This document shows, in pieces, positions 1-64,000 of a stretch of 64,000 nt of DNA. The DNA comes from an uncultured Akkermansia sp. (GTDB taxonomy: Bacteria > Verrucomicrobiota > Verrucomicrobiia > Verrucomicrobiales > Akkermansiaceae): the NCBI GenBank assembly GCA_947628035.1, contig CANQYL010000002.1, positions 2,642 to 66,641 on the forward strand, given 5' to 3'. The translations under genes and the position numbers were made by a program. Every line of letters starts with the position of its first letter. The stretch's first letter is position 1. Below the pieces are notes generated by a model. It saw only the letters and a list, made by a program, of their open reading frames with translations. It did no database searches and had not been told where the DNA came from.

Positions 1-1
1 C

Positions 2-934
2 TTTGAGCAAATGACCAACCTCCCGCCGGCTCTGCGCGGCATCCTGGCAAGTCATTTCTCCCTGCATCCGCTCGAGGTGCAGGAGATGCATCTCAGTCAA
101 TCCGGCAGCGAAACGCGTAAGTTCCTGTCCCGATTGACAGCGGATGGAGAGCTTATCGAATCCGTCATCATCCCGGCAGCCATCGGTCGGGGAGGGGCAC
201 ACAGCGAGCGCATCACGCTGTGCATCTCATCCCAGGTGGGTTGCGCGTTCGGCTGCCGTTTCTGTGCCAGTGGTCTGCTCGGGTTCCGCCGCAACCTCTC
301 CTCTGCCGAGATGATCGGCCAGATCTTTGTCGCTGAGAAAATAACGGGCGAGCGTGTGGATAACCTGGTCTTTATGGGCATGGGGGAACCCCTCTCCAAC
401 ACAACGAACCTCATCCCTGCCCTGCGTCTCATCACGGATCCGACCTTGCTCGGTCTCGGCGCACGTCACATCACCATCTCCACCTCCGGTCACGTGCCAG
501 GGCTGAAATTGCTGAGAGAATGCGGCATACCGGTGCGCCTTGCCGTCTCCCTGCACGGAGCCTCCGACGAGATTCGTTCGCAGATCATGCCCGTGAACCG
601 CAAATGGCCTCTTGAGCAACTTCTGCCCGCCCTGGAGGATTGGAACACTCACTCCAAACACATCATCACACTGGAATACATTCTCATTTCCGGAATGAAC
701 GACTCGCTCTCTCAAGCGGATCTCCTTTCTGCCATCGCACGCCGCCTCAACGCCAAAGTCAACCTCATCCCCTACAACACGGTAGAGGGACTCCCCTGGA
801 GCCGACCCTCCGAGAAACACTGCCGGGATTTTTGCCAACGCCTCATTTCCCAAAAAATCCCCGTCACCATGCGCTACGAAAAGGGACACGACATCGATGC
901 TGCGTGCGGTCAGCTCCGACTCCGTCGCTCCTGA
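2..934 (+). CDS. rlmN: Radical-SAM rRNA/tRNA adenine-C2 methyltransferase RlmN; the 5' end lies upstream of the window
   Basis: The frame stays open to position 2, and FEQMTNLPPALRG aligns to an internal part of E. coli RlmN. Radical-SAM CxxxCxxC is present in SSQVGCAFGCRFCAS, along with GMGEPL and a C-terminal CGQL. Confidence 0.9.
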   Translation, partial: FEQMTNLPPALRGILASHFSLHPLEVQEMHLSQSGSETRKFLSRLTADGELIESVIIPAAIGRGGAHSERITLCISSQVGCAFGCRFCASGLLGFRRNLSSAEMIGQIFVAEKITGERVDNLVFMGMGEPLSNTTNLIPALRLITDPTLLGLGARHITISTSGHVPGLKLLRECGIPVRLAVSLHGASDEIRSQIMPVNRKWPLEQLLPALEDWNTHSKHIITLEYILISGMNDSLSQADLLSAIARRLNAKVNLIPYNTVEGLPWSRPSEKHCRDFCQRLISQKIPVTMRYEKGHDIDAACGQLRLRRS

Positions 935-980
935 AACAACGCTTTCGCTGATTTTTCTGCACCGTTGAGGAATTTATTGC

Positions 981-1008
981 TTGACATCCTCCTCTTGTTT
1001 TCTATACT
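981..1008 (+). promoter_or_regulatory. Sigma70-type promoter (TTGACA-N16-TATACT) upstream of the 1024 ORF
   Basis: TTGACA at 981-986 and TATACT at 1003-1008, 15 nt before the ATG. Confidence 0.5.
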
Positions 1009-1023
1009 GCGTACTATATACCT

Positions 1024-1362
1024 ATGAAAACGCGCCTTTCACTGTTTGCTCTGTTCGCTGCATTCGCGTGCTGCTCCGCGTGGGCGGCTCCTTCTGTCAG
1101 CACCAAGGATGTTTCCGATGAAGCTCTGAAGGAAGTGGCAACGGATCGTCAAAAAGCCAGCCTTGACCTGCATGAGAAAGCCAAAGCCAAGGCTGAAGAG
1201 GAGCGCAGTAAGGCCATCAAAGAAGCTCAGGAGATCACGGAGAAAAATGACGAAGGTCTCAAGAAGACCATTCAGAGACACCACCTCAACAGTATGCTTC
1301 CCCCCTGTGATCGCGAGCCGGAGACACCGCGCGAACCGGGCAACTACCGCATCCGTTATTGA
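1024..1362 (+). CDS. Hypothetical small secreted protein, Lys/Glu-rich
   Basis: N-terminal signal peptide MKTRLSLFALFAAFACCSAWAAP, a consensus promoter upstream and a terminator downstream. Confidence 0.5.
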   Translation: MKTRLSLFALFAAFACCSAWAAPSVSTKDVSDEALKEVATDRQKASLDLHEKAKAKAEEERSKAIKEAQEITEKNDEGLKKTIQRHHLNSMLPPCDREPETPREPGNYRIRY

Positions 1363-1391
1363 TTAACCGGAGCAAGCTGCCATGCCGAGCC

Positions 1392-1632
1392 GGGGCAGAC
1401 GCATTTGAAAGAAGTGCATCAACAGGGAGAATGCTCTTATTGATTGATATCATCGCTGATGCATATCAAAAGTCGTGATAATCAGCAACCATCATGATGA
1501 TGGCTCGCGAGAGGACTCTGTATCCTTTAACAATCAAAAAAATTTGCGCAATGCGCACGTTATCAATAAATCGTAATTCGTAATTCGTACATCGTAAATG
1601 GGCAAACGTATTTTTCAAATGCGTTTGCCCTG
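1392..1632 (+). repeat. MITE-like intergenic element, copy 1 (subfamily A)
   Basis: Left arm GGGGCAGACGCATTTGA. The right end is the hairpin GGGCAAACG-loop-CGTTTGCCC. It is colinear with the copies at 26715, 37270, 51556 and (inverted) 13250. Confidence 0.8.
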
Positions 1633-1635
1633 CGT

Positions 1636-1662
1636 GCCTGCCTACGGTGCGGGCTTTTTTAT
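1636..1662 (+). terminator. Rho-independent terminator for the 1024 ORF transcript; MITE copy 1 would sit in the 3' UTR
   Basis: Stem GCCTGC / GCGGGC with a 7-nt loop, followed by TTTTTTATT. Confidence 0.55.
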
Positions 1663-2369
1663 TCCCCGGGATGTTCGTTTGACGGCAGGCAAAGGAGATG
1701 CGCTACGCTCTTTTTGGGAAGAGATTTCCGGGAAGAGTAGAGCAACTTGAGTTTGTGGGAGCCCGCTTGCAGACGGTAGAGCAAAAGGGAACGCAGGGCG
1801 TCCTCCTGAACCTCGGTGTGCACACAGCATACGCCCACCTTCTCCGGGGTGAGCAATCTTCCTTTCCCGCACCCCTGAAGTTCCACCATCACCGCCGCAA
1901 TTCCTCCGGCGGCTACCCGCACCTCCAGCTCCGCCTCCCACAAGGGAATCTCTCCGCAGCGTCTCCATCGCAGCGTTTCATGCCCCTCCCTGCTCGGGCG
2001 CACACACTCCGCCGTCCCGGCCTTACGAGCCGTGCGTCGTTGCCGTCTCGTGCGCCACGCCGCACGCACAGTCAGCACGGTAACCCAGAGCACGACGACG
2101 GCGCCGCAACCGAACCAGCCGACAATGGCGCCGACGGCCAAATCCTGGTGCCCCGTTGCGAGCATCACCGTCAGCGTCAAGCAGAAGACCAATGTGATTC
2201 CAAGACCCAGCCAATACCCGAGAACCATCCCCGGAAACAGGAGAAAAAGGATCGCATAACGCAAAAATTGCGGAAGATTGAGCGGCGTGCTGCACAACAT
2301 CTCGCGCTGTGTTGTAACGGAGTACAATTGCTCAAGCTGCTCCTGCGAAGTGGTGGCGTCAATTTTCAT
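1659..2369 (-). CDS. Hypothetical membrane protein
   Basis: A 236-aa ORF with two or three hydrophobic helices (ILFLLFPGMVLGYWLGLGITLVFCLTLTVML; VGWFGCGAVVVLWVTVLTV). I recognise no family. Confidence 0.5.
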   Translation of the reverse strand: MKIDATTSQEQLEQLYSVTTQREMLCSTPLNLPQFLRYAILFLLFPGMVLGYWLGLGITLVFCLTLTVMLATGHQDLAVGAIVGWFGCGAVVVLWVTVLTVRAAWRTRRQRRTARKAGTAECVRPSREGHETLRWRRCGEIPLWEAELEVRVAAGGIAAVMVELQGCGKGRLLTPEKVGVCCVHTEVQEDALRSLLLYRLQAGSHKLKLLYSSRKSLPKKSVAHLLCLPSNEHPGE

Positions 2370-2384
2370 TGTCCGGAGATTCCA

Positions 2385-3248
2385 TCAAACGCGAACCACA
2401 CGAATCTTCATGCCCATGCAATGAGTCGCTCCCGCGTGCAGCATGAAATTTTCCTCCGGCAAGAGAGCCACTTCCAGCGCAAGCATATTCTCTGCTGCCT
2501 CCCTACCCAAGTCCTCCATCTTTCCCGCCGCTTCCAACCCGGGATGCCACACCACGCATGAATTCGCCCGGATACGCTCAATCTCCAGCGTGCGTCCCCA
2601 ACGAGGGTCATGAATGCATACCACGCTCTCCTCCGGAACCGGACCATACGTGCGGTCAATATGCCCCAACGGAATAAGCGGGTCCTCCGAATGAGGCACG
2701 GCATCCTCCGCATACTCCCGAAAAGGCACCTCCTCCAACCCGGTGACCGCTACATTCCTGTAATCACTCACCATAAAGTACGTATGCAGCGCCCCGGAAA
2801 GCGGCATGCTCTCCCCATCCTCCCGGTGAATCGTCTGCAGCACGAGCTTGAGCTCATCTTTCCCCATCTCAATGAGGTAAATTGCCCGCGGCAGTTTCTT
2901 GTCTTCCGGGTCGAGGGAGAAGCACAGGGTGGCGCTGCCGTCCTCGTGTTCTTCAAACGGCTCGAGTGTCCATTCCGAAATCCGAGCCACCCCATGGGAG
3001 GGTACTTGCTTTCCGTCCGCACCCTTTCCAAACCAGGGCCAGCAAATCGGTATTCCCCCGCGTATCGCCTGTCCCTTCTTGAATTTTGCTTTTTCTCCCA
3101 GGAAGATGACCGACTTGTCACCCGCCGGACTCCAACTCAAAATCTGTCCTCCATAAAGAGAAAAATCTAAATGACCCAACCGCGTTTGGACGCTGATGAT
3201 CGGGAATCCCTTGCCGTACGGATAATGACCGGATATCATGCCCCTCAT
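2385..3248 (-). CDS. D-hexose-6-phosphate mutarotase (aldose 1-epimerase family, YeaD-like)
   Basis: IRGGIPICWPWFG motif and the overall length and pattern of glucose-6-phosphate 1-epimerases. Confidence 0.8.
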   Translation of the reverse strand: MRGMISGHYPYGKGFPIISVQTRLGHLDFSLYGGQILSWSPAGDKSVIFLGEKAKFKKGQAIRGGIPICWPWFGKGADGKQVPSHGVARISEWTLEPFEEHEDGSATLCFSLDPEDKKLPRAIYLIEMGKDELKLVLQTIHREDGESMPLSGALHTYFMVSDYRNVAVTGLEEVPFREYAEDAVPHSEDPLIPLGHIDRTYGPVPEESVVCIHDPRWGRTLEIERIRANSCVVWHPGLEAAGKMEDLGREAAENMLALEVALLPEENFMLHAGATHCMGMKIRVVRV

Positions 3249-3284
3249 CCTACCACATGGACCCCATGCTTGGCAAGACCGGGT

Positions 3285-3700
3285 TTACCCATGGACGATG
3301 GACGATGTACAATGGAAATTTTAGCGCGCTTGCGCGCGGCGAGGCAGAGCGAGAGCGAAGGTGGAAGGAGGGAACATGGGGTGACAGTGGTATGAAAGGG
3401 GCTGGACGATGGACGGGGGCACCGGAGGTGCCTATTTACGATTTACAAGGCGCCCGACGGTCCCGTGTAGGGCGCACGCGAAGCGGGCGGTAAGGGCGAT
3501 TGGACAAAAGCGCAGCTTTTGCCCCTTGGGGTGAAAGCGACCGACGGCTGTAAGGTCGATTAGCCAAAAGCGACAGCTTTTGTCCCAACGGGATGAGGAG
3601 TCGTGAGGCGACTCCGAAGCAAGAGGGAGTGCGGTACCGAAGCGTCAATTTACGAATTACGATTTGAATGCTAGCGCGCCGGAGGCGCGGGAAATGCGGA
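3285..3700 (+). repeat. Mosaic of short palindromic repeat modules (heptamers, GCACC-N-GGTGCC hairpin, 64-nt core at 3560-3623)
   Basis: Modules recur at 5194-5650, at 18640-18860 (inverted) and at 63945-64000 (inverted). Confidence 0.8.
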
Positions 3701-3811
3701 GCTTTAGCTGGGGTGGTAAGAATTCCATAATGATTTTATATTTTTTGAAAAATTGACAAAAATATAAAATAAGGCTTGAAACGGGAGAGGGAAGAATGTA
3801 GTCTGGATGCA

Positions 3812-5092
3812 ATGAAGCAGATACGCGACAAGAGAAGTAAACAGATAGCCCGTGATCACTACGTGGAGAAGCTTGTCGATCGGATGCACAACGGGATGAT
3901 CAAGATCGTGAGCGGCATACGCCGGAGCGGAAAATCTTATTTGCTTTACAATCTTTTTCGCCGGGAACTGAAGAAAATGGGGGTCGAGCCGTCGCATATC
4001 ATCACAGTAGCATTGGATGAGCTGAAGGGAGCAAAATACAGAAATCCGACAGTATTCTACGATTACATCAAGACACGGGTACGCGGGAAGAAGATGCACT
4101 ATCTGCTGCTGGACGAGGTACAGATGATGAAGGATTTTGAGAGTGTGCTGAACGGTCTGCTACGCCTTGATAATCTCGATGTTTACGTAACGGGGAGCAA
4201 TTCGCGTTTTTTATCGACGGATGTTGTAACGGAATTCCGCGGAAGAGGAGATGAGGTTCGTGTATTTCCCTTGAGTTTTTCTGAATTTTATGCGGCACGC
4301 GGAGGCGAGTGGTCAGACGCATGGGAGGAGTACCGCTTATACGGCGGTATGCCCCAGCTCTTCGCCTACGAGAAAGAGAGTGATAAGATCGAGTACCTGA
4401 ACAAACTTTTCCAGGAGACTTACATAAAGGACATTCTTGAGCGCAACCGCATCAAAAACAATGAAGAACTTAACGAGCTGCTTAACATCACCGCATCTGA
4501 TATCGGCTGCTTGCTCAATCCGCACAAGCTGGCCAACTCTTTCCGAAGCCTGAAAAAAATCAACATCTCGGAACCCACCATCGCCCTCTACCTGAACTAC
4601 CTTCAGGACGCTTTCATCATTCATCGAGCCATGCGTTTTGATATCAAAGGAAATCGCTACATCAATACACCGTCCAAGTACTACTTTACCGATATCGGTC
4701 TTCGCAATGCCCGCCTCAACTTCCGACAAATCGAGGAGGGGCATGCTATGGAAAACATCATTTACAACGAACTGTTGATGCGCGGTTACCAAGTGGACGT
4801 CGGTAGTCTGGATATTCTCGAAAAGGACGGACGCGGCAATTACGTCCGCAAAAGAACAGAGGTTGATTTTGTGGTCAACCTGGGCAGCAAACGGTACTAC
4901 ATCCAATCCGCCGCAGCCATTCCCACACGCGAAAAACGCGAACAGGAAGAACGGTCTCTCCTTGCCATTCGCGACTCTTTCAAAAAAATTCTCATCTCCG
5001 CGAGTGCTTCCTCCCCACACTACGATGATGCAGGGGTCCTTATCCTCTCTATAAAAGACTTCCTGCTCAATCCGACCAGCCTCATGGAATGA
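3812..5092 (+). CDS. AAA+ ATPase with C-terminal DUF4143 (PD-(D/E)xK-like) domain
   Basis: Walker A in SGIRRSGKSYLL, Walker B in YLLLDEVQ, and C-terminal EVDFVV. The ATG at 3812 is preferred over the TTG at 3776. GC is visibly lower than in neighbouring genes. Confidence 0.8.
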   Translation: MKQIRDKRSKQIARDHYVEKLVDRMHNGMIKIVSGIRRSGKSYLLYNLFRRELKKMGVEPSHIITVALDELKGAKYRNPTVFYDYIKTRVRGKKMHYLLLDEVQMMKDFESVLNGLLRLDNLDVYVTGSNSRFLSTDVVTEFRGRGDEVRVFPLSFSEFYAARGGEWSDAWEEYRLYGGMPQLFAYEKESDKIEYLNKLFQETYIKDILERNRIKNNEELNELLNITASDIGCLLNPHKLANSFRSLKKINISEPTIALYLNYLQDAFIIHRAMRFDIKGNRYINTPSKYYFTDIGLRNARLNFRQIEEGHAMENIIYNELLMRGYQVDVGSLDILEKDGRGNYVRKRTEVDFVVNLGSKRYYIQSAAAIPTREKREQEERSLLAIRDSFKKILISASASSPHYDDAGVLILSIKDFLLNPTSLME

Positions 5093-5095
5093 ACC

Positions 5096-5130
5096 GCTTA
5101 TTTTAAAAAATAAGCAAATTTGCTGTTTTT
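5096..5130 (+). terminator. AT-rich palindromes after the ATPase gene; possible terminator
   Basis: GCTTATTTT/AAAATAAGC and AGCAAATTTGCT palindromes followed by GTTTTT. Confidence 0.35.
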
Positions 5131-5159
5131 ATAAACTAAGATTTATTTTTGAGCAGACA

Positions 5160-5900
5160 ACATCATGGTGGCACCCCCAGCGACTGCTTCGCTCATGGAC
5201 GATGGACGGGGCACCTGGCGGTGCCTATTTACGATTTGCGAATTGGAAAATTCCGCGCCGTTAGCGCAATCTAGTGGAGCGGATGCGCAGCGGAATTTTG
5301 GATACGAGAGTGCGTGAGGAGAAAGAAAGTGTCCGGAGAGAGTTTGATGGAGGACGCGTTGTCCACATCCGTCCCAATAAAAATTTTCTTTAGGAGCAAT
5401 TCAATCCATTTCCTATGCATTTTCTACGGACGAAGGAAGTAAGTCGGAAGGACGGCAAACCATTGATGATTCAGAAAAGCAGTGAAAACCCCGAGGGCTC
5501 GGAGGGATTGGACAACGCAAGAGCGTTGCCCGCAGGGTGAAAACTGCCGACGGCTGTGAGGCAGGTTAGCCAAAAGCGACAGCTTTTGTCCCAACGGGAT
5601 GAGGAGTTGTGAGGCGACTCCGAAGCAAGCGCCGATGGGGCGGCGCTGAGTCAAAACGGCATGACGTACCAACAAACCTTTCTAACTAATATCCTGCGTT
5701 GCTTAAAAATTCTGCTGCGCATTTGCTTCGCTAAGATTGCGCCGTCGGCGCGGAATTTTTTTACATCGTCCATCGTCCATCGTCCATCGTCCATCGTCCA
5801 TCGTCCATCGTCCATCGTCCATAACCAATGAGTTATGTTGCATCATTCAGCGATAACTGCGTGTTAGGATCGCGTTTTTCTTGGGACGGATGTGGCGTTG
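5160..5900 (+). repeat. Mosaic repeat region (same modules as 3285-3700 plus the CATAAC-N6-GTTATG family)
   Basis: 5194-5245 matches 3398-3450. The core at 5566-5629 matches 3560-3623. 5819-5900 matches 52577-52654 and inverted 18435-18510. Confidence 0.8.
5764..5822 (+). repeat. Perfect heptanucleotide tandem repeat (CATCGTC/CCATCGT), about 8 copies
   Basis: Read directly from the sequence. The equivalent positions at 52553-52578 and 18511-18527 carry only 2-3 degenerate copies. Confidence 0.95.
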
Positions 5901-5902
5901 TC

Positions 5903-6595
5903 CTAGCGCGAAGATTCCTCTTCGTCGTCGCGACCGAGCATGGTGCGCGTGTCCCGGATGGTCTTGCGGGAATATTCATCGCGGGAGTACACGGGAGGGG
6001 GAGGCGTGTTGCTCATGCGGGACTCAACGTACCCACTTTTTGTGTCGCGCGAATAGAAACTTGGCGATGTCGGGAACTCACCACCCATGGTGCTTTTTTC
6101 GCCCTGCATGACGGAACGCTTTCCCACATCGGGGGAAAGGTCATCAGCCCCGTAAACCCCTTTGTCAGCGCCGGCGAAGTCAGGATGCAAATCTTTGTCA
6201 ATTTGGACTCCCATCGCCCCGGGGTACGCCTTTTTTGCATCGAATGCCTGCCCCGAGCCGGAGAATTTCATATCCTGCATCGAACTTTTTGAGGTTCCTG
6301 AAAACTCCTTGGTCATGTAGCTTTTGTCGAGGCGCTTCGAAGCATCGAGATCGGATTGATAGGGACTGACCCGATTTGAAACGGTTTGAGGGACTCCTTG
6401 AGCGTTTTTCTTTTCTGTGAACGAAGAATCAAACTTTTCCTCCATGTACTCAGAGAAATCACGTTCGCCACCCGTGCTCTGCTTCGCCTCATCCACCACA
6501 TTGCCGTACTCATCATAAACCGTGCGCTCACTCTCGCATGCACACAGCAACACCGACAAAAGGAGACTGAACAACTGTTTACTCACTCGTCTCAT
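5903..6595 (-). CDS. Hypothetical lipoprotein
   Basis: Lipobox signal [20 protein letters not shown]. Acidic/Ser-rich mature part. Confidence 0.6.
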
Positions 6596-6633
6596 TTAGC
6601 CTCATCCCCTGTGCCGTGTCAAGCGCAAACCGC

Positions 6634-6662
6634 TTGACAGCCCGAGTCTCCCCTGATATACT
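6634..6662 (+). promoter_or_regulatory. Sigma70-type promoter of prfB (TTGACA-N17-TATACT)
   Basis: TTGACA at 6634-6639 and TATACT at 6657-6662. Confidence 0.6.
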
Positions 6663-6674
6663 GCCGCGCGACTT

Positions 6675-7788
6675 ATGGAAACACCTGCTTCCCCTACCGA
6701 TCTCTCGGCGCTCGACACAGCGGCCATGCGCAGCCGTCTTTCCGAGCTCGGGAGCTATCTTTGACCTCGACCACTTGGAACAAGAAGTAGCCGAGCTGGA
6801 GCGCCGTATGAGCGCACCGGACTTCTGGGACGACCAACAAGCTGCCCGAGAACTCATGGACAAGGTCAACCCACTTAAGCGCCGCCTTGAACAATTTCGT
6901 TCCATTGAGAAATCCCTAGAGGACGTCGAGGTAGCGGTAGAACTCGCGCGCGAGGATCCGGAAATGGCTCAGGAAGCCCAGGCGGAGTACGACACTTGGC
7001 TGAAGCAGCTGGAAGAATTTGAACTCATTACTTTGCTCAACGGTCCGCACGACAACGCCGGCTGCTATATCACCATCCACGCAGGAGCCGGCGGCACAGA
7101 GGCCTGCGACTGGGCGAGCATGCTTTTGCGTATGTACCTGCGCTACTGTGAGCGCCATGGCTTTTCATCTGAAATCATGGAAAGCACCGATGGAGATGAA
7201 GCGGGTCTGCGCTCCGTCACTGTCAAGATAGCAGGTGAATACGCTTATGGTTACCTCAAGAACGAGCGGGGCATCCACCGACTCGTCCGCATGAGTCCTT
7301 TTGACGCCGCAGGCAAGCGCCACACTTCATTTTGTTCGTTGGATGCCACTCCGGATATTTCAGATGACGTGGAAATCGAGGTGAAGGATGCCGATGTCAA
7401 GATGGACACCTACCGCTCCGGCGGCAAGGGCGGTCAAAACGTCAACAAAGTAGAGACGGCTGTGCGCCTCACTCACCTTCCGACGGGCATCATCGTAGCT
7501 TGCCAGACCCAGCGTTCCCAGCTACGCAACCGAGAGGAAGCCATGCGTATGCTCAAGGCGCGCCTCATTCAACTGGAAGAGGACCGCAAACGCGCTGAGG
7601 CCGACCGTCAATATTCGGAGAAGGGAGACATCGCGTGGGGCAATCAGATACGCTCATACGTCTTCCAACCGTACCAAATGGTGAAGGATCTGCGTACCGG
7701 GGTGGAATCCGGTAACATTCAGGACGTGATGGACGGCAACATTGACGCCTATATTGAAGGCATGCTGCGCCACAACGCCAACGCGTGA
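6675..7788 (+). CDS. prfB: Peptide chain release factor 2, expressed through a programmed +1 frameshift (6675-6761 joined to 6763-7788)
   Basis: Frame 0 runs from ATG 6675 ([14 protein letters not shown]...GSYL) to CTT TGA C at 6759-6765. The +1 frame continues [13 protein letters not shown]...SPF...[13 protein letters not shown] (GGQ motif). Confidence 0.93.
6751..6765 (+). promoter_or_regulatory. prfB +1 frameshift site (SD-like GGAGC, then TAT CTT TGA C)
   Basis: GGAGCTATCTTTGAC closely matches the canonical AGGGGGTATCTTTGAC autoregulatory site. Confidence 0.9.
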
Positions 7789-7816
7789 TTTCTTCCTCTC
7801 TCCTTCCTCGTCTGCC

Positions 7817-8593
7817 ATGCTGGAAATCGACGTCCTCACTCTCTTCCCGGAGATGGTCACTGAGCCCCTCTCCCGGAGCATCCTCGGACGCGCGGCTAAT
7901 GATGGCATTATTTCTGTTCGCGCCCACCAACTGCGAGATTGGACCCACGACAAACACCACCGCACGGATGATTACCTCTGTGGCGGCGGGCAAGGTATGC
8001 TCATGAAATGTGAACCGATCTTCGAAGCAGTGGAAGAACTGCGCCGGGGGAATACAAGGGTCATCCTCATGACACCGCAAGGACGCGTCTTTTCCCAAGC
8101 GATGGCGCGTGAGTTGGCCGCCCCGTGCATGGAGCCGGGAGGTTCCGCGCACTACATCATCATCTGCGGTCATTATGAGGGAGTGGATCACCGTGTTGTC
8201 GAGCAACTCGTGGACGTGGAACTCTCTATCGGCGACTACATTCTCACCAATGGCGCCATCGCAGCGGTGGTTGTGATTGACGCCGTTGCCCGCTTGATTC
8301 CTGATGTCCTCGGCGACGAACGTAGCAGCGAAGAAGAATCCTTCTCTGAAGGGTTGTTGGAAGCGCCCGCCTATACGAAGCCGAATGTGTTTCGCGATTT
8401 ATCCGTCCCGGAAGTTTTCCTCTCCGGCAACCACCGAGCGATTGAAGAATGGAAACTCGAACAGGCTGTGCGCCGCACGCGCGAAAATCGTCCGGATCTC
8501 TACCGGACATGGGTCGAACAACACCCTGAATTCTTCCTGCCCGGCAAAAAGAAAACACGCCTCACTTCGTACAAAAAGCGTGACGCTCACTGA
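7817..8593 (+). CDS. trmD: tRNA (guanine37-N1)-methyltransferase TrmD
   Basis: MLEIDVLTLFPEMV start and the DDYLCGGGQGML, GHYEGVDHRV and ELSIGDYILTNG motifs. The ATG at 7817 is preferred over the ORF-track start at 7742. Confidence 0.92.
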   Translation: MLEIDVLTLFPEMVTEPLSRSILGRAANDGIISVRAHQLRDWTHDKHHRTDDYLCGGGQGMLMKCEPIFEAVEELRRGNTRVILMTPQGRVFSQAMARELAAPCMEPGGSAHYIIICGHYEGVDHRVVEQLVDVELSIGDYILTNGAIAAVVVIDAVARLIPDVLGDERSSEEESFSEGLLEAPAYTKPNVFRDLSVPEVFLSGNHRAIEEWKLEQAVRRTRENRPDLYRTWVEQHPEFFLPGKKKTRLTSYKKRDAH

Positions 8594-8627
8594 GACTCAC
8601 CCGGGGATGGCGGCTCAATTGGCGACC

Positions 8628-9836
8628 TCACTGCGCCGTCACGCGATAATCCGAGGCTCCGCGCAAAATGGACAGCACCTCGCCGAGTAGGAAAAAAGAA
8701 CCGCATACGAGCAGAGGTCGCTCTTCCCGCTGCAGAGCATCCTCAAGCGTCGGAGGCAGACTGATGGGCGCAGGCGAATGAGCGCCTACGATCTTTGCGA
8801 GCTCCGGCGCCGAAAGGATGCGTGGAGATTGCACGGGCGGCAAAATCCACTCCCTCACGATCGGTGAGAGAAGTTCCAGCACCCCATGCAAATCCTTGTC
8901 AGCTGCTCCGGCGAAAAGACAGACAGACTTCTCCTCGCCGTGGGTCTCCCTCCATGTGCGAACGAGAGCAGCCACGGCGTGCGGGTTATGTGCGCCATCG
9001 AGGATGATGCCGGGAGATATCTCGTCAAATCTTCCGGGCCAGCGAGTCTTGGCCAACCCGTGGCGCAGCTGCTCCTCGGAGCAGAGGAAATGCGGCATAG
9101 CTAGGCGCAAGGCCGCCAGTGCAAGCGCGGCGTTCTGCTTCTGGTGCTCCCCGGCAAGCCCGAGCGGCAACTCGCACTTTTCGTTTACGATGCGGCATTC
9201 CGTGTCATTCTCCTGCGCCACCTCATGGATAACCCGCACAGCCTCCGGTTCCTGGACGGCGCTCACAGCGGGACGGTGCCAGGCGATGATGGCAGCTTTT
9301 TCCTTCGCTATCTCGTGAAGGGTCTTGCCCAGGTACTGCGTATGATCCATACCGATGGGAGTGATGACAGCCACATCCTTCGGCACGGCGTTGGTGGCAT
9401 CCAATCGTCCTCCCATTCCTGTCTCCAATATGATGAAATCCACTTTCCGTTCCGCAAAGTAGAGCATGGCAATCGCCAACGTAAGCTCGAAAAAGGTAGG
9501 TTGCGGCTGCCAATCCCGAATGTGCTCACGCACGCGAGTAATGAGTCGCGCTACGTCAGCATCAGCTATCTCTGTTCCGTCAACTCGGATACGCTCGTTG
9601 AAACGCACGAGATGGGGAGAGGTAAAGAGTCCCGTGCTGTACCCCGCGGCACGAGCTACCGACTCGGTGAAGGCGCAAACCGATCCTTTGCCATTCGTCC
9701 CCGCAACGTGGATAACCCGCGCGCGGGGGCGACTCACCCCGAGTTCTTCCAGCAAACGCGAGATGCCGGAAAGCCCGAGCTTTACCCCGAACATCTGTAC
9801 GCCATACAGCCAGTCTAAAGCCTCCTTGTATTCCAT
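8628..9836 (-). CDS. folC: Bifunctional folylpolyglutamate synthase / dihydrofolate synthase
   Basis: HVAGTNGKGS P-loop and the Mur-ligase-like pattern typical of FolC. Confidence 0.88.
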   Translation of the reverse strand: MEYKEALDWLYGVQMFGVKLGLSGISRLLEELGVSRPRARVIHVAGTNGKGSVCAFTESVARAAGYSTGLFTSPHLVRFNERIRVDGTEIADADVARLITRVREHIRDWQPQPTFFELTLAIAMLYFAERKVDFIILETGMGGRLDATNAVPKDVAVITPIGMDHTQYLGKTLHEIAKEKAAIIAWHRPAVSAVQEPEAVRVIHEVAQENDTECRIVNEKCELPLGLAGEHQKQNAALALAALRLAMPHFLCSEEQLRHGLAKTRWPGRFDEISPGIILDGAHNPHAVAALVRTWRETHGEEKSVCLFAGAADKDLHGVLELLSPIVREWILPPVQSPRILSAPELAKIVGAHSPAPISLPPTLEDALQREERPLLVCGSFFLLGEVLSILRGASDYRVTAQ

Positions 9837-9844
9837 GATCCTGA

Positions 9845-11260
9845 TCAGTACCGGTACGCGTCACTCTTGTACGGACCTTCCACCGGCACCCCCATGTAGT
9901 CAGCCTGCCTTTCAGTGAGAGTTGTGAGGTGCACACCGAGTTTGCCGAGGTGCAAACGCGCCACCTCCTCATCCAACACCTTGGGAAGCACCCGTACTGC
10001 AGGCGCCCCGTGCCCGCCGCGTCCCTCCCACAGTGATATCTGAGCGAGCACCTGATTGGTGAAGCTGTTGCTCATCACGAAGGAAGCGTGACCCGTGGCG
10101 CATCCGAGGTTCACGAGCCTCCCCTCTGCCAGCAGGAAAATGGAGTGTCCGTCCGGGAAGGTGTAGCAATCCACCTGAGGCTTGATGTTCGTGCGCCGCA
10201 CTCCGGACGCACCCTGCAGACGCGCCACCTGAATTTCATCGTCGAAGTGTCCGATGTTGCACACGATCGCCTGATCCTTCATCCGCTCCATGTGTTCCAG
10301 TGTGATGATGTCGCAGTTGCCTGTCGTGGTTACGTAAATATCGCCGCTGCCCAAGGTGTCCTCCACAGTGAGCACGCGGTAGCCCTCCATCGCTGCCTGT
10401 AGCGCACAAATGGGGTCTATCTCCGTAACGATCACCTGCGCGCCGAGTCCTCGCAGAGCCTGGGCACAGCCCTTCCCCACATCGCCGTACCCGCAGATGA
10501 CCGCCACCTTTCCGGCAACCATCACGTCCGTTGCTCGTTTGATACCGTCCGTCAGGCTCTCACGACAACCGTACAGATTATCAAATTTGCTCTTGGTGAC
10601 CGAATCGTTCACATTGATTGCGGGGAAGAGCAAACGCCCTTCTTTTTCCATGCGGTAGAGGCGGTGCACTCCCGTGGTCGTCTCTTCAGAGACACCGACC
10701 ACCTCCGGTATCCAGCGATGAAAAACACCCGGTTGCTCCTCGGCGATGCGTCTCAGCAGGGTCTTGATGATTTCCTCCTCTCGACTCACTGATGGGGAGT
10801 GAACCCAACCGTCTCCCTCCTCCATCTCGTAACCGCGGTGCAGCAACAACGTCGCATCTCCTCCGTCATCCACAATCAACTGAGGTCCCAGTCCATCCCT
10901 GTGGCTCAAAGCTCGCCAAGTGCACTCCCAATACTCCTCCGGCGTCTCACCCTTCCAAGCAAACACAGGCACCCCCGTCGCCGCTATAGCCGCGGCGGCA
11001 TGATCCTGCGTGGAAAATATATTGCAGCTCGCCCAGCGCACATCCGCCCCGAGTTCGGTGAGCGTCTCAATGAGCACGGCTGTCTGGATCGTCATGTGCA
11101 ACGAGCCCGTGATGCGCACCCCCGCCAGCGGTTTCTTTGCCCCGTACTTCTCACGGCATGCCATCAATCCCGGCATCTCATGCTCCGATACACTGATCTC
11201 CTTTCGTCCCCAGTCCTTCAATTTGATGTCCGCTACGCGGTAAGGTTCCTGCGTCTTCAT
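9845..11260 (-). CDS. ahcY: Adenosylhomocysteinase
   Basis: Highly conserved AhcY sequence ([27 protein letters not shown] site, C-terminal YRY). Confidence 0.95.
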
Positions 11261-11272
11261 ACGCCCGGGAGT

Positions 11273-12361
11273 TTACCGCGTCGACGCCGGAAAGTCAAGG
11301 AGCGATGTACGCACACGAGCTCGCACTGTGTGCATCACCTGAGTCCCCATCACTTGTACTTCACGCCGTTCCAGTTGCGCATCAATGGCGGCCTTGTGCA
11401 TCAACACCCCTTCCCGATCTGCCGCATGCACCATCCCCATGATCTGCGCTCCTCCGAAAACTTCCGTTCCGCTACGCCAGTAACAATGAGTCATACAGAC
11501 ATGTTGAGCGCAAATCCCCCCGGCTCGCTCCTCCATACCCGGCTGAACGCGCCACATGAGCAGCGCCGCCGCGCCCGTGCCCGCCGCTACTCGCACTTCT
11601 GCGGCGGTGTGCTCTAAAATGACGGCAAATCGTCCCAAGAGACGTCTTTGTGCGAGGGATTGCGCCACACGGCATAAATCCGCAAGATTCTCTCCCGACA
11701 TTTCTGCTCGCCGCCTCCACGGAGACACCTCATCTTCCAACTCCTCCACACTGAGCGGCGAGCGCAGAGCGGCAATCACGCGCTGCTCCGTCTCTGTGAG
11801 TCGTGCCGGACGGGAGAGTTGCATCACCGGTTCCTTTTCCTCCAGCGTACCGGGAGCCACTCCCGCCCGACGGACATGACCAACCGACAGACGGAACATT
11901 CCCACTGCGGGCATGCAGGCAAAAGCCTCCGCACCGATGTGGGACGCCAGCTCACGACAGTGAGCCTGTAAATCATCATCGGCACCCGGCAAGCGCAGGG
12001 TCGTCCATAGGCGGTAATCCGCCCCCGGTTCCGAAGGGAACTCCGGTTCCCTCAGCGCAATATGCCCCGTAGCGGGATCATGCTCCGCCAGCCAATCAAA
12101 AGCATCCTTCTCCCGGGACGATGCTACCTTCCACGCCACGAGGCACGCAACTCCCTGCACCGAACTCGGCACGGTCTGACGCACGGCTCGCACCACCCCG
12201 GCGCGTATCATGGCAATAACCCTCTCCCTCACCTCCGCCTCCGGTATGTCACTGCGCTCGGATAGGGCACGAAAAGGCTGCTCATAAAATCCGTCAAGGC
12301 GATCCTCCGCTACGGCCAGCAGACGTAGATTGGTGGGGTCAGCCGGCGAGGAAGAAATCAT
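11273..12361 (-). CDS. Two-module Lrp/AsnC-like protein resembling siroheme decarboxylase (NirDL/AhbAB family)
   Basis: Two tandem wHTH plus ligand-domain repeats with a YRLWTTL-type motif. Its 4-nt ATGA start/stop overlap with ispE suggests an operon. Confidence 0.45.
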   Translation of the reverse strand: MISSSPADPTNLRLLAVAEDRLDGFYEQPFRALSERSDIPEAEVRERVIAMIRAGVVRAVRQTVPSSVQGVACLVAWKVASSREKDAFDWLAEHDPATGHIALREPEFPSEPGADYRLWTTLRLPGADDDLQAHCRELASHIGAEAFACMPAVGMFRLSVGHVRRAGVAPGTLEEKEPVMQLSRPARLTETEQRVIAALRSPLSVEELEDEVSPWRRRAEMSGENLADLCRVAQSLAQRRLLGRFAVILEHTAAEVRVAAGTGAAALLMWRVQPGMEERAGGICAQHVCMTHCYWRSGTEVFGGAQIMGMVHAADREGVLMHKAAIDAQLERREVQVMGTQVMHTVRARVRTSLLDFPASTR

Positions 12362-13215
12362 TGAGGATTGACGATACCGCAGTAGGTGAACAACGTAGGA
12401 TCCAGCTCCTCCTTCGCATCAGCCGCGACCTGAGCAGCTTGCTCCGGCGTCTCTGTGAGCGCGAACATACACGCTCCGCTCCCACAGAGAAGAGCCGCGG
12501 TCACTCCGGACCTCTCAAGGAGCCATTTCTTCATCAGACCCAAGAAAGGGAATTTCTCAAAAACAGGTCTTTCTAGGTCATTACTCATTCTTAATCCCCG
12601 CGTTTCCTGGACATCATACGGTATGTCCTTCAGCCGTCTGGAGCCTCCCCATGCTCCGTACGCCCACGCCGTGGATATTCCAAACCGGGGTTTAAGGAGT
12701 ACAATCGGACTCGTCCACTCCATGAAGGGAACCATGGGACGCACCTTCTCTCCCCGTCCGGTGCATCGACTGATCACCGGGTTTAGGAAAAACGGCACAT
12801 CGCTCCCGATCGCTGCCGCCATCTCAGCCAGCTCTTCCGGACTGTACTGGGTGCCCAGTATTTCATTGACTGCCACCAACGTTGTAGCCGCATCCGATGA
12901 GCCTCCCCCCAATCCCGCTGCATGGGGAATATGTTTTGTGAGTGTGATGCGTTGCTTCGCCTTGCGTCCGTAATGTTTTTCAAACTCCTGGATCGCCCGC
13001 ACCACCAGATTACTCTCATCCGACGGCACGCCGGGAGCATCGCACAGCAACGTCGTCGTGCGCGAATTATGAAACTCTAATTCATCCGCCAAATCTAACT
13101 TGGCCATGATCATGTCGACCTCGTGATATCCATCCTCGCGCTGCCTCTTTACTCGAAGAGACAAATTCACCTTTGCAGGAGCTTTGTACATGCCCCGAGG
13201 GTACACGAATTGCAT
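12358..13215 (-). CDS. ispE: 4-diphosphocytidyl-2-C-methyl-D-erythritol kinase
   Basis: APAKVNLSLRV and GLGGGSSDAA GHMP-kinase motifs. The true start may be the MYKAPAKV Met at 13191. Confidence 0.9.
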   Translation of the reverse strand: MQFVYPRGMYKAPAKVNLSLRVKRQREDGYHEVDMIMAKLDLADELEFHNSRTTTLLCDAPGVPSDESNLVVRAIQEFEKHYGRKAKQRITLTKHIPHAAGLGGGSSDAATTLVAVNEILGTQYSPEELAEMAAAIGSDVPFFLNPVISRCTGRGEKVRPMVPFMEWTSPIVLLKPRFGISTAWAYGAWGGSRRLKDIPYDVQETRGLRMSNDLERPVFEKFPFLGLMKKWLLERSGVTAALLCGSGACMFALTETPEQAAQVAADAKEELDPTLFTYCGIVNPQ

Positions 13216-13249
13216 TCCCTAGTCAAGGCATAATCCAGCCCGGAAGAGC

Positions 13250-13465
13250 CAGGGCAAACACATTTGGAAATGCGTTTGCTATTTACGAATTACGATATGG
13301 GGAGTTCGGCGGCTACGCCGCGAATTTGGCGAACGAGAGGGCTTCTTGAGAACCATCATCATGATGACCGCTCGTCGTCATGATTTTTGATACGCATCAA
13401 CGATGATATTAGTCAATAAGAGTATTCTCTCTACTGATGAACCTCTCTCAAATGCAGTTGCCCTG
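13250..13465 (-). repeat. MITE-like element, copy 2 (inverted, subfamily B)
   Basis: Hairpin end CAGGGCAAACACATTTGGAAATGCGTTTGC on the left and single arm CAAATGCAGTTGCCCTG on the right. The interior matches the reverse complement of copy 4. Confidence 0.8.
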
Positions 13466-13484
13466 CCGGGGAGAGCTGCATGAT

Positions 13485-13513
13485 TTGACAGCAAGTTGCG
13501 TATGTGCTAGAAT
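13485..13513 (+). promoter_or_regulatory. Sigma70-type promoter of def (TTGACA-N17-TAGAAT)
   Basis: TTGACA at 13485-13490 and TAGAAT at 13508-13513. Confidence 0.6.
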
Positions 13514-13528
13514 GTCGGTAGTACAACT

Positions 13529-14098
13529 ATGTTGCTTTCAATCAGACAGTATGGGGACCCGGTGCTGAGGGAGCCGTGTGCTCCGGTTGAAAAGGTTGAC
13601 TTGGAATTGAACACACTCGCGGTAAACATGCTTGAAACCATGTACGCTGCGGAGGGAATCGGTCTCGCTGCTCCTCAGGTAGGACTCGGTTTGCAGCTTG
13701 TTGCCATCGACATCCCCGATGAAGAAGCCGCTGACGAAGAGGACAAAATTATCACTGTGAATGGAAAACAGCAACCCATGCGCAGCATCATGCCCCTCGT
13801 CTTTATCAACCCCGTTCTGAAGCCTTACGGCAAGCAGGAACTCTGCACCGAAGGTTGCCTGAGCGTTCGCGGAGTGCGCTCCCGCGTATCGCGTCCCTGC
13901 CGAGTGAAAGCTACTTTGCACAAGCTGGACGGTAAGGTCTTGGAGATCGACTGTGGCGGGCTGCTTGCGCGCTGCTTGCAGCATGAGTGCGACCACTTGT
14001 CAGGGCTCCTGTTTACGGACAAGGTGTCCAGTGCGGCGAAGGTAACGCTGGCGAAGCGGCTTAAGAACCTCTTGCACCTGAAGCAAGATTCGCCTTAA
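13529..14098 (+). CDS. def: Peptide deformylase
   Basis: GIGLAAPQVG, EGCLSV and HECDHL motifs. Confidence 0.95.
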   Translation: MLLSIRQYGDPVLREPCAPVEKVDLELNTLAVNMLETMYAAEGIGLAAPQVGLGLQLVAIDIPDEEAADEEDKIITVNGKQQPMRSIMPLVFINPVLKPYGKQELCTEGCLSVRGVRSRVSRPCRVKATLHKLDGKVLEIDCGGLLARCLQHECDHLSGLLFTDKVSSAAKVTLAKRLKNLLHLKQDSP

Positions 14099-14988
14099 AG
14101 GCAAGAGAAAAATGCGCGCAGCATGGAGCTGTAAACCGCGAGGCGAGATATCTTGACTCTCTTCCCGGGTTTGGCTCGCCGAATGGCAGCGAGAGTTTGA
14201 AGTCCCAGTAAGGCCGGCAACAAACTCGCATACCTCACTCGAAATTGACGCAGGTTGTGCGCGTATCTCACTCCGTCCCTCAAGTAGTTTTCTGCACGGC
14301 GCAACCACTCCGCAGGGTCAGAACACAGGTAGCTCCGCCCCCTGCGGGCATCTTCCTCCCGATCTCGCAGGACATTGACGAGTTGCAACCCGCAACCATA
14401 GCGAGCGGCGATTTCCTGCATGGCGTCCGTCTGAGCGAGATCACAGAATTTCTCTCCCAAGGCGCTGACGCCCAGCTGGGTCCAGAAACGCCCCACACAA
14501 CCGGCCACTCTGTAGATGTAGAGACGCGTCTGCTCATCAGAGAGCACGCAGTTATGCTCTTCGAAAAAGGTAAGGTCCCACTGCTGTCCTTTGATGATGG
14601 TGGCAAGCACACTGCGCACGAGTTCCGGCTGAGGACCCGGCAACTTTTCGAGTAGTGGCAGCAACTCTCCGAATCCGGAGAGCAGCTCCGCCTCCGCCGG
14701 TTTGTCCGCGCCAGCGCAAAATTCTTTTGTCAACGGCTCCCACTCACTCTCCCCCGCAATGGCTGCTCGCATCCTCTCCAAGGCAACAAGTCTCCGATTC
14801 AGAGGAATATCTCTTGCATCCGCTGCACTGTCCGTCGCACGAGCAAGGAGGTAGGCCAAACCGACAGCGGACCTCATCTCCGCGGGCAGAGCAGATACCG
14901 ATAAAAAGAACGAGCGCGAAACGGCGCGTAACAACGTCACCTTCTCCTGCATGAGGAGGATTATACCACCGGGGGAACATGATGGCAA
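14095..14988 (-). CDS. Squalene/phytoene synthase family protein (HpnC/HpnD-like)
   Basis: Asp-rich motifs ATDSAAD and NVLRDREEDARRGRSYL. The start is possibly at 14952 (MQEKVTLL). Confidence 0.75.
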   Translation of the reverse strand: MPSCSPGGIILLMQEKVTLLRAVSRSFFLSVSALPAEMRSAVGLAYLLARATDSAADARDIPLNRRLVALERMRAAIAGESEWEPLTKEFCAGADKPAEAELLSGFGELLPLLEKLPGPQPELVRSVLATIIKGQQWDLTFFEEHNCVLSDEQTRLYIYRVAGCVGRFWTQLGVSALGEKFCDLAQTDAMQEIAARYGCGLQLVNVLRDREEDARRGRSYLCSDPAEWLRRAENYLRDGVRYAHNLRQFRVRYASLLPALLGLQTLAAIRRAKPGKRVKISRLAVYSSMLRAFFSCL

Positions 14989-15042
14989 GACATGGAAAAA
15001 AGGGTTGCATCAGCGGCGAGGAGCTGGTAGGATGGACGCGCT

Positions 15043-16287
15043 ATGAAAATCGCCGTCATTGGAAAAGGAGGGCGCGAGCAAGCCTTGGTGGAAACCCTGG
15101 CAGCATCCCCCGGAAGCCCTCAATTGTTTTCTTTCCCCGGCAGCGATGCCATTCTTCAAACGGCTCAGCCCATCCCGGCTCATGATATGGATGATCTCAT
15201 CAGCTGGATGATGGCCAACAAAATTGACCTTTGCGTGGCGGGCGAGGAAAGTTACCTCGTGAAGGGCGATGGGCTGGCTAACCGCTGTGCCGCCGCGGGA
15301 ATTCCCTGTTGGGGACCGCCCAAGGAAAGTGCACAACTGGAAGCTTCCAAAGAATTCGCCAAGAAGTTTTTGAATCGCCATGGCATACCGACCGGACGAG
15401 CCGTTGCCGTGCAGGACCGCGAGACCGCTCTTCAAGCCATCGGAGACCGGTATCCCACCGTTTTAAAGTTCGATGGTTTGGCTGCCGGCAAGGGTGTAGC
15501 CGTATGCGCGGATGCTGCCCAGGCTGAAGAGTTTTTGGACGAGGTTTTCACCCACAAGCGTTTCGGCGAGGGACGCTTGCTTGTGGAGGAATATCTAACC
15601 GGACCCGAGATCTCCATTTTTGCCGCAGTCTGTGATGACAACTACCTCATCCTCTGTCCCGCACGCGACTACAAGCGCCTCAAGGACGGAGACGAGGGGC
15701 CCAACACCGGTGGCATGGGAGCTGTGGCTTCTCGCCGTCTGACGGATGGAGACACCCTGCGCTGCATCGAGCAGACCATTGTGGCACCGACGGTGGCGGG
15801 GCTGCGGAAGGATCATCTTCCCTACCGCGGCTTCCTCTACTTTGGACTCATGCTCACTCCGGAGGGACCGAAAGTGATTGAGTACAATTGCCGCTTCGGG
15901 GATCCGGAATGCGAAGCTGTGATGCCGCTGCTGCACGGAGATCTGGCAGGTTTCTGTATGGCGGGTGCGCGCGGTGAATTCAAGCCGGAGCTTATCTCCT
16001 TCCGGGAGGGTTGGAGTGTCTGCTGCATCCTCGCATCTGCCGGCTATCCCTCCTCTTCCCACAGCGGCGATACCATCCACGGACTGGATGTTTGCGCCGC
16101 GCGCGTTTTCCACTGCGGCACCAAGCGAGTGGGCGATGAATGGCAAACGGCCGGAGGTCGTGTACTGGCGATCGTTGCCACGGGAGATACCCTGGACGCC
16201 GCCCGCAAAGCAGCCCACGCCGAGGCCGCCAAGATAGACTTTGACGGCAGCCAGCGTCGCAGTGACGTAGCCTATCGTAATGTCTGA
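15043..16287 (+). CDS. purD: Phosphoribosylamine-glycine ligase
   Basis: MKIAVIGKGGREQAL and an ATP-grasp pattern (GLAAGKGV, EYNCRFGDPE). Confidence 0.93.
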   Translation: MKIAVIGKGGREQALVETLAASPGSPQLFSFPGSDAILQTAQPIPAHDMDDLISWMMANKIDLCVAGEESYLVKGDGLANRCAAAGIPCWGPPKESAQLEASKEFAKKFLNRHGIPTGRAVAVQDRETALQAIGDRYPTVLKFDGLAAGKGVAVCADAAQAEEFLDEVFTHKRFGEGRLLVEEYLTGPEISIFAAVCDDNYLILCPARDYKRLKDGDEGPNTGGMGAVASRRLTDGDTLRCIEQTIVAPTVAGLRKDHLPYRGFLYFGLMLTPEGPKVIEYNCRFGDPECEAVMPLLHGDLAGFCMAGARGEFKPELISFREGWSVCCILASAGYPSSSHSGDTIHGLDVCAARVFHCGTKRVGDEWQTAGGRVLAIVATGDTLDAARKAAHAEAAKIDFDGSQRRSDVAYRNV

Positions 16288-16299
16288 CCCCTTCCTCTT

Positions 16300-17391
16300 A
16301 TGAAAAAGAATTCCCATCTATCATCTACTGATTTTCTCTATAAAATCCTCGACACTCCATCCCCTACCGGTATGGAGATACAAGCTCAGAGAATCTGGGC
16401 CGACTACGTGGCTCCTTACACCGACTCTCAGGAGTGCGACGCCTATGGATCCACCTGGGCAACCCTGCGCAGCAAGCAAAAAAACGCCCCCACGCTCATG
16501 CTCGATGCGCATGCCGATGAAATCGGTTTCTCCATCCGCCACATCACCGATGATGGTTTCGCGTACGTGGAACGCCTCGGCGGCTCGGATGTAGCCATAG
16601 CTCGTGGTCGCCGCCTGCGCTTCTTCGGCGCCAAGGGAGAAGTGACCGGTATCATCGGCAACACGGCGATCCACATCCGCGAGGATCAGGACAAGGCGCC
16701 CAAGCTCTGGGAGTTGTACGTGGATCTCGGATGCCGAAACAAAGACGAAGTGGAAAAGCTGGGTTTGCGCGTAGGCGACCGCGCCGTTTATTGTGATGGT
16801 CCGCTCATGCTCAACGAAGGCGGACGCCTCGTGTGTCGCGCATTGGATGACCGTCTCTGCGGCTACATCATTGCTGAAACGGCTCGAGCCCTCCATGAAC
16901 GCAAAATTTCTCCCGCCTGGAACATTGTCTTTGCCAACAGTGTGCAGGAGGAAGTAGGCTGCTATGGGGCACAGATGCTCACCTACCGCATCCACCCGGA
17001 TGCTGCCATCTGCTTGGACGTGACTCATGCCACCGACACCCCCGGTCTTGCTCCCACCCGTTACGGCGAAGTGAAACTGGGCGCAGGTCCCTGCCTCTGC
17101 ATCGGACCCGCTTGCCACCCCAAGATCAACTCGCGCATCGAGCAAGTCGTCTCCCGAGCTAAGCTCCCGCTCCAACGCGAAACCTCCGGGCGCGCTACGG
17201 GAACCAACACAGACTCCATTTTCCGTTCCCGCGAAGGCGTGCCCTCCACCAACCTTTCCCTCCCGCTGCGCTATATGCACAGCCCGGTGGAGACAGCCGA
17301 TTTGGGTGATGTGATGGCCACGGTGGATGTGTTGGTCGAGTTTATCGCTTCGCTGAAGACATCGGATAACTTCCGCCACACTCTGCGCTGA
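16300..17391 (+). CDS. M42 family metallopeptidase (FrvX/PepA-like aminopeptidase)
   Basis: DAHADEIGF, ALDDRLCG and SVQEEVG motifs. Confidence 0.85.
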   Translation: MKKNSHLSSTDFLYKILDTPSPTGMEIQAQRIWADYVAPYTDSQECDAYGSTWATLRSKQKNAPTLMLDAHADEIGFSIRHITDDGFAYVERLGGSDVAIARGRRLRFFGAKGEVTGIIGNTAIHIREDQDKAPKLWELYVDLGCRNKDEVEKLGLRVGDRAVYCDGPLMLNEGGRLVCRALDDRLCGYIIAETARALHERKISPAWNIVFANSVQEEVGCYGAQMLTYRIHPDAAICLDVTHATDTPGLAPTRYGEVKLGAGPCLCIGPACHPKINSRIEQVVSRAKLPLQRETSGRATGTNTDSIFRSREGVPSTNLSLPLRYMHSPVETADLGDVMATVDVLVEFIASLKTSDNFRHTLR

Positions 17392-17399
17392 ATTTCGCT

Positions 17400-18221
17400 A
17401 TGTTGGAATGGTGGGAAGCCGTGGTGTTGGGCATTGTGGAAGGTCTCACGGAATATCTACCTGTGAGTTCTACCGGTCACCTCATCATTGCCCAATACCT
17501 CGTGGGAATCGGAGAGTCGCCCGCTCTCAGCGCCTTTGAGATTTGCATCCAGGGTGGGGCTATCCTCGCCGTTCTTGGACTCTACCGCCGTCGAGTCGCC
17601 CAGATGTGGCAAGGGCTGTTGGGAAGAAACGTCTCAGGTTTGCGTCTGCTCATCAATCTCATCATTGCCTTCATTCCCGCGGCGGTCGTGGGTCTGCTCT
17701 GTTCGGGGCTCATCAAGAACTACCTGTTTAATGCTCGCGTGGTCATGCTCGCATGGGCCGTGGGCGGCATCGCCATCCTGCTGTACGTGCGCCAGCGTGA
17801 AAGGAACGGTCGAAAGAATGAAGGCAACTCCCTAGAGCAACTCTCTCATCAGGGCGCATTTGCCGTCGGTCTCATGCAATGCGTTGCCATGTGCCCCGGT
17901 GTGAGCCGCAGTCTCATGACGATGCTCGGTGGTCTCACGGTCGGACTCAGTCTCACCGCCGCCGTGGAATTCAGCTTCCTGCTCGGTCTCATCACCCTCG
18001 GTGCAGCCACCGCTCATGATGCCGTCAAATACGGAACTGACATGGTGCAGCAGATCGGCTGGACCTCCATGCTCATCGGCACCTTCGTAGCCTGGGCAAG
18101 CTCTATTGTCGCCGTTAAATGGATGGTGGGCTACCTCAATCGCCACAGCCTTTCCATTTTCGGATGGTACCGTCTGTTCGCCGCAGCCGTCATGCTTGTC
18201 CTCATCTGCTACGGGCCCTGA
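17400..18221 (+). CDS. uppP: Undecaprenyl-diphosphate phosphatase
   Basis: GIVEGLTEYLPVSSTGHL and PGVSRS motifs; polytopic membrane protein. Confidence 0.93.
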   Translation: MLEWWEAVVLGIVEGLTEYLPVSSTGHLIIAQYLVGIGESPALSAFEICIQGGAILAVLGLYRRRVAQMWQGLLGRNVSGLRLLINLIIAFIPAAVVGLLCSGLIKNYLFNARVVMLAWAVGGIAILLYVRQRERNGRKNEGNSLEQLSHQGAFAVGLMQCVAMCPGVSRSLMTMLGGLTVGLSLTAAVEFSFLLGLITLGAATAHDAVKYGTDMVQQIGWTSMLIGTFVAWASSIVAVKWMVGYLNRHSLSIFGWYRLFAAAVMLVLICYGP

Positions 18222-18434
18222 TAAACCGAGTCACAGACACATTGACGCACGTACCGTCACGCCGGGGGTTTTTCTTCACCGAACGAAAAGAGCCCCTGTG
18301 AACATCGGGACGACGAGTCCAAAGTGCAATTTTTCGGTCGGAGTATGAAGCGGGCGTCATACAATTGTTCATATAGATAACCGCGGAGCGCCGCCGGTGT
18401 ATCACGTGTCGTACAGGACAAACGCACCTATAAT

Positions 18435-18860
18435 CGCCACATCCGTCCCAAGAAAACGCGATCTCAACACGCAGTTATCGGTGGGTGATACAGCATAACC
18501 CATTGGTTATGGACAATGGACGATGCGAATTTTAGCGCGCTACGCGCGTTTTAGCGGATCGACAGTAAAACGAAATTTTCGAGGATGAGAGTGCGTTGAC
18601 AGAAGGAAAGCGTCCGGAGTTACGCCATGCCGAACCCGCCGCTTTGCTGAATCGTCAATGGTTTGCCATCTTGACTCAGCGCCGCCCCATCGGCGCTTGC
18701 TTCGGAGTCGCCTCACGACTCCTCATCCCGTTGGGACAAAAGCTATCGCTTTTGGCTAATCGACCTTACAGCCGTCGGTCGCTTTCACCTTTCGGGCAAA
18801 AGCTGCGCTTTTGTCCAATCCCCTCCGAGCCCTCGGGAGCTTTGCTGACTTATATTCTCC
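18435..18860 (-). repeat. Mosaic repeat region in inverted orientation (CATAAC family 18435-18510, heptamers, 64-nt core 18696-18759)
   Basis: The reverse complement matches 5819-5895 and 5480-5650 / 3480-3640. Confidence 0.8.
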
Positions 18861-18989
18861 ATCCAGAGGAAACGCATGGGAATGGGTTGAGTGAGCGCAG
18901 AGAAGATTTCATCGGGACACGTGTGTATAATCGCACCTGTTCCGAATGGAGTGCTTGCCATCCCCCACTCCTCATGCTACAATGCGCCC

Positions 18990-19730
18990 ATGTCTATGCG
19001 CCGTATATGGGTAGTAGTCCTGATGAGTTTCGCTCTCATAGCGTGTTCTCCTCCGCCGCCTAATTACGCAACAACTAAACTCGTGACCGAACGACGTCAC
19101 ACTCTTTACGAGAACCTGCTCAAACTACTTCCCGAGGAGCAACAGACTTCCAAAGCCGCCCGGGATGAGGCCCGATGGCTCGCAGATACAGCCTACAAAG
19201 CGGCGGCCGGAATTTCACGGGTCAATGGCTCCAACTTTCCCGGTTGGTTCGGCAACTCCCTTGTCAATTTGAAACGCCAAGACCGCGGTCTCTGCTGGCA
19301 CTACCAGCACGATATGTACCGTGAACTGCGCCGCCGGCACCTCCAATTTTTCCGCATCGGTTGCTGTGTGCGCGATCAAGGCCACGCCTCTGAACACAAC
19401 TGCGTGTATATTGCTCAGAAAGATGCAGCCTGGCCGCACGTCTGGGTTCTCGATGCCTGGCGTTGGAACGGTCGTCTCCGAACAACCAACGGTGATGAGC
19501 TCGATTTGGACGATTGGTCCGACCTCCCGGATATCGAGCTCTTGCTCTCCCAATTTTATACGGAAGGACACAAATGGCCCATCGAACACTGGTACGTCCT
19601 GCGAGATGTCGATGGCAAGTACTCCTTTTTCTACTCAGAAAAAGCCAGAAAAGGCACCCAAGTGCGTCGCATGTATGAAAACATGCACAAAGGCACCATC
19701 TCCCATCCCGGTTCCCTCACCAACTATTGA
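18990..19730 (+). CDS. Hypothetical lipoprotein
   Basis: MSMRRIWVVVLMSFALIACS lipobox. The upstream part of ORF 18891 runs into the repeat region, so the ATG at 18990 is preferred. Confidence 0.6.
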   Translation: MSMRRIWVVVLMSFALIACSPPPPNYATTKLVTERRHTLYENLLKLLPEEQQTSKAARDEARWLADTAYKAAAGISRVNGSNFPGWFGNSLVNLKRQDRGLCWHYQHDMYRELRRRHLQFFRIGCCVRDQGHASEHNCVYIAQKDAAWPHVWVLDAWRWNGRLRTTNGDELDLDDWSDLPDIELLLSQFYTEGHKWPIEHWYVLRDVDGKYSFFYSEKARKGTQVRRMYENMHKGTISHPGSLTNY

Positions 19731-19934
19731 GTGTTAATCTCAACTGAAACGGACAAGGGAAAGAAGCCGTGTCAGTGGCAAAGACATAAGGAATAAGGGG
19801 CAAGTGAGCATTGGCTCTGTCCGCTGCAGGGGAAAGTTGCTCGCGGGAGAGTTTCGTCTATTTCTGGGCAAATTGAGCAATACCATTTGCTGTTTCTTTT
19901 CCCCCTATCTCGCTAGTTATAGAAACGTATTTTC

Positions 19935-19961
19935 TTGACAAAACGGGGAGCGTGGTATAGT
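19935..19961 (+). promoter_or_regulatory. Promoter of pheS (TTGACA-N15-TGgTATAGT, extended -10)
   Basis: TTGACA at 19935-19940 and TGGTATAGT at 19953-19961. The ATG lies 9 nt downstream. Confidence 0.55.
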
Positions 19962-19970
19962 TTCTCCGCG

Positions 19971-20984
19971 ATGATGAAAGAGGAGATAGCAAACGTGAAG
20001 GCCACGGCGCTGAAGGACATAGCCGGAGCCGACAACATGAAAAGACTTGAGGAGGTGCGCGTGTCCACGTTGGGCAAAAAAGGAACCCTCACCAGGGTTC
20101 AGCAAGGGATGAGGGATGTGCCGGCATCTGAAAAACCGGCTGTGGGAGCCTTGCTGAATGAAGCGCGCAACACCATTTCCGCCGCCTTGGATGAACGGAT
20201 GCGTGAGCTCCAGCGTCGTCTGGATGAACAGAGCGTGGCAGGCATTGACCTCACACTGCCCGCGGCTACGCTTCCCGGCGGTGGACTGCACCCCATATCT
20301 CTCGTTCGCGAGGAAGCGGTGCGCATTCTTCGTCGTATGGGATTCTGCCTGGCGGACGGACCTGAAATTGAGGATGAATGGCACTGCTTTGACGCGCTCA
20401 ACACCCCGGAGGATCATCCCGCTCGTAATGAGAAAGATACCTTTTACTTCGACAGTGGGAAGCTCCTTCGCACACAGACCAGCACCGTGCAAGCCCGCGT
20501 CATGGAGAGCCAGGCGCCTCCCGTGCGCATCATCTGTCCGGGCTCAGCTTTCCGTCGGGATGCCATTGATGCCACTCATCTCTCCGCCTTCAACCAGATT
20601 GAGGGACTTTACGTGGATCGAGAAGTAAGCGTGTGTGACCTGAAAGGCACCTTGGAATACTTTTTGAAGGCGCTCTTCGGCGATGAGACAGCCGTGCGTT
20701 TTCGTCCGCACTTTTTCCCATTCACGGAGCCAAGTTTTGAGATCGACGTGCAGCTGCAGGCCGCGGGTCAAGCTCCGCGATGGATTGAGATAGCGGGCTG
20801 TGGCATGGTGAATCCCGCCGTTTTTGAAAACATCGACAAGAAAACGGGCAAGCAACTCTATACCGGTTGCACAGGCTTCGCCTTCGGCATCGGTCTGGAA
20901 CGGCTTGCCATGATCCGCTGGGGCATCCGCGACATCCGCCTCCTTATTGAAAATGATGTCCGTTTCTTGGCTCAATTCCAATAA
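19971..20984 (+). CDS. pheS: Phenylalanine-tRNA ligase alpha subunit
   Basis: Class II aaRS motifs (FRRDAIDATHLSAFNQIEG, GFAFGIGLERLAM). Confidence 0.95.
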   Translation: MMKEEIANVKATALKDIAGADNMKRLEEVRVSTLGKKGTLTRVQQGMRDVPASEKPAVGALLNEARNTISAALDERMRELQRRLDEQSVAGIDLTLPAATLPGGGLHPISLVREEAVRILRRMGFCLADGPEIEDEWHCFDALNTPEDHPARNEKDTFYFDSGKLLRTQTSTVQARVMESQAPPVRIICPGSAFRRDAIDATHLSAFNQIEGLYVDREVSVCDLKGTLEYFLKALFGDETAVRFRPHFFPFTEPSFEIDVQLQAAGQAPRWIEIAGCGMVNPAVFENIDKKTGKQLYTGCTGFAFGIGLERLAMIRWGIRDIRLLIENDVRFLAQFQ

Positions 20985-21002
20985 TCTTTTCCTTTTCCCC
21001 TT

Positions 21003-23486
21003 ATGAATATCTCGAAAAATTGGCTTGATTCCTACATCGACCTCAGCGACCTCTCTACTCAAGAGATAGCCGATATGCTCACCTTTGCCGGCATTGAGGT
21101 GGAAGGTCTGCAGGAGCGTGGGGTCAACACCGACCTTGTCGTCGTCGCTCAAGTGATGCAGAAAACCCCTGTAGAGGGAAGCGACCATCTGAATGTGTGC
21201 ATGGTTGACGCCGGAGAAGGGAAGTTGCGTCAAATTGTGTGCGGAGCCTCCAACTACAAGGTGGGCGACAAGGTGCCCTGCGCTCTGCCGGGAGCTATTT
21301 TGCCCGGCGGCTGGGAGATCAAGGAGGGAAAAATGATGGGGCAAGCCAGCTGCGGCATGCTCTGTTCTGCCTCCGAGCTAGGTATGCCTGATAAAGAGCA
21401 CGGTCTCTGGATTCTCCCGCAAGACTACGCCATCGGCACACCTGTCCGTCAATTCACACAGACAGACACCCTCTTTGAGCTGGAAATCACGCCGAACCGT
21501 CCGGATCTCCTGAGCCACTGGGGCATGGCCCGTGAGCTGGCCGGCATTAGCGGACGCACTCTCAAACAGGATCCCGCCCCGGAAAACGCGGACACCGTCC
21601 CTGCCGGCGACGGCATCCGCTTATCCGCCCCCGAGGTCTGCCCGCTCTACACAGCCACTCGCATCTGTGGCGTGAAGATTGCGCCTTCTCCGGAGTGGCT
21701 CGCTCAGCGGCTCATTGCGGTCGGTCTACGCCCCATCAACAACGTGGTGGACATCACAAATTACTGCCTCTTTGAGCTGGGGCACCCGCTGCATGCTTTC
21801 GACGCAGCCAAGGTGCAAGGACCGCTCAACATACGCTGCGCTCGCGAGGGCGAGCAATTCACGAGTCTCATGGATGAGACCTACTCCCTTTTGCCGGACG
21901 ACCTCGTCATCTCCGACTCCACGGACAACACCCTCGCTCTTGCGGGCGTCATGGGAGGAAAAGACTCCGGTGTTACAGACGCCACCACGGACATCATCCT
22001 TGAGTCCGCTTGGTTTTTGCCTTCATCTGTGCGCCGCACCAGTCGTCGTCTTGGACTTGGTTCTGATTCTTCGTACCGCTTTGAGCGCGGAGCTTCCGCT
22101 TGGAATGTGCTGCGTGCGGCGGCTCGAGCTGTACAACTCATTCTTGAATGCTGTGGAGGCAGAGCCGAACCCATCGCTGTAGCGGGTCAGGCCCCCTGTC
22201 TCGTCTCTGAACAGAAGGCTGCCAACGCCACCGTGCTGCAACAGGGCTCCCAAGCCAAAGTTTTCTGCGCCCTCCAACACGTCTTCCTCGATTGGAAAGA
22301 ACTCGATGTCATGACTCGCGGCAGTGTACCCCACATGGAGGCCGCACGCATTCTCAAGAATCTCGGGCTCCGAGAGTCTTCCGCCGGGGAATGGGATTGC
22401 CCGCCTTGGCGTCTGGATTTGGTCCGCAGCTGCGACCTCTTGGAGGAGATTGTACGCGTGTACGGCATTTCCAACATCCCTTCCTCGTGCACATCTATCT
22501 ATGTACCGGAGAGTCGTCAGGATCGTGCCCATGATTTCCGCACAGAACTTTCCCGTCGCCTCGCCGGCGCCGGGCTCTGCGAGGTGCAAACCTTCAAGCT
22601 CATCGCCGAGCAAAGCAGTAACCCCTCCGTAGCCGCTTTTCCGTATGCTCTACCCATGAAGCCCCTGCAGGAAGGGGATGTGATCCGTGTCGCTCTTCCT
22701 CTCTCGGAAGACCACTCCATCCTGCGTCCCTCCCTCTCCCCGGGACTTCTGGCGGTTGCCGCCCGTAACCTCAACCAAGGAGCGGAGGTTCTGCGCTTCT
22801 TCGAATGCGGACGCATCTTCCGCAACACGGGCGGAGGCAAGGGCAAGGATATAGAAGCGGAGGTGCTCGGAATCCTCATCGCCGGCAAGCTGGCTCCAGC
22901 CAACTGGGCCCAGCTTAAACAACCTTCCGCCGCGCCAGAGCACCTGCTTGCACTCCTCGAACTCGCGGCTCCCAAAGCTTCGATTTCCCTTTCACCCTGC
23001 AAACAGAATCGTGAAGCCGCCGCACTTGCAGCGGATATCCACATCAACGGACAAAATTGTGGCTTCTTCGCCAAAGTGGCTCCGGCTATCTGCCGCACTT
23101 TGGGAATCCCGACTGATTGCTACTACGCCGAGCTGGATTTACGCAAATTACAACAAATCGCCACCGCTCCCTTCAAGGTAAAGGATCTTCCGCTCTACCC
23201 GGGCTCCGGTCGCGATGCCTCCATTGAAGCTCCGGCGTCTCTGCATCACGCCGACGTTCTCAAAGCCATTGAGAGCGCCAAGCAGAAACTTCTGGTTTCC
23301 TGTCATCTCAAAGAGGTTTTCCGCGATTCAAGCGGACAAAAATTATCCGCCGACCGCAAGGCTATGACCTACAGTTTCCTTTATCGCGATTCGGCAAAGA
23401 CCTTGACGGCGACCGAAGTCGATGCGGCACATTCGTCGGTTCTACAAGCTATCTCCAGAAAGCTTCCTGATACTAAAATGCGCTGA
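21003..23486 (+). CDS. pheT: Phenylalanine-tRNA ligase beta subunit
   Basis: 827-aa ORF with an N-terminal tRNA-binding domain, B3/4 and B5 regions and a C-terminal FDX-ACB-like part, immediately after pheS. Confidence 0.93.
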   Translation: MNISKNWLDSYIDLSDLSTQEIADMLTFAGIEVEGLQERGVNTDLVVVAQVMQKTPVEGSDHLNVCMVDAGEGKLRQIVCGASNYKVGDKVPCALPGAILPGGWEIKEGKMMGQASCGMLCSASELGMPDKEHGLWILPQDYAIGTPVRQFTQTDTLFELEITPNRPDLLSHWGMARELAGISGRTLKQDPAPENADTVPAGDGIRLSAPEVCPLYTATRICGVKIAPSPEWLAQRLIAVGLRPINNVVDITNYCLFELGHPLHAFDAAKVQGPLNIRCAREGEQFTSLMDETYSLLPDDLVISDSTDNTLALAGVMGGKDSGVTDATTDIILESAWFLPSSVRRTSRRLGLGSDSSYRFERGASAWNVLRAAARAVQLILECCGGRAEPIAVAGQAPCLVSEQKAANATVLQQGSQAKVFCALQHVFLDWKELDVMTRGSVPHMEAARILKNLGLRESSAGEWDCPPWRLDLVRSCDLLEEIVRVYGISNIPSSCTSIYVPESRQDRAHDFRTELSRRLAGAGLCEVQTFKLIAEQSSNPSVAAFPYALPMKPLQEGDVIRVALPLSEDHSILRPSLSPGLLAVAARNLNQGAEVLRFFECGRIFRNTGGGKGKDIEAEVLGILIAGKLAPANWAQLKQPSAAPEHLLALLELAAPKASISLSPCKQNREAAALAADIHINGQNCGFFAKVAPAICRTLGIPTDCYYAELDLRKLQQIATAPFKVKDLPLYPGSGRDASIEAPASLHHADVLKAIESAKQKLLVSCHLKEVFRDSSGQKLSADRKAMTYSFLYRDSAKTLTATEVDAAHSSVLQAISRKLPDTKMR

Positions 23487-23767
23487 TATACAGGAGAGGA
23501 AGGCAGCAGAAAAACTCCGACGACTCAGGGCATTTGCTCGGAGATAACGACATACTTTCGACGGGGAGAGGTAGAGTCCAACCTCTGAGAACGACCGGAG
23601 CGGTTAGCTGGAAGGCGAGGTATTTCTTGGATAGAATAAGGAGTCGGTGAGAGGGATCCGAAGCAGTCGACGTGCGATGGCACTAGGCAAAAAAAGTATA
23701 AGCATTTTTGACCCACTGTGACCAATCGACGAAAATTGCGTTGAGGGGTCAAGCTAACGACCTCGTC

Positions 23768-24133
23768 TTACCCGCGCCGAGAGAGAGCAAAATCGACGAA
23801 GCTGTCCTGCCCCGACGCTGCCGAAGCTTCCAGATCTTTTACAATCTCATGCAAATTCTTCTGCTTTGTCGCCTCGAACTGCATATACGAATCAAAATGG
23901 TAGAGCGCCAGCTTCATTACAGTTGTGCAATCTATCATTCTCTCGTCCATGATCCGCTCGATCACCTTCTTCATTTTGTCTGTTGCCCTAAAGCATATCA
24001 CTTTTGACATTGTATGTATGTGCTTGTTTTTATTTCTTTTGATGTAGAGGAGTCTTTCCTTCGGTAGAATGCGAATTTTCCCCGTAGTCACGGGTTCCTG
24101 ACCATTCTTTCGACTTTCCTCATGATGCATCAT
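23768..24133 (-). CDS. Small hypothetical protein, possibly a ribbon-helix-helix DNA-binding or excisionase-like partner of the integrase
   Basis: SKVICFRATDKMKKVIERIMDE has a beta-strand plus helix pattern. The gene is low in GC and divergent from the integrase. An alternative start at 24010 would give 81 aa. Confidence 0.4.
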   Translation of the reverse strand: MMHHEESRKNGQEPVTTGKIRILPKERLLYIKRNKNKHIHTMSKVICFRATDKMKKVIERIMDERMIDCTTVMKLALYHFDSYMQFEATKQKNLHEIVKDLEASAASGQDSFVDFALSRRG

Positions 24134-24157
24134 GAAGAAATCTACACCGGTTAGATT

Positions 24158-24176
24158 AACGGTTTGCTAATCCGTT
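24158..24176. promoter_or_regulatory. Palindromic operator-like site AACGG-N9-CCGTT
   Basis: AACGGTTTGCTAATCCGTT in the AT-rich divergent intergenic region. A related site lies at 24324-24341. Confidence 0.35.
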
Positions 24177-24317
24177 ATACATTTATATTTATTGATATTA
24201 CTACACTTATGAATTACGTTCTCTCATTTCTCTTCTTTCTCGTTCTGACTGTCTATCATCCCCATTCATTGACTATAAGTTTTCTCGTGATTTTTGTTGA
24301 ATTGTGATTTTCTTTTC

Positions 24318-24346
24318 TTGACTACGGCTTAGCAATCCGTTTTATT
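24318..24346 (+). promoter_or_regulatory. Putative integrase promoter (TTGACT-N17-TTTATT) with an ACGG-N9-CCGT palindrome filling the spacer
   Basis: TTGACT at 24318-24323, and ACGGCTTAGCAATCCGT at 24324-24340. Confidence 0.35.
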
Positions 24347-24367
24347 ATTAAAGTTTTCCTACAAATA

Positions 24368-25411
24368 ATGTCGCACAACAAATATCAGAAAAACGAAGAT
24401 TGGTTCCTCCGTTATCACCTGACGAAGAGGGATGCCGAACGCTTGGGCAGAGAACTGCTGGAGAGATTTGCGGAGGAAAAAGAAGGACTCAGCTTGCTCA
24501 ATGCCTGCCGGGAAGCCATAGCTCTTGGTTATGAGGCGTACAAGAGGATGCGAGAAAGCGTCACCTTCGAGGAAGCGGTTCGAGTCTCACTCAAGGAACG
24601 TGCTGACAGACGAAAACGGACCACCCAGGAATTGCGCGGCATCTGCAAACGCCTCATGAGTGGTGCAAACCCTCTGCGTTCTCAAACCCTACGTGAGTTG
24701 GATGCAGACACCTGCCGAACAGCCCTCGCCGAACGTTTCCGTACACCTCGCCAATTCACCAAGGCTCGACGAGTGCTGCATTCTATCTTCTCTTGCGGGA
24801 TGCGTCACGGTTGGTGCAGCGTCAACCCCGTCCAAGCTATACAGACACCCACCTTGCAAGAAGCTCGTATCAACGCCGTGCCTTGGGACGACCTCGTCTG
24901 TCTTTTGCGCACCTCCACTCAGTCGAAGCACCGCGCGTGTATGCCCGCCCTTGGACTTATGCTCTGGGCCGGTATCCGTCCCGCTGAACTGACCCGACTT
25001 TCCTGGCAGGATATTGACTGGGAAGAGAACATCATCTCTCTGAAAGCTCAGCACAGCAAGACCGGCGGTAGCCGTCATATCAGTCTCTATCCACCACTAC
25101 GTTCATGGCTTCTCACCTTCCGCTCTACTCCCCACACTCATGGAGCAATCTGTCCGCCCAACTGGCAGCGCCGTTGGAAAGCCCTGCGCCGCGCTGCCGG
25201 TTTTCATCACTGGCAGCAGGACATTCTGCGTCACACCTTCGCCAGCTATCACCTGAAACATCAACACGATCTCGCGCGCTTGCAAGAAGAAATGGGACAC
25301 CGTTCCCTGCGCCTCTTACGCACCCGCTACTTGAGTATGCAGGGCGTTACCTCTCAACATGCCGCGCTCTTCTGGTCACCAGACCTCCCCTTCCTCACCG
25401 ACAAGCGGTAA
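24368..25411 (+). CDS. Tyrosine-type site-specific recombinase / integrase
   Basis: Catalytic pattern R (WAGIRPAEL), K (SKTGGSRHI), HxxR (ILRHTFAS), H (MGHRS) and Y (TRYL). Confidence 0.88.
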   Translation: MSHNKYQKNEDWFLRYHLTKRDAERLGRELLERFAEEKEGLSLLNACREAIALGYEAYKRMRESVTFEEAVRVSLKERADRRKRTTQELRGICKRLMSGANPLRSQTLRELDADTCRTALAERFRTPRQFTKARRVLHSIFSCGMRHGWCSVNPVQAIQTPTLQEARINAVPWDDLVCLLRTSTQSKHRACMPALGLMLWAGIRPAELTRLSWQDIDWEENIISLKAQHSKTGGSRHISLYPPLRSWLLTFRSTPHTHGAICPPNWQRRWKALRRAAGFHHWQQDILRHTFASYHLKHQHDLARLQEEMGHRSLRLLRTRYLSMQGVTSQHAALFWSPDLPFLTDKR

Positions 25412-25585
25412 CGTCTCTGCAGACAGACACTCCGCCATCACTTCATCGAATTCCCTGCGCTTTACTCTCCAAACGGAGCCGTCCTTGAGACCGCCCCCAC
25501 GCCCGCGGCACCGGTGTCCACAGCAAACCCGATGGTGGTTGATTCTTTGTTACCTTCAACCGTACTCCGACGGCAACCTGATGTC

Positions 25586-26602
25586 CTAAAGTCTTATTGC
25601 TGCCGAACTCCATGTGAGTCCTGCGCCAAAAGTAACCATGAGCACGATGTCGCCTTTTTTCGCGCGACCGCCGCGTATCGCTTCATCCAGCGCGATCGCA
25701 CAAGCCGCCCCGGATGTGTTGCCGTACTTTTGCAGATTCACAAACACGCGCTCGGGAGGGATGCCCAGACGCTGCGTAACAGCAGTGATGATGCGCAAAT
25801 TTGCCTGATGCGGAATGACAAGATCAATGTCCTCCGGCTTAATCCCGGTGCGCTTGATCAAGGAAAGAGCCGAATCCTTCATGTGCGCCACAGCGTGTCG
25901 GAATACCTCATTCCCACGCATCGCCAGTGTATACAATTTCTCATGAATATTTTCCTCCGTCGTCGGTATGGCCGACCCTCCCCCGGGCACAAGCAACAAA
26001 TCCGTCAGTGTCCCGTCCGACCCGATATCTGATGCCAACACGGCGCTGTCGCCCTCCTCTCCGCTGCCGGTTCGCAGCACTGCTGCCCCTGCTCCATCGC
26101 CAAAGAGTACGCACGTGGAGCGATCTTCCCAGTTCACAATGTGACTCAACTTCTCGGATGAGATGATGAGCGCCGTCTTAGCCTGTCCGCAGCCGATATA
26201 CTGCACCGCCGTCTTGAGTGCAAAAAGGAAACTGGAACACGCGGCGGAAATGTCAAATGCCGCCGCGTTCACTGCCCCCAAATTGGCCTGCACGTAGCAT
26301 GCCGTGGCCGGTGTAAAGGTATCCGGCGTGACAGTTCCCACGATGATGAGATCAATTTCTTCCGGCTTCACTCCCGCCGCCTCCAGAGCCCTGCGAGCCG
26401 CGTTGGTTGCCATATCGCTCGTCTTTTCATTCGGAGCTGCTATGCGGCGCTCACGTATACCCGTTCGCTCCACGATCCACTCGTTGGACGTATCCACCAT
26501 CTTTTCCAGATCGGAATTGGTGAGGCGATGCGCTGGAACATACGACCCCGTCCCTATCAAGGCCACCGGGAGTCTCTTAAATGGTTTCGTCAAATCATTC
26601 AT
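25586..26602 (-). CDS. fabH: 3-oxoacyl-ACP synthase III
   Basis: Active-site AACSSF and the HQANLRI and GNTSGA motifs. Confidence 0.95.
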   Translation of the reverse strand: MNDLTKPFKRLPVALIGTGSYVPAHRLTNSDLEKMVDTSNEWIVERTGIRERRIAAPNEKTSDMATNAARRALEAAGVKPEEIDLIIVGTVTPDTFTPATACYVQANLGAVNAAAFDISAACSSFLFALKTAVQYIGCGQAKTALIISSEKLSHIVNWEDRSTCVLFGDGAGAAVLRTGSGEEGDSAVLASDIGSDGTLTDLLLVPGGGSAIPTTEENIHEKLYTLAMRGNEVFRHAVAHMKDSALSLIKRTGIKPEDIDLVIPHQANLRIITAVTQRLGIPPERVFVNLQKYGNTSGAACAIALDEAIRGGRAKKGDIVLMVTFGAGLTWSSAAIRL

Positions 26603-26714
26603 AGTTCGCTTCTTCTATCTGGCGGACCTCGAGTGGAGCTCTTCTCCTCTCTCCCTCCCGCTCTGTCATTCTACCACGTCCTCCCCTTCCTGACAAGTCC
26701 AGATGCTTCCTCCC

Positions 26715-26952
26715 CAGGGCAAACGCATTAGAGAGAGGTGCATCGAGAGAGAATGCTCTCATTGATTGATATCATTGTTGATGCATATCAAAAATCATGA
26801 CAACAAGCGGTCATCATAATGACGACTTTGAAGCCCCCTCCCACGTACGTCGATGATTCAAAAATTTGCGCAACGAGCACATTATCAACAAATCGTAATT
26901 CGTAATTCGTAAATCGTAGATGGCAATCGCCTTTTCTAATGCGGTTGCCCTG
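26715..26952 (+). repeat. MITE-like element, copy 3 (subfamily A)
   Basis: CAGGGCAAACGCATTAGAGAGA on the left and hairpin GGCAATCGC...GCGGTTGCCCTG on the right. Colinear with copy 1. Confidence 0.85.
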
Positions 26953-26970
26953 TACCACCTGCTTTTTTAC

Positions 26971-26999
26971 TTGACAGTAAGTATGAAGAGGAGTATGAA
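26971..26999 (+). promoter_or_regulatory. Sigma70-type promoter of ndk (TTGACA-N17-TATGAA)
   Basis: TTGACA at 26971-26976, 19 nt after the end of MITE copy 3. Confidence 0.5.
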
Positions 27000-27028
27000 T
27001 AGCCCCGTTAGACCCCAGCGGAACATTT

Positions 27029-27466
27029 ATGACACAAGAAGAACGGACATTGATATTGTTTAAGCCGGACTGTGTACGTAGGAACCTCTCCGGAGAGATA
27101 CTGCAAAGACTCCTTGGCGAGGGATTTGTACTGCGAGGTATCAAGATGATGCAGTTGAACGAAAAGATTTTGCGCGAGCATTATGCTCACATCATTGATC
27201 TCGTCATCGACGACGAACCGCTCTTCCCAAAACTCTCCGCATTCATGCAGAGCAGCCCCGTCATTGCAATCATATTGGAAGGACCGGGAGTGGTCACACG
27301 GGTGCGAAATATCCTCGGACCTACTAATTCTCAGAAAGCGCCCACGGGAACAATCCGCGGTGATTTCGGCACCAACAGTATGCTCAATGTGTGCCACGCC
27401 TCAGACTCCCCGGAAAACGCCCTCATTGAAATCGACCGGTTCTTCGGCAAAGAAGAGCAATTCTGA
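27029..27466 (+). CDS. ndk: Nucleoside-diphosphate kinase
   Basis: ERTLILFKPD, GPTNSQKAPTGTIRGDFG and NVCHASDS (active-site His). Confidence 0.95.
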   Translation: MTQEERTLILFKPDCVRRNLSGEILQRLLGEGFVLRGIKMMQLNEKILREHYAHIIDLVIDDEPLFPKLSAFMQSSPVIAIILEGPGVVTRVRNILGPTNSQKAPTGTIRGDFGTNSMLNVCHASDSPENALIEIDRFFGKEEQF

Positions 27467-27496
27467 TCCCTTGTCGGGAGAGTCCGGAGGACTTCC

Positions 27497-28291
27497 TCAG
27501 AGAGAGATACCAAGCTGCTCGGGCAAGGCTGTGCGTGGACGCGCGGTGAGAATCTCTCCCCCGTGGGGTCCCACTGCGACAGTGTGCTCAAAGTGCGCCG
27601 CCCATGATCCATCCGCCGTCACTGCCGTCCATTCATCCGGCAGAACCTTCACCCGGTACGTTCCTAGGGTGATCATCGGTTCAATAGCTAAAATCATTCC
27701 ACGCTTCAAATGAGGCAATCTGTGATGAGGACGATAATTGGGGACGGAAGGTTCCTCATGTAATTTGCGCCCAACGCCGTGTCCCACATAATCACGGACG
27801 ATACCAAAGCCGAAGGGCTTCACGTAGTCCTCAACGGCTCCACAGACATCCGCCAAATTGTTTCCCTGTTTTGCCTGTTCAACGCCTCGGTAGAGAGCCT
27901 CTTCCGTCACGGCCAAAAGTCGGCGAACGTCCTCTCTCACATTTCCGACAGGCACAGTCAAAGCGTTGTCGCCATACCATCCATCCACCACGGCGCCGAC
28001 ATCAAGACTCACAATGTCGCCATCACGCACAACGCGCGAGTCACCTATTCCATGCACCACCACCTCATTCACAGAGACGCAAAGATGACCGGGGTAACCG
28101 CCGTAGCCGAGGAAAGCGTTGCCGCATTTCTCCCGATCAAAGACCTCAGCCGCAAAGGCATCGATCTGCGCGGTTGTGACGCCCGGTTTCACAAAGCTCG
28201 CTACCTCCAGCAAGATGCGAGCCGACACCTCCCCTGCCTTCTTCAGTTTGGCTATCTCGCCGGGATTGCGCGTAGGTATGTGGTCACTCAT
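27497..28291 (-). CDS. map: Type I methionine aminopeptidase
   Basis: Metal ligand pattern VVHG, DIVSLDVG, GHGVG, LAIEPM and EHTV. Confidence 0.95.
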   Translation of the reverse strand: MSDHIPTRNPGEIAKLKKAGEVSARILLEVASFVKPGVTTAQIDAFAAEVFDREKCGNAFLGYGGYPGHLCVSVNEVVVHGIGDSRVVRDGDIVSLDVGAVVDGWYGDNALTVPVGNVREDVRRLLAVTEEALYRGVEQAKQGNNLADVCGAVEDYVKPFGFGIVRDYVGHGVGRKLHEEPSVPNYRPHHRLPHLKRGMILAIEPMITLGTYRVKVLPDEWTAVTADGSWAAHFEHTVAVGPHGGEILTARPRTALPEQLGISL

Positions 28292-28342
28292 GGCTCTTTT
28301 TATGCCATTTTTTAAGCCCTTACTGCAAAGTTTCGGCTCCTC

Positions 28343-29332
28343 TCAGAAGCGCCATCCCACATCTAAACCGAGGGTGAACTGGAAATGATCCACCGGGGTA
28401 TAGCCGATGTTACGGGTAATTTTACGCGCATTGTTACCGGTCCATGCCAACTGAATCCACGGCTTAATCCTCGTGCGAGCGTCGCGTCCAAAGGTCCCGG
28501 CGTGAGAATAGGGCACAAGCGCTATCTTCAGACGGCAGGCATCCAGCCCCTCCACTCCCGTGCCCCAGTAGCTAAAAGACGGAGCGGCGCCGAACGATAT
28601 CTCCACATCCTCTCCCATCCGAGAAGACTTGACAACATCCGCAAATCGATAGCCGACCTCGAAATCCATGAAATAGCCCGTGAGTCCGTAAAAGCCAACA
28701 CCCATCTCGGCATGCCCGAAAAATCCCTTTTGGTAATCGTTGTAGGAGGCAGAGAGTACGATATCCTGTTCCCCGCGGTGTGATGAGTCATCGTGCCATT
28801 TGGCCATGTAGCCTTCCAGTCCGCCACGGCGAAAATTGTAGCCAAGTTCCACCGTAAAATTGGGGAGTACTTCCTTCCCTATCGCATAGCCGAGTTGGAA
28901 CTGCATCACGTCCCCCAACGGGCACGCAGCATCCCATATCACCCCCGCCAATCCGTGCACTCTCTGCTGGATTCCTTTGTTGAACATATTCCGGTTCGCC
29001 AGGATATGGGACAAATACAGGCTCGATGTACCATATTGACTTAGATCGTTGGTGACCCCCATCCCGCGCACCTGGTAATCTGATGCATACATAACCAAGT
29101 TAATATCAGTGCGGGGCGACGAGGATGCCTGCGATGATGGAGGCGTTACCGCCTCCATCGCATCGTAGCCGCCGGCGCCACTGTTGTCCCCCAGAAAATC
29201 GGCTGGTAATCCTGAGGAACCGCTCTGATAACTCACATCATCGTAGGTTATATCCCCCTCCGGGATGGTCGGCGGAGTCTCCACAGCCGCCGCAATCCCC
29301 ACACCCATGCAAAAGAAAGCTTTCTTCATCAT
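28343..29332 (-). CDS. Putative outer-membrane beta-barrel protein
   Basis: Signal peptide, alternating Gly/aromatic-rich strands and a terminal aromatic residue (GLDVGWRF). Confidence 0.55.
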   Translation of the reverse strand: MMKKAFFCMGVGIAAAVETPPTIPEGDITYDDVSYQSGSSGLPADFLGDNSGAGGYDAMEAVTPPSSQASSSPRTDINLVMYASDYQVRGMGVTNDLSQYGTSSLYLSHILANRNMFNKGIQQRVHGLAGVIWDAACPLGDVMQFQLGYAIGKEVLPNFTVELGYNFRRGGLEGYMAKWHDDSSHRGEQDIVLSASYNDYQKGFFGHAEMGVGFYGLTGYFMDFEVGYRFADVVKSSRMGEDVEISFGAAPSFSYWGTGVEGLDACRLKIALVPYSHAGTFGRDARTRIKPWIQLAWTGNNARKITRNIGYTPVDHFQFTLGLDVGWRF

Positions 29333-29689
29333 ACTTGCACCAGTATATACCTACTCTCTCCCCATTGCAAGCCTATACCACCATAGAAAGCCATATTTTG
29401 CAAATATCACCGCAACTTCTTGTGGTAGTCGACGATTGGTGTCCCCGTCCGGGTACATCGAAATTTGTTTATTTTTCCTTGGTAATGTCGCAAATTTCAC
29501 TTGTCTCCCGTCTAACTATGTGTATCATATTTGCGCAGCGGGGCTCTGCTCCGTGCGGGCGAGAGGAGTCGAGTGTACACCTTGACGCGCACATTTCCCC
29601 GCTCACAAAAACGTCAAACAGGAGTACGCGGAAAGGTCAGGTATCATGTAAAGGAGCCGCCCGCGTGCCTCACATCAAGCCACAACATT

Positions 29690-30436
29690 ATGTCAGAACA
29701 CCATACACAGGGTCGGCAGGGACAAGGCGCTCGCCGACGTCGTCATTACCATTCCAATCGCAATTACCGCCATCGTATGCCGCGACCGAAAGAGACCAAG
29801 ACTTCTTTGTTCAAGCGCGTCCTGTCATTCTTCGGCATTGGAGGGAAGAGCAAGACAGACAAGGAAGATAGTAAAAAAAATCTCTCCGGAGGGACCAAGA
29901 GCAACCAGACTCAAAAGGTTCGCGTAGCGCAGCCCCGCTCTTCCAGAGGAGGCAATCCGGCAGCAGCTGCCAGACCTCGCCGCAAGCCCGTTTCCGTACC
30001 GCCCACCGATCAAGCTCGTCTCTATGTTGGAAATCTCTCGTTTGAGACCACAGAGGCCGAACTGGAGGACCTCTTCAAGGGCTTTGGTCACGTGCGCAGC
30101 GTCGAAATAATCTACAACTCCCGTACCTACCGCAGCAAAGGATACGCCTTTGTGGAAATGGAGCAGCTCGGTGATGCCGTGCGTGCGGCGGAGCAACTGC
30201 ACGGTCAACCCTTCATGGGGCGTGAGCTCCGTGTGAGTGCGGCCAACGAGAAGGTTGACTACCACGACGATGACGAGAGTAAGACCTTCCGCTCCCCAAC
30301 CAATCCCCATTCGGAGACGCCGACTGCCTCTCAACCTGAAGAAGACGGCGAAGAAACTCTCACATTCGGAGAAGAGGTGGTTGTGCCTCTCGGTCAAGCT
30401 ACCGAGTCCACGGATTCCGCCGAATCTCACGAGTAA
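29690..30436 (+). CDS. RRM-type RNA-binding protein with a long basic N-terminal tail and an acidic C-terminal tail
   Basis: RNP2 LYVGNLSF and RNP1 KGYAFVEM. The ATG at 29690 is the first plausible start. Confidence 0.8.
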   Translation: MSEHHTQGRQGQGARRRRHYHSNRNYRHRMPRPKETKTSLFKRVLSFFGIGGKSKTDKEDSKKNLSGGTKSNQTQKVRVAQPRSSRGGNPAAAARPRRKPVSVPPTDQARLYVGNLSFETTEAELEDLFKGFGHVRSVEIIYNSRTYRSKGYAFVEMEQLGDAVRAAEQLHGQPFMGRELRVSAANEKVDYHDDDESKTFRSPTNPHSETPTASQPEEDGEETLTFGEEVVVPLGQATESTDSAESHE

Positions 30437-30525
30437 GTCGTCGTATTCCGTACGTCAGGGAGAGACACAACATCACCTCTCCACTCTATTTTTCAACGGC
30501 TCCTGGCAGCATCTCCCTTATCTCC

Positions 30526-31269
30526 ATGAGCATCTCTTCCCAGTTGGATGAAATACGCCGACGCATCTCCGACGCTGAAAAGCGCTCCGGGAGGACGCCC
30601 GGAAGTGTGCGATTGCTGGCGGTGAGCAAGACGTTCCCTGCCTCCGATGTGGTACAGGCATACGAAGCAGGACAACGCTTCTTTGGCGAAAATCGTCTCC
30701 AAGAAGCCTTAGAAAAAATTCCCCTTCTGCCGCCGGACTGCAGATGGCATCTCATCGGCCCCCTGCAACGCAACAAGATCCGCAAAGCTTTAGAGGCAGG
30801 CATTGACCTCATCCAAGCTGTAGATAGTCTGCGCACGGCTGAAGCTATCTCTCGAATCGCGGGCGAACTCCACCAATCTGCCGCCATTCTTCTGGAAGTC
30901 AATGTTGACGCGGAAGAGAGCAAACACGGTTTTTCCCCTCAAGAGCTGCGCAACCAATGGGAAAGCCTCGTTGCTCTTCCCCACCTCAAAATTTCCGGGC
31001 TCATGTGCATTCCCGCCCCTGTGGAAGACCCTCAGCAGGCCCGTCGCTCCTTCGCAACTCTCAGGGAACTCGCCCTTGAGCTACGAAAGCGCGGTCCATT
31101 TCCCTTGGATACTCTCTCCATGGGGATGAGCCATGACTTTGAGGTAGCCATTGAAGAGGGATCCACTCTCGTGCGCATCGGTTCGGCTATCTTCGGTTCC
31201 AGACCCTCTCCTCATGCCGAGCCGGAGACGCCCACCGGACAGAACGACCACCATGGACGAGGACTTTAA
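30526..31269 (+). CDS. yggS: PLP-binding homeostasis protein, YggS family
   Basis: LLAVSKTFP (PLP Lys), HLIGPLQRNK, GLMCIP, LSMGMSHD and VRIGSAIFG. Confidence 0.9.
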   Translation: MSISSQLDEIRRRISDAEKRSGRTPGSVRLLAVSKTFPASDVVQAYEAGQRFFGENRLQEALEKIPLLPPDCRWHLIGPLQRNKIRKALEAGIDLIQAVDSLRTAEAISRIAGELHQSAAILLEVNVDAEESKHGFSPQELRNQWESLVALPHLKISGLMCIPAPVEDPQQARRSFATLRELALELRKRGPFPLDTLSMGMSHDFEVAIEEGSTLVRIGSAIFGSRPSPHAEPETPTGQNDHHGRGL

Positions 31270-31573
31270 TGAATTCAACAGCTGGGACTGCGGCGGCGCA
31301 GCCTGTATGCTGGCTGCTGTCCCGGCGGTGTTCTATTTTGTGTTTGGCGGACATGATTACGTGGGAGCAGCCATGCTGGCAGGCGGGGCACTCGGCGTCG
31401 GTCTTTTCGTGTTCATTGTAGCGCACCTCGCGGGCAGTCGCATCGTGGGACGACTTCTCCAAATCATCGGCATCCTTCTCTGCATCGCCTACTGGGCATA
31501 CGCTATCCACGTATGGAGCGAGAATGACAAATTCTCCCCACCCTCTCCTCCATCTGCCCCGGCAGCAAACTGA
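31253..31573 (+). CDS. Hypothetical small membrane protein
   Basis: Three hydrophobic helices. The start overlaps the yggS end by 17 nt. Confidence 0.45.
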   Translation: MDEDFNEFNSWDCGGAACMLAAVPAVFYFVFGGHDYVGAAMLAGGALGVGLFVFIVAHLAGSRIVGRLLQIIGILLCIAYWAYAIHVWSENDKFSPPSPPSAPAAN

Positions 31574-31714
31574 GGCGATCGTTTCCTCCACCCATCCCTC
31601 GCGCGCACGAACCAACGCGCCTCTTCTGTCAATCTATCTCGACGTGTAGCAGAGGAACTTCAAGAGGTTTGTGCTTGTCACTCCCTCCCGACTCCGAAGG
31701 AAGAATACATTCCT

Positions 31715-33307
31715 TCACTGCGTCCTCCTGAGTCGGTGGATGGAACGTCGCCGCAAAACATCATTCGCCGCACCCACTGACTTGCGGTCCAAGTATATCT
31801 CATAAGGCGGATGATTGATCGATATTTTGGTGATGCCATCAGGTGTCGGTTCATCCAACAACTCAGCCAACTGGGCAAAACTCTGCACCGCTTTGTCGTT
31901 CACTTTTTCCACCACGCAAAATCCTAATGAATCATAGCCAAGCGTAGCGGGGGTGGGGATGACGAGCGTAAGCGCCACCACTTCGCGGCGTCCCTCCTTG
32001 ATAATCTCCTTCACCTTTTCTTTCACCTTAAGGAAGGGGAGCGGCAGTCCTCCGTTCCCTTCGCCGCGCAATTCGTCCAAATAGTTTTCCGTGAGAGGTT
32101 GGAACAGGAGACCACCCCACATGATGTAGCGCGGAGCTTTATTGGTCCGCTCCTCAGGTATCGGTGATTTCTCCATATTGTCGCGATTCAGATCCACCGT
32201 AATTTCCTGATATTCCCCATTTCGGCTGATTCCCATCCGCAACTTCTCCCCAAGCGGCTTCAGACTGCGTATCACACCGGGAACCTCCAATAGTCCATAT
32301 ATCGGGTGCTGGCAGCGTCCATGGTTGTCTAAAGGCATCCCCTCCACAGATACCAACACATCCCCATCACGTATCCCGGCAGCCTCTGCCGCACTCAGCG
32401 GCGCCACCTTGCTCACATACAACCCTCCCTGCCGCGGCTCCAGTTTCAGGTAGCGATTGAACACGGGATCGTCTAAATCTGCGAAAGCAAGTCCCAGAGA
32501 GGGGATTCCGGCGTGCTCTGCATCTTCCACGAGAAAGCGGCGAATGAGTTCAGCGTTGATGCACATTACAGCCTGATCCTCGCGGTTACAATCCATCACA
32601 AGTCCCACCAGCTTGTCCCCATGGAGGAGAGGAAGTCCGGCATCGACATCTTTCGGCAGAGGTGTCCCTGAACGCATCGTGTAGATCGGCACCAAGGAGC
32701 TTTCTGCGCTTTCCACCTTCATGGGAGTGGCAAACGGGATGAGGCCATCGGTTAAAGAACGCAGCATGGCAACGGAACCTAAGCGCATCGGCTCTCCTAT
32801 TTCAAGAGCAGGCAGCGAGTTGAAGATATCGGCATCTTTTTCATGCTGCACAGTGAGCAGCGCTAAGTTGAGATCCTCATCAAACTTCACCACTTTGGCC
32901 GGCACCGTACGCGACTGATCCGGCAAACTAAGTTCCACATAAATGGTATCCTGAGCCACCTCCCCTACCGTGAGCACCTGCCCATTCCCGATGTACACCC
33001 CACTGCACACCTCGGTCTCCGTATCTTGCTTCTCCCACGGACGAATGTAATTGTACGCCTGTCGGGTGCTTCTCACATTCAACAGACCCACTTTAACATG
33101 CTCGGCTTTCTCAAGCTCGGTGGTGCCTCCTTTGACAGAAGAGGGAGCTTCGTCAGAGACTTGACGATCGGATGCCGTCGTTTCTTCCGTCTGCTGAGTC
33201 TTCTGTCGCTCTTCCAAGGCGGTTCGCGGCGTCGGTTTACATGAGCAAACCGCGAAAGCCGCCACAACCGGCAGAAGAATGAAATGAATCTTGTCGTTCT
33301 GAAACAT
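31715..33307 (-). CDS. DegP-like PDZ protein, predicted catalytically inactive paralogue of the adjacent protease
   Basis: It aligns with the 33332-35056 product, but TNAHV is replaced by TVGEV and GNSGGP by DAGLP. The C-terminal halves are shared (PRYIMWGGLLFQPL versus PRYVHFAGLIFQPL). Confidence 0.7.
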   Translation of the reverse strand: MFQNDKIHFILLPVVAAFAVCSCKPTPRTALEERQKTQQTEETTASDRQVSDEAPSSVKGGTTELEKAEHVKVGLLNVRSTRQAYNYIRPWEKQDTETEVCSGVYIGNGQVLTVGEVAQDTIYVELSLPDQSRTVPAKVVKFDEDLNLALLTVQHEKDADIFNSLPALEIGEPMRLGSVAMLRSLTDGLIPFATPMKVESAESSLVPIYTMRSGTPLPKDVDAGLPLLHGDKLVGLVMDCNREDQAVMCINAELIRRFLVEDAEHAGIPSLGLAFADLDDPVFNRYLKLEPRQGGLYVSKVAPLSAAEAAGIRDGDVLVSVEGMPLDNHGRCQHPIYGLLEVPGVIRSLKPLGEKLRMGISRNGEYQEITVDLNRDNMEKSPIPEERTNKAPRYIMWGGLLFQPLTENYLDELRGEGNGGLPLPFLKVKEKVKEIIKEGRREVVALTLVIPTPATLGYDSLGFCVVEKVNDKAVQSFAQLAELLDEPTPDGITKISINHPPYEIYLDRKSVGAANDVLRRRSIHRLRRTQ

Positions 33308-33331
33308 AACGGGGATGGTGTTCGCGTAGGG

Positions 33332-35056
33332 TTATTTGAGGCGGGCGGGTTCCGGAATGTTGTAGCCCGCCACGATACGAGCATGAGCCGCCTTCAGCGC
33401 CGCAGTTTCCACCACAAAGGGACGAGCGGCATCCTTGAGTTCGATGACAACATACTCGGGTCTCTGTTCTTCATCCTTGGGATAGAGCAGGCTGTATAGA
33501 TGGCTCAATCCCTTCACTTCCTGCCCGTTTACTTTTTTCACGATGCGTGACCCATAATGTGAAAATCGCGCATTGACCTCGTCCGGTAACACCTCTGTGA
33601 GCATCACGATGTCCTCCTTTTTCATCGAACCTCCTCCGCGGATGAAATCTTCCATCTCCGTGACGAGTCCGGCGGCGTTGAGGTGATTGGCCGCGATGAC
33701 ATTGCGTTGGAGGGGCTGGAAGATGAGACCTGCAAAATGCACGTAGCGCGGAAGTCGATCGTACTCAGTGGCGGTGATATCCAACGCAGGAAACGGCTGG
33801 AGTTCCACCTGCACCTCCTTGCGTTCACCTCCGCGCAGGATCGAAAAGGTGAGCACATCGCCCCGGAAAGAACGTTCCGCTATCTCTTCCAATTTGACTC
33901 GCTCCCCGTCCAGTTCGATCATAGCAGACCCATCCACAGCATGACCGTTCACGGCCAACACGACATCTCCGACCTTCAGTTTGCCGTCGCAACTGCTGCC
34001 GCGGACTATGTCCCCGACAAGCGCCCCCAGACCATCTTCCTTCAGTCCAAGGCGGCGGCGCATGGCCGGATTTTCGGTCGAATAAAAACTAGCTCCTATC
34101 TCCACGTAGCGGTCATAGCGTCCATCTTTGACGTCCTGCAAAAAACGATTGATCACCGGCAGAGGTATCATGTACCCCGTGGAATTGGCCATGCGCAATC
34201 CCTGAAAGGCAACTCCGACCACCTTGTCCCCCTGCAGCACGGGACCACCGCTGTTGCCGGGATTGATCGCGGCATCTATCTGCACAATGAGGTGCGAATC
34301 ATTTTGCGAATGTGCATACGGGATGGTATCTATACGGGAAACAATGCCGCGCGTCACGGAAAGACGATTCCCTCCGATGGGGTAACCGATTGCACGCACC
34401 TCGTCTTCCAGCCGTGGCATGTGATCGCTGAACTGAAGGTAGGGCACATCCTTGAAAGCACTCTTATCCTCGACCTCCACGAGAGCCAAATCCGCATCAT
34501 GTGCCACGTACTTCACGCGTGCCGGTATTTTCTGCGCGCCGGTGTACGGGGATACGTAGAGTCTCTCGGCATTCGCCACCACGTGCGCATTGGTCATGAA
34601 TACTCCCGGCTCTACCATAAATCCCGTCCCGTTTCCCTGTCCGAATCTTCCCGCTCTCCACGGTATCTCATAATCCGGCATCCGATTCGCCACCTCTATC
34701 TTCACAATGCCACGGTACGCATCCGTCACGTCCTTCTTCACCTGCTCGGTCGAAGCTTCTTCCTCCTCGACTACCATCTCCGGCTCGACCGTCGGTTGTG
34801 CCGCCTCCTCATTCGTGTGGTCCACAGAAGCGTCCTCCTCCGTGCTCTCCTTCTGGGTCGCTGGTTCGTCTTTTTCTTTCTCCTCGGCAGGTTGTTCGTC
34901 TTTCGCCTCCTCTGTTCCCTCAGGTTCCGCAGGGGAAACTTCCGCCTCCTGCTGTTCCGGAGTACTGACTTGTTGGGGTACAGTGACACCCCCCCCCTCC
35001 GCCAGCGCACAAGAGGCTCCTGCGACAGCCGTTATAATAAACAATTGTAACTTCAC
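33332..35056 (-). CDS. Trypsin-like serine protease with PDZ domains (S1C / Deg family)
   Basis: Catalytic triad context TNAHV, DADLALV and GNSGGPV. Signal peptide and an acidic low-complexity N-terminal region. Confidence 0.85.
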   Translation of the reverse strand: MKLQLFIITAVAGASCALAEGGGVTVPQQVSTPEQQEAEVSPAEPEGTEEAKDEQPAEEKEKDEPATQKESTEEDASVDHTNEEAAQPTVEPEMVVEEEEASTEQVKKDVTDAYRGIVKIEVANRMPDYEIPWRAGRFGQGNGTGFMVEPGVFMTNAHVVANAERLYVSPYTGAQKIPARVKYVAHDADLALVEVEDKSAFKDVPYLQFSDHMPRLEDEVRAIGYPIGGNRLSVTRGIVSRIDTIPYAHSQNDSHLIVQIDAAINPGNSGGPVLQGDKVVGVAFQGLRMANSTGYMIPLPVINRFLQDVKDGRYDRYVEIGASFYSTENPAMRRRLGLKEDGLGALVGDIVRGSSCDGKLKVGDVVLAVNGHAVDGSAMIELDGERVKLEEIAERSFRGDVLTFSILRGGERKEVQVELQPFPALDITATEYDRLPRYVHFAGLIFQPLQRNVIAANHLNAAGLVTEMEDFIRGGGSMKKEDIVMLTEVLPDEVNARFSHYGSRIVKKVNGQEVKGLSHLYSLLYPKDEEQRPEYVVIELKDAARPFVVETAALKAAHARIVAGYNIPEPARLK

Positions 35057-35127
35057 ACCCTCATTGTCAACCTAGCCTCTTATCAAGTCAAGTCCAAATC
35101 CATGCATATCAAGGGAACGCATCCTGC

Positions 35128-37245
35128 TCAGACTATTCCGGCTCGTATGAGCATGGCCGCCGGATCAGGGTCCCGTCCCATAAAGTCTCGGAAGAGCTTT
35201 GCGGGAGGTTCGCTGTTGCCGCGAGAAAGGATGAAGCGGCGAAATTCCCGCCCCGTCTTCTTGTTGAAAATTCCCTCCCGCTTAAAACGAGTGAAAGCAT
35301 CCGCCTCCAACATCTCCGCCCATTTGTACGAGTAATAACCGGCCTCGTATCCTCCGTCGAATATATGGGTGAAGGCACGCAGCATCGTCCTCCCCGTCCG
35401 TACACCCGGCACCCGGTAATCGCGCAGGATTTCGGCATCAACCTCCTCAATGTCGCGCTCCCGTACGTTCTCCGTGTGCACGTGCAACTCGAGGTCGAGC
35501 TTACCGAAGCTGAGCTGACGCATGAAAGCAGTAGCGCTCCCGTCATTGCGCGCTGCGAGCATCTTTTCCAGGATGTCCTTCGGAAGTGGGGCTCCTGTCT
35601 GCCAATGCCTCGTGATGCGATCCAGCACCTCCTTCTCCCACGCCCAATTCTCATTGATCTGACTCGGCAACTCCACAAAGTCCCACGCCACATTGCAACC
35701 GGCTAAGCCACGCACTACCACCTCGCTGAGCGATTGGTGCAGCAGGTGCCCAAACTCGTGGAAGATGGTCAGCACTTCCTCGTGGTTCAGCAGACTCGGT
35801 TTCTCTCCCGCAGGTCTCGCCAGGTTGCCGCACATGAGAGCCAAATGCGGTCGCCGAGGCTCACTCCCATGCCCGGGGCACCCGCACGTGAGGCACTCCA
35901 TCCACGCCCCGGCTCGCTTGTTCTCTCGCGGGTACCAATCCGCATAAAAGGCAGCCAGTTGTTCATCGCTTTCTCCATCGCGTATTTCGAAGTAAAGCAC
36001 CTCCGGATACCACACCTCCACCTTTCCCTCTTGCACTGCCTCCCCTGACTTGCGGCAATACGTTTCCCGCTGTGTGATGCGGATACCATAGAGTTCCTCA
36101 TAGATGGAGAACATACTGCGCAGCACGTGATCCATCGGAAAATAAGGACGCACTTCCTCCGAATTAAAATCATATTTCTCCTGCCGACGCCTCTCCGCCC
36201 AATACCCCACATTCCACGGTTCAAGAACCTCAATTTTGCGTCCTTCCTTCCTCTCCGCGTAACGCCGTATCTCGTCCTGTTCACGCAGGAAAGCTCCCTC
36301 CACCCGGTCATGCAGGTCATCAATAAAATCCAACGCATGCCGTCCACTGCCAACCATACGACGCGCCGTCGTGTAATCTGCATAATTGGCAAATCCCAAC
36401 AACTTTGCCTTTTCATCGCGCAGCGTCAGTATCTCATGGATCAGTTCCTGCGTGTCGTATTTCCCCGCTCCGCGCGTCTGCAGTCCCTCCCACACTCGTT
36501 TGCGCAGCTCTTCGTTGTGTGCGTAGGTTAGAACCGGGCGGCATGAAGTAAACTGCAAACTGAAGCGCCACGCAGGCTTTTCCTCGCTGCCGTATCCATG
36601 CTCCGTGGCATCTTGCCTCGCCGCCGCAAGCGCGGATTCCGGCAACCCTTGCACCTCCTGTTCATCCTCGGTAACGTACTCCCAGGCATTCGTCGAATCC
36701 AGCACACGCTCACCGAACTCACGGCTACACTGCGCCAGCCGCTTTGCCACGGCGCTCAGTCTCTCTTTGCTTGCCTCATCCAATCCTGCTCCATTCTCCT
36801 CAAACAATGCCATCGTCTCCTCCACATACCTCTTCCGCTCCGTCGAAAGCTCCTGCACCCACTCCCGACCGGAGGCTTCCTTCAGCACAGAGTACAGCCT
36901 TTCATTGAGCGGCAGTTGCACGCCGAACTCCACCACCTGCGGCATCAACTCACTCACCACATCCCGGATCTCCTCACTATCCGCTACACTGCTCAGATGC
37001 AGCAACCGTTGCCATCCCCTCGACAACGCCGCGTCACATTCATCCAGCGCGCCAAATGTATTCTCATAACTCGGCTCTCTCACCTCGCATATCCTTTCCA
37101 CCGCCCTCTGCGCTTCACCTATCGCCTCAGGTATCTCCTCCCGAGCCCTTTCCGGCGTCAATTCCGACCACTTCACTTCCTGCGTCTCCTCCGTAAAAAC
37201 ACGCTCTCTCTTCATGCTCCCCATTCTATCACTCCTGTCAAGCAA
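35128..37245 (-). CDS. M3 family oligopeptidase (oligopeptidase A / Dcp-like)
   Basis: FHEFGHLLH zinc motif and ~700 aa length. The start may be at 37224 or 37215. Confidence 0.88.
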   Translation of the reverse strand: MLDRSDRMGSMKRERVFTEETQEVKWSELTPERAREEIPEAIGEAQRAVERICEVREPSYENTFGALDECDAALSRGWQRLLHLSSVADSEEIRDVVSELMPQVVEFGVQLPLNERLYSVLKEASGREWVQELSTERKRYVEETMALFEENGAGLDEASKERLSAVAKRLAQCSREFGERVLDSTNAWEYVTEDEQEVQGLPESALAAARQDATEHGYGSEEKPAWRFSLQFTSCRPVLTYAHNEELRKRVWEGLQTRGAGKYDTQELIHEILTLRDEKAKLLGFANYADYTTARRMVGSGRHALDFIDDLHDRVEGAFLREQDEIRRYAERKEGRKIEVLEPWNVGYWAERRRQEKYDFNSEEVRPYFPMDHVLRSMFSIYEELYGIRITQRETYCRKSGEAVQEGKVEVWYPEVLYFEIRDGESDEQLAAFYADWYPRENKRAGAWMECLTCGCPGHGSEPRRPHLALMCGNLARPAGEKPSLLNHEEVLTIFHEFGHLLHQSLSEVVVRGLAGCNVAWDFVELPSQINENWAWEKEVLDRITRHWQTGAPLPKDILEKMLAARNDGSATAFMRQLSFGKLDLELHVHTENVRERDIEEVDAEILRDYRVPGVRTGRTMLRAFTHIFDGGYEAGYYSYKWAEMLEADAFTRFKREGIFNKKTGREFRRFILSRGNSEPPAKLFRDFMGRDPDPAAMLIRAGIV

Positions 37246-37269
37246 CCCCGGGTGCCCTGTCGGTCACCC

Positions 37270-37498
37270 CAGGGCAAACGCATTTGAGAGAAGTGCATCA
37301 ACAGTGAGAATGCTCTTATTGATTGATATCACCGTTGATGCCTATCAAAAATCATGACAACAAGCGTTCATCATGATGACGGAGCTCAAGAAGCCTTCTC
37401 GTTTGCCAAATTCGCGGCGTAGCCGCCGAACTCCCATATCGTAAATCGTAATTCGTATATCGTAAATGGCAAACGCATTTTCTAATGCGGTTGCCCTG
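37270..37498 (+). repeat. MITE-like element, copy 4 (subfamily B)
   Basis: CAGGGCAAACGCATTTGAGAGA on the left and hairpin GGCAAACGCATTTTCTAATGCGGTTGCCCTG on the right. Confidence 0.85.
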
Positions 37499-37504
37499 GG
37501 TTGC

Positions 37505-37533
37505 TTGACAGGGCAGGGAGACTGTGGTACATA
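37505..37533 (+). promoter_or_regulatory. Promoter (TTGACA-N17-TACATA with TGg extended -10)
   Basis: TTGACA at 37505-37510, 7 nt after the end of MITE copy 4. Confidence 0.5.
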
Positions 37534-37562
37534 GGGAAAGTGAGACGCAAGGCGTTTTGATT

Positions 37563-38441
37563 ATGTATTACTATCTGGACGACAGCAGGAAACCGCAAGG
37601 TCCGTTTTCCAAAGAACAACTCGTGCGCATGGTCGAGAGCGGAGAACTCCTTCCCAGCACCCTTATCGCCAAGAGGGGCTCTGAAGAGTGGTTACCCATC
37701 AGCAAGGTGATCTCAGAGTGCGGAGAACTGCCTCCTGTACCGGAGGAAAAGGAAGCACCGAAGGAAGCAGCGGGGGCGTGCCCCTACTGTTCGGCAGAAG
37801 TGTATTTGCGCAACGATGGGAGTTTGCCGATACGTTGTGCTAAGTGCAACCGCTCGCTGAGACCGAGCGACGGAAGTATTATCGCGACGCTGGCTCACAG
37901 TTGGACCCATGTTTTTACTCTGAAAGGGCGCGCCACTCGGCAGGAATTTTGGTTGTTTGTTCTATCATGCTTTGTGGCAACAGCGGTCATTGGATCGCTG
38001 TTTGGAGAACCCGTAGAGGAAATCCCCCTGATTTTCTACCTACTTGGCTTGTCCCTGTGCGTGCGGCGTCTGCACGACACCGGTAGCAGCGGCTACCCTA
38101 TTCTCTGGATGCTGATAACTTGTATTCTCTCCATCGTATTCGGCACGCTCGGAGCAGCCTCCATCATTTTAACGATCATCGAAGGATTCAAGGAAGCCAG
38201 CCCCGCTCAGAATATGCCCGCGCTTCTCGGCGCGACAACTTTCGGATGGACAGTGATCGTCTCCTGCATCCTGCTTCTTGTGTCCACGATCCTTTACCTG
38301 TATGTGTTGATACGCGCCGGGTTTATCGATTCAGAAAGGGGGCCGAATCGGTACGGGCCTTCCGCAAAATACCCACTCCCTGACAAGGCAAAACAAGAAG
38401 CTGCGGGAACAGGAGAGAAGCTGCATCGTGATGGCGAGTGA
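37563..38441 (+). CDS. GYF_2 domain / zinc-ribbon / DUF805 membrane protein
   Basis: N-terminal YYYLDDSRKPQGPFSKEQL...EWLPISKV (GYF-like), CPYC...CAKC ribbon, and DUF805 signature GRATRQEFW...VRRLHDTG. Confidence 0.75.
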   Translation: MYYYLDDSRKPQGPFSKEQLVRMVESGELLPSTLIAKRGSEEWLPISKVISECGELPPVPEEKEAPKEAAGACPYCSAEVYLRNDGSLPIRCAKCNRSLRPSDGSIIATLAHSWTHVFTLKGRATRQEFWLFVLSCFVATAVIGSLFGEPVEEIPLIFYLLGLSLCVRRLHDTGSSGYPILWMLITCILSIVFGTLGAASIILTIIEGFKEASPAQNMPALLGATTFGWTVIVSCILLLVSTILYLYVLIRAGFIDSERGPNRYGPSAKYPLPDKAKQEAAGTGEKLHRDGE

Positions 38442-39339
38442 TCCCATTTTCATCCTCGGGGCAACCGGCAGCGGCAAAAGCGCGTTGGCTGTTGAGCTTG
38501 CCGAGCGCCTGAGCAATGCTGAAATCATCAGTGCCGACGCCTACCAGGTTTACCGCTCCATGCCCCTGCTCACTGCCGCGCCGGAACCAGACTTATTGCG
38601 GCGGGTCCCGCACCATCTTATCGGTTTCATGGACGTATCTGAAAATAATGATGCGGCCAAGCACGCCCGTCGCGCGTTGGAAATCATCCGGCAAATCCAC
38701 GAGCGCGGACATCGGGTTATCATCACCGGCGGCTCCGGTCTCTACGTCAAATTCCTCTCACATGGCATCTCCCCCGCCCCGCCGAGTGATCCGCAATTAC
38801 GCCGCGAGCTCGAGAATATGCCTCTTGCCGAAGCTGTTCGTCGTTTGCAGGGGCTGGATCCCGAAGGAGCCTCCCGCACAAACCTGCAAAATCCCCGCTA
38901 CGTGAGACGCAACCTCGAAGTTGTGCTCGTCGGCGGTAAGCCCCTCTCCTACTGGCAGCGAAATTGGAACCACCCTCCCCTCGGTCCCGGCTTCCTCCTC
39001 GCCCGCGATACCTCCGAGCTGGATTCCCGCATTGCCCGGCGCACCCATGACATGATACTCGCCGGTGTGATCGACGAGGTACGCGCCCTCCCGGCAGAAA
39101 TCTCCCACACGGCTCAACAAACTCTGGGTCTCTCCCTCGTGCGCTCTTTCCTCGCAAGCGAGATATCCCTCCCCGAACTCGAAACCTTCCTCGCCCTCGC
39201 CACACGCCGCTACGCCAAACGGCAACGCACGTGGCTGCGCCGAGAAACATGGCTCTCCCCCATCCCCGCCGCTGACCCAACAGCTCTCTCCTCCATCCTC
39301 AGGTCTCTCAACGCGAATACGGAACACAAACGCTCTTGA
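38428..39339 (+). CDS. miaA: tRNA dimethylallyltransferase
   Basis: GATGSGKSALA P-loop, and the ITGGSGLY and YAKRQRTW motifs. Confidence 0.93.
   Translation: MMASDPIFILGATGSGKSALAVELAERLSNAEIISADAYQVYRSMPLLTAAPEPDLLRRVPHHLIGFMDVSENNDAAKHARRALEIIRQIHERGHRVIITGGSGLYVKFLSHGISPAPPSDPQLRRELENMPLAEAVRRLQGLDPEGASRTNLQNPRYVRRNLEVVLVGGKPLSYWQRNWNHPPLGPGFLLARDTSELDSRIARRTHDMILAGVIDEVRALPAEISHTAQQTLGLSLVRSFLASEISLPELETFLALATRRYAKRQRTWLRRETWLSPIPAADPTALSSILRSLNANTEHKRS
39213..39312 (+). repeat. Direct repeat A: the functional 3' end of miaA
   Basis: About 100 nt, roughly 88 percent identical to 40278-40378. Confidence 0.85.
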
Positions 39340-39539
39340 CCGCGACCCCTCTTCCGGCTCATCCGTTGACTTCGATTCCTGCCGAAATAAATTCGCCCGC
39401 AACTTCCATCAAACGCTGCGATGCTGACGGCAGAGAGTGGAATAATAGACGTCGAGGATTATTGCATTTATCTACAAGATATTTAATATTGCAACAACTT
39501 CACCGCATATTATGGGCTTTATAAAAACATTTAAGCTTT

Positions 39540-40295
39540 TTATTTGCTATTTCGTCCATCTGTAAGCAAGCGAGAATTGCTTTGTTGCAACACGCGCAGT
39601 TGAGAGCGCGCCATATCGTTGAGGCATTGCAAACGCTCTGTTTGTGATCTGCCTTGCTCAATTAAAATGGCGTTATAGCTTTCCATATTGGCAATCACGA
39701 GCAGCTGCTCGATAGTGGCGTAATCCCGAATATTACCTTTGAGTGTTGGATTTTCTTTGCGCCACTGGGCGGCAGTCTTTCCGAACAGGGCAACGTTCAA
39801 GAGATCGGCTTCATCGGCATAAACGTATTTGAGTTGTTCGTCCGTAAGCGTCGGGACGATATTCTCCTTGATTGCGTCGGTGTGTATGCGGTAGTTTACC
39901 TTTGCAAGTTCACGCTTTGCCGACCATTCAAGCGCTTGTTGCTCTCGCGCTTTGAGCCGCTGAAACTCCGTGACTAAATACAACTTAAATTCCGGACTTA
40001 ACCAACTTGCAAACTCAAAGGCTATATCTCGATGCGCGAACGTTCCTCCATTGTTCCCCGACTTGGAAACAATACCGACCGCGTTGGTGGCTTCTATCCA
40101 TTTTTGCGGAGAGAGATAAAAACTGTGTCTGCCTGCCGCGTTCTCAAAGGTCTCGAATTCGTGCCCTTTGAAATCTGGGTTATGTAACGTCTTCCACAGC
40201 CCAAGATAAGATATGACGTCTTTGTTGCGCATCCATGCGGCAATTGGAACTTTCGGTTCGGCCGGATTGGCATAGCGCGCCAAACGACAACGCAC
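39540..40295 (-). pseudogene. KilA-N domain protein gene, 5'-truncated at the junction with repeat B
   Basis: Conserved WMRNKDVISYLGLWKTLHNPDFK...GGTFAHRDIAFEFASWLSPEFKLYL. The first ~25-30 residues of family members are missing, and the first 6 codons of the ORF (GTG start) lie inside the miaA-derived repeat. Confidence 0.7.
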
Positions 40296-40378
40296 GTGGC
40301 TGCGCCGAGAATCATGGTTGTCTTCCCATCCCCGCCGCTGACCCAGCAGCTCTCTCCACCATTCTCAGGTCTCTCAAT
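40278..40378 (+). repeat. Direct repeat B: degenerate, frameshifted duplicate of the miaA 3' end
   Basis: It encodes AKRQRTWLRRESWL and then shifts frame because of a 1-nt indel relative to 39213-39312. Confidence 0.85.
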
Positions 40379-40701
40379 GGCAACTTTTGAGAAAATGCGT
40401 CCGTCTCTTTCCAACGGGTGGAACATGAAAAAGGGCTCGAAAAAGCCGCCCGCAGGATTTCTCCCACGGGCGACTAAAATGAAACCAGGGGAATACCATT
40501 ACCCCCATGATGAGAATATACAACAGCTCCCGAGCTGTGTCAACTCCGATAAAAAGCCGCCTGCCGGAGGTCCAGCTCCAGCGGGCATTAGAAAGGAGGT
40601 GTCCTTTCGAAAGTGAAGCATAAAGCTCCCTCCGACAGGTCTCATTCTATCAAACGAAGAAGGGGAGTCAATCTGATTTCTTTACCCTTCCTGCGTTTCC
40701 C

Positions 40702-42786
40702 TTATTTCCCCTGCTCCGTGAGTTTTTGGTACAGCGTGAACAGGTGAGTCACGCGGTCGGAATCATCAGCGAACTTCCTCCCGTAGGCGGCATCAACGGC
40801 AGAATCCAAATCTCGATGGGCTTTGCGCAACTCCGGAGGCATGAGCAGTGGGTCGTAAAGGTCCGCTAATGTACTTTCGGGGTACAAAACTCGGGCATCC
40901 AACACGGCTTGCGCGCAAGACTCTATCCTTTCGCGCTGCTCGGTTGTCGGTTCCGGCCAGGAGAAGTTGTTGTAAACGATGTTTGCGGAGTACCGATAGT
41001 CGCTCTTAAGTCTCCCCGCGACCGTCCGCATCCATGCCATGTGAATGGCGGAGGAAAGGACGCCGAAGTGGTAAAGTGTGGCATCGGGAACGATCTTGAG
41101 GAGATTGCTACATATCGTTGTTTCATTCAGAAAAGCCATTGGAATGTACTGACGATTCTCGGACGAAACTTCCGGAATGGCGACATAACGAACAGGATTA
41201 TTCGTTTCACGGAAGAGGGTCGGAGCATCAGCCAACTTACGGCGTCCAGGGTCAGTCGCGTTTAATCGGTCTTGTCTGCATGCTTCTACTCGTTCCATGA
41301 CGGCGGGCATTGTGCGAAGTTCTGCGGGGCTGGCGCCAGCAAGCCATAAGCACCACCGTTTTTTTCCATTAATCAATTCATCCGCCCCCATGAAGGATTT
41401 GATGAACTTTGCGGCTCGTGGTTCTCGCGCCATGAAAGCATCGTACTCGTCTGCCTCAATAATGAGGTGCCCTCCGTCAGCCGGGCGATTTCCCGTACTC
41501 ATTTTCGGTACGTCGCAGAGTGGCAAGGTACGGCTTTCGATAAACAGGTAAGCTGCATCCAGAAGATAGCTGTTAATCTGATGCGCCATGTGGGCGAGCC
41601 CCTCTTCATCAAAAATGGTGCATCCTCTTGCCTTTCCTGCGCTAAAACCTATGATAACGCAGTGTACCGCTGCCGTGTCTCTTACTTCATTTGCCCACTT
41701 GAACGTGCGATAGGCGATGTCGATGTGAACGCCGTACTCACTCGTAAGATGCTTCCAAAGGTTAGCGGCTTGTTCGCCCTGAGTGATGGAGTTGGTGGAG
41801 ACAAAAGCGGCGCGCGTGTTGGAATCATGCTGCAAGATTTGAGCCGCCTTATCAAACCATGCGCAGACAAAATCCAGCTTACCCCATGCGCGCGCTTTGC
41901 CAAGAAGCTGCTGCATATTGGCTTTCTGTTCCTTCGTTTGAAGGGAGTAGCCTATGAACGGCGGATTGCCGATGATGTAGTCCACGTGGCGGTTGGGGAT
42001 GTTATCCGTCCAGTCCATTTCCAGTGCGTTGCCTTCGCGGATATTTTCGTAACTTTGCAGCGGGAGAAAGTCTGCTAATTGTTGGTCGGTGAACTCTTGC
42101 GTTTCTCTCCACATTTGAGCGTCGGCTATCCAGAGGGCGGCCTTGGCAACCGATACGGCGAAGTCGTTAATCTCAATCCCGTAGAATTGCTGTATGGACA
42201 CTTTGACGCGGGAGAAGTCGCCGCCGAAAGTGGCTTGCCCGTTGGAAAGATAGCGAACGGCTTCATTCTCCAGCCGGCGAAGGGAGATGAATGTTTCGGT
42301 GAGGAAGTTGCCGGAGCCGCAGGCAGGGTCGAGGAAAGTGAGCGAAGCGAGCTTGTCGCGGAAGGCTTCCAGCTTGCGGACGAGGGAGGCTCCCCTATTT
42401 TCTTCCCTGATGCTGTGCAGTTCCGCCGTGAGGGTGTTCAGGAAGAGAGGGTCGATCACCTTGTGGATATTCTCCACGCTGGTATAGTGCATGCCACCGC
42501 TGCGGCGCGTGGCGGGGTTAAGCGTGCTTTCGAAGAGACCGCCGAAGATCGTGGGCGAGATACCGCGCCAATCAAAGTGCGCCGCGTCTCTGATGAGATT
42601 GCAAAGAGCTTCATCCAACGGAGGGATAAAATCCGCGTCACTCTCTGCGAAAAGTCCACCATTCACGAAGGGGAAGGCTCGCAGTTCTTCATCGAAGGGA
42701 TCGCGCTGCTGCGGCTGCATATTGAGCGCACGGAAGAGCTTCATGATACGCTCGCGCACAGCGGAGGGTTTCACCACTGCGGACAT
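40702..42786 (-). CDS. MmeI-family Type IIL restriction-modification enzyme, C-terminal fragment (helical spacer, gamma-class N6-adenine methyltransferase, TRD)
   Basis: It starts MSAVVKPSAV and carries AFPFVNGGLF, SPTIFGGLFES, FLDPACGSGNFL (motif I), IGNPPFIGY (motif IV) and a conserved C-terminal YDPLLMPPELRKAH. It is colinear with MmeI residues ~240-919. Confidence 0.85.
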   Translation of the reverse strand: MSAVVKPSAVRERIMKLFRALNMQPQQRDPFDEELRAFPFVNGGLFAESDADFIPPLDEALCNLIRDAAHFDWRGISPTIFGGLFESTLNPATRRSGGMHYTSVENIHKVIDPLFLNTLTAELHSIREENRGASLVRKLEAFRDKLASLTFLDPACGSGNFLTETFISLRRLENEAVRYLSNGQATFGGDFSRVKVSIQQFYGIEINDFAVSVAKAALWIADAQMWRETQEFTDQQLADFLPLQSYENIREGNALEMDWTDNIPNRHVDYIIGNPPFIGYSLQTKEQKANMQQLLGKARAWGKLDFVCAWFDKAAQILQHDSNTRAAFVSTNSITQGEQAANLWKHLTSEYGVHIDIAYRTFKWANEVRDTAAVHCVIIGFSAGKARGCTIFDEEGLAHMAHQINSYLLDAAYLFIESRTLPLCDVPKMSTGNRPADGGHLIIEADEYDAFMAREPRAAKFIKSFMGADELINGKKRWCLWLAGASPAELRTMPAVMERVEACRQDRLNATDPGRRKLADAPTLFRETNNPVRYVAIPEVSSENRQYIPMAFLNETTICSNLLKIVPDATLYHFGVLSSAIHMAWMRTVAGRLKSDYRYSANIVYNNFSWPEPTTEQRERIESCAQAVLDARVLYPESTLADLYDPLLMPPELRKAHRDLDSAVDAAYGRKFADDSDRVTHLFTLYQKLTEQGK

Positions 42787-42796
42787 GTAATCCGGA
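42776..42796 (-). repeat. Inverted repeat, left copy (IR-L), at the 5' end of the MmeI-like C-fragment
   Basis: The reverse complement reads TCCGGATTACATGTCCGCAGT, matching 18/21 positions of 43787-43807, and contains the ATG of the C-fragment. Confidence 0.85.
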
Positions 42797-42874
42797 GCGT
42801 TATAGGGCTAATTCCTGCTCCGTATTATGGACTACACCAACTTTTCAGTGACCTCCTTTGGGTTGGTTGATCCG

Positions 42875-42908
42875 CCCGACGGAGCTGGCTCTCCGTCGGG
42901 TTCTTTTT
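42875..42908 (+). terminator. Rho-independent terminator inside the invertible segment, with no upstream plus-strand gene in the present orientation
   Basis: CCCGACGGAG-CTGGCT-CTCCGTCGGG followed by TTCTTTTT. Confidence 0.7.
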
Positions 42909-43076
42909 GCCTGGAAGGTTGATATAATATTGCTTCGGTTGTGTATTTTCACCGTGGGGAGGCAGCATCCTTGTAAATCACTAGTATACCTCCTGCGGTA
43001 GAAATCTTGCAGGCTGTTTTTAGCGAGAGTGTTTCTTCTTTCTTTTTGCAGACGATTGTGTTATGTTCTCCGGTGT

Positions 43077-43811
43077 ATGGATGCAACTACCAGTCAGGCA
43101 ACAGATGCGGCGAAAAAGAAGGGTACCGTGAAGGCTTTTTCAGAGAAATGGAGGGAGGCAACCGGAGGTGAGAAACAAGAGGCACAGAGTTTCTGGAGAG
43201 ATTTGTTGCAAGAGGTGCTTGGCGTGCGCGGCTATGATATCAGTCGTACCGTTTTCTTTGAAAAGCCTGTACAAGTGGGAGACTCCATACGCTACATTGA
43301 TGCTTACCTGCCTGACACTCGTGTGCTCATTGAGCAAAAAGGACGCAAAGTGGACTTAAATGCGCCGCAAATGCAGTCCGGCGGGGATATGCTGACGCCC
43401 TACGAGCAAGCTAAACGTTACTCGGACAATCTGCCCGTGGATCAACACGCACGCTGGATCGTGACCTGCAACTTCAGCGAGATCCACATTCACGATATGA
43501 ATGCTCCGCAGCCCGCTGTGGCAGCGAGCTGCATCACGTTGGAAGAACTGCCCGATCAGTGGCACCGACTGCTTTTCCTTGTGGACGCCGCCAACGCACG
43601 CATTGAGAAAGAGCGCGAAATGTCGATGAAAGCAGGCGTCCTCGTCTCTGAAATCTACAACGCTCTCATGGAGAAAGCCGGGAGAGTGACGGATGCAGTA
43701 GTCTTGCAGCAACTCAATCGTTTCTGTGTGCGGCTCGTGTTTTGTCTCTATGCAGAGGATGCAGGTCTGTTTGACAAGGACCAATTTCTGGATTACATAT
43801 CCGCTGTTTAG
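43077..43811 (+). CDS. MmeI-family Type IIL enzyme, N-terminal fragment (PD-ExK nuclease domain and start of the helical domain)
   Basis: FSEKWREATGGEKQEAQSFWRDLL, nuclease motif IDAYLPDTRVLIEQKG (D-x12-EXK) and RLVFCLYAEDAGLF. It ends ...FLDYISAV followed by TAG immediately after IR-R. Confidence 0.85.
   Translation: MDATTSQATDAAKKKGTVKAFSEKWREATGGEKQEAQSFWRDLLQEVLGVRGYDISRTVFFEKPVQVGDSIRYIDAYLPDTRVLIEQKGRKVDLNAPQMQSGGDMLTPYEQAKRYSDNLPVDQHARWIVTCNFSEIHIHDMNAPQPAVAASCITLEELPDQWHRLLFLVDAANARIEKEREMSMKAGVLVSEIYNALMEKAGRVTDAVVLQQLNRFCVRLVFCLYAEDAGLFDKDQFLDYISAV
43787..43807 (+). repeat. Inverted repeat, right copy (IR-R), at the 3' end of the MmeI-like N-fragment
   Basis: TCTGGATTACATATCCGCTGT. 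It has the same reading frame (DYISAV) as IR-L (DYMSAV). Confidence 0.85.
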
Positions 43812-43939
43812 CATCCACTCATTGAAACGGAGTATATAAACCGCACAAAAAAACAACGGTGACCATGGGCATCCTATGGTGCTCAAAGGGCGTTAGAAGG
43901 CCTGTGTGACCTTAAAATAATGGGTCAACCAAAAAAGTA

Positions 43940-44027
43940 CGGAGAGAGAGGGATTCGAACCCTCGGTGACACCTCTGCCACGCTCGATTTCGAGTCGAGT
44001 GCCTTAGACCAACTCAGCCATCTCTCC
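43940..44027 (-). tRNA. tRNA-Ser (anticodon CGA)
   Basis: Manual fold: acceptor GGAGAGA/TCTCTCC, anticodon stem CTCGA/TCGAG with loop CTCGAAA, long variable arm, T-arm GGTTCGAATCC and discriminator G. No CCA is encoded. Confidence 0.9.
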
Positions 44028-44140
44028 TTAGCGCCCCATGCAAACGGGAGCCGCATTATGCCTTTGCGGTTCATAAATGTCAAGCCAAGAATCAAAGCTG
44101 CACGGGGAATAGAAGATAGAGCGCCGACATTTTATTTGAC

Positions 44141-44169
44141 TTCACATGCGGGGAGTGACGTGCTACAAT
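44141..44169 (+). promoter_or_regulatory. Promoter of gpmI (TTCACA-N17 spacer including TGc, then TACAAT); the -10 ends 6 nt before the ATG
   Basis: TTCACA at 44141-44146, TGCTACAAT at 44161-44169 and the ATG at 44176. Confidence 0.55.
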
Positions 44170-44175
44170 GCGGTC

Positions 44176-45714
44176 ATGTCAAAGAAACCTGTCGTTTTGA
44201 TTATACGTGACGGCTGGGGACGCAATCCGCAGGGTCCCGAGGCCGCTGAAAAAACCGGCGATGCGACGGTGCTGGCGAACACACCGTTCACGGATCACCT
44301 GCTCGAGACTTGTCCGCATTCTTTGCTCGGAGCGAGCGGACAGGATGTGGGTCTGCCGGAGGGACAGATGGGCAATTCGGAGGTGGGGCACTTGAACTTG
44401 GGAGCCGGTCGAGTGGTCTATCAGGATCTCTGCCGCATCTCCAACGCCATCGCAGACGGGTCGCTGGCTGAGAACCCCGTGCTTAAGGAAGCCTTTGCCA
44501 AGGCGGTCGGTTCTCGACTGCACCTGCTCGGGCTCCTCTCCGACGGCGGGGTACACTCCCACATTGAACACACCATCGGCATCGTCAAGCTCGCCGCTGA
44601 GGCCGGGGTCAAGGACATCATGATCCACGCCATCACGGACGGACGCGACACCGATCCCAAAAGCGGTGTTGCTTTCCTGGAACAACTCAGAACTGCCACG
44701 GCTCCGTACGGTGCGCGCATAGCGACGGTCGTGGGACGCTTTTACGCGATGGATCGCGACAAGAGATGGGATCGCGTCAAGGTGGGCTGGGACGCTATCG
44801 TACTCGGACGTGGAGAGTCATGCACCGGCACGCCGGAGGATTTCGTTCGCAAGAGTTACGAGGAAGGCACGACAGATGAGTTCCTCAAACCCGGTATTTT
44901 CTGCGAAAGCGACCAACAACGCGTCCGCGACGGCGACGTCGTGTTCTTCACCAACTTCCGAGCGGACCGTGCGCGTGAGCTCTCTCGTGCTTTCCTCTAT
45001 GAGGATTTCGACGGCTTTGATCGCGAAGTGCAACCCAAGGTTCACTACATCACCATGTCGGAGTACGAGGCTTGCTATCCCTCTCCCATCGTCTTTGAGC
45101 AGGAAAAGCTGGACAACATCTTCGGCGAGGTAGTCTCCCGCGCCGGACTCCGTCAGCTGCGCATCGCCGAGACTGAGAAATACGCTCACGTCACCTTCTT
45201 CTTCAACGGTGGTGTCGAAACGCAGTTTGAGGGGGAGGACCGCATTCTCGTGCCCTCTCCGCGCGAGGTGGCAACCTACGACGAAAAGCCTGAAATGAGC
45301 GTGGCGGAGGTAGCCGATAAGTTTGTGGGAGCTATCGGCAACTTTGACGTTGCCATCATGAACTTCGCGAATCCTGACATGGTCGGTCACACCGGCTTCC
45401 TGAATGCCGGTATCGCGGCCTGTGAGGCGGTGGACGCCGCATTGCAGAAGTGCGTCACCAAGGTGTTGGAGCTGGGCGGGTGTTGTCTTATCTGCGCCGA
45501 TCACGGCAACTGTGAGAACATGATCAATCCGGACGGTTCACCCAACACGGCACATACCACCAACCTCGTGGATCTCATCTACTGCGGCGCCGACCAAGAT
45601 ACGGTGAAACTAAGCAATGGCAAGCTGGCGGACATCTCGCCGACCCTGCTCGCTCTGCTCGGTCTGGAGCAGCCTGCGGAAATGACGGGGCACTCGCTTG
45701 TCAGCCATAGCTGA
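44176..45714 (+). CDS. gpmI: 2,3-bisphosphoglycerate-independent phosphoglycerate mutase
   Basis: VVLIIRDGWG, MGNSEVGHLNLGAGR, DGGVHSH, ADHGN motifs. Confidence 0.95.
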   Translation: MSKKPVVLIIRDGWGRNPQGPEAAEKTGDATVLANTPFTDHLLETCPHSLLGASGQDVGLPEGQMGNSEVGHLNLGAGRVVYQDLCRISNAIADGSLAENPVLKEAFAKAVGSRLHLLGLLSDGGVHSHIEHTIGIVKLAAEAGVKDIMIHAITDGRDTDPKSGVAFLEQLRTATAPYGARIATVVGRFYAMDRDKRWDRVKVGWDAIVLGRGESCTGTPEDFVRKSYEEGTTDEFLKPGIFCESDQQRVRDGDVVFFTNFRADRARELSRAFLYEDFDGFDREVQPKVHYITMSEYEACYPSPIVFEQEKLDNIFGEVVSRAGLRQLRIAETEKYAHVTFFFNGGVETQFEGEDRILVPSPREVATYDEKPEMSVAEVADKFVGAIGNFDVAIMNFANPDMVGHTGFLNAGIAACEAVDAALQKCVTKVLELGGCCLICADHGNCENMINPDGSPNTAHTTNLVDLIYCGADQDTVKLSNGKLADISPTLLALLGLEQPAEMTGHSLVSHS

Positions 45715-45729
45715 CACAAGGTCTTCACG

Positions 45730-45761
45730 CATCGCCCATGACTGACAATTCATGGGCGATG
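45730..45761 (+). other. Perfect 12-bp stem hairpin after gpmI
   Basis: CATCGCCCATGA-CTGACAAT-TCATGGGCGATG. Confidence 0.6.
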
Positions 45762-45785
45762 TGCTATTTACGATCGGAGGGAATT

Positions 45786-45810
45786 TGCCCGCCAAAGCGG
45801 GCATCTTTTC
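45786..45810 (+). terminator. Rho-independent terminator after gpmI
   Basis: TGCCCGC-CAAA-GCGGGCA followed by TCTTTTCTC. Confidence 0.6.
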
Positions 45811-45875
45811 TCTGTCGCCTTGTTTTTCCCTCATTGTTGCATTTTTTCAAACGCATTTGCTCGTCTCGTGGAACC

Positions 45876-45905
45876 TTGACGCGATGAGCGCAGGCGTGGT
45901 ATAAG
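45876..45905 (+). promoter_or_regulatory. Promoter of the giant helicase ORF (TTGACG-N18-TATAAG with TGg extended -10)
   Basis: TTGACG at 45876-45881 and TGGTATAAG at 45897-45905. Confidence 0.55.
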
Positions 45906-45910
45906 AGAGT

Positions 45911-48900
45911 GTGCAAATAGAATTGATCACGGCCCGCTATGCTTCTGCAGCCCAAATGAAGGATGGGTTGAGCCCTCTTCGAGAAATACACCTCACCGCC
46001 GACGCTGATCGCGACAATCTGAACGTGATCGTGAATTACGAGCCTCCCTGCATCGAGGAACAACGATTTTGGGTATCACACCTGAATGCGCAGGAATCCC
46101 GCACGATCAAGCCGACGGTGCCCAAACTTTCATCGCCGCCTCCTAGCGACACACAACCCGTGAAGGGAACCATCCATGTGAGTGTCACGACAGAGGAAGG
46201 AGAAACTCTTGTTGAGCAAGAACAAGCGCTACGTTGGCTGTCGGATTCGCTCCTCCCGGATCTCACCGAGTACCCTGTATGGCTCGCGCGCACGGTTTCT
46301 GCGCAGGCGGAGGAGACGGACCCCATCGTAAGCCGCATCACGGGAATCACCTCGACATCCGGCGTTGAGGAACGCGTCCGTGCCGTATGGGGTGCGCTCC
46401 GTCACTTCACGCGAGATTACAAAATTGTCCCGCCGAAAGACGAGCAAGCGGCAGGAGTTGGCTGTGCGGTTCGCTGCTCCCTGCGGGAGTTGAAGGAACA
46501 GGGCTATCGTGGCAGCCTTGATGCCGCTCTTCTCTTAATCTCGTGTCTCACCCGCCTCCACACCAACGCCTCTCTCATCATCACCGGCGGACAAGCGCTC
46601 GTCGGCATTTTTCCGGGAGCCATGCAGGGCTTCGACCATGCGGTACAGACGGACCGGCGAGGCGTCATGAAGGCAGCGCGGACAGGAGAGTTCACCGTCC
46701 TGCGTGCGGCGGGACTCTACGCACCGCTCAGCTACGAAAACGCCGCTGAAGAGGGAGCAAAAATCCTTGCGGAGGAACAGGACGATTTTCTCGCCGTGGA
46801 CGTGAGTTGTCTGCTCCCCGAGCAGGTGACGGCAGCGTCTGATGACGACACGGAGGGAACCTCGGATCTGATCACGGCGCCGGAATCTTCGGACTCACGC
46901 ATTGACCGCTGGCAGCGGAAATTGCTCGATCTCTCTCTGCGCAACAACCTGCTGAATACGAAATGGGCGGGCAAGAACAGTCTCCCACTCATCGTGCCGG
47001 ACGTAGCCGCTCTGGAAGACCGACTGGCCGACGGGGATATTCTTCGCTTCAAGGCACAGTCGGGCAATGAGCCCGCCGACCCGGACGTCCAACAACTCGC
47101 CGCCTCACTCCTCCTCAAGAAACAACTGGTCGCCGCCATGGAGGAGACCGACCTGCTTCGCCGTCTCGGCAGCCTCTATCTGTCCGCTCGTCGCGAACTG
47201 GAGGAAAGCGGCTCCAACACCCTCTACATCGCCTGCGGCTTCCTCAAGTGGATTCCCAAGGGAGCTCCGGCGGATCGAGTGTTGCGCGCCCCTCTCATCC
47301 TCATCCCCGTGCAGCTCTCGCGCGCATCGGTGAAGGATGGCTACGCGCTGCACGGCACGGACGATGAACCGCGCTTCAACGAGACCCTCCTGGAGCTGCT
47401 GCGCGTGGAGTTTTCAATACGGATCAACGAGCTGCAGGACGGGGAACTCCCGCACGACGAGAGCGGGTTGGACGTAGCGCGCATCCTGCAAACCGTGCGG
47501 GACAGTATCAGCAGCATGGTCGGTTGGGAAGTGGAAGAGCAGTGTCTGCTCGGTCTCTTTTCCTTCGCTAAATTCCTCATGTGGCAGGACCTCATGGCTC
47601 GGCGGGAGCAACTGTTGAAGAACCGGGTCGTCCAACAACTCGCCGCGAAAAATCGCGGTCAATTTCCGGAACAGGTCGGCTTCCCGCGTCCGGATACCCT
47701 CGATCGCGATGAAGACCCCCACACGATCTACACTCCCCTGCCCTCCGACTCCTCGCAGTTGGCAGCCGTGCTGGCGGCGGAGTACGGGAAGAGCTTCGTG
47801 CTGGAGGGACCTCCCGGCACGGGCAAAAGTCAGACGATTGCCAACATGATCGCCCACTGTCTGGGGAGCGGCAAGACGGTTCTCTTTGTGGCAGAAAAAG
47901 CCGTTGCTCTGGAGGTGGTGCACAAGCGGCTCACGCGCATCGGGCTCGGCGATTTCTGTCTGCAACTGCACTCGAACAAGACGCGCCTCGCGGAGGTCAT
48001 CAGGCAGTTTCGTCAGGCGATGGACGGACTCAGCGCGCGCGAGCAGAAGGAAGCGGATCGTACGTGGCAGGAGAGCGTGGACTCCATGCTGAGCGCACGA
48101 AATGCGGTCAACGAGCTGCCGCAGGTCATGCACCGCAAATACCCGGACGGATTGAGTCTGTACGAAGACATCTGCTGCATCGCTCCCGGGGAGAAACTTC
48201 CGTCCGTGAAGCCCACTCAGGAAGAACCCCTCACCCTGCCGCATGAAGAGAGACTGCGGCTGCTCAACCTCGCCCACGAGCTGGCAGCCCACGCCAACCT
48301 GTTGCAGGGCGACCTGCGTGTGGTGGCGCGCGATATGCTGCGCGCGGACGATGACCCCGAGTGGGAGAACAAGCTCGTGGACGCCTTGCAGCAGGCGCTC
48401 CCCCTCATCAAGGTCCAGGTGGACATCCTCCGCGAGTGGGCCGACCTCGCGAGTTGCTCCGACCAACTTGCCGAGCAACGCATCGTCCTCTTCACTTCCT
48501 TGGAGATGGCTGCTGAGCATCCGGGCAACGATTGGTCCGGTATGTTGCCACGCTACGCCGCGCATTCTGCGGAAGTCATCCGTACCCTCGCGGAGCACGC
48601 CGACCATTTCCGTCGGCTGCGCGAGAGCCTCAGCGTGACCTACCCAGACAGCGCCGTAATGGATGCCGGACTCGACGAGCAGCGCGCGACCTGTCGCAAT
48701 GCCCAAAATCGCCTCTTCCCCATGCGTTGGTGGAGCGAACGCTCCTCGCGCAGCTATCTGCGCTCCATCGGTGCCGGAAGTGGAAAAATCAACTGCATGA
48801 ACGACCTGGACGCCCTCGTTTCCATGCGAGATGAACAAAGGGCTCTGGACGAAGCGGACACGGCTCTGCTCCCGTCCTTCATCAAGGACAAAGGCACCGA

Positions 48901-51583
48901 ATTTTCCCGACAGGATGCAGACGCGGCACAGCGGCTCATCACCCAACTCAACAGCACCACGAGCGAAGGAGAGAGCCTGGCCATCCGACTCATCGACGGT
49001 GCCGACGAGCTCGTCCGGAGCGCCGCAGCCCAACGCTGCATCGTCGCTTGGAAGAGCAACCACATCGCGCTGACCGCTTGCGCGTCACAACTCACGGAGC
49101 TGCTGGAGTCCCCTTGCGGTCTGCTTGAGCGTTGTGCGGCGGGCGAAGCACAGGAATGGCTGCAACGGTTGCTCGATACGCGTGACCGGTGGCGCGACGT
49201 CACCCTCTGGAACGCAAAAAGACGGGAGGCCAAGGAGTCGGGACTGGGAGACGTGGCAAAGCTGCTAACGGATGGAGAGTGCACGGCGGAGCGTGTCGAG
49301 GACCTGGTGAAGGTGAACCTCTCCCGGCTCAAGATGCAGGCGGCTGCTCGCAGTGAGGGAATCCTCTACCATTTCTCACCCGCACTGCACGAACAAAAAA
49401 TTACCGATTACAGCGAGCGCGATTCCCAACTCCGCGCCCTCACCGGGGAGCGCATCCGCTCCATCCTCGCACAACGGGCAGCGAGATCCATCGACTATGA
49501 GAAAGAGGCCATCATCCTCCAGCGCGAAATCACCAAGAAGCGCGGCTATATGCCCCTGCGCAAACTGCTCCACGAAGTTCCCCATGTAGCTTCGTTGCTC
49601 AAGCCCTGTTTCCTGATGAGCCCGCTCTCCATCGCGCAGTATCTCACCCCGGAAGCGGAGCCCTTTGATGTGGTGATCTTCGACGAGGCCTCGCAGATCC
49701 CTGTATGGGACGCCGTTGGTGCCATCGCTCGCGGAACAAGCGTCATCATCACCGGCGACTCACGTCAAATGCCGCCAACGAGTTTCTTCGGACGTTCGCG
49801 TGACGACGAAGACGAGGAGGACGTCGACGAGCCCGATCTGGAGAGCATATTGGATGAGTGCATGGCCTGCGGGGTGCCGAAGATGGATCTCACCTGGCAT
49901 TATCGAAGCAAGTCGGAATCCCTTATTTCCTTCTCCAACGCGCACTACTACGAAGGCAAAATGACCACCTTCCCCGCACCCTCCCTGCGCGACACCGCAC
50001 TCTGTCTCCACGCCGTCAAGGGCACCTACTTGCCCGGGGCGAAGAACCGGACCAATCCGGAGGAAGCGCGAGCCGTCGTCAAGCACATCTGCGACACCCT
50101 GCTCACCCCGGGCTTCCGCTACACAGAAGCCACCAGCATCGGCGTCGTTACCTTCAACGCCCAGCAGCAGAAGCTCATTCTCGATCTGCTGGACGATGAG
50201 CGCGCCAAGCATCCCTCCCTGGAGCCCTTCTTCGCAGAGAACAACCCCGAGGCCGTTTTCGTGAAAAACCTCGAAAACGTGCAGGGCGACGAGCGAGGTG
50301 TTATCTACTTCTCCACCACCTACGGACGCGATGCCGACGGACACATGTCCATGAACTTCGGGCCCCTCAACCTCATCGGCGGCGAGAGGCGTCTGAACGT
50401 CGCCGTCACCCGTGCGCGTTACGCCATGCATATCTTTACATCCATGCAACCGGAAGACATCGACCTGACGCGAACTCGAGCACGAGGGGCGGCGGACCTG
50501 CGCGATTTCCTGCAGTACGCTCGCAGCAACTCCCAAAATCAAGACACGACTGCCGAGACGGCTGCCGGAGTCGATCCCCTGGCTGCTCACATAGCCTCCC
50601 GTCTGCAAAAACTCGGCTGGCGGTGTCGCACGGGGCTGGGCGCTTCCGACTACCGCGTGGATATTGCCGTCGAGGACCCGAAGCGTTCAAACTGCGTCCT
50701 GGCAGGCATCACTCTGGACGGCACGTGCTACGCCGCGGCACACACCGCGCGGGATCGCGACATCGTGCGACCTGACACCATGCGCCTGCTCGGCTGGCGA
50801 ATGCTCAACGTGTGGGCGATCGATTGGTGGCGCAACCCCGAACAGACGCTCAAGAACATCGATTCCAAGTTGCACGAATTCGAGCAACAGGGACCGCCGA
50901 AAGCAGAGGAACTCCCCTCCCTCCTGCCCGGCAAGAACGATGACGCCCCCTCCGACGAAGAAACATCGGCGACCCCAGACACGGACCAAGGAAAACAAGA
51001 GCCCGCGCGCGTCGTCGAGCCGGGTCCGGATCCCGCGCTGGCAAAGGTAAAGCCGGTGAAATCGAGTGCATTCAATATGCAACCCAGGAACCTGCTCCCC
51101 CTCATTGAGAAGATCACGGCGGCAGAAGCGCCCATCACCATGCAGCATCTCGCGGCCCGCCTCATGGAAATCGCTCCGCCGGACATCACCAAACGTTCCC
51201 GCGCCTTCGCCGGTGAGCTCGCTTCCTTCGAGGTGCAGGTTGACCAAACGGCGCGCTCACTTGTAGCCGACCGAAAGCTCGCCGTGAAGCGCATCGATAG
51301 TCCCATCCTTCAGTATCCTCAAACCATCTTTTTCCTGCCGGGAGAATTCGAAGTTCTTCCCCGCGCCTTGGGTTCACGTACCCTGGAGAACATCCCGGTG
51401 GATGAGTTGCTCGAAATTGCCCGTATCGTCTGGCAACAGCTCGCCTGCCTCCCCGGCACCGATGCTCACCTGCGCGGTATCTCAACGTTCCTGCGCCTTC
51501 CACGTCTCACCAAAGAAACCCGCGAGCAGCTCTCACTCGTCATCAAGGCCGGGGCCAGGGTAAACGCATTTGAGGAAAGTTAA
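45911..51583 (+). CDS. Giant multidomain protein: unknown N-terminal region, DUF4011-like, Upf1/DNA2-like SF1 helicase, Vsr/DUF559-type (REase_MTES_1575-like) nuclease module, DUF3320-like tail
   Basis: RWQRKLLDLSLRNNLLN (aa ~333), Walker A GPPGTGKS (nt 47807, aa 633), DEASQ (nt 49682, aa 1258), GDSRQMPP, WHYRSKSESLISFSN, QGDERGVIYFS and VTRAR (aa ~1499). GWRCRTGLGASDYRVDIAVED...WAIDWW lies at nt ~50600-50860. The start may be GTG 45911 or ATG 45956. Confidence 0.85.
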   Translation: MQIELITARYASAAQMKDGLSPLREIHLTADADRDNLNVIVNYEPPCIEEQRFWVSHLNAQESRTIKPTVPKLSSPPPSDTQPVKGTIHVSVTTEEGETLVEQEQALRWLSDSLLPDLTEYPVWLARTVSAQAEETDPIVSRITGITSTSGVEERVRAVWGALRHFTRDYKIVPPKDEQAAGVGCAVRCSLRELKEQGYRGSLDAALLLISCLTRLHTNASLIITGGQALVGIFPGAMQGFDHAVQTDRRGVMKAARTGEFTVLRAAGLYAPLSYENAAEEGAKILAEEQDDFLAVDVSCLLPEQVTAASDDDTEGTSDLITAPESSDSRIDRWQRKLLDLSLRNNLLNTKWAGKNSLPLIVPDVAALEDRLADGDILRFKAQSGNEPADPDVQQLAASLLLKKQLVAAMEETDLLRRLGSLYLSARRELEESGSNTLYIACGFLKWIPKGAPADRVLRAPLILIPVQLSRASVKDGYALHGTDDEPRFNETLLELLRVEFSIRINELQDGELPHDESGLDVARILQTVRDSISSMVGWEVEEQCLLGLFSFAKFLMWQDLMARREQLLKNRVVQQLAAKNRGQFPEQVGFPRPDTLDRDEDPHTIYTPLPSDSSQLAAVLAAEYGKSFVLEGPPGTGKSQTIANMIAHCLGSGKTVLFVAEKAVALEVVHKRLTRIGLGDFCLQLHSNKTRLAEVIRQFRQAMDGLSAREQKEADRTWQESVDSMLSARNAVNELPQVMHRKYPDGLSLYEDICCIAPGEKLPSVKPTQEEPLTLPHEERLRLLNLAHELAAHANLLQGDLRVVARDMLRADDDPEWENKLVDALQQALPLIKVQVDILREWADLASCSDQLAEQRIVLFTSLEMAAEHPGNDWSGMLPRYAAHSAEVIRTLAEHADHFRRLRESLSVTYPDSAVMDAGLDEQRATCRNAQNRLFPMRWWSERSSRSYLRSIGAGSGKINCMNDLDALVSMRDEQRALDEADTALLPSFIKDKGTEFSRQDADAAQRLITQLNSTTSEGESLAIRLIDGADELVRSAAAQRCIVAWKSNHIALTACASQLTELLESPCGLLERCAAGEAQEWLQRLLDTRDRWRDVTLWNAKRREAKESGLGDVAKLLTDGECTAERVEDLVKVNLSRLKMQAAARSEGILYHFSPALHEQKITDYSERDSQLRALTGERIRSILAQRAARSIDYEKEAIILQREITKKRGYMPLRKLLHEVPHVASLLKPCFLMSPLSIAQYLTPEAEPFDVVIFDEASQIPVWDAVGAIARGTSVIITGDSRQMPPTSFFGRSRDDEDEEDVDEPDLESILDECMACGVPKMDLTWHYRSKSESLISFSNAHYYEGKMTTFPAPSLRDTALCLHAVKGTYLPGAKNRTNPEEARAVVKHICDTLLTPGFRYTEATSIGVVTFNAQQQKLILDLLDDERAKHPSLEPFFAENNPEAVFVKNLENVQGDERGVIYFSTTYGRDADGHMSMNFGPLNLIGGERRLNVAVTRARYAMHIFTSMQPEDIDLTRTRARGAADLRDFLQYARSNSQNQDTTAETAAGVDPLAAHIASRLQKLGWRCRTGLGASDYRVDIAVEDPKRSNCVLAGITLDGTCYAAAHTARDRDIVRPDTMRLLGWRMLNVWAIDWWRNPEQTLKNIDSKLHEFEQQGPPKAEELPSLLPGKNDDAPSDEETSATPDTDQGKQEPARVVEPGPDPALAKVKPVKSSAFNMQPRNLLPLIEKITAAEAPITMQHLAARLMEIAPPDITKRSRAFAGELASFEVQVDQTARSLVADRKLAVKRIDSPILQYPQTIFFLPGEFEVLPRALGSRTLENIPVDELLEIARIVWQQLACLPGTDAHLRGISTFLRLPRLTKETREQLSLVIKAGARVNAFEES

Positions 51584-51710
51584 TCGATGGAGAGAATGTT
51601 CTTATTGTCTCTTAAGAAGACCTCTCGTTTGCCGAATTCGCGGCGTAGCCGCCGAACATCCAAATCGTAATTCGTAAATAGGCAAACGCTTTTCCTAATG
51701 CGTTTGCCCC
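51556..51710 (+). repeat. MITE-like element, copy 5 (subfamily B, internally deleted), overlapping the last 9 codons and stop of the helicase ORF
   Basis: CAGGGTAAACGCATTTGAGGAAAG on the left and hairpin GGCAAACGCTTTTCCTAATGCGTTTGCC on the right. It lacks the central ~75 nt present in copy 4. Confidence 0.8.
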
Positions 51711-51729
51711 GGGTCGGGGCGAAAAGCGT

Positions 51730-51758
51730 TTGACAAGAAAGCTCCCTCCCCGTATCAT
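51730..51758 (+). promoter_or_regulatory. Promoter (TTGACA-N17-TATCAT); the -10 ends 6 nt before the ATG at 51765
   Basis: TTGACA at 51730-51735 and TATCAT at 51753-51758. Confidence 0.6.
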
Positions 51759-51764
51759 TTCTTC

Positions 51765-52217
51765 ATGCAGTGTTTGTTCCCATCGTGTGTCCTCCTCTTT
51801 GCCGCAGCTCCTCTCGTCTGCGCCGGACAGGAACAGGCAAACTACGACAAGCTCCTCCAAGCCCTCACAACCGAAGTCACCATCCTGCACGGCATCACGG
51901 ATGAGGCCTCCGCCGGAGCTTCTCTGAAACAGTTGGAAGGCCACCTGCGCGGCATGGCTCAACTGCGACGGACGACGGATGAAACCGCCCTCTGGCGATA
52001 CATCGACAACACGCCGGACATCAAGGCTCCTCTCGTTGAGCAAATCGAACTCCTCTTTGTGGAACTCCAGCGCATCGAAAAAGCCAACTTCTTCCGCTGC
52101 AAACATCTGCAGCAACTACTGCGCGCTCAGGTCACACCTGCTTCCTCACCGGCATCGCGCCGCCCACTTCCTTCTGCCTCAAAAGCTCCTGCAGGTAAGC
52201 CAATTCCGCATCCATGA
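51765..52217 (+). CDS. Hypothetical secreted protein
   Basis: Signal peptide MQCLFPSCVLLFAAAPLVCAG and a helical body. The Pro/Ser-rich tail overlaps the convergent AP2-like gene. Confidence 0.5.
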   Translation: MQCLFPSCVLLFAAAPLVCAGQEQANYDKLLQALTTEVTILHGITDEASAGASLKQLEGHLRGMAQLRRTTDETALWRYIDNTPDIKAPLVEQIELLFVELQRIEKANFFRCKHLQQLLRAQVTPASSPASRRPLPSASKAPAGKPIPHP

Positions 52218-52425
52218 ACTCCGGCAAATCGTTGCGGTGCCTTGCCATTTCCTCGAACACCTCGTCCCTGTAATTCACCGCATTGCGGTACGATTCTTCC
52301 TCCGAACCATATTGTAGATCGGAGAAGTACCTTGTGATGATGCGACCGCAGCGCTGAATGCTGACTCTCCAGCCTTGGAAATCTGTGTTCTCGTACGTAT
52401 ATCGTGTGATGTTTCTATTTTTCAT
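52132..52425 (-). CDS. AP2-like DNA-binding domain protein
   Basis: FQGWRVSIQRCGRIITRYFSDLQYGSEEESYRNAVNYRDE resembles bacterial AP2/integrase-type DNA-binding domains. The ATG at 52425 is preferred because the upstream part of ORF 52584 runs into repeats. Confidence 0.55.
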   Translation of the reverse strand: MKNRNITRYTYENTDFQGWRVSIQRCGRIITRYFSDLQYGSEEESYRNAVNYRDEVFEEMARHRNDLPEFMDAELAYLQELLRQKEVGGAMPVRKQV

Positions 52426-52526
52426 GCCTTCTTTGGGGTGTGTATCTTTCCGACCCCTCTCCTTACCACGCAGTTGAATAACGTACAGATTTTTCCATCC
52501 CTCACACCCGCGCTCATATCCCCATC

Positions 52527-52654
52527 CCCCCGCGGCGTAGCCGCCGAATTCCCAAATCGTACATCGTCCATCGTACATAACCAATGAGTTATGCTACATC
52601 ACTCACCGATGACCGCCTGTTGGGATCGCGTTTGTCTTGGGACGGGTGTGACGC
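52527..52654 (+). repeat. Mosaic repeat (GCGGCGTAGCCGCC module, heptamers, CATAAC-N6-GTTATG family)
   Basis: 52577-52654 matches 5821-5895. 52527-52560 matches the internal module of MITE subfamily B. Confidence 0.75.
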
Positions 52655-52679
52655 TTTGCGTTTGCACCGTGTTTCGCTG

Positions 52680-52708
52680 TTGACACCTTACATTTCGCAT
52701 GGTTTAAT
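52680..52708 (+). promoter_or_regulatory. Promoter (TTGACA-N17-TTTAAT) of the DUF805 gene
   Basis: TTGACA at 52680-52685 and TTTAAT at 52703-52708. Confidence 0.5.
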
Positions 52709-52732
52709 TTTCTTGAAAACCAATTAACGGGC

Positions 52733-53350
52733 ATGAATGCAAATCCTATTCCGGCTTCTGATTTTGTAGCCAATGTCAAATACGGCTTCAAGCATTTCTT
52801 GACTTTCAGAGGACGTTCCACTCGTCCACAATTCTGGTGGTATTTCCTGGCATTATGTATCATCGATACTGTTTTCAAGACGGTAGGCAATCTGTGTGTC
52901 GGCACGATCGATATCGACGTGGAAGAATTGAACACCACTACTGACATATTACAGACTTTATGGTCAGAGCTGCCGCTCGGCTTCATCATTATAACTATCG
53001 TTCAACTCGTCATCGGTATCATTTTTTCCTTCTCACTACTTGCTGCAACGGTTCGTCGTTTACACGATGCCGGTCATTCAGCCTCCTTAGCCTACATCAA
53101 CATGATTTTGTACATCATCATGTACGCCGGCTTCTTCGCAATGTTACTCAATATGGACAAGTTCCTTCCTGTGATCGCTTCCTATCCTCAGCAAGGGCAA
53201 GAATCGTCTGCTATCGCGTTCTTCGCAGGTTGTTGCGCCGTTCTTGCCCTCATCGGGTCGGTCGCACTGATCCTATCGATCATCGTGCTGGTGTTCTTAC
53301 TCAAGCCGAGTGAACCCCGTGATAACAAATACGGACCCTGCATCAATTGA
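52733..53350 (+). CDS. DUF805 family inner-membrane protein
   Basis: FRGRSTRPQFWWYFL and ATVRRLHDAGHS signatures; 4-5 transmembrane helices. Confidence 0.8.
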   Translation: MNANPIPASDFVANVKYGFKHFLTFRGRSTRPQFWWYFLALCIIDTVFKTVGNLCVGTIDIDVEELNTTTDILQTLWSELPLGFIIITIVQLVIGIIFSFSLLAATVRRLHDAGHSASLAYINMILYIIMYAGFFAMLLNMDKFLPVIASYPQQGQESSAIAFFAGCCAVLALIGSVALILSIIVLVFLLKPSEPRDNKYGPCIN

Positions 53351-53600
53351 CGTCGTCATACAAGACCCTTGAGGGCTCCTTGGTGTCCGGTATCCACCCC
53401 GGTCTTGAATTCATCAAGGAGTTCTCTTTTTATTTGCAGACTCGTTGAAATACTGACTCCCTAAAAGTACAGAAGCATTGGTAGTATCTCATCCCCTTTA
53501 TGCTTCGCCGGCACAGGCATTCACTGCCTCGCTTTCTCCATGCTTGGAAAAGCGTGTGATGCACCCGCCCCACCGGGGCGTTCCACGTATTCCGGAATGC

Positions 53601-56180
53601 TTAACGGAGCACGATGGCGTCGTCCTTGGCATCAATGTGAATCGTGGAGCCGTCCGGGAAGCGCCCCTCAAGGATAGCGACACTGAGGGGATCGAGGATA
53701 TCACGCTGAATAGCTCGCTTGAGAGGACGCGCGCCGTAAACGGGATCGTAACCATGTTTTGCAACGAGGTCTGCGGCGGCATCGGAAAGCTCGAGTTTGA
53801 GCCCACGAGCAGCGAGACGTTTGCGCACGCGGTTCAGCTGGATATCGACGATGCGCTTGAGGTCATGCTCAGAGAGGCGGTCGAAGATGATGATGTCGTC
53901 CACACGGTTGAGGAACTCGGGACGGAAATGACCGCGCAGGGCATCGAGAGCTTTTTCATTGCGCTGGGCAACGTCCTGCTCATCGAGAATAAAGCGGCTG
54001 CCGATGTTACTCGTCATGATGAGGACGGTGTTGGTGAAGTCCACCGTGCGTCCCTGCCCGTCCGTGATGCGTCCGTCATCGAGCACCTGCAACAGCACGT
54101 TGAACACATCCGGATGCGCCTTCTCAATCTCATCAAAGAGCACCACACTGTAGGGACGGCGGCGGACAGCCTCCGTGAGCTGTCCCCCCTCGTCGTACCC
54201 CACGTACCCCGGAGGCGCGCCGATGAGACGCGACACGCTGTGTTTCTCCATGTACTCGGACATATCGAGCCGCACCATCGCCGCCTCGTCATCGAAGAGG
54301 AACTCGGCCAGAGCCTTTGCCAACTCGGTCTTGCCGACACCGGTGGGCCCTAGGAAAATAAAGGAGCCGAGCGGACGATGCTCGTCCTGCAAACCGGCAC
54401 GAGACCGGCGCACAGCGTCTGCCACAGCTTTCACAGCGTCCTTCTGTCCGATGAGACGCCGACCGAGGCGTTCCTCCATGTGCACAAGTTTTTCTCGCTC
54501 CCCTTCGGCCAGCTTGGTAGCGGGGATACCTGTCCAGGTGGACACCACCTTGGCGATATCGGCTTCCGTGACCTCTTCCTTGAGGAGTCCTTCTCCGCTC
54601 CGCTGCAGATCGGCGAGAGCCTTGCGGGCCTCGGCGGAAGACTGTTCGGCAGAGGGAATCTCGCCGTAGAGGATTTCCGAGGCGCGTCCGAGATCACCCT
54701 TTCGTTGAGCCTGCTCGGCTTCATTGCGAAGAGAATCAATCTTCTGCTGGGCGGCTCGAGCGCGCTCCACCACTTCTTTTTCACTCTTCCAACGCGCCAC
54801 CATCGCGTTGCATTTTTCCTTGTTGTCCGCCAGCTCCTTGGTGATTTTTTCCAGCCGCTGACGCGAATCCTCATCCTTTTCTTTTTCCAGAGCCTGCCGC
54901 TCCATCTCGAGCTGCATCCCCGCGCGGTTGAGTTCGTCAATTTCCGCCGGCATGCTGTCCAGCTCGATCTTGAGCCTCGCGGCTGCCTCATCCACGAGAT
55001 CCACGGCTTTGTCCGGCAGGAATCGATCCGAGATGTAGCGGTTGCTCAGGGTCGCCGCCGCAACGAGCGCGCCATCCGTGATGTGGACGCCGTGGTGCAC
55101 CTCGTAGCGTTCCTTGAGTCCGCGCAGGATAGCGATCGTGTCCTCCACGCTCGGCTCGTCCACATAAACCGGCTGGAAGCGGCGTTCCAGCGCGGCGTCC
55201 TTCTCAATATACTTGCGATATTCGTCCAAGGTGGTGGCGCCGATGGTACGGAGCTCACCACGCGCCAGAGCGGGCTTGAGGAGGTTGGCCGCATCCATGG
55301 AGCTGTCGCCGCCGGCTCCGGCGCCGACAAGTGTGTGCAGCTCATCGATGAAGAGAATGATCTCGCCATTGCTGGAGGTGACCTCTTTGATGAAAGCCTT
55401 GAGGCGTTCCTCAAATTCGCCGCGATACTTAGCGCCTGCCAGCATGGAACCGATATTGAGCGAGACGAGACGCTTGTTCTTCATCCCCTCGGGTACATCG
55501 CCACTCACGATGCGGCGCGCAAGACCCTCCGCTATGGCGGTCTTGCCCACGCCGGGTTCACCGATGAGCACGGGGTTGTTCTTGGTGCGTCGGGAGAGAA
55601 TTTGCAGGACCCGGCGAATCTCGCTGTCGCGTCCGATAACGGGGTCTATTTTCCCCTGACGGGCGCGCGCCGTGAGATCGGTACCGTACTTTTCAAGCGT
55701 CTGGTATTTTTCTTCGGGATCCTGGTCGGTGATGCGCTGGTTGCCGCGCACCTCCTTGAGCGCTTCCATGTACGTCTTTTTCGTAAGCCCACTCTGTTCC
55801 AACACGTTCGCCGTAGAGGGATCAGCCTCGTACACACCCAACAGGAAATGCTCCACGCTCAGATAGTCGTCCTTCATCAACTTCCGTTGCCCCTCTGCCG
55901 CAGTGAGAACACGATCCAGCGCCGCTCCTATGCCCGGACTTTGAGCCACACCTCCCTGCTGCCGCGGTTGACGAGCCAATTCCCTCTCCAACAATTCCTC
56001 CACACGCCGAGGCTGCACACCGGCTTTCTGAAGCACAGCGGCCAGCACACCGCCCTCCTGCTGCAGGAGAGCGAGCAGGACCTCAGCCGGGAGGATTTCC
56101 GCGCGCCCTGCGGACTGCGCAGCCCTCTGAGCTGCTTGCAGCCCCTCCATCAGTTTTGTAGTAAGGTTGTTGTTCATCAT
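53601..56180 (-). CDS. clpB: ATP-dependent chaperone / disaggregase ClpB
   Basis: Two AAA+ modules (GEPGVGKT and GPTGVGKT), a middle coiled-coil and a Clp N-domain. The start is at MMNNNLT (56180). Confidence 0.95.
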
Positions 56181-56247
56181 GCCTGTTGGATACCCGATGG
56201 TTGAAGTTTTGTTCAAAAAAAACTGCACAAAATTCACTCAATTTGCA

Positions 56248-56275
56248 TTGACTTTCCCACCGCTTTCATTACGAT
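56248..56275 (+). promoter_or_regulatory. Promoter (TTGACT-N16-TACGAT); the -10 ends 6 nt before the ATG at 56282
   Basis: TTGACT at 56248-56253 and TACGAT at 56270-56275. Confidence 0.5.
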
Positions 56276-56281
56276 GGTTGC

Positions 56282-56956
56282 ATGGAAGACTCTTCCGGCA
56301 ATCCTTCTCCATCGCGCCAAGAACGGTGGGCCTCTTTGTATAGAAAGCTCTGCGATTATGCCGTGAACGGCTTTTTCCGGGATTCCGACTCCTTCGAGAT
56401 GAACGTGCATTTCCAAGGACGCATGGGAATGAGCAAGTACTGGCTCACCGTCCTCTTAGCTGCCCTCATCGGATGCGTTGCAAAAATCATCGTTTCCTTC
56501 CTGGCCTATGCTCTCTCCCTTCTTTTTGGCTTGTTGAACGTTTTGCTCGGGAGTTTTTGCGCAAACGTCGTGGTTGCTCTTGTCAGCATCCTCTTGATGC
56601 TGCTCGAGTTCCTTACCGGCATCTTCTGTCTCTGGCTCTTCCTTGTCTGCATCAGCGCCACGGTTCGCCGCCTTCGGGACGCCGGATATAGCCCTTGGCT
56701 CATCCTCTTAGGTCTCACCGGCATCGGCGTTATTGTCGTGCTCATTCTGTGCTGTCTGGAAAGCGCTCAAGACGCGGACGACACTGAGCAAGAGCCCACC
56801 CCCTCGCAACCTGCCGAAACGACCCAACCTGCCGAGCTTCCTCCCGTTCCGAGTCCCGCTCCGGAGCCGGTGTCCCTCTGTCCCCTCTGTCATGGCGAAG
56901 GGAAAAACGCAGCCGGTTTCACCTGCCCTCAATGTGGCGGCTCAGGCAAAGCCTGA
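56282..56956 (+). CDS. DUF805-like membrane protein with a C-terminal Pro-rich linker and a CxxC-x-CxxC zinc-finger
   Basis: FQGRMGMSKYW and ATVRRLRDAGYS match the DUF805 pattern. The tail CPLCHGEGKNAAGFTCPQCGGSGK resembles a DnaJ-type zinc finger. Confidence 0.7.
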   Translation: MEDSSGNPSPSRQERWASLYRKLCDYAVNGFFRDSDSFEMNVHFQGRMGMSKYWLTVLLAALIGCVAKIIVSFLAYALSLLFGLLNVLLGSFCANVVVALVSILLMLLEFLTGIFCLWLFLVCISATVRRLRDAGYSPWLILLGLTGIGVIVVLILCCLESAQDADDTEQEPTPSQPAETTQPAELPPVPSPAPEPVSLCPLCHGEGKNAAGFTCPQCGGSGKA

Positions 56957-57014
56957 AACAAAGCAAACAACGCACCCACGCCACACCGGCTGAAGCATCT
57001 CTTGTACCAACCTA

Positions 57015-57087
57015 TACCCCCGCACGGGCTCGAACCGTGGACAAACTGATTAAGAGTCAGCTGCTCTACCAACTGAGCTACGGAGGC
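57015..57087 (-). tRNA. tRNA-Lys (anticodon CTT)
   Basis: GCCTCCGTAGCTCAGTTGGTAGAGC..., anticodon loop CTCTTAA and T-arm CACGGTTCGAGCCCGTG. Confidence 0.88.
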
Positions 57088-57129
57088 TTTCTTTGCAGAG
57101 ACAGAGCCACATCCCGGTAGGAAGAGGAG

Positions 57130-57201
57130 AGCCGCTGGTCAGATTTGAACTGACGACCCACGCATTACGAATGCGTTGCTCTACCACTGAGCTACAGCGG
57201 C
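57130..57201 (-). tRNA. tRNA-Thr (anticodon CGT)
   Basis: GCCGCTGTAGCTCAGTGGTAGAGC..., anticodon stem ACGCA/TGCGT with loop TTCGTAA, and T-arm GTCAGTTCAAATCTGAC. Confidence 0.88.
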
Positions 57202-57280
57202 AATATCTCGTGCGCGCTGAGTAAATCATATTTCTCTCCCTAAATCAAGCCTAAATTCGTTTCAACGAAAATTATTTTCA

Positions 57281-58417
57281 TCAGGAATGGTGGGGTCCAT
57301 CCTCAGAAAAGTCCCGGCAGAAAGCATCGACGAGATCTTCTACCCTTTCGCCCGGGAGTACACCCAGCTGCATTCCGTTGTGGACATAGGCAAAGGAACA
57401 ACCGGTAAGCGGCTCAGCGAAGGCGTGGCACCCCCCCGCCCCGGCGTGTCCGAAACCTCCGCGCCCGAAAAGCGTCTCGGGTGCACACATGGCGCCGCAG
57501 GTGAAGGCCGTGGGCTGCAGCAGGGTGAGATCCCAACCACGCACCTCCTCGTGGCAGAGGCGTCCCCGAACTTCCTCACAGAAGGGACAGATCTCATCCT
57601 GTGGACGTGACCCCATAAGAGTCTGATAAAAGAGGGCGAGACCCATTGCTGAGGCGACCCCTCCCCGCGCCGGACAAGCGCAGCGCCATGCGTCCGGGGT
57701 GTTCATATCACGAACGGAATCCATGCCGGTCACGCTGTGGAAAGCTCGATAAATGAGGGAGCGTGGGTCAAAGTATTCTCTGTAGAATGCGGAGCGTGGC
57801 ATGGCTCCGTGCAGCCGAGGCGCCTGAAGCACTGCTACTCGCGAAAACTCGCACTCCGGCAGACCGATGAAAAAATCCAACCCAAAGGGACGGCGCACGC
57901 GTTCCTCCCAAAATGCACCTATCCGCTTGCCGCAGACGAGCTCCATGAGCACATCAACCATGGGACCGAGGGTATGCGGGTGATAACCGTGCTGTGGCGG
58001 CTGCCAAGCGGGAGTTGCACTCTCAATGGCCGTTCTCCAGGAAGCGGGGTCAAAAACGGAAGCCGTCCGAGTCCAAGCCGCCAGCCCCGCCTGGTGTGAA
58101 AGCAGCTCTCCCACGCTGCAATGCGGAGCCGGAAAACCTGCCCACAGCTCACCGACCTCTGCATCAGCGGTCAGCCCCCTCTCAGCCATCGCCTGCAGGA
58201 GACACGCCGCCGCCGCAGGCTTTGTGGCGGAAAAAATGGGCACAAGAGTATCCTGCCGCCATGGAATCCCGGGAGACGACTCCCCTGCCTCAAGGTGCAA
58301 AACCACCTTTCCGTCACGGCAGACGCACAGAGCCTCTCCCTCACCTTCGCGGTAGGAAGCGTGATCGGCGAATGTTTGCTCCAGACAGCTCATGGCTTGT
58401 AGCGACGTATAGCACAT
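57281..58417 (-). CDS. Serine hydrolase of the beta-lactamase / class C esterase family
   Basis: SxxK nucleophile motif in IFSATKPAAA; ~370 aa. Confidence 0.7.
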   Translation of the reverse strand: MCYTSLQAMSCLEQTFADHASYREGEGEALCVCRDGKVVLHLEAGESSPGIPWRQDTLVPIFSATKPAAAACLLQAMAERGLTADAEVGELWAGFPAPHCSVGELLSHQAGLAAWTRTASVFDPASWRTAIESATPAWQPPQHGYHPHTLGPMVDVLMELVCGKRIGAFWEERVRRPFGLDFFIGLPECEFSRVAVLQAPRLHGAMPRSAFYREYFDPRSLIYRAFHSVTGMDSVRDMNTPDAWRCACPARGGVASAMGLALFYQTLMGSRPQDEICPFCEEVRGRLCHEEVRGWDLTLLQPTAFTCGAMCAPETLFGRGGFGHAGAGGCHAFAEPLTGCSFAYVHNGMQLGVLPGERVEDLVDAFCRDFSEDGPHHS

Positions 58418-59055
58418 ACCCTCGCCACCTCTTTCTCCACGGAAAAGTCAACCTCATAGGGAGCAAAAATCAGATGATAAATTCTCTGCGGATCCTCCTG
58501 ATAAGCCGGGCGCGGATCCTGCGCCAGAAGTTCGCGCAGAGCTTGCACCTGCAGCTCAGTCATCCCCTGTGGGCGCAGTTGCTCGGGGAAGACAACCTCC
58601 AGCAGCTTCCTCTCTTTCGTGTCCGTGTAGCCTCCCGTGGCTTCCTCAATGCAGTCCGCGTAACGCAAATAGGGCTTGATGTCATACACGGGAGTGCCAT
58701 CCACCATATCCGCTCCCGCTATCACGAGCGCCCCGTCCTGCACCTCCACCAACCGAACAGCCGACAGCCCCAGTGCATTCGGGCGATACGGAGAACGCGT
58801 GGCAAAAACTCCTACCCGCACATTTCCACCCAGACGGGGCGGTCTCACCGTGGGGTGCACAGGTTCCCCCACATGACGGTGGAAGCCCCAGATAAGCCAG
58901 AGATGGGAAAATTGCTCCAGTCCACGCACGAACTCAGGCTGTCTGTACGGTTTTTCAAACTCAACCCGACTGAGCACATGCGTCGCCAACCCGCTCTGCC
59001 GAGGCACGCCGAATTTCTCCACGTAGGGAGATCGTATGAAAGCAATGGGTTGCAT
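58390..59055 (-). CDS. trmO: tRNA (N6-threonylcarbamoyladenosine-N6)-methyltransferase TrmO (TsaA/YaeB family)
   Basis: MQPIAFIRSPYVEKFGVPRQSG and the RPNALGLS and GTPVYDIKPY motifs. The start ATG shares its A with the TGA of the upstream Nudix gene (TGATG). Confidence 0.85.
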   Translation of the reverse strand: MQPIAFIRSPYVEKFGVPRQSGLATHVLSRVEFEKPYRQPEFVRGLEQFSHLWLIWGFHRHVGEPVHPTVRPPRLGGNVRVGVFATRSPYRPNALGLSAVRLVEVQDGALVIAGADMVDGTPVYDIKPYLRYADCIEEATGGYTDTKERKLLEVVFPEQLRPQGMTELQVQALRELLAQDPRPAYQEDPQRIYHLIFAPYEVDFSVEKEVARVCAIRRYKP

Positions 59056-59531
59056 CACTCTTTTTCGATGCCGAAAAAGTCCCGCATCACGCAACGGTAC
59101 ACATCCCGTTTGAAGTCCGGCAGGCTGTTCAGGTCAAATTCCCCGGGTTGAACCCAGCGATAATTACAAAACTCTTTGTAGTCCAGCCAAGGTTCCGCGG
59201 CATCATCGTTCATGCGGCAGAGAAAATAATGCTGCTCCTGTCCGGCGTATGGAATTCCACGTTTCCGCAAGACTCGCTCTCGCTCTGCCGGAGGATAATC
59301 ATAGCGATACGGTCCGTGTTCCTCCACGACCTCGTACTCATTCGGACGAAACCCCGTCTCCTCCATTCCTTCCCGGCAGGCCGCATCACGTGCGGTCTCC
59401 CCCTTGCGCACTCCACCCTGAGGAAACTGCCACGCACCCGCCGGCTTCACCCGCTCACACACCAGCACATCCCCATTGCTTCGCTGGTAGATGATCGCTG
59501 CGTTCGGGCGGTACAATTCGGCGGATATCAT
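59055..59531 (-). CDS. Nudix hydrolase (RppH-like)
   Basis: Nudix box GGVRKGETARDAACREGMEETGF. Confidence 0.8.
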   Translation of the reverse strand: MISAELYRPNAAIIYQRSNGDVLVCERVKPAGAWQFPQGGVRKGETARDAACREGMEETGFRPNEYEVVEEHGPYRYDYPPAERERVLRKRGIPYAGQEQHYFLCRMNDDAAEPWLDYKEFCNYRWVQPGEFDLNSLPDFKRDVYRCVMRDFFGIEKE

Positions 59532-59552
59532 GTGTCCTTGGTCTGAAAAATC

Positions 59553-60638
59553 TCACCCTCGTTGCCACCAATGCTTTTTCTTGGTGAACTTAGCTTTGAG
59601 CTCCTCGGCTTCCTTGCGCAGTCCCTGCATCACCTTGAGAGCCTCCGGCAGCTTCCTTATTGCCGCGTACTGCTTCATGGCATCCTTGTACGGAGCTGAT
59701 GGAGACCCCCAGTAGGGCTGTCCCCCGGCAAGATCCGACATGACGCCCGTACGCGCCGCGAGTATCGCTTGATCCCCGATATGCAGGTGTCCAGCTATGC
59801 CACACTGAGCAGCCACCGTAACGTAACTGCCGAGATGTGAACTACCGGCTATTCCGCTTTGGGAAACAATGACGGTGTGCTTGCCGATCGTCACGTTGTG
59901 AGCTATCTGCACGAGATTGTCGATCTTGGACCCCTCGCCGATCACCGTGCGACCGAAACGAGCCCGATCGATGGTTGTGTTGGCTCCGATATCGACGTCA
60001 TCCTCAATCACGACAATTCCGACCTGATCGACGGTATCATAACGCCCCGTCTCCTTGTTGAGTAAGAAGCCGAAGCCGTCAGATCCGATCACTGCTCCGG
60101 GCTGCACCACGACGCGATTGCCTAAAATGCACCGTTCACGCACGACAACTCGTGCGTAGAGCCGACAATTTTCACCGATCTTGGTGTACTTGCCCACCAC
60201 ACAGCCGGGTCCTATATCGCTGCCATCACCGATGACGACTCCCGCTTCAATGACAGCCCCTGCCTGCACCCGCACCTTCGTGGCATCCATGACGACAGAC
60301 GGATCCACCACCGCGCTCGGATGCACCCCCGGGACGAACTCGTTTGCAACCTTCATGAAGGTGTCCACCAGGGCATTGAACGCCAGCGACGGATTCTCCG
60401 CTTCGATGAGCGCCACTCCCGCCGGATGGTCCGGCACGCCGGGAGGCACGATCACAACCGCGGCTTTCGTCGCCAAATAGTCCTTGTAGTACTTCTCGTT
60501 GCCGAGGAAAGATACCTCTCCCGGTCCGGCCTCAGCCAAAGTAGCCACCCCCGTGATCGCCGCGCCGGCGCCGACATCCGGAGGAGTGACCTGCCTACCT
60601 CCTGTCAGACGTATTACTTCCTCAAGCGAGAGAGTCAT
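59553..60638 (-). CDS. lpxD: UDP-3-O-acylglucosamine N-acyltransferase
   Basis: Left-handed beta-helix hexapeptide repeats and N-terminal [14 protein letters not shown]. The start at 60638 is preferred over 60782. Confidence 0.9.
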
Positions 60639-60726
60639 TTCCCTTTTGTTGGGAAGAGGGATATTAAAAAACCGGAGAGGAGGGGCGACACACGACACTA
60701 CCCTCTCTCTCCGGTGTTGAAGACGA

Positions 60727-61395
60727 TCAGTTCTGCTGTCCCTCAGCGGGCTGCTGTTCTTCAGCGGACTGCTGTTGTTCACCGCGCACGCGCTTCAGCT
60801 CAGCCTGCGCATCGAAGTCTGCAGGAGCCCCGACGTTGAGCTTCTTGAGCACCTTATCCGTGATGTCAAGCGTCGGCTTCACGTACGGGAACACACTGTA
60901 CCCAAAGCGCGGACTCACAGCTGAAGAGTCGACCACCAAATCCACACCCTCCTCCGCGGCCACAGCCTGCACCGTGGCATGCAGTTCATCGGAAAGCAAC
61001 TTGAGCTCGCGGCGAGCGATCTCGCGGAAAGCGATCTCGCGGCGCTGCACGAAGGTCTTGAGCTCCTCTCCCTCGGCGGCCAGCTCGTTTTGTACGGAAG
61101 CCGCTTCCTCGCGCAACTTCTTCATGGCCTCCTCCGAGAGCGTTGGGTCACTCTTCTTCTGGATGCCCTGTGCTTGCTCCACCAAGGCTTTCACCTTTTG
61201 CTCACGCACAGCAATTTCCTCCTTGATGGCAGCCTCCTGCTTGCGCAGGCTCACCTCCACCTCGGCGCGCTTGTAGAACATGATATTCAGATCCGTCATG
61301 TTGACCGAGGCAATCTTTACCTCAGCCTGTACGGTAGCAAACATGGCACCGATGACAACGGCTATAACCGACAGCGTAGTTGAAAACTTCTTCAT
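60727..61395 (-). CDS. skp: OmpH/Skp family periplasmic chaperone
   Basis: Signal peptide and a coiled-coil body, positioned directly upstream of lpxD as in many Gram-negatives. Confidence 0.8.
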
Positions 61396-61542
61396 GATAA
61401 TTGAAGGGTCGTTTGACGGGCATCATTGTACAGCATTCTTTCCCCTCCGGTCAAGCCTATTTCTCGTTTTTCCCTTTCTCTACCCCTTTTTATGACATAC
61501 TTCCCCCCCCCTTCGCTGGCAATCTCTTTCATTTTTACCCCG

Positions 61543-62199
61543 TCAAACGGTGACGACACCATCCCGAACAGTCAGAATTCTGTCGCCGCGAGAGGCAATC
61601 TGCGCGTCATGAGTGACGATGACAAGAGTCTTCCCTCCCTCCGATGCGAGTTCAAAGAGGAGATCCAATATTTGGACTCCGTTGCGAGAATCCAAGTTGC
61701 CCGTGGGTTCATCGGCAAAGATAATGGAAGGATCGTGTGCAAGCGCCCGAACAATGGCAACCCTCTGCTGTTCTCCGCCGGAGAGTTCGTTGGGAAGATG
61801 GTGGAGACGATCTGCCAAGCCCACCCTCTCCATCAGGGAGACGACTCGATCCGTTGCTTCGCGTCCCGCAATAGCCGTGGCAAGGGAAGCGTTCTCCAGC
61901 GCGGTGAGCTCCGGCATGAGCATGTAATTCTGGAAGATAAAGCCCATCATCTTGTTGCGGAAGAGCGCGCGACGGCGCAGACTGAGTTCGTAGATATTCT
62001 GTCCGTCAACGAGCACCTCTCCCTGCTGTGGCTCCTCCAAACCTGCCAGGGTGTACATGAGCGTTGTCTTGCCGGCCCCGCTCGGTCCGCAGAGAAAAAC
62101 CTTTTCCCCACGCGCTATATGCAAGCTGAGGCCGTGCAGCACCTCCACGGTCTTGCTGCCGATGCTGTAACTGCGGTGCAGATCTGTCGCACGTATCAT
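61543..62199 (-). CDS. ABC transporter ATP-binding protein (LolD / MacB-type)
   Basis: GPSGAGKTTL, LSGGEQQRVAIVRAL and IIFADEPTGNLD. Confidence 0.85.
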   Translation of the reverse strand: MIRATDLHRSYSIGSKTVEVLHGLSLHIARGEKVFLCGPSGAGKTTLMYTLAGLEEPQQGEVLVDGQNIYELSLRRRALFRNKMMGFIFQNYMLMPELTALENASLATAIAGREATDRVVSLMERVGLADRLHHLPNELSGGEQQRVAIVRALAHDPSIIFADEPTGNLDSRNGVQILDLLFELASEGGKTLVIVTHDAQIASRGDRILTVRDGVVTV

Positions 62200-62203
62200 A
62201 GTC

Positions 62204-63070
62204 TTAATTCTGCTCTATTTCCACATTGTCAATCAAGCGCACCTCTCCGAAAAACACCGCAGCCGCGAGCAAAGCCGGCAATTCCCCGGAACTCTGAGGC
62301 TCGATGTCGAGCAGGTTGTCCGGATGCACCATCTGCACATAATCCACCCTCACCTCCGGTAAGGACTCCAAATCCCGCCGCACCTCCTCGCACACCCTCC
62401 CCGCCGGGGTTCCGCCCAGGTAGGCTTCTCGTCCTCTCACGAGGGCGGCATAAAGTTGAGGGGCATTGGCTCGTTGCTGTGCGCTCAATCGCACATTCCT
62501 GCTGGATACGGCGAGCCCGTCCTTCTCCCGCACGATGGGGGCGCCGTGCAGATGGATGGGAAAATCCAAATCTCTCACCATGCGCCGCAAAATGGCCAGC
62601 TGCTGAAAATCCTTCTTGCCGAAGACGGCGTCTGAAGGCTGCACCATATTGAAGAGCTTGCTCACCACGAGACAAACCCCGGCAAAATGCCCCGGTCTTT
62701 TTGCCCCGCACAGCACGCGCGAAAGTTGTGTTTCCTCCACGCTCATGCTGCGATCCGACCGGTACATCTCCTGAGCGTCCGGCATAAAGAGGATATCCAC
62801 CCCACAATCTTCACAGATAGCCGTGTCCTCCTCCGGGGTGCGGGGATAGGATGCCAAATCCCCTGCCCTGTCAAATTGCGTGGGGTTAAGAAACACGCTG
62901 GCAACTACAACGCCGTCCTCCCCCGCAATTTCACGTGCCTGCCGAAGCAAGGCCGCATGACCGGCATGCAATGCGCCCATCGTGGGCACGAGCACACGCC
63001 TCTTCCCTCCCCCTTGAGCACTCATACTGAGAGCTGCCCTGAGCTCTCTCTTTGTCGTTACCCTCCTCAT
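62204..63070 (-). CDS. panC: Pantoate-beta-alanine ligase
   Basis: VPTMGALHAGH and GKKDFQQL motifs. The start is at MRRVTTKREL (63070). Confidence 0.92.
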   Translation of the reverse strand: MRRVTTKRELRAALSMSAQGGGKRRVLVPTMGALHAGHAALLRQAREIAGEDGVVVASVFLNPTQFDRAGDLASYPRTPEEDTAICEDCGVDILFMPDAQEMYRSDRSMSVEETQLSRVLCGAKRPGHFAGVCLVVSKLFNMVQPSDAVFGKKDFQQLAILRRMVRDLDFPIHLHGAPIVREKDGLAVSSRNVRLSAQQRANAPQLYAALVRGREAYLGGTPAGRVCEEVRRDLESLPEVRVDYVQMVHPDNLLDIEPQSSGELPALLAAAVFFGEVRLIDNVEIEQN

Positions 63071-63250
63071 GCAACATAGCGTAACATATCCATCCCCTTC
63101 TTTCAAGTGCATTCACTTTCCATACAAAGTAAACGCATGAGAAAATGCGTTTGCCGTGACTCTCCACTCCGAGAAGAAATGTAAATTCGACTTGACAAGA
63201 GCAGGAGAATGGTGTACACCGTGCGCCTCCGAACCCAAATTGATTGAGTT

Positions 63251-63763
63251 ATGGCGAACATGAAAGTTATATTAGCGACGAAGATAGAGGGTCTGGGCTG
63301 TGAAGCCGACCTTGTCACGGTGAAAGCAGGGTATGGACGCAATTACCTGATTCCTCAGGGACTCGCGTTTGAAGCTACTCCTGCCAACCAGCGTTTCATC
63401 AATATGCTGCAGAAAAAGCGCGCTGAGCGTGAGGCGGCAGAGCTGGCCAATTTCCGCGAGGTAGCGAAGAAGATTGCCGGGGTCACCTTGGAACTCGTCT
63501 TGGAATCGAGCGAGGGAGGCAAGGTGTTCGGAGCCATCACCAATCAGCAGATAGCCGAGAAGCTCTCTGAGCAAGGCATTGAAATCGATCGCCGTTCCAT
63601 CGATTTGGAAAAAACCCTCAAGAAGAGCGGGGATTACGAGGTGCTCGCTAAACTGCACCCGGAAGTTACGGCTACAATCAAGATTCACCTCACTGTGAAA
63701 AACGAGGTTGTGACCGAACCCGAGCCGACTCCGGAAGGCGATTCTCCCGAGAAAACCGCCTGA
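63251..63763 (+). CDS. rplI: 50S ribosomal protein L9
   Basis: MKVILATKIEGLGCEADLVTVKAGYGRNYLIPQGLA is the classic L9 N-terminus. Confidence 0.95.
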   Translation: MANMKVILATKIEGLGCEADLVTVKAGYGRNYLIPQGLAFEATPANQRFINMLQKKRAEREAAELANFREVAKKIAGVTLELVLESSEGGKVFGAITNQQIAEKLSEQGIEIDRRSIDLEKTLKKSGDYEVLAKLHPEVTATIKIHLTVKNEVVTEPEPTPEGDSPEKTA

Positions 63764-63790
63764 ATTTCCCCACTTCACGGTCTTTTTCCT

Positions 63791-63822
63791 ACGCACGCGC
63801 TCGCCGGCGCGTGCGTTTTTTT
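63791..63822 (+). terminator. Rho-independent terminator of rplI
   Basis: ACGCACGCGC-TCGCCG-GCGCGTGCGT followed by TTTTTTT. Confidence 0.8.
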
Positions 63823-63944
63823 CATGTTTTCCCCCTCCGATGTTGCAGGGCCCGCAAGACAGCATGGCGTAGTTCTGTGAGCTTTCCTCGTAGCAACGGC
63901 GTGTGATTTTTCCCACCGCCAATGCTTGCCTCAAGCTCGCCTCA

Positions 63945-64000
63945 GCGCCCTGCGGGCAAAATGCTCACGCATTTTGTCCAACCGCACTTACCGCCCGCTT
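63945..64000 (-). repeat. Start of another inverted copy of the 3470-3640 type mosaic repeat, cut off by the window end
   Basis: GGGCAAAATGCTCACGCATTTTGTCCAACCGCACTTACCGCCCGCTT matches the reverse complement of 3466-3515. Confidence 0.6.

Follow-up and report, generated by a model that had tools for sequence, protein, structure and literature searches.

The window, i.e. the whole 64-kb stretch of DNA analyzed here, contains an MmeI-family Type IIL restriction-modification (R-M) gene that a precise inversion has split, with short inverted repeats at the two breaks. We consider it likely, with a probability of about 0.75, that this is a phase-variable R-M gene of Akkermansia controlled by a simple DNA inversion. 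A segment of about 1 kb holds the upstream region of the gene and its first 238 codons, encoding the nuclease domain and one half of the helical spacer. At either end of the segment is a short inverted site with the pattern CGGATT-ACA-TATCCG, the outer one upstream of the gene and the inner one in a part of the helical spacer that forms a variable loop, where it encodes D-Y-I/M-S-A. According to the proposed mechanism, conservative site-specific recombination between both sites would invert the segment. One orientation would provide the whole gene and thereby a nuclease-methylase-TRD enzyme (restriction ON), while in the other, which is the state of the window, the nuclease part would be detached and no holoenzyme formed (restriction OFF). 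For comparison, Akkermansia contigs of three sequence lineages (window lineage, B and C) were used, among them near-identical contigs from rabbit-gut samples. The following features of the locus are relevant:

40702–42786, minus strand: C-terminal fragment ORF, 694 aa, starting with MSAVVKPSAV; second half of the helical spacer, gamma-class N6-adenine methyltransferase, TRD and C-terminal domain (MmeI-family)
42776–42796: IR-L, putative methylase-side recombination site; core 42780–42794 = CGGACATGTAATCCG, on the minus strand CGGATT-ACA-TGTCCG; includes a lineage-specific ATG
42797–43786: invertible segment; its length is 990 bp in the window, and in lineage B the repeats are 931 bp apart
42797–43076, plus strand: non-coding part of the invertible segment; hairpin, then presumed promoter and 5′-UTR of the nuclease-first gene
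43077–43811, plus strand: N-terminal fragment ORF, 244 aa from ATG, ending with ...DQFLDYISAV and a stop directly past IR-R; PD-(D/E)XK nuclease domain (IDAYLPDTRVLIEQK) and first half of the helical spacer
43787–43807: IR-R, putative outer recombination site; core 43789–43803 = TGGATT-ACA-TATCCG
43940–44027, minus strand: tRNA-Ser(CGA), 132 bp outside IR-R

The N-terminal (plus strand) and C-terminal (minus strand) fragments point away from each other, and the inverted repeat bounds both breaks. The sequence bore out the two ORFs described in a first-pass annotation, with their coordinates, the DYISAV ending and the stop after IR-R, and also the 21-nt inverted repeat with 18/21 matching positions; its arms have no exact run of more than 9 nt in common. 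Several repeats of similar quality occur in the 6 kb scanned, and quality alone is not unusual. The telling feature is the placement at both ORF break points; the probability of at least 18/21 matches is 8.6e-9 per register and ~3e-6 if ±10 nt are allowed at each break. Flipping of 42797–43786 in silico gave a 934-aa ORF from ATG, close to the single ORF of ~936 aa that had been predicted. Both repeats were also said to lie in the same codon frame; this was observed, but it is not independent evidence for a switch, because recombination within the repeat gives it automatically. The fused junction expected for the window lineage is TTTCTGGATTACATGTCCGCAGTGGTG.

Within the invertible segment, a terminator-like hairpin at 42874–42909 (11 pairs, 8 of them GC, followed by a T run) is found in the window lineage only, while the last ~60 nt before the nuclease ATG are conserved in the alignment of the three lineages. 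No promoter could be assigned with confidence. The upstream non-coding region probably holds the promoter, at a presumed position, and this would flip away together with the nuclease part. The tRNA-Ser(CGA) gene also adjoins the element in lineage C (88 nt, 96.6% identical); because the same tRNA flanks the element there, it is probably the edge of a small island carrying the R-M gene.

MmeI-family Type IIL enzymes cleave ~20/18 nt from an asymmetric site, and methylation of one strand protects the host. In the flipped 934-aa ORF, Pfam detected MmeI_N, MmeI_hel, MmeI_Mtase, MmeI_TRD and MmeI_C in this order, with MmeI_hel matched continuously over profile positions 1–75 of 75. Thus, the join matched the MmeI profiles in all five domains, a check proposed with the first-pass annotation. 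The separate fragments match MmeI_hel only at profile positions 1–33 (N-terminal fragment) and 41–75 (C-terminal fragment). Further matches were MmeI_N (2.8e-31) for the N-terminal fragment as well as MmeI_Mtase (3e-83), MmeI_TRD (4e-75) and MmeI_C (9e-29) for the C-terminal fragment. The five-domain order occurs in one polypeptide both in the flipped ORF and in a natural fused relative (P0127), whereas in the window as it stands it is divided between two ORFs of opposite strand. The motifs read from the sequence are IDAYLPDTRVLIEQK (D...ExK), which we take to be the PD-(D/E)XK nuclease motif, and DPACGSGNFL and GNPPF, presumably motifs I and IV of gamma-class m6A methyltransferases. Colinearity with full-length MmeI, previously asserted, was substantiated by phmmer against the PDB, where residues 20–930 of the fused protein aligned end to end with residues 14–903 of MmeI (5HR4; E = 2.5e-183). 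This prototype of Type IIL enzymes has the same five-domain order over its full length, but it is encoded by a single uninterrupted gene.

Both orientations were found in relatives at one locus with 100% identical sequence, and the inversion is a natural polymorphism. The gene is fused in contig L001 and split in more than 25 contigs, with an overall split-to-fused ratio of ~25 to 2–3; the 90% cluster of the 694-aa ORF includes the 934-aa fused member P0127. L001 and the split contig L002 have the same neighboring genes, and 969 bp comprising the segment and both repeats are inverted while the rest is colinear. The left flanks are swapped exactly at the perfect 19-nt repeat TTACGGATTACATATCCGC; IR-L is the counterpart of this exchange site. 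L001 and L002 are different strains with flanks 97–99% identical. Two further contigs in the split state, L098 (1431 nt) and L099, match L001 at 100% in every segment, orientation aside. These identical pairs come from different samples, and the identity indicates that the flip is recent relative to point mutation. Contig L004 (3.6× coverage), which is 100% the L002 allele, combines a split junction in its interior with a fused one at its end, a hint at both states in one sample. We infer that the inversion is reversible within one clone. In L001 the outer site (5756–5774) lies 227 nt upstream of the ATG at 6001, outside any CDS, and the inner site (6710–6728) lies within codons 237–243. This is the arrangement classified as partial intergenic by PhaVa, and the label intragenic given before has to be replaced, as one repeat is upstream of the fused gene. 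The assembly ratio suggests that restriction in the gut is mostly OFF; if so, this bears on phage sensitivity and DNA uptake of Akkermansia and is of practical relevance for genetic work with it.

The repeat and the layout are kept in the three lineages, at ~90% amino-acid identity and in three different chromosomal contexts, so that the conservation of the repeat, also proposed as a check, was established at three chromosomal sites. Between the lineages, dN/dS is ~0.05 for the nuclease part and 0.08–0.2 for the rest, with dS up to 1.3; the latter value is that of the N-terminal part when the window lineage is compared with lineage B or C. Both halves are under strong purifying selection, and such low ratios despite this dS argue against a pseudogene. 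The earlier view of a switch rather than decay is supported by both orientations, the conserved repeat and purifying selection. The window lineage itself was seen in the split state only.

In lineage B the repeat is perfect (19/19) with the core CGGATT-ACA-TATCCG. The motif of Akkermansia invertons is CGGATT..AATCCG, as Jiang 2019 is quoted in PMC13343947. Scored against CGGATT-NNN-AATCCG (12 specified positions, the 3-nt spacing derived from four recombinase-proximal pairs), the lineage B site reaches 11/12 and the window arms 10/12 each. The right half-site of the MmeI repeat is TATCCG as compared to AATCCG in the consensus, and each window arm has one altered half-site (TGGATT... and ...TGTCCG, respectively). 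By this match, the MmeI repeat sites belong to the Akkermansia CGGATT..AATCCG inverton repeat family.

Since each repeat arm has a mutated half-site, the window copy may invert inefficiently or not at all. One reading, possible though rather doubtful, is that the family flips but the switch of this lineage is frozen as split: mutations in both coding-side half-sites would have cost it efficient recombination, and the gene would persist as two genes. It fits the split state of all seven window-lineage contigs (the window and six others) and of the variant proteins P0135 and P0136. It also fits the arms matching at 18/21, with the perfect repeat of lineage B alone seen in both states with exchange inside the repeat, and the hairpin in the segment and the junction ATG, both gained in the window lineage alone. 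Against it stand the dN/dS of 0.05 for the nuclease fragment relative to lineages B and C, a value averaged over the whole divergence, and the intact central ACA/TGT and ten intact motif positions. Moreover, lineage C with its 1-mismatch repeat is also seen in the split state only, and the bias may mean selection for OFF in the gut.

With regard to the enzyme catalyzing the inversion, two further features of the window are of interest:

24159–24340: inverton-like element directly upstream of the recombinase gene; arms ACGGTTT-GCT-AATCCGT (24159–24175) and ACGGCTT-AGC-AATCCGT (24324–24340)
24368–25411, plus strand: tyrosine recombinase, 347 aa, candidate trans-acting invertase; Pfam Phage_integrase 1.9e-15

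The statement that no recombinase gene is adjacent was borne out, yet this motif-preceded tyrosine recombinase lies 17.4 kb away. A Pfam search of 50 larger ORFs across the 64-kb window gave no other recombinase, and no recombinase domain was present among the called genes of the lineage B and C loci. Active-site residues are readable (AGIRPAEL, LRHTFAS, GHRS, TRYL), and comparison with NCBIfam gave weak Xer-like matches only. The upstream element, the sole other near-match motif pair in the window, has 148 bp of AT-rich sequence between its arms, and CTTGAC abuts the gene-proximal arm. The same motif pair stands upstream of three homologous recombinases (68%, 57% and 55% identical), i.e. in 4/4 examined; in six other contigs the element of the window had no orientation variants (one orientation in seven contigs). 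Samples ERZ27249386 and ERZ27249684, in which the lineage C MmeI locus is present, also contain the recombinase of 68% identity. The flipping enzyme is most likely a trans-acting tyrosine recombinase of this family, because the same repeat motif stands before its own gene. Such a family would be a testable candidate for the still-unnamed Akkermansia invertase.

As to expression in the split state, we lean to full OFF or a weak methylase-only state. It is conceivable, with the odds against it, that the methylase-TRD part is still made, starting from the ATG in IR-L or from a conserved Met 14 codons downstream, so that the genome stays methylated, the nuclease is uncoupled and restriction can be restored safely. 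All split contigs have the C-terminal fragment as an intact ORF, but this is equally expected under an often-flipping pure ON/OFF switch. An ATG supplied by IR-L, as noted before, is present in the window, where an A-to-G change inside the repeat creates it exactly at the junction; it is lineage-specific, and lineages B and C have ATA instead. The downstream Met (...RIMKLFRALN) is found in all three inverton-bearing lineages; in its place, homologues without the inverton (66% identical) have Leu (RILQLF), and the MmeI sequence there is INTLF. In addition, DnmA of B. subtilis, an MmeI homologue without the nuclease motif, is an active stand-alone methyltransferase (PMC9973331). On the other hand, the ORF is extended beyond the repeat by 0, 17 or 67 codons with no conservation, the upstream region departs with the nuclease part on flipping, and no more than a single weak promoter-like match (9/12) points toward the C-terminal fragment. 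A toggle between the holoenzyme and a nuclease-free, methylase-only form of the same gene, driven by the global inverton recombinase of the host, is a more far-reaching and rather unlikely reading. If true, it would represent domain-level phase variation of a single-chain R-M enzyme in which protection persists while restriction is suspended.

Sporadic RecA-dependent or illegitimate recombination at a chance repeat, i.e. recurrent inactivating accidents with neither a dedicated recombinase nor an adaptive switch, is improbable. No recombinase adjoins the locus and split copies far outnumber fused ones, as such accidents would have it, but 19 nt (9 exact nt in the window lineage) are very short for homologous recombination, and the repeat is kept across lineages while surrounding synonymous sites are saturated. 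The repeat also matches the genus-specific inverton motif and the sites before the recombinase family, and 71 more distant MmeI loci have no excess of repeats (49 inverted vs 57 direct). Although assemblers can be misled by short inverted repeats and L004 has a hairpin-like contig end, an assembly artefact is practically negligible, since more than 25 contigs of three sequence lineages share the layout, come from independent samples and different pipelines (ENA SPAdes, Logan, NCBI MAG) and have unique sequence on either side.

Among known systems, the Akkermansia promoter invertons (Jiang 2019 as quoted in PMC13343947; group 138, PMC11892184; cps1 capsule switch) belong to the same genus and share with the MmeI locus the palindromic half-sites CGGATT / ATCCG, which enclose a 3-nt centre. 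Both have a pair of short repeats and an ON/OFF logic, usually with no invertase gene beside them. The known promoter invertons are intergenic, span ~150–200 bp and contain only a promoter, whereas the MmeI segment of ~1 kb includes 238 codons of the target gene and one of its sites lies within coding sequence, where it must encode a tolerated peptide. With the MmeI locus, a defence gene joins the inverton targets of Akkermansia, so far mainly promoters of surface structures such as the capsule. Partial intergenic invertons (PhaVa; Chanin et al. 2024, PMC10028968) likewise have one repeat in a CDS and one outside, and the flip truncates or recodes the gene. According to that paper they are mostly shufflon-like domain swaps; the MmeI locus has no alternative cassette, and its flip only separates the N-terminal domain, along with the upstream region, from the rest. 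The locus shows that a protein-coding loop can accommodate a short recombinase site, by which a whole catalytic domain with its upstream region becomes detachable and re-attachable.

Gene-altering programmed inversions are known for Type II/IIG R-M genes (Cj0031 homologues, BREX PglX, DISARM DrmMI; Milman et al. 2023, PMC9881135), and methyltransferases of gut bacteria undergo epigenetic phase variation of an inverton-like type (PMC11741434). There, as at the MmeI locus, inversion rearranges a single-polypeptide R-M or methyltransferase gene and causes population heterogeneity. Those systems exchange TRDs or C-terminal parts with silent cassettes via long repeats, obtain new specificity and usually have a recombinase next door, while the MmeI locus has two 19–21-nt sites, concerns the N-terminal nuclease end and would switch ON/OFF (or between R+M+ and R−M?) with no new specificity. 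The loci examined contained two copies of the 19–21-nt site each; neither a silent cassette with long inverted homology nor any duplicate of an MmeI N-terminal or TRD segment was present. In lacking such a cassette and, among the ORFs searched, a recombinase beside the target, the locus differs from the shufflon-type gene-altering inversions (Milman et al. 2023). Cj0031 of Campylobacter jejuni, in the citation of Anjum et al. 2016 by PMC9881135, is a fused Type IIG R-M enzyme with ON/OFF switching like that proposed for the MmeI locus; its mechanism is slippage of a polyG tract rather than DNA inversion. Our literature search returned no report of an invertible 5′ part of MmeI. As far as this search goes, the claim that such switches are not described holds for this layout, but not for inversions in Type II R-M and methyltransferase genes in general (PMC9881135, PMC11741434). 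A partial intergenic inverton in an R-M gene is of a known kind, with no description of the particular layout found in the literature. Annotation pipelines will label such loci as a pseudogene or as two unrelated genes.

The first-pass annotation had described an MmeI-family Type IIL gene broken head-to-head at a short inverted repeat and proposed it as an intragenic phase switch. ORFs and repeat were found as described, with the following features:

43077-43811 (+): nuclease (N) fragment, 244 aa, with a stop right after ...DQFLDYISAV
40702-42786 (-): methylase-TRD (C) fragment, 694 aa, starting MSAVVKPSAV
42776-42796: repeat arm on the methylase side (IR-L)
43787-43807: outer repeat arm (IR-R)
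42797-43786: invertible segment
132 bp outside IR-R: tRNA-Ser(CGA)

The repeat finder reported arms of 21 nt with 86% complementarity and 990 nt between them, and a direct comparison gave 18/21 matching positions with similarity ending at the arm edges. Inverted repeats of comparable quality were frequent within a few kb according to the repeat finder; that one should coincide with both ORF breaks had a probability of about 3e-6 with a slack of +/-10 nt allowed. Flipping 42797-43786 in silico yielded the anticipated single minus-strand ORF, with a length of 934 aa and the Pfam domains MmeI_N, MmeI_hel, MmeI_Mtase, MmeI_TRD, and MmeI_C in that order. Thereby, the MmeI_hel profile was covered without a break across the join (1-75 of 75), compared to 1-33 and 41-75 in the separate fragments. 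The fused protein aligned to MmeI (PDB 5HR4) with residues 20-930 on 14-903 (E 2.5e-183) and a 2-residue gap near the join. For the window lineage, the predicted fused junction is ...CAATTTCTGGATTACATGTCCGCAGTGGTGAAACC and the reciprocal junction ...TATAACGCTCCGGATTACATATCCGCTGTTTAGC.

Both orientations were found among public sequences. The public collection contains exact copies of the 694-aa and the 244-aa proteins, and the 90% cluster of the former comprises a 934-aa fused enzyme (P0127), split-type proteins of 680, 694, 711, and 761 aa, and N-fragments of 277 aa. At 761 aa, P0001 and others derive from split-state ORFs running through the repeat into the antisense strand of the upstream region. 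P0127 is encoded on a 23.9-kb contig (L001), flanked by pyrF-thyA-folA and, at the opposite end, by an OMP gene and the ATP synthase operon; between exactly these neighbors, contigs from other samples (L002-L005) carry a split pair of 711 aa and 277 aa. A BLAST comparison of L001 with L002 gave three colinear blocks with 19-nt overlaps, the middle block of 969 bp being inverted. Both sites are perfect copies of TTACGGATTACATATCCGC, and the inner flanks are reciprocally swapped between the states. L001 and L002 are different strains (flanks 97.3-98.7% identical). Among the split contigs, L098 (Logan DRR848705, 1431 nt) and L099 match the fused L001 at 100% in every block. L004, which equals the L002 allele at 100%, starts with a fused-type junction, in which the C-side flank is joined through the repeat to the nuclease end, and has a split-type junction as well. 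Therefore, one allele occurs in both orientations without an accompanying point change, and both orientations of one allele were probably present within one sample, for which L004 at 3.6x coverage is weak evidence. When GTDB genomes were scanned with P0127, the sole close relative was a MAG of an uncultured Akkermansia sp. in the split state, while the remaining 79 loci were intact genes with 43-57% identity from many phyla. The C-side junction GGATTACATRTCCGCWGTGGTGA had 0 matches in a JGI metagenome scan. The data support an inversion switch in the gene family and close relatives; the window's own lineage is documented only in the split state.

One architecture was present in three lineages at three chromosomal sites, with the repeat in each of them and both orientations in lineage B:

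Lineage A (window, L091-L096): context miaA, KilA-N ... tRNA-Ser, gpmI; repeat 18/21; 7/7 contigs split
Lineage B (L001-L005, L097-L099): context pyrF ... ATP synthase; repeat 19/19; 2 fused, about 7 split, 1 mixed
Lineage C (L006-L011 and MAG GCA_947626545.1): other genes, tRNA-Ser again alongside; repeat with 1 mismatch; all split

Split and fused states in the assemblies stand at roughly 25 to 2-3, a strong bias pointing to restriction that is largely switched off in the gut. Between lineages, the Nei-Gojobori method gave a dN/dS of 0.05 with dS up to 1.3 for the nuclease part, and a dN/dS of 0.08-0.2 with dS of 0.1-0.5 for the methylase-TRD part. Both halves thus stayed functional through long divergence, though the split state is usually the assembled one, which agrees with regular restoration of the intact gene. 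A pseudogene does not fit such low dN/dS in both halves over long divergence. The dS of the invertible nuclease part was about threefold that of the rest (1.29 vs 0.43 for A vs B, 0.49 vs 0.11 for B vs C); therefore, the two parts have different histories, either because of recombination or because the segment was exchanged separately. Within lineage B, the TRDs of the split-state allele P0122 (L002) and the fused-state allele P0127 (L001) differ by a block, ...NNPTRFIVVPRHSSENRLYIPFGLHGKEIIVSDAVTIIP... vs ...NNPVRYVAIPEVSSENRQYIPMAFLNETTICSNLLKLVP..., a mosaic exchange by which the recognition sequence may be altered. In lineage A only, the methylase fragment is followed immediately downstream by a KilA-N gene (39540-40295, -), and tRNA-Ser also adjoins the element in lineage C (L007 4466-4553). 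The position between KilA-N on one side and tRNA-Ser on the other suggests that the R-M gene resides on a small island. Past tRNA-Ser and gpmI, some 2 kb away from the R-M gene, 45911-51583 (+) encodes an 1890-aa protein with DUF4011, AAA_11/AAA_12 helicase, and MTES_1575 nuclease domains; a very large ORF likewise adjoins the lineage C element (L006, L007).

In the fused state, upstream region, nuclease, spacer, methylase, TRD, and C-terminal domain form an ordinary MmeI-type enzyme. In the split state, which is that of the window, the nuclease fragment and its upstream region of 280 bp face away from the remainder. On the sense strand, a strong terminator-like hairpin (42874-42909, 11-bp stem and T run) separates the outer site from the ATG, inserted into the invertible segment of the window lineage only and absent from lineages B and C. 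Given this hairpin, the promoter is expected between about 42910 and 43076, where it would move with the segment. No promoter facing the C fragment was evident except for a weak 9/12 match. The ATG reported in IR-L by the first-pass annotation exists in the window lineage, but lineages B and C have ATA there, and a conserved alternative N-terminus of the C fragment was not found, the possible extensions of 0, 17, and 67 codons being unconserved. For a complete OFF state in the split orientation, we see roughly even odds. The lack of an evident promoter, the ATA codons, and the unconserved extensions speak against expression of the methylase alone, which nevertheless has some points in its favor: all three inverton lineages share the Met of RIMKLFRALN, 14 codons downstream of the ATG position, which is occupied by Leu in the non-inverton relatives and by Thr in MmeI, and an MmeI homologue without the nuclease motif has methyltransferase activity (PMC9973331). 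On balance, a methylase-only split state may exist but is rather doubtful. That the two fragments associate to give an active enzyme is very unlikely.

The core of the repeat is near-palindromic (CGGATT-ACA-TATCCG). An Akkermansia inverton motif CGGATT..AATCCG was attributed to Jiang et al. 2019 in a 2026 mBio paper on capsule invertons (PMC13343947), and according to published reports, Akkermansia genomes contain unusually many such invertons (PMC10028968, PMC11892184). In the window copy, the coding-side half-sites are altered to TGGATT (nuclease side) and TGTCCG (methylase side), while the non-coding half-sites correspond to the consensus and the central ACA is intact. A flip would put both changes into the in-gene site, and a window copy locked in the split state is conceivable, though less likely than not. 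Besides the MmeI arms, one other near-match pair was found in the window, located upstream of a recombinase gene:

23768-24133 (-): small ORF, short form from about 24009, divergent from the recombinase (MSKVICFRATDKMKKVIERI...)
24159: site ACGGTTT-GCT-AATCCGT
24324: site ACGGCTT-AGC-AATCCGT, centers of the pair inverted, 148 AT-rich bp enclosed
24368-25411: tyrosine recombinase, ORF start 28 bp downstream of the site pair (Pfam Phage_integrase 1.9e-15)

A -35-like hexamer (CTTGAC) abuts the gene-proximal site, and the element at 24159-24340 looks like a self-regulating invertible promoter; no orientation variants of it were seen in 6 other contigs or among L111-L114. Xer-like NCBIfam scores of the recombinase were weak, while active-site residues are readable in the sequence, and it belongs to a large, diversified family with named members from Akkermansia. 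Three relatives share this layout, with a motif pair around 150-165 bp at the gene start and CTTGAC on the proximal arm (P0139 at the syntenic pheT-fabH site, 68% identical; P0156, 57%; P0171, 55%). Loci of homologous recombinases with this upstream layout are L108, L111, and L115; the Logan contig L117 starts 2 nt before the site. P0139 was found in two samples that also have the lineage C MmeI locus. As stated earlier, no recombinase adjoins the MmeI gene, and besides the one at 24368-25411 none was found among 50 of the larger ORFs spaced over the window. Since the motif pair precedes this gene and its three relatives, and since P0139 co-occurs with lineage C, we infer from this association that a recombinase of this family probably flips the MmeI segment in trans. 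The small divergent ORF is kept with 68-104 aa upstream of homologous recombinases (L102-L107, L108, L111, L115), and its N-terminus looks like that of a ribbon-helix-helix DNA-binding protein.

The classical case of inversion-driven R-M variation is the Type I hsdS gene. Programmed inversions were also described by Milman et al. in Type II/IIG genes (Cj0031 homologues, PglX, DrmMI), where specificity segments are swapped with silent cassettes and a recombinase is usually adjacent (PMC9881135); Cj0031 is cited there as a fused R-M enzyme with ON/OFF phase variation via a polyG tract. In addition, 'partial intergenic invertons' were defined by PhaVa (PMC10028968), and a 2025 preprint lists thousands of putative 'inverton-like' methyltransferase-gene rearrangements in gut bacteria (PMC11741434). 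The MmeI switch belongs to these known kinds but differs in its target, a Type IIL enzyme, in detaching the nuclease domain and upstream region instead of swapping TRDs, in having no cassette, and in using sites of the host's general inverton family without a local recombinase. This arrangement was not described in the open-access literature searched for MmeI or Type IIG enzymes with inversion or phase variation.

Upstream/intragenic inverted repeats were not enriched in 71 distant MmeI loci (49 inverted vs 57 direct 16-mer matches), and the nearest intact homologues (66% identical, L100, L101) have no such site and a different junction peptide. Therefore, the switch is a trait of this Akkermansia clade and not of the MmeI family. 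L101, from MAG GCA_947631435.1, contains a perfect 14-nt inverted match (CAATCCAGCGGGCA, positions 3612 and 4366) joining the 5' UTR to the nuclease-domain codons HARWIV, which could be due to chance or RNA pairing. Two MmeI paralogues (P0002, P0007) are encoded in this MAG, and a further partial N-terminal copy follows immediately downstream (L101 6950-7768). Dispersed in the window are paralogues of a DUF805 membrane protein (37524-38441, 52733-53350, 56282-56956); the orthologue of the first combines GYF_2 and DUF805 (L093), and similar GYF_2 and DUF805 pairs are present in L108.
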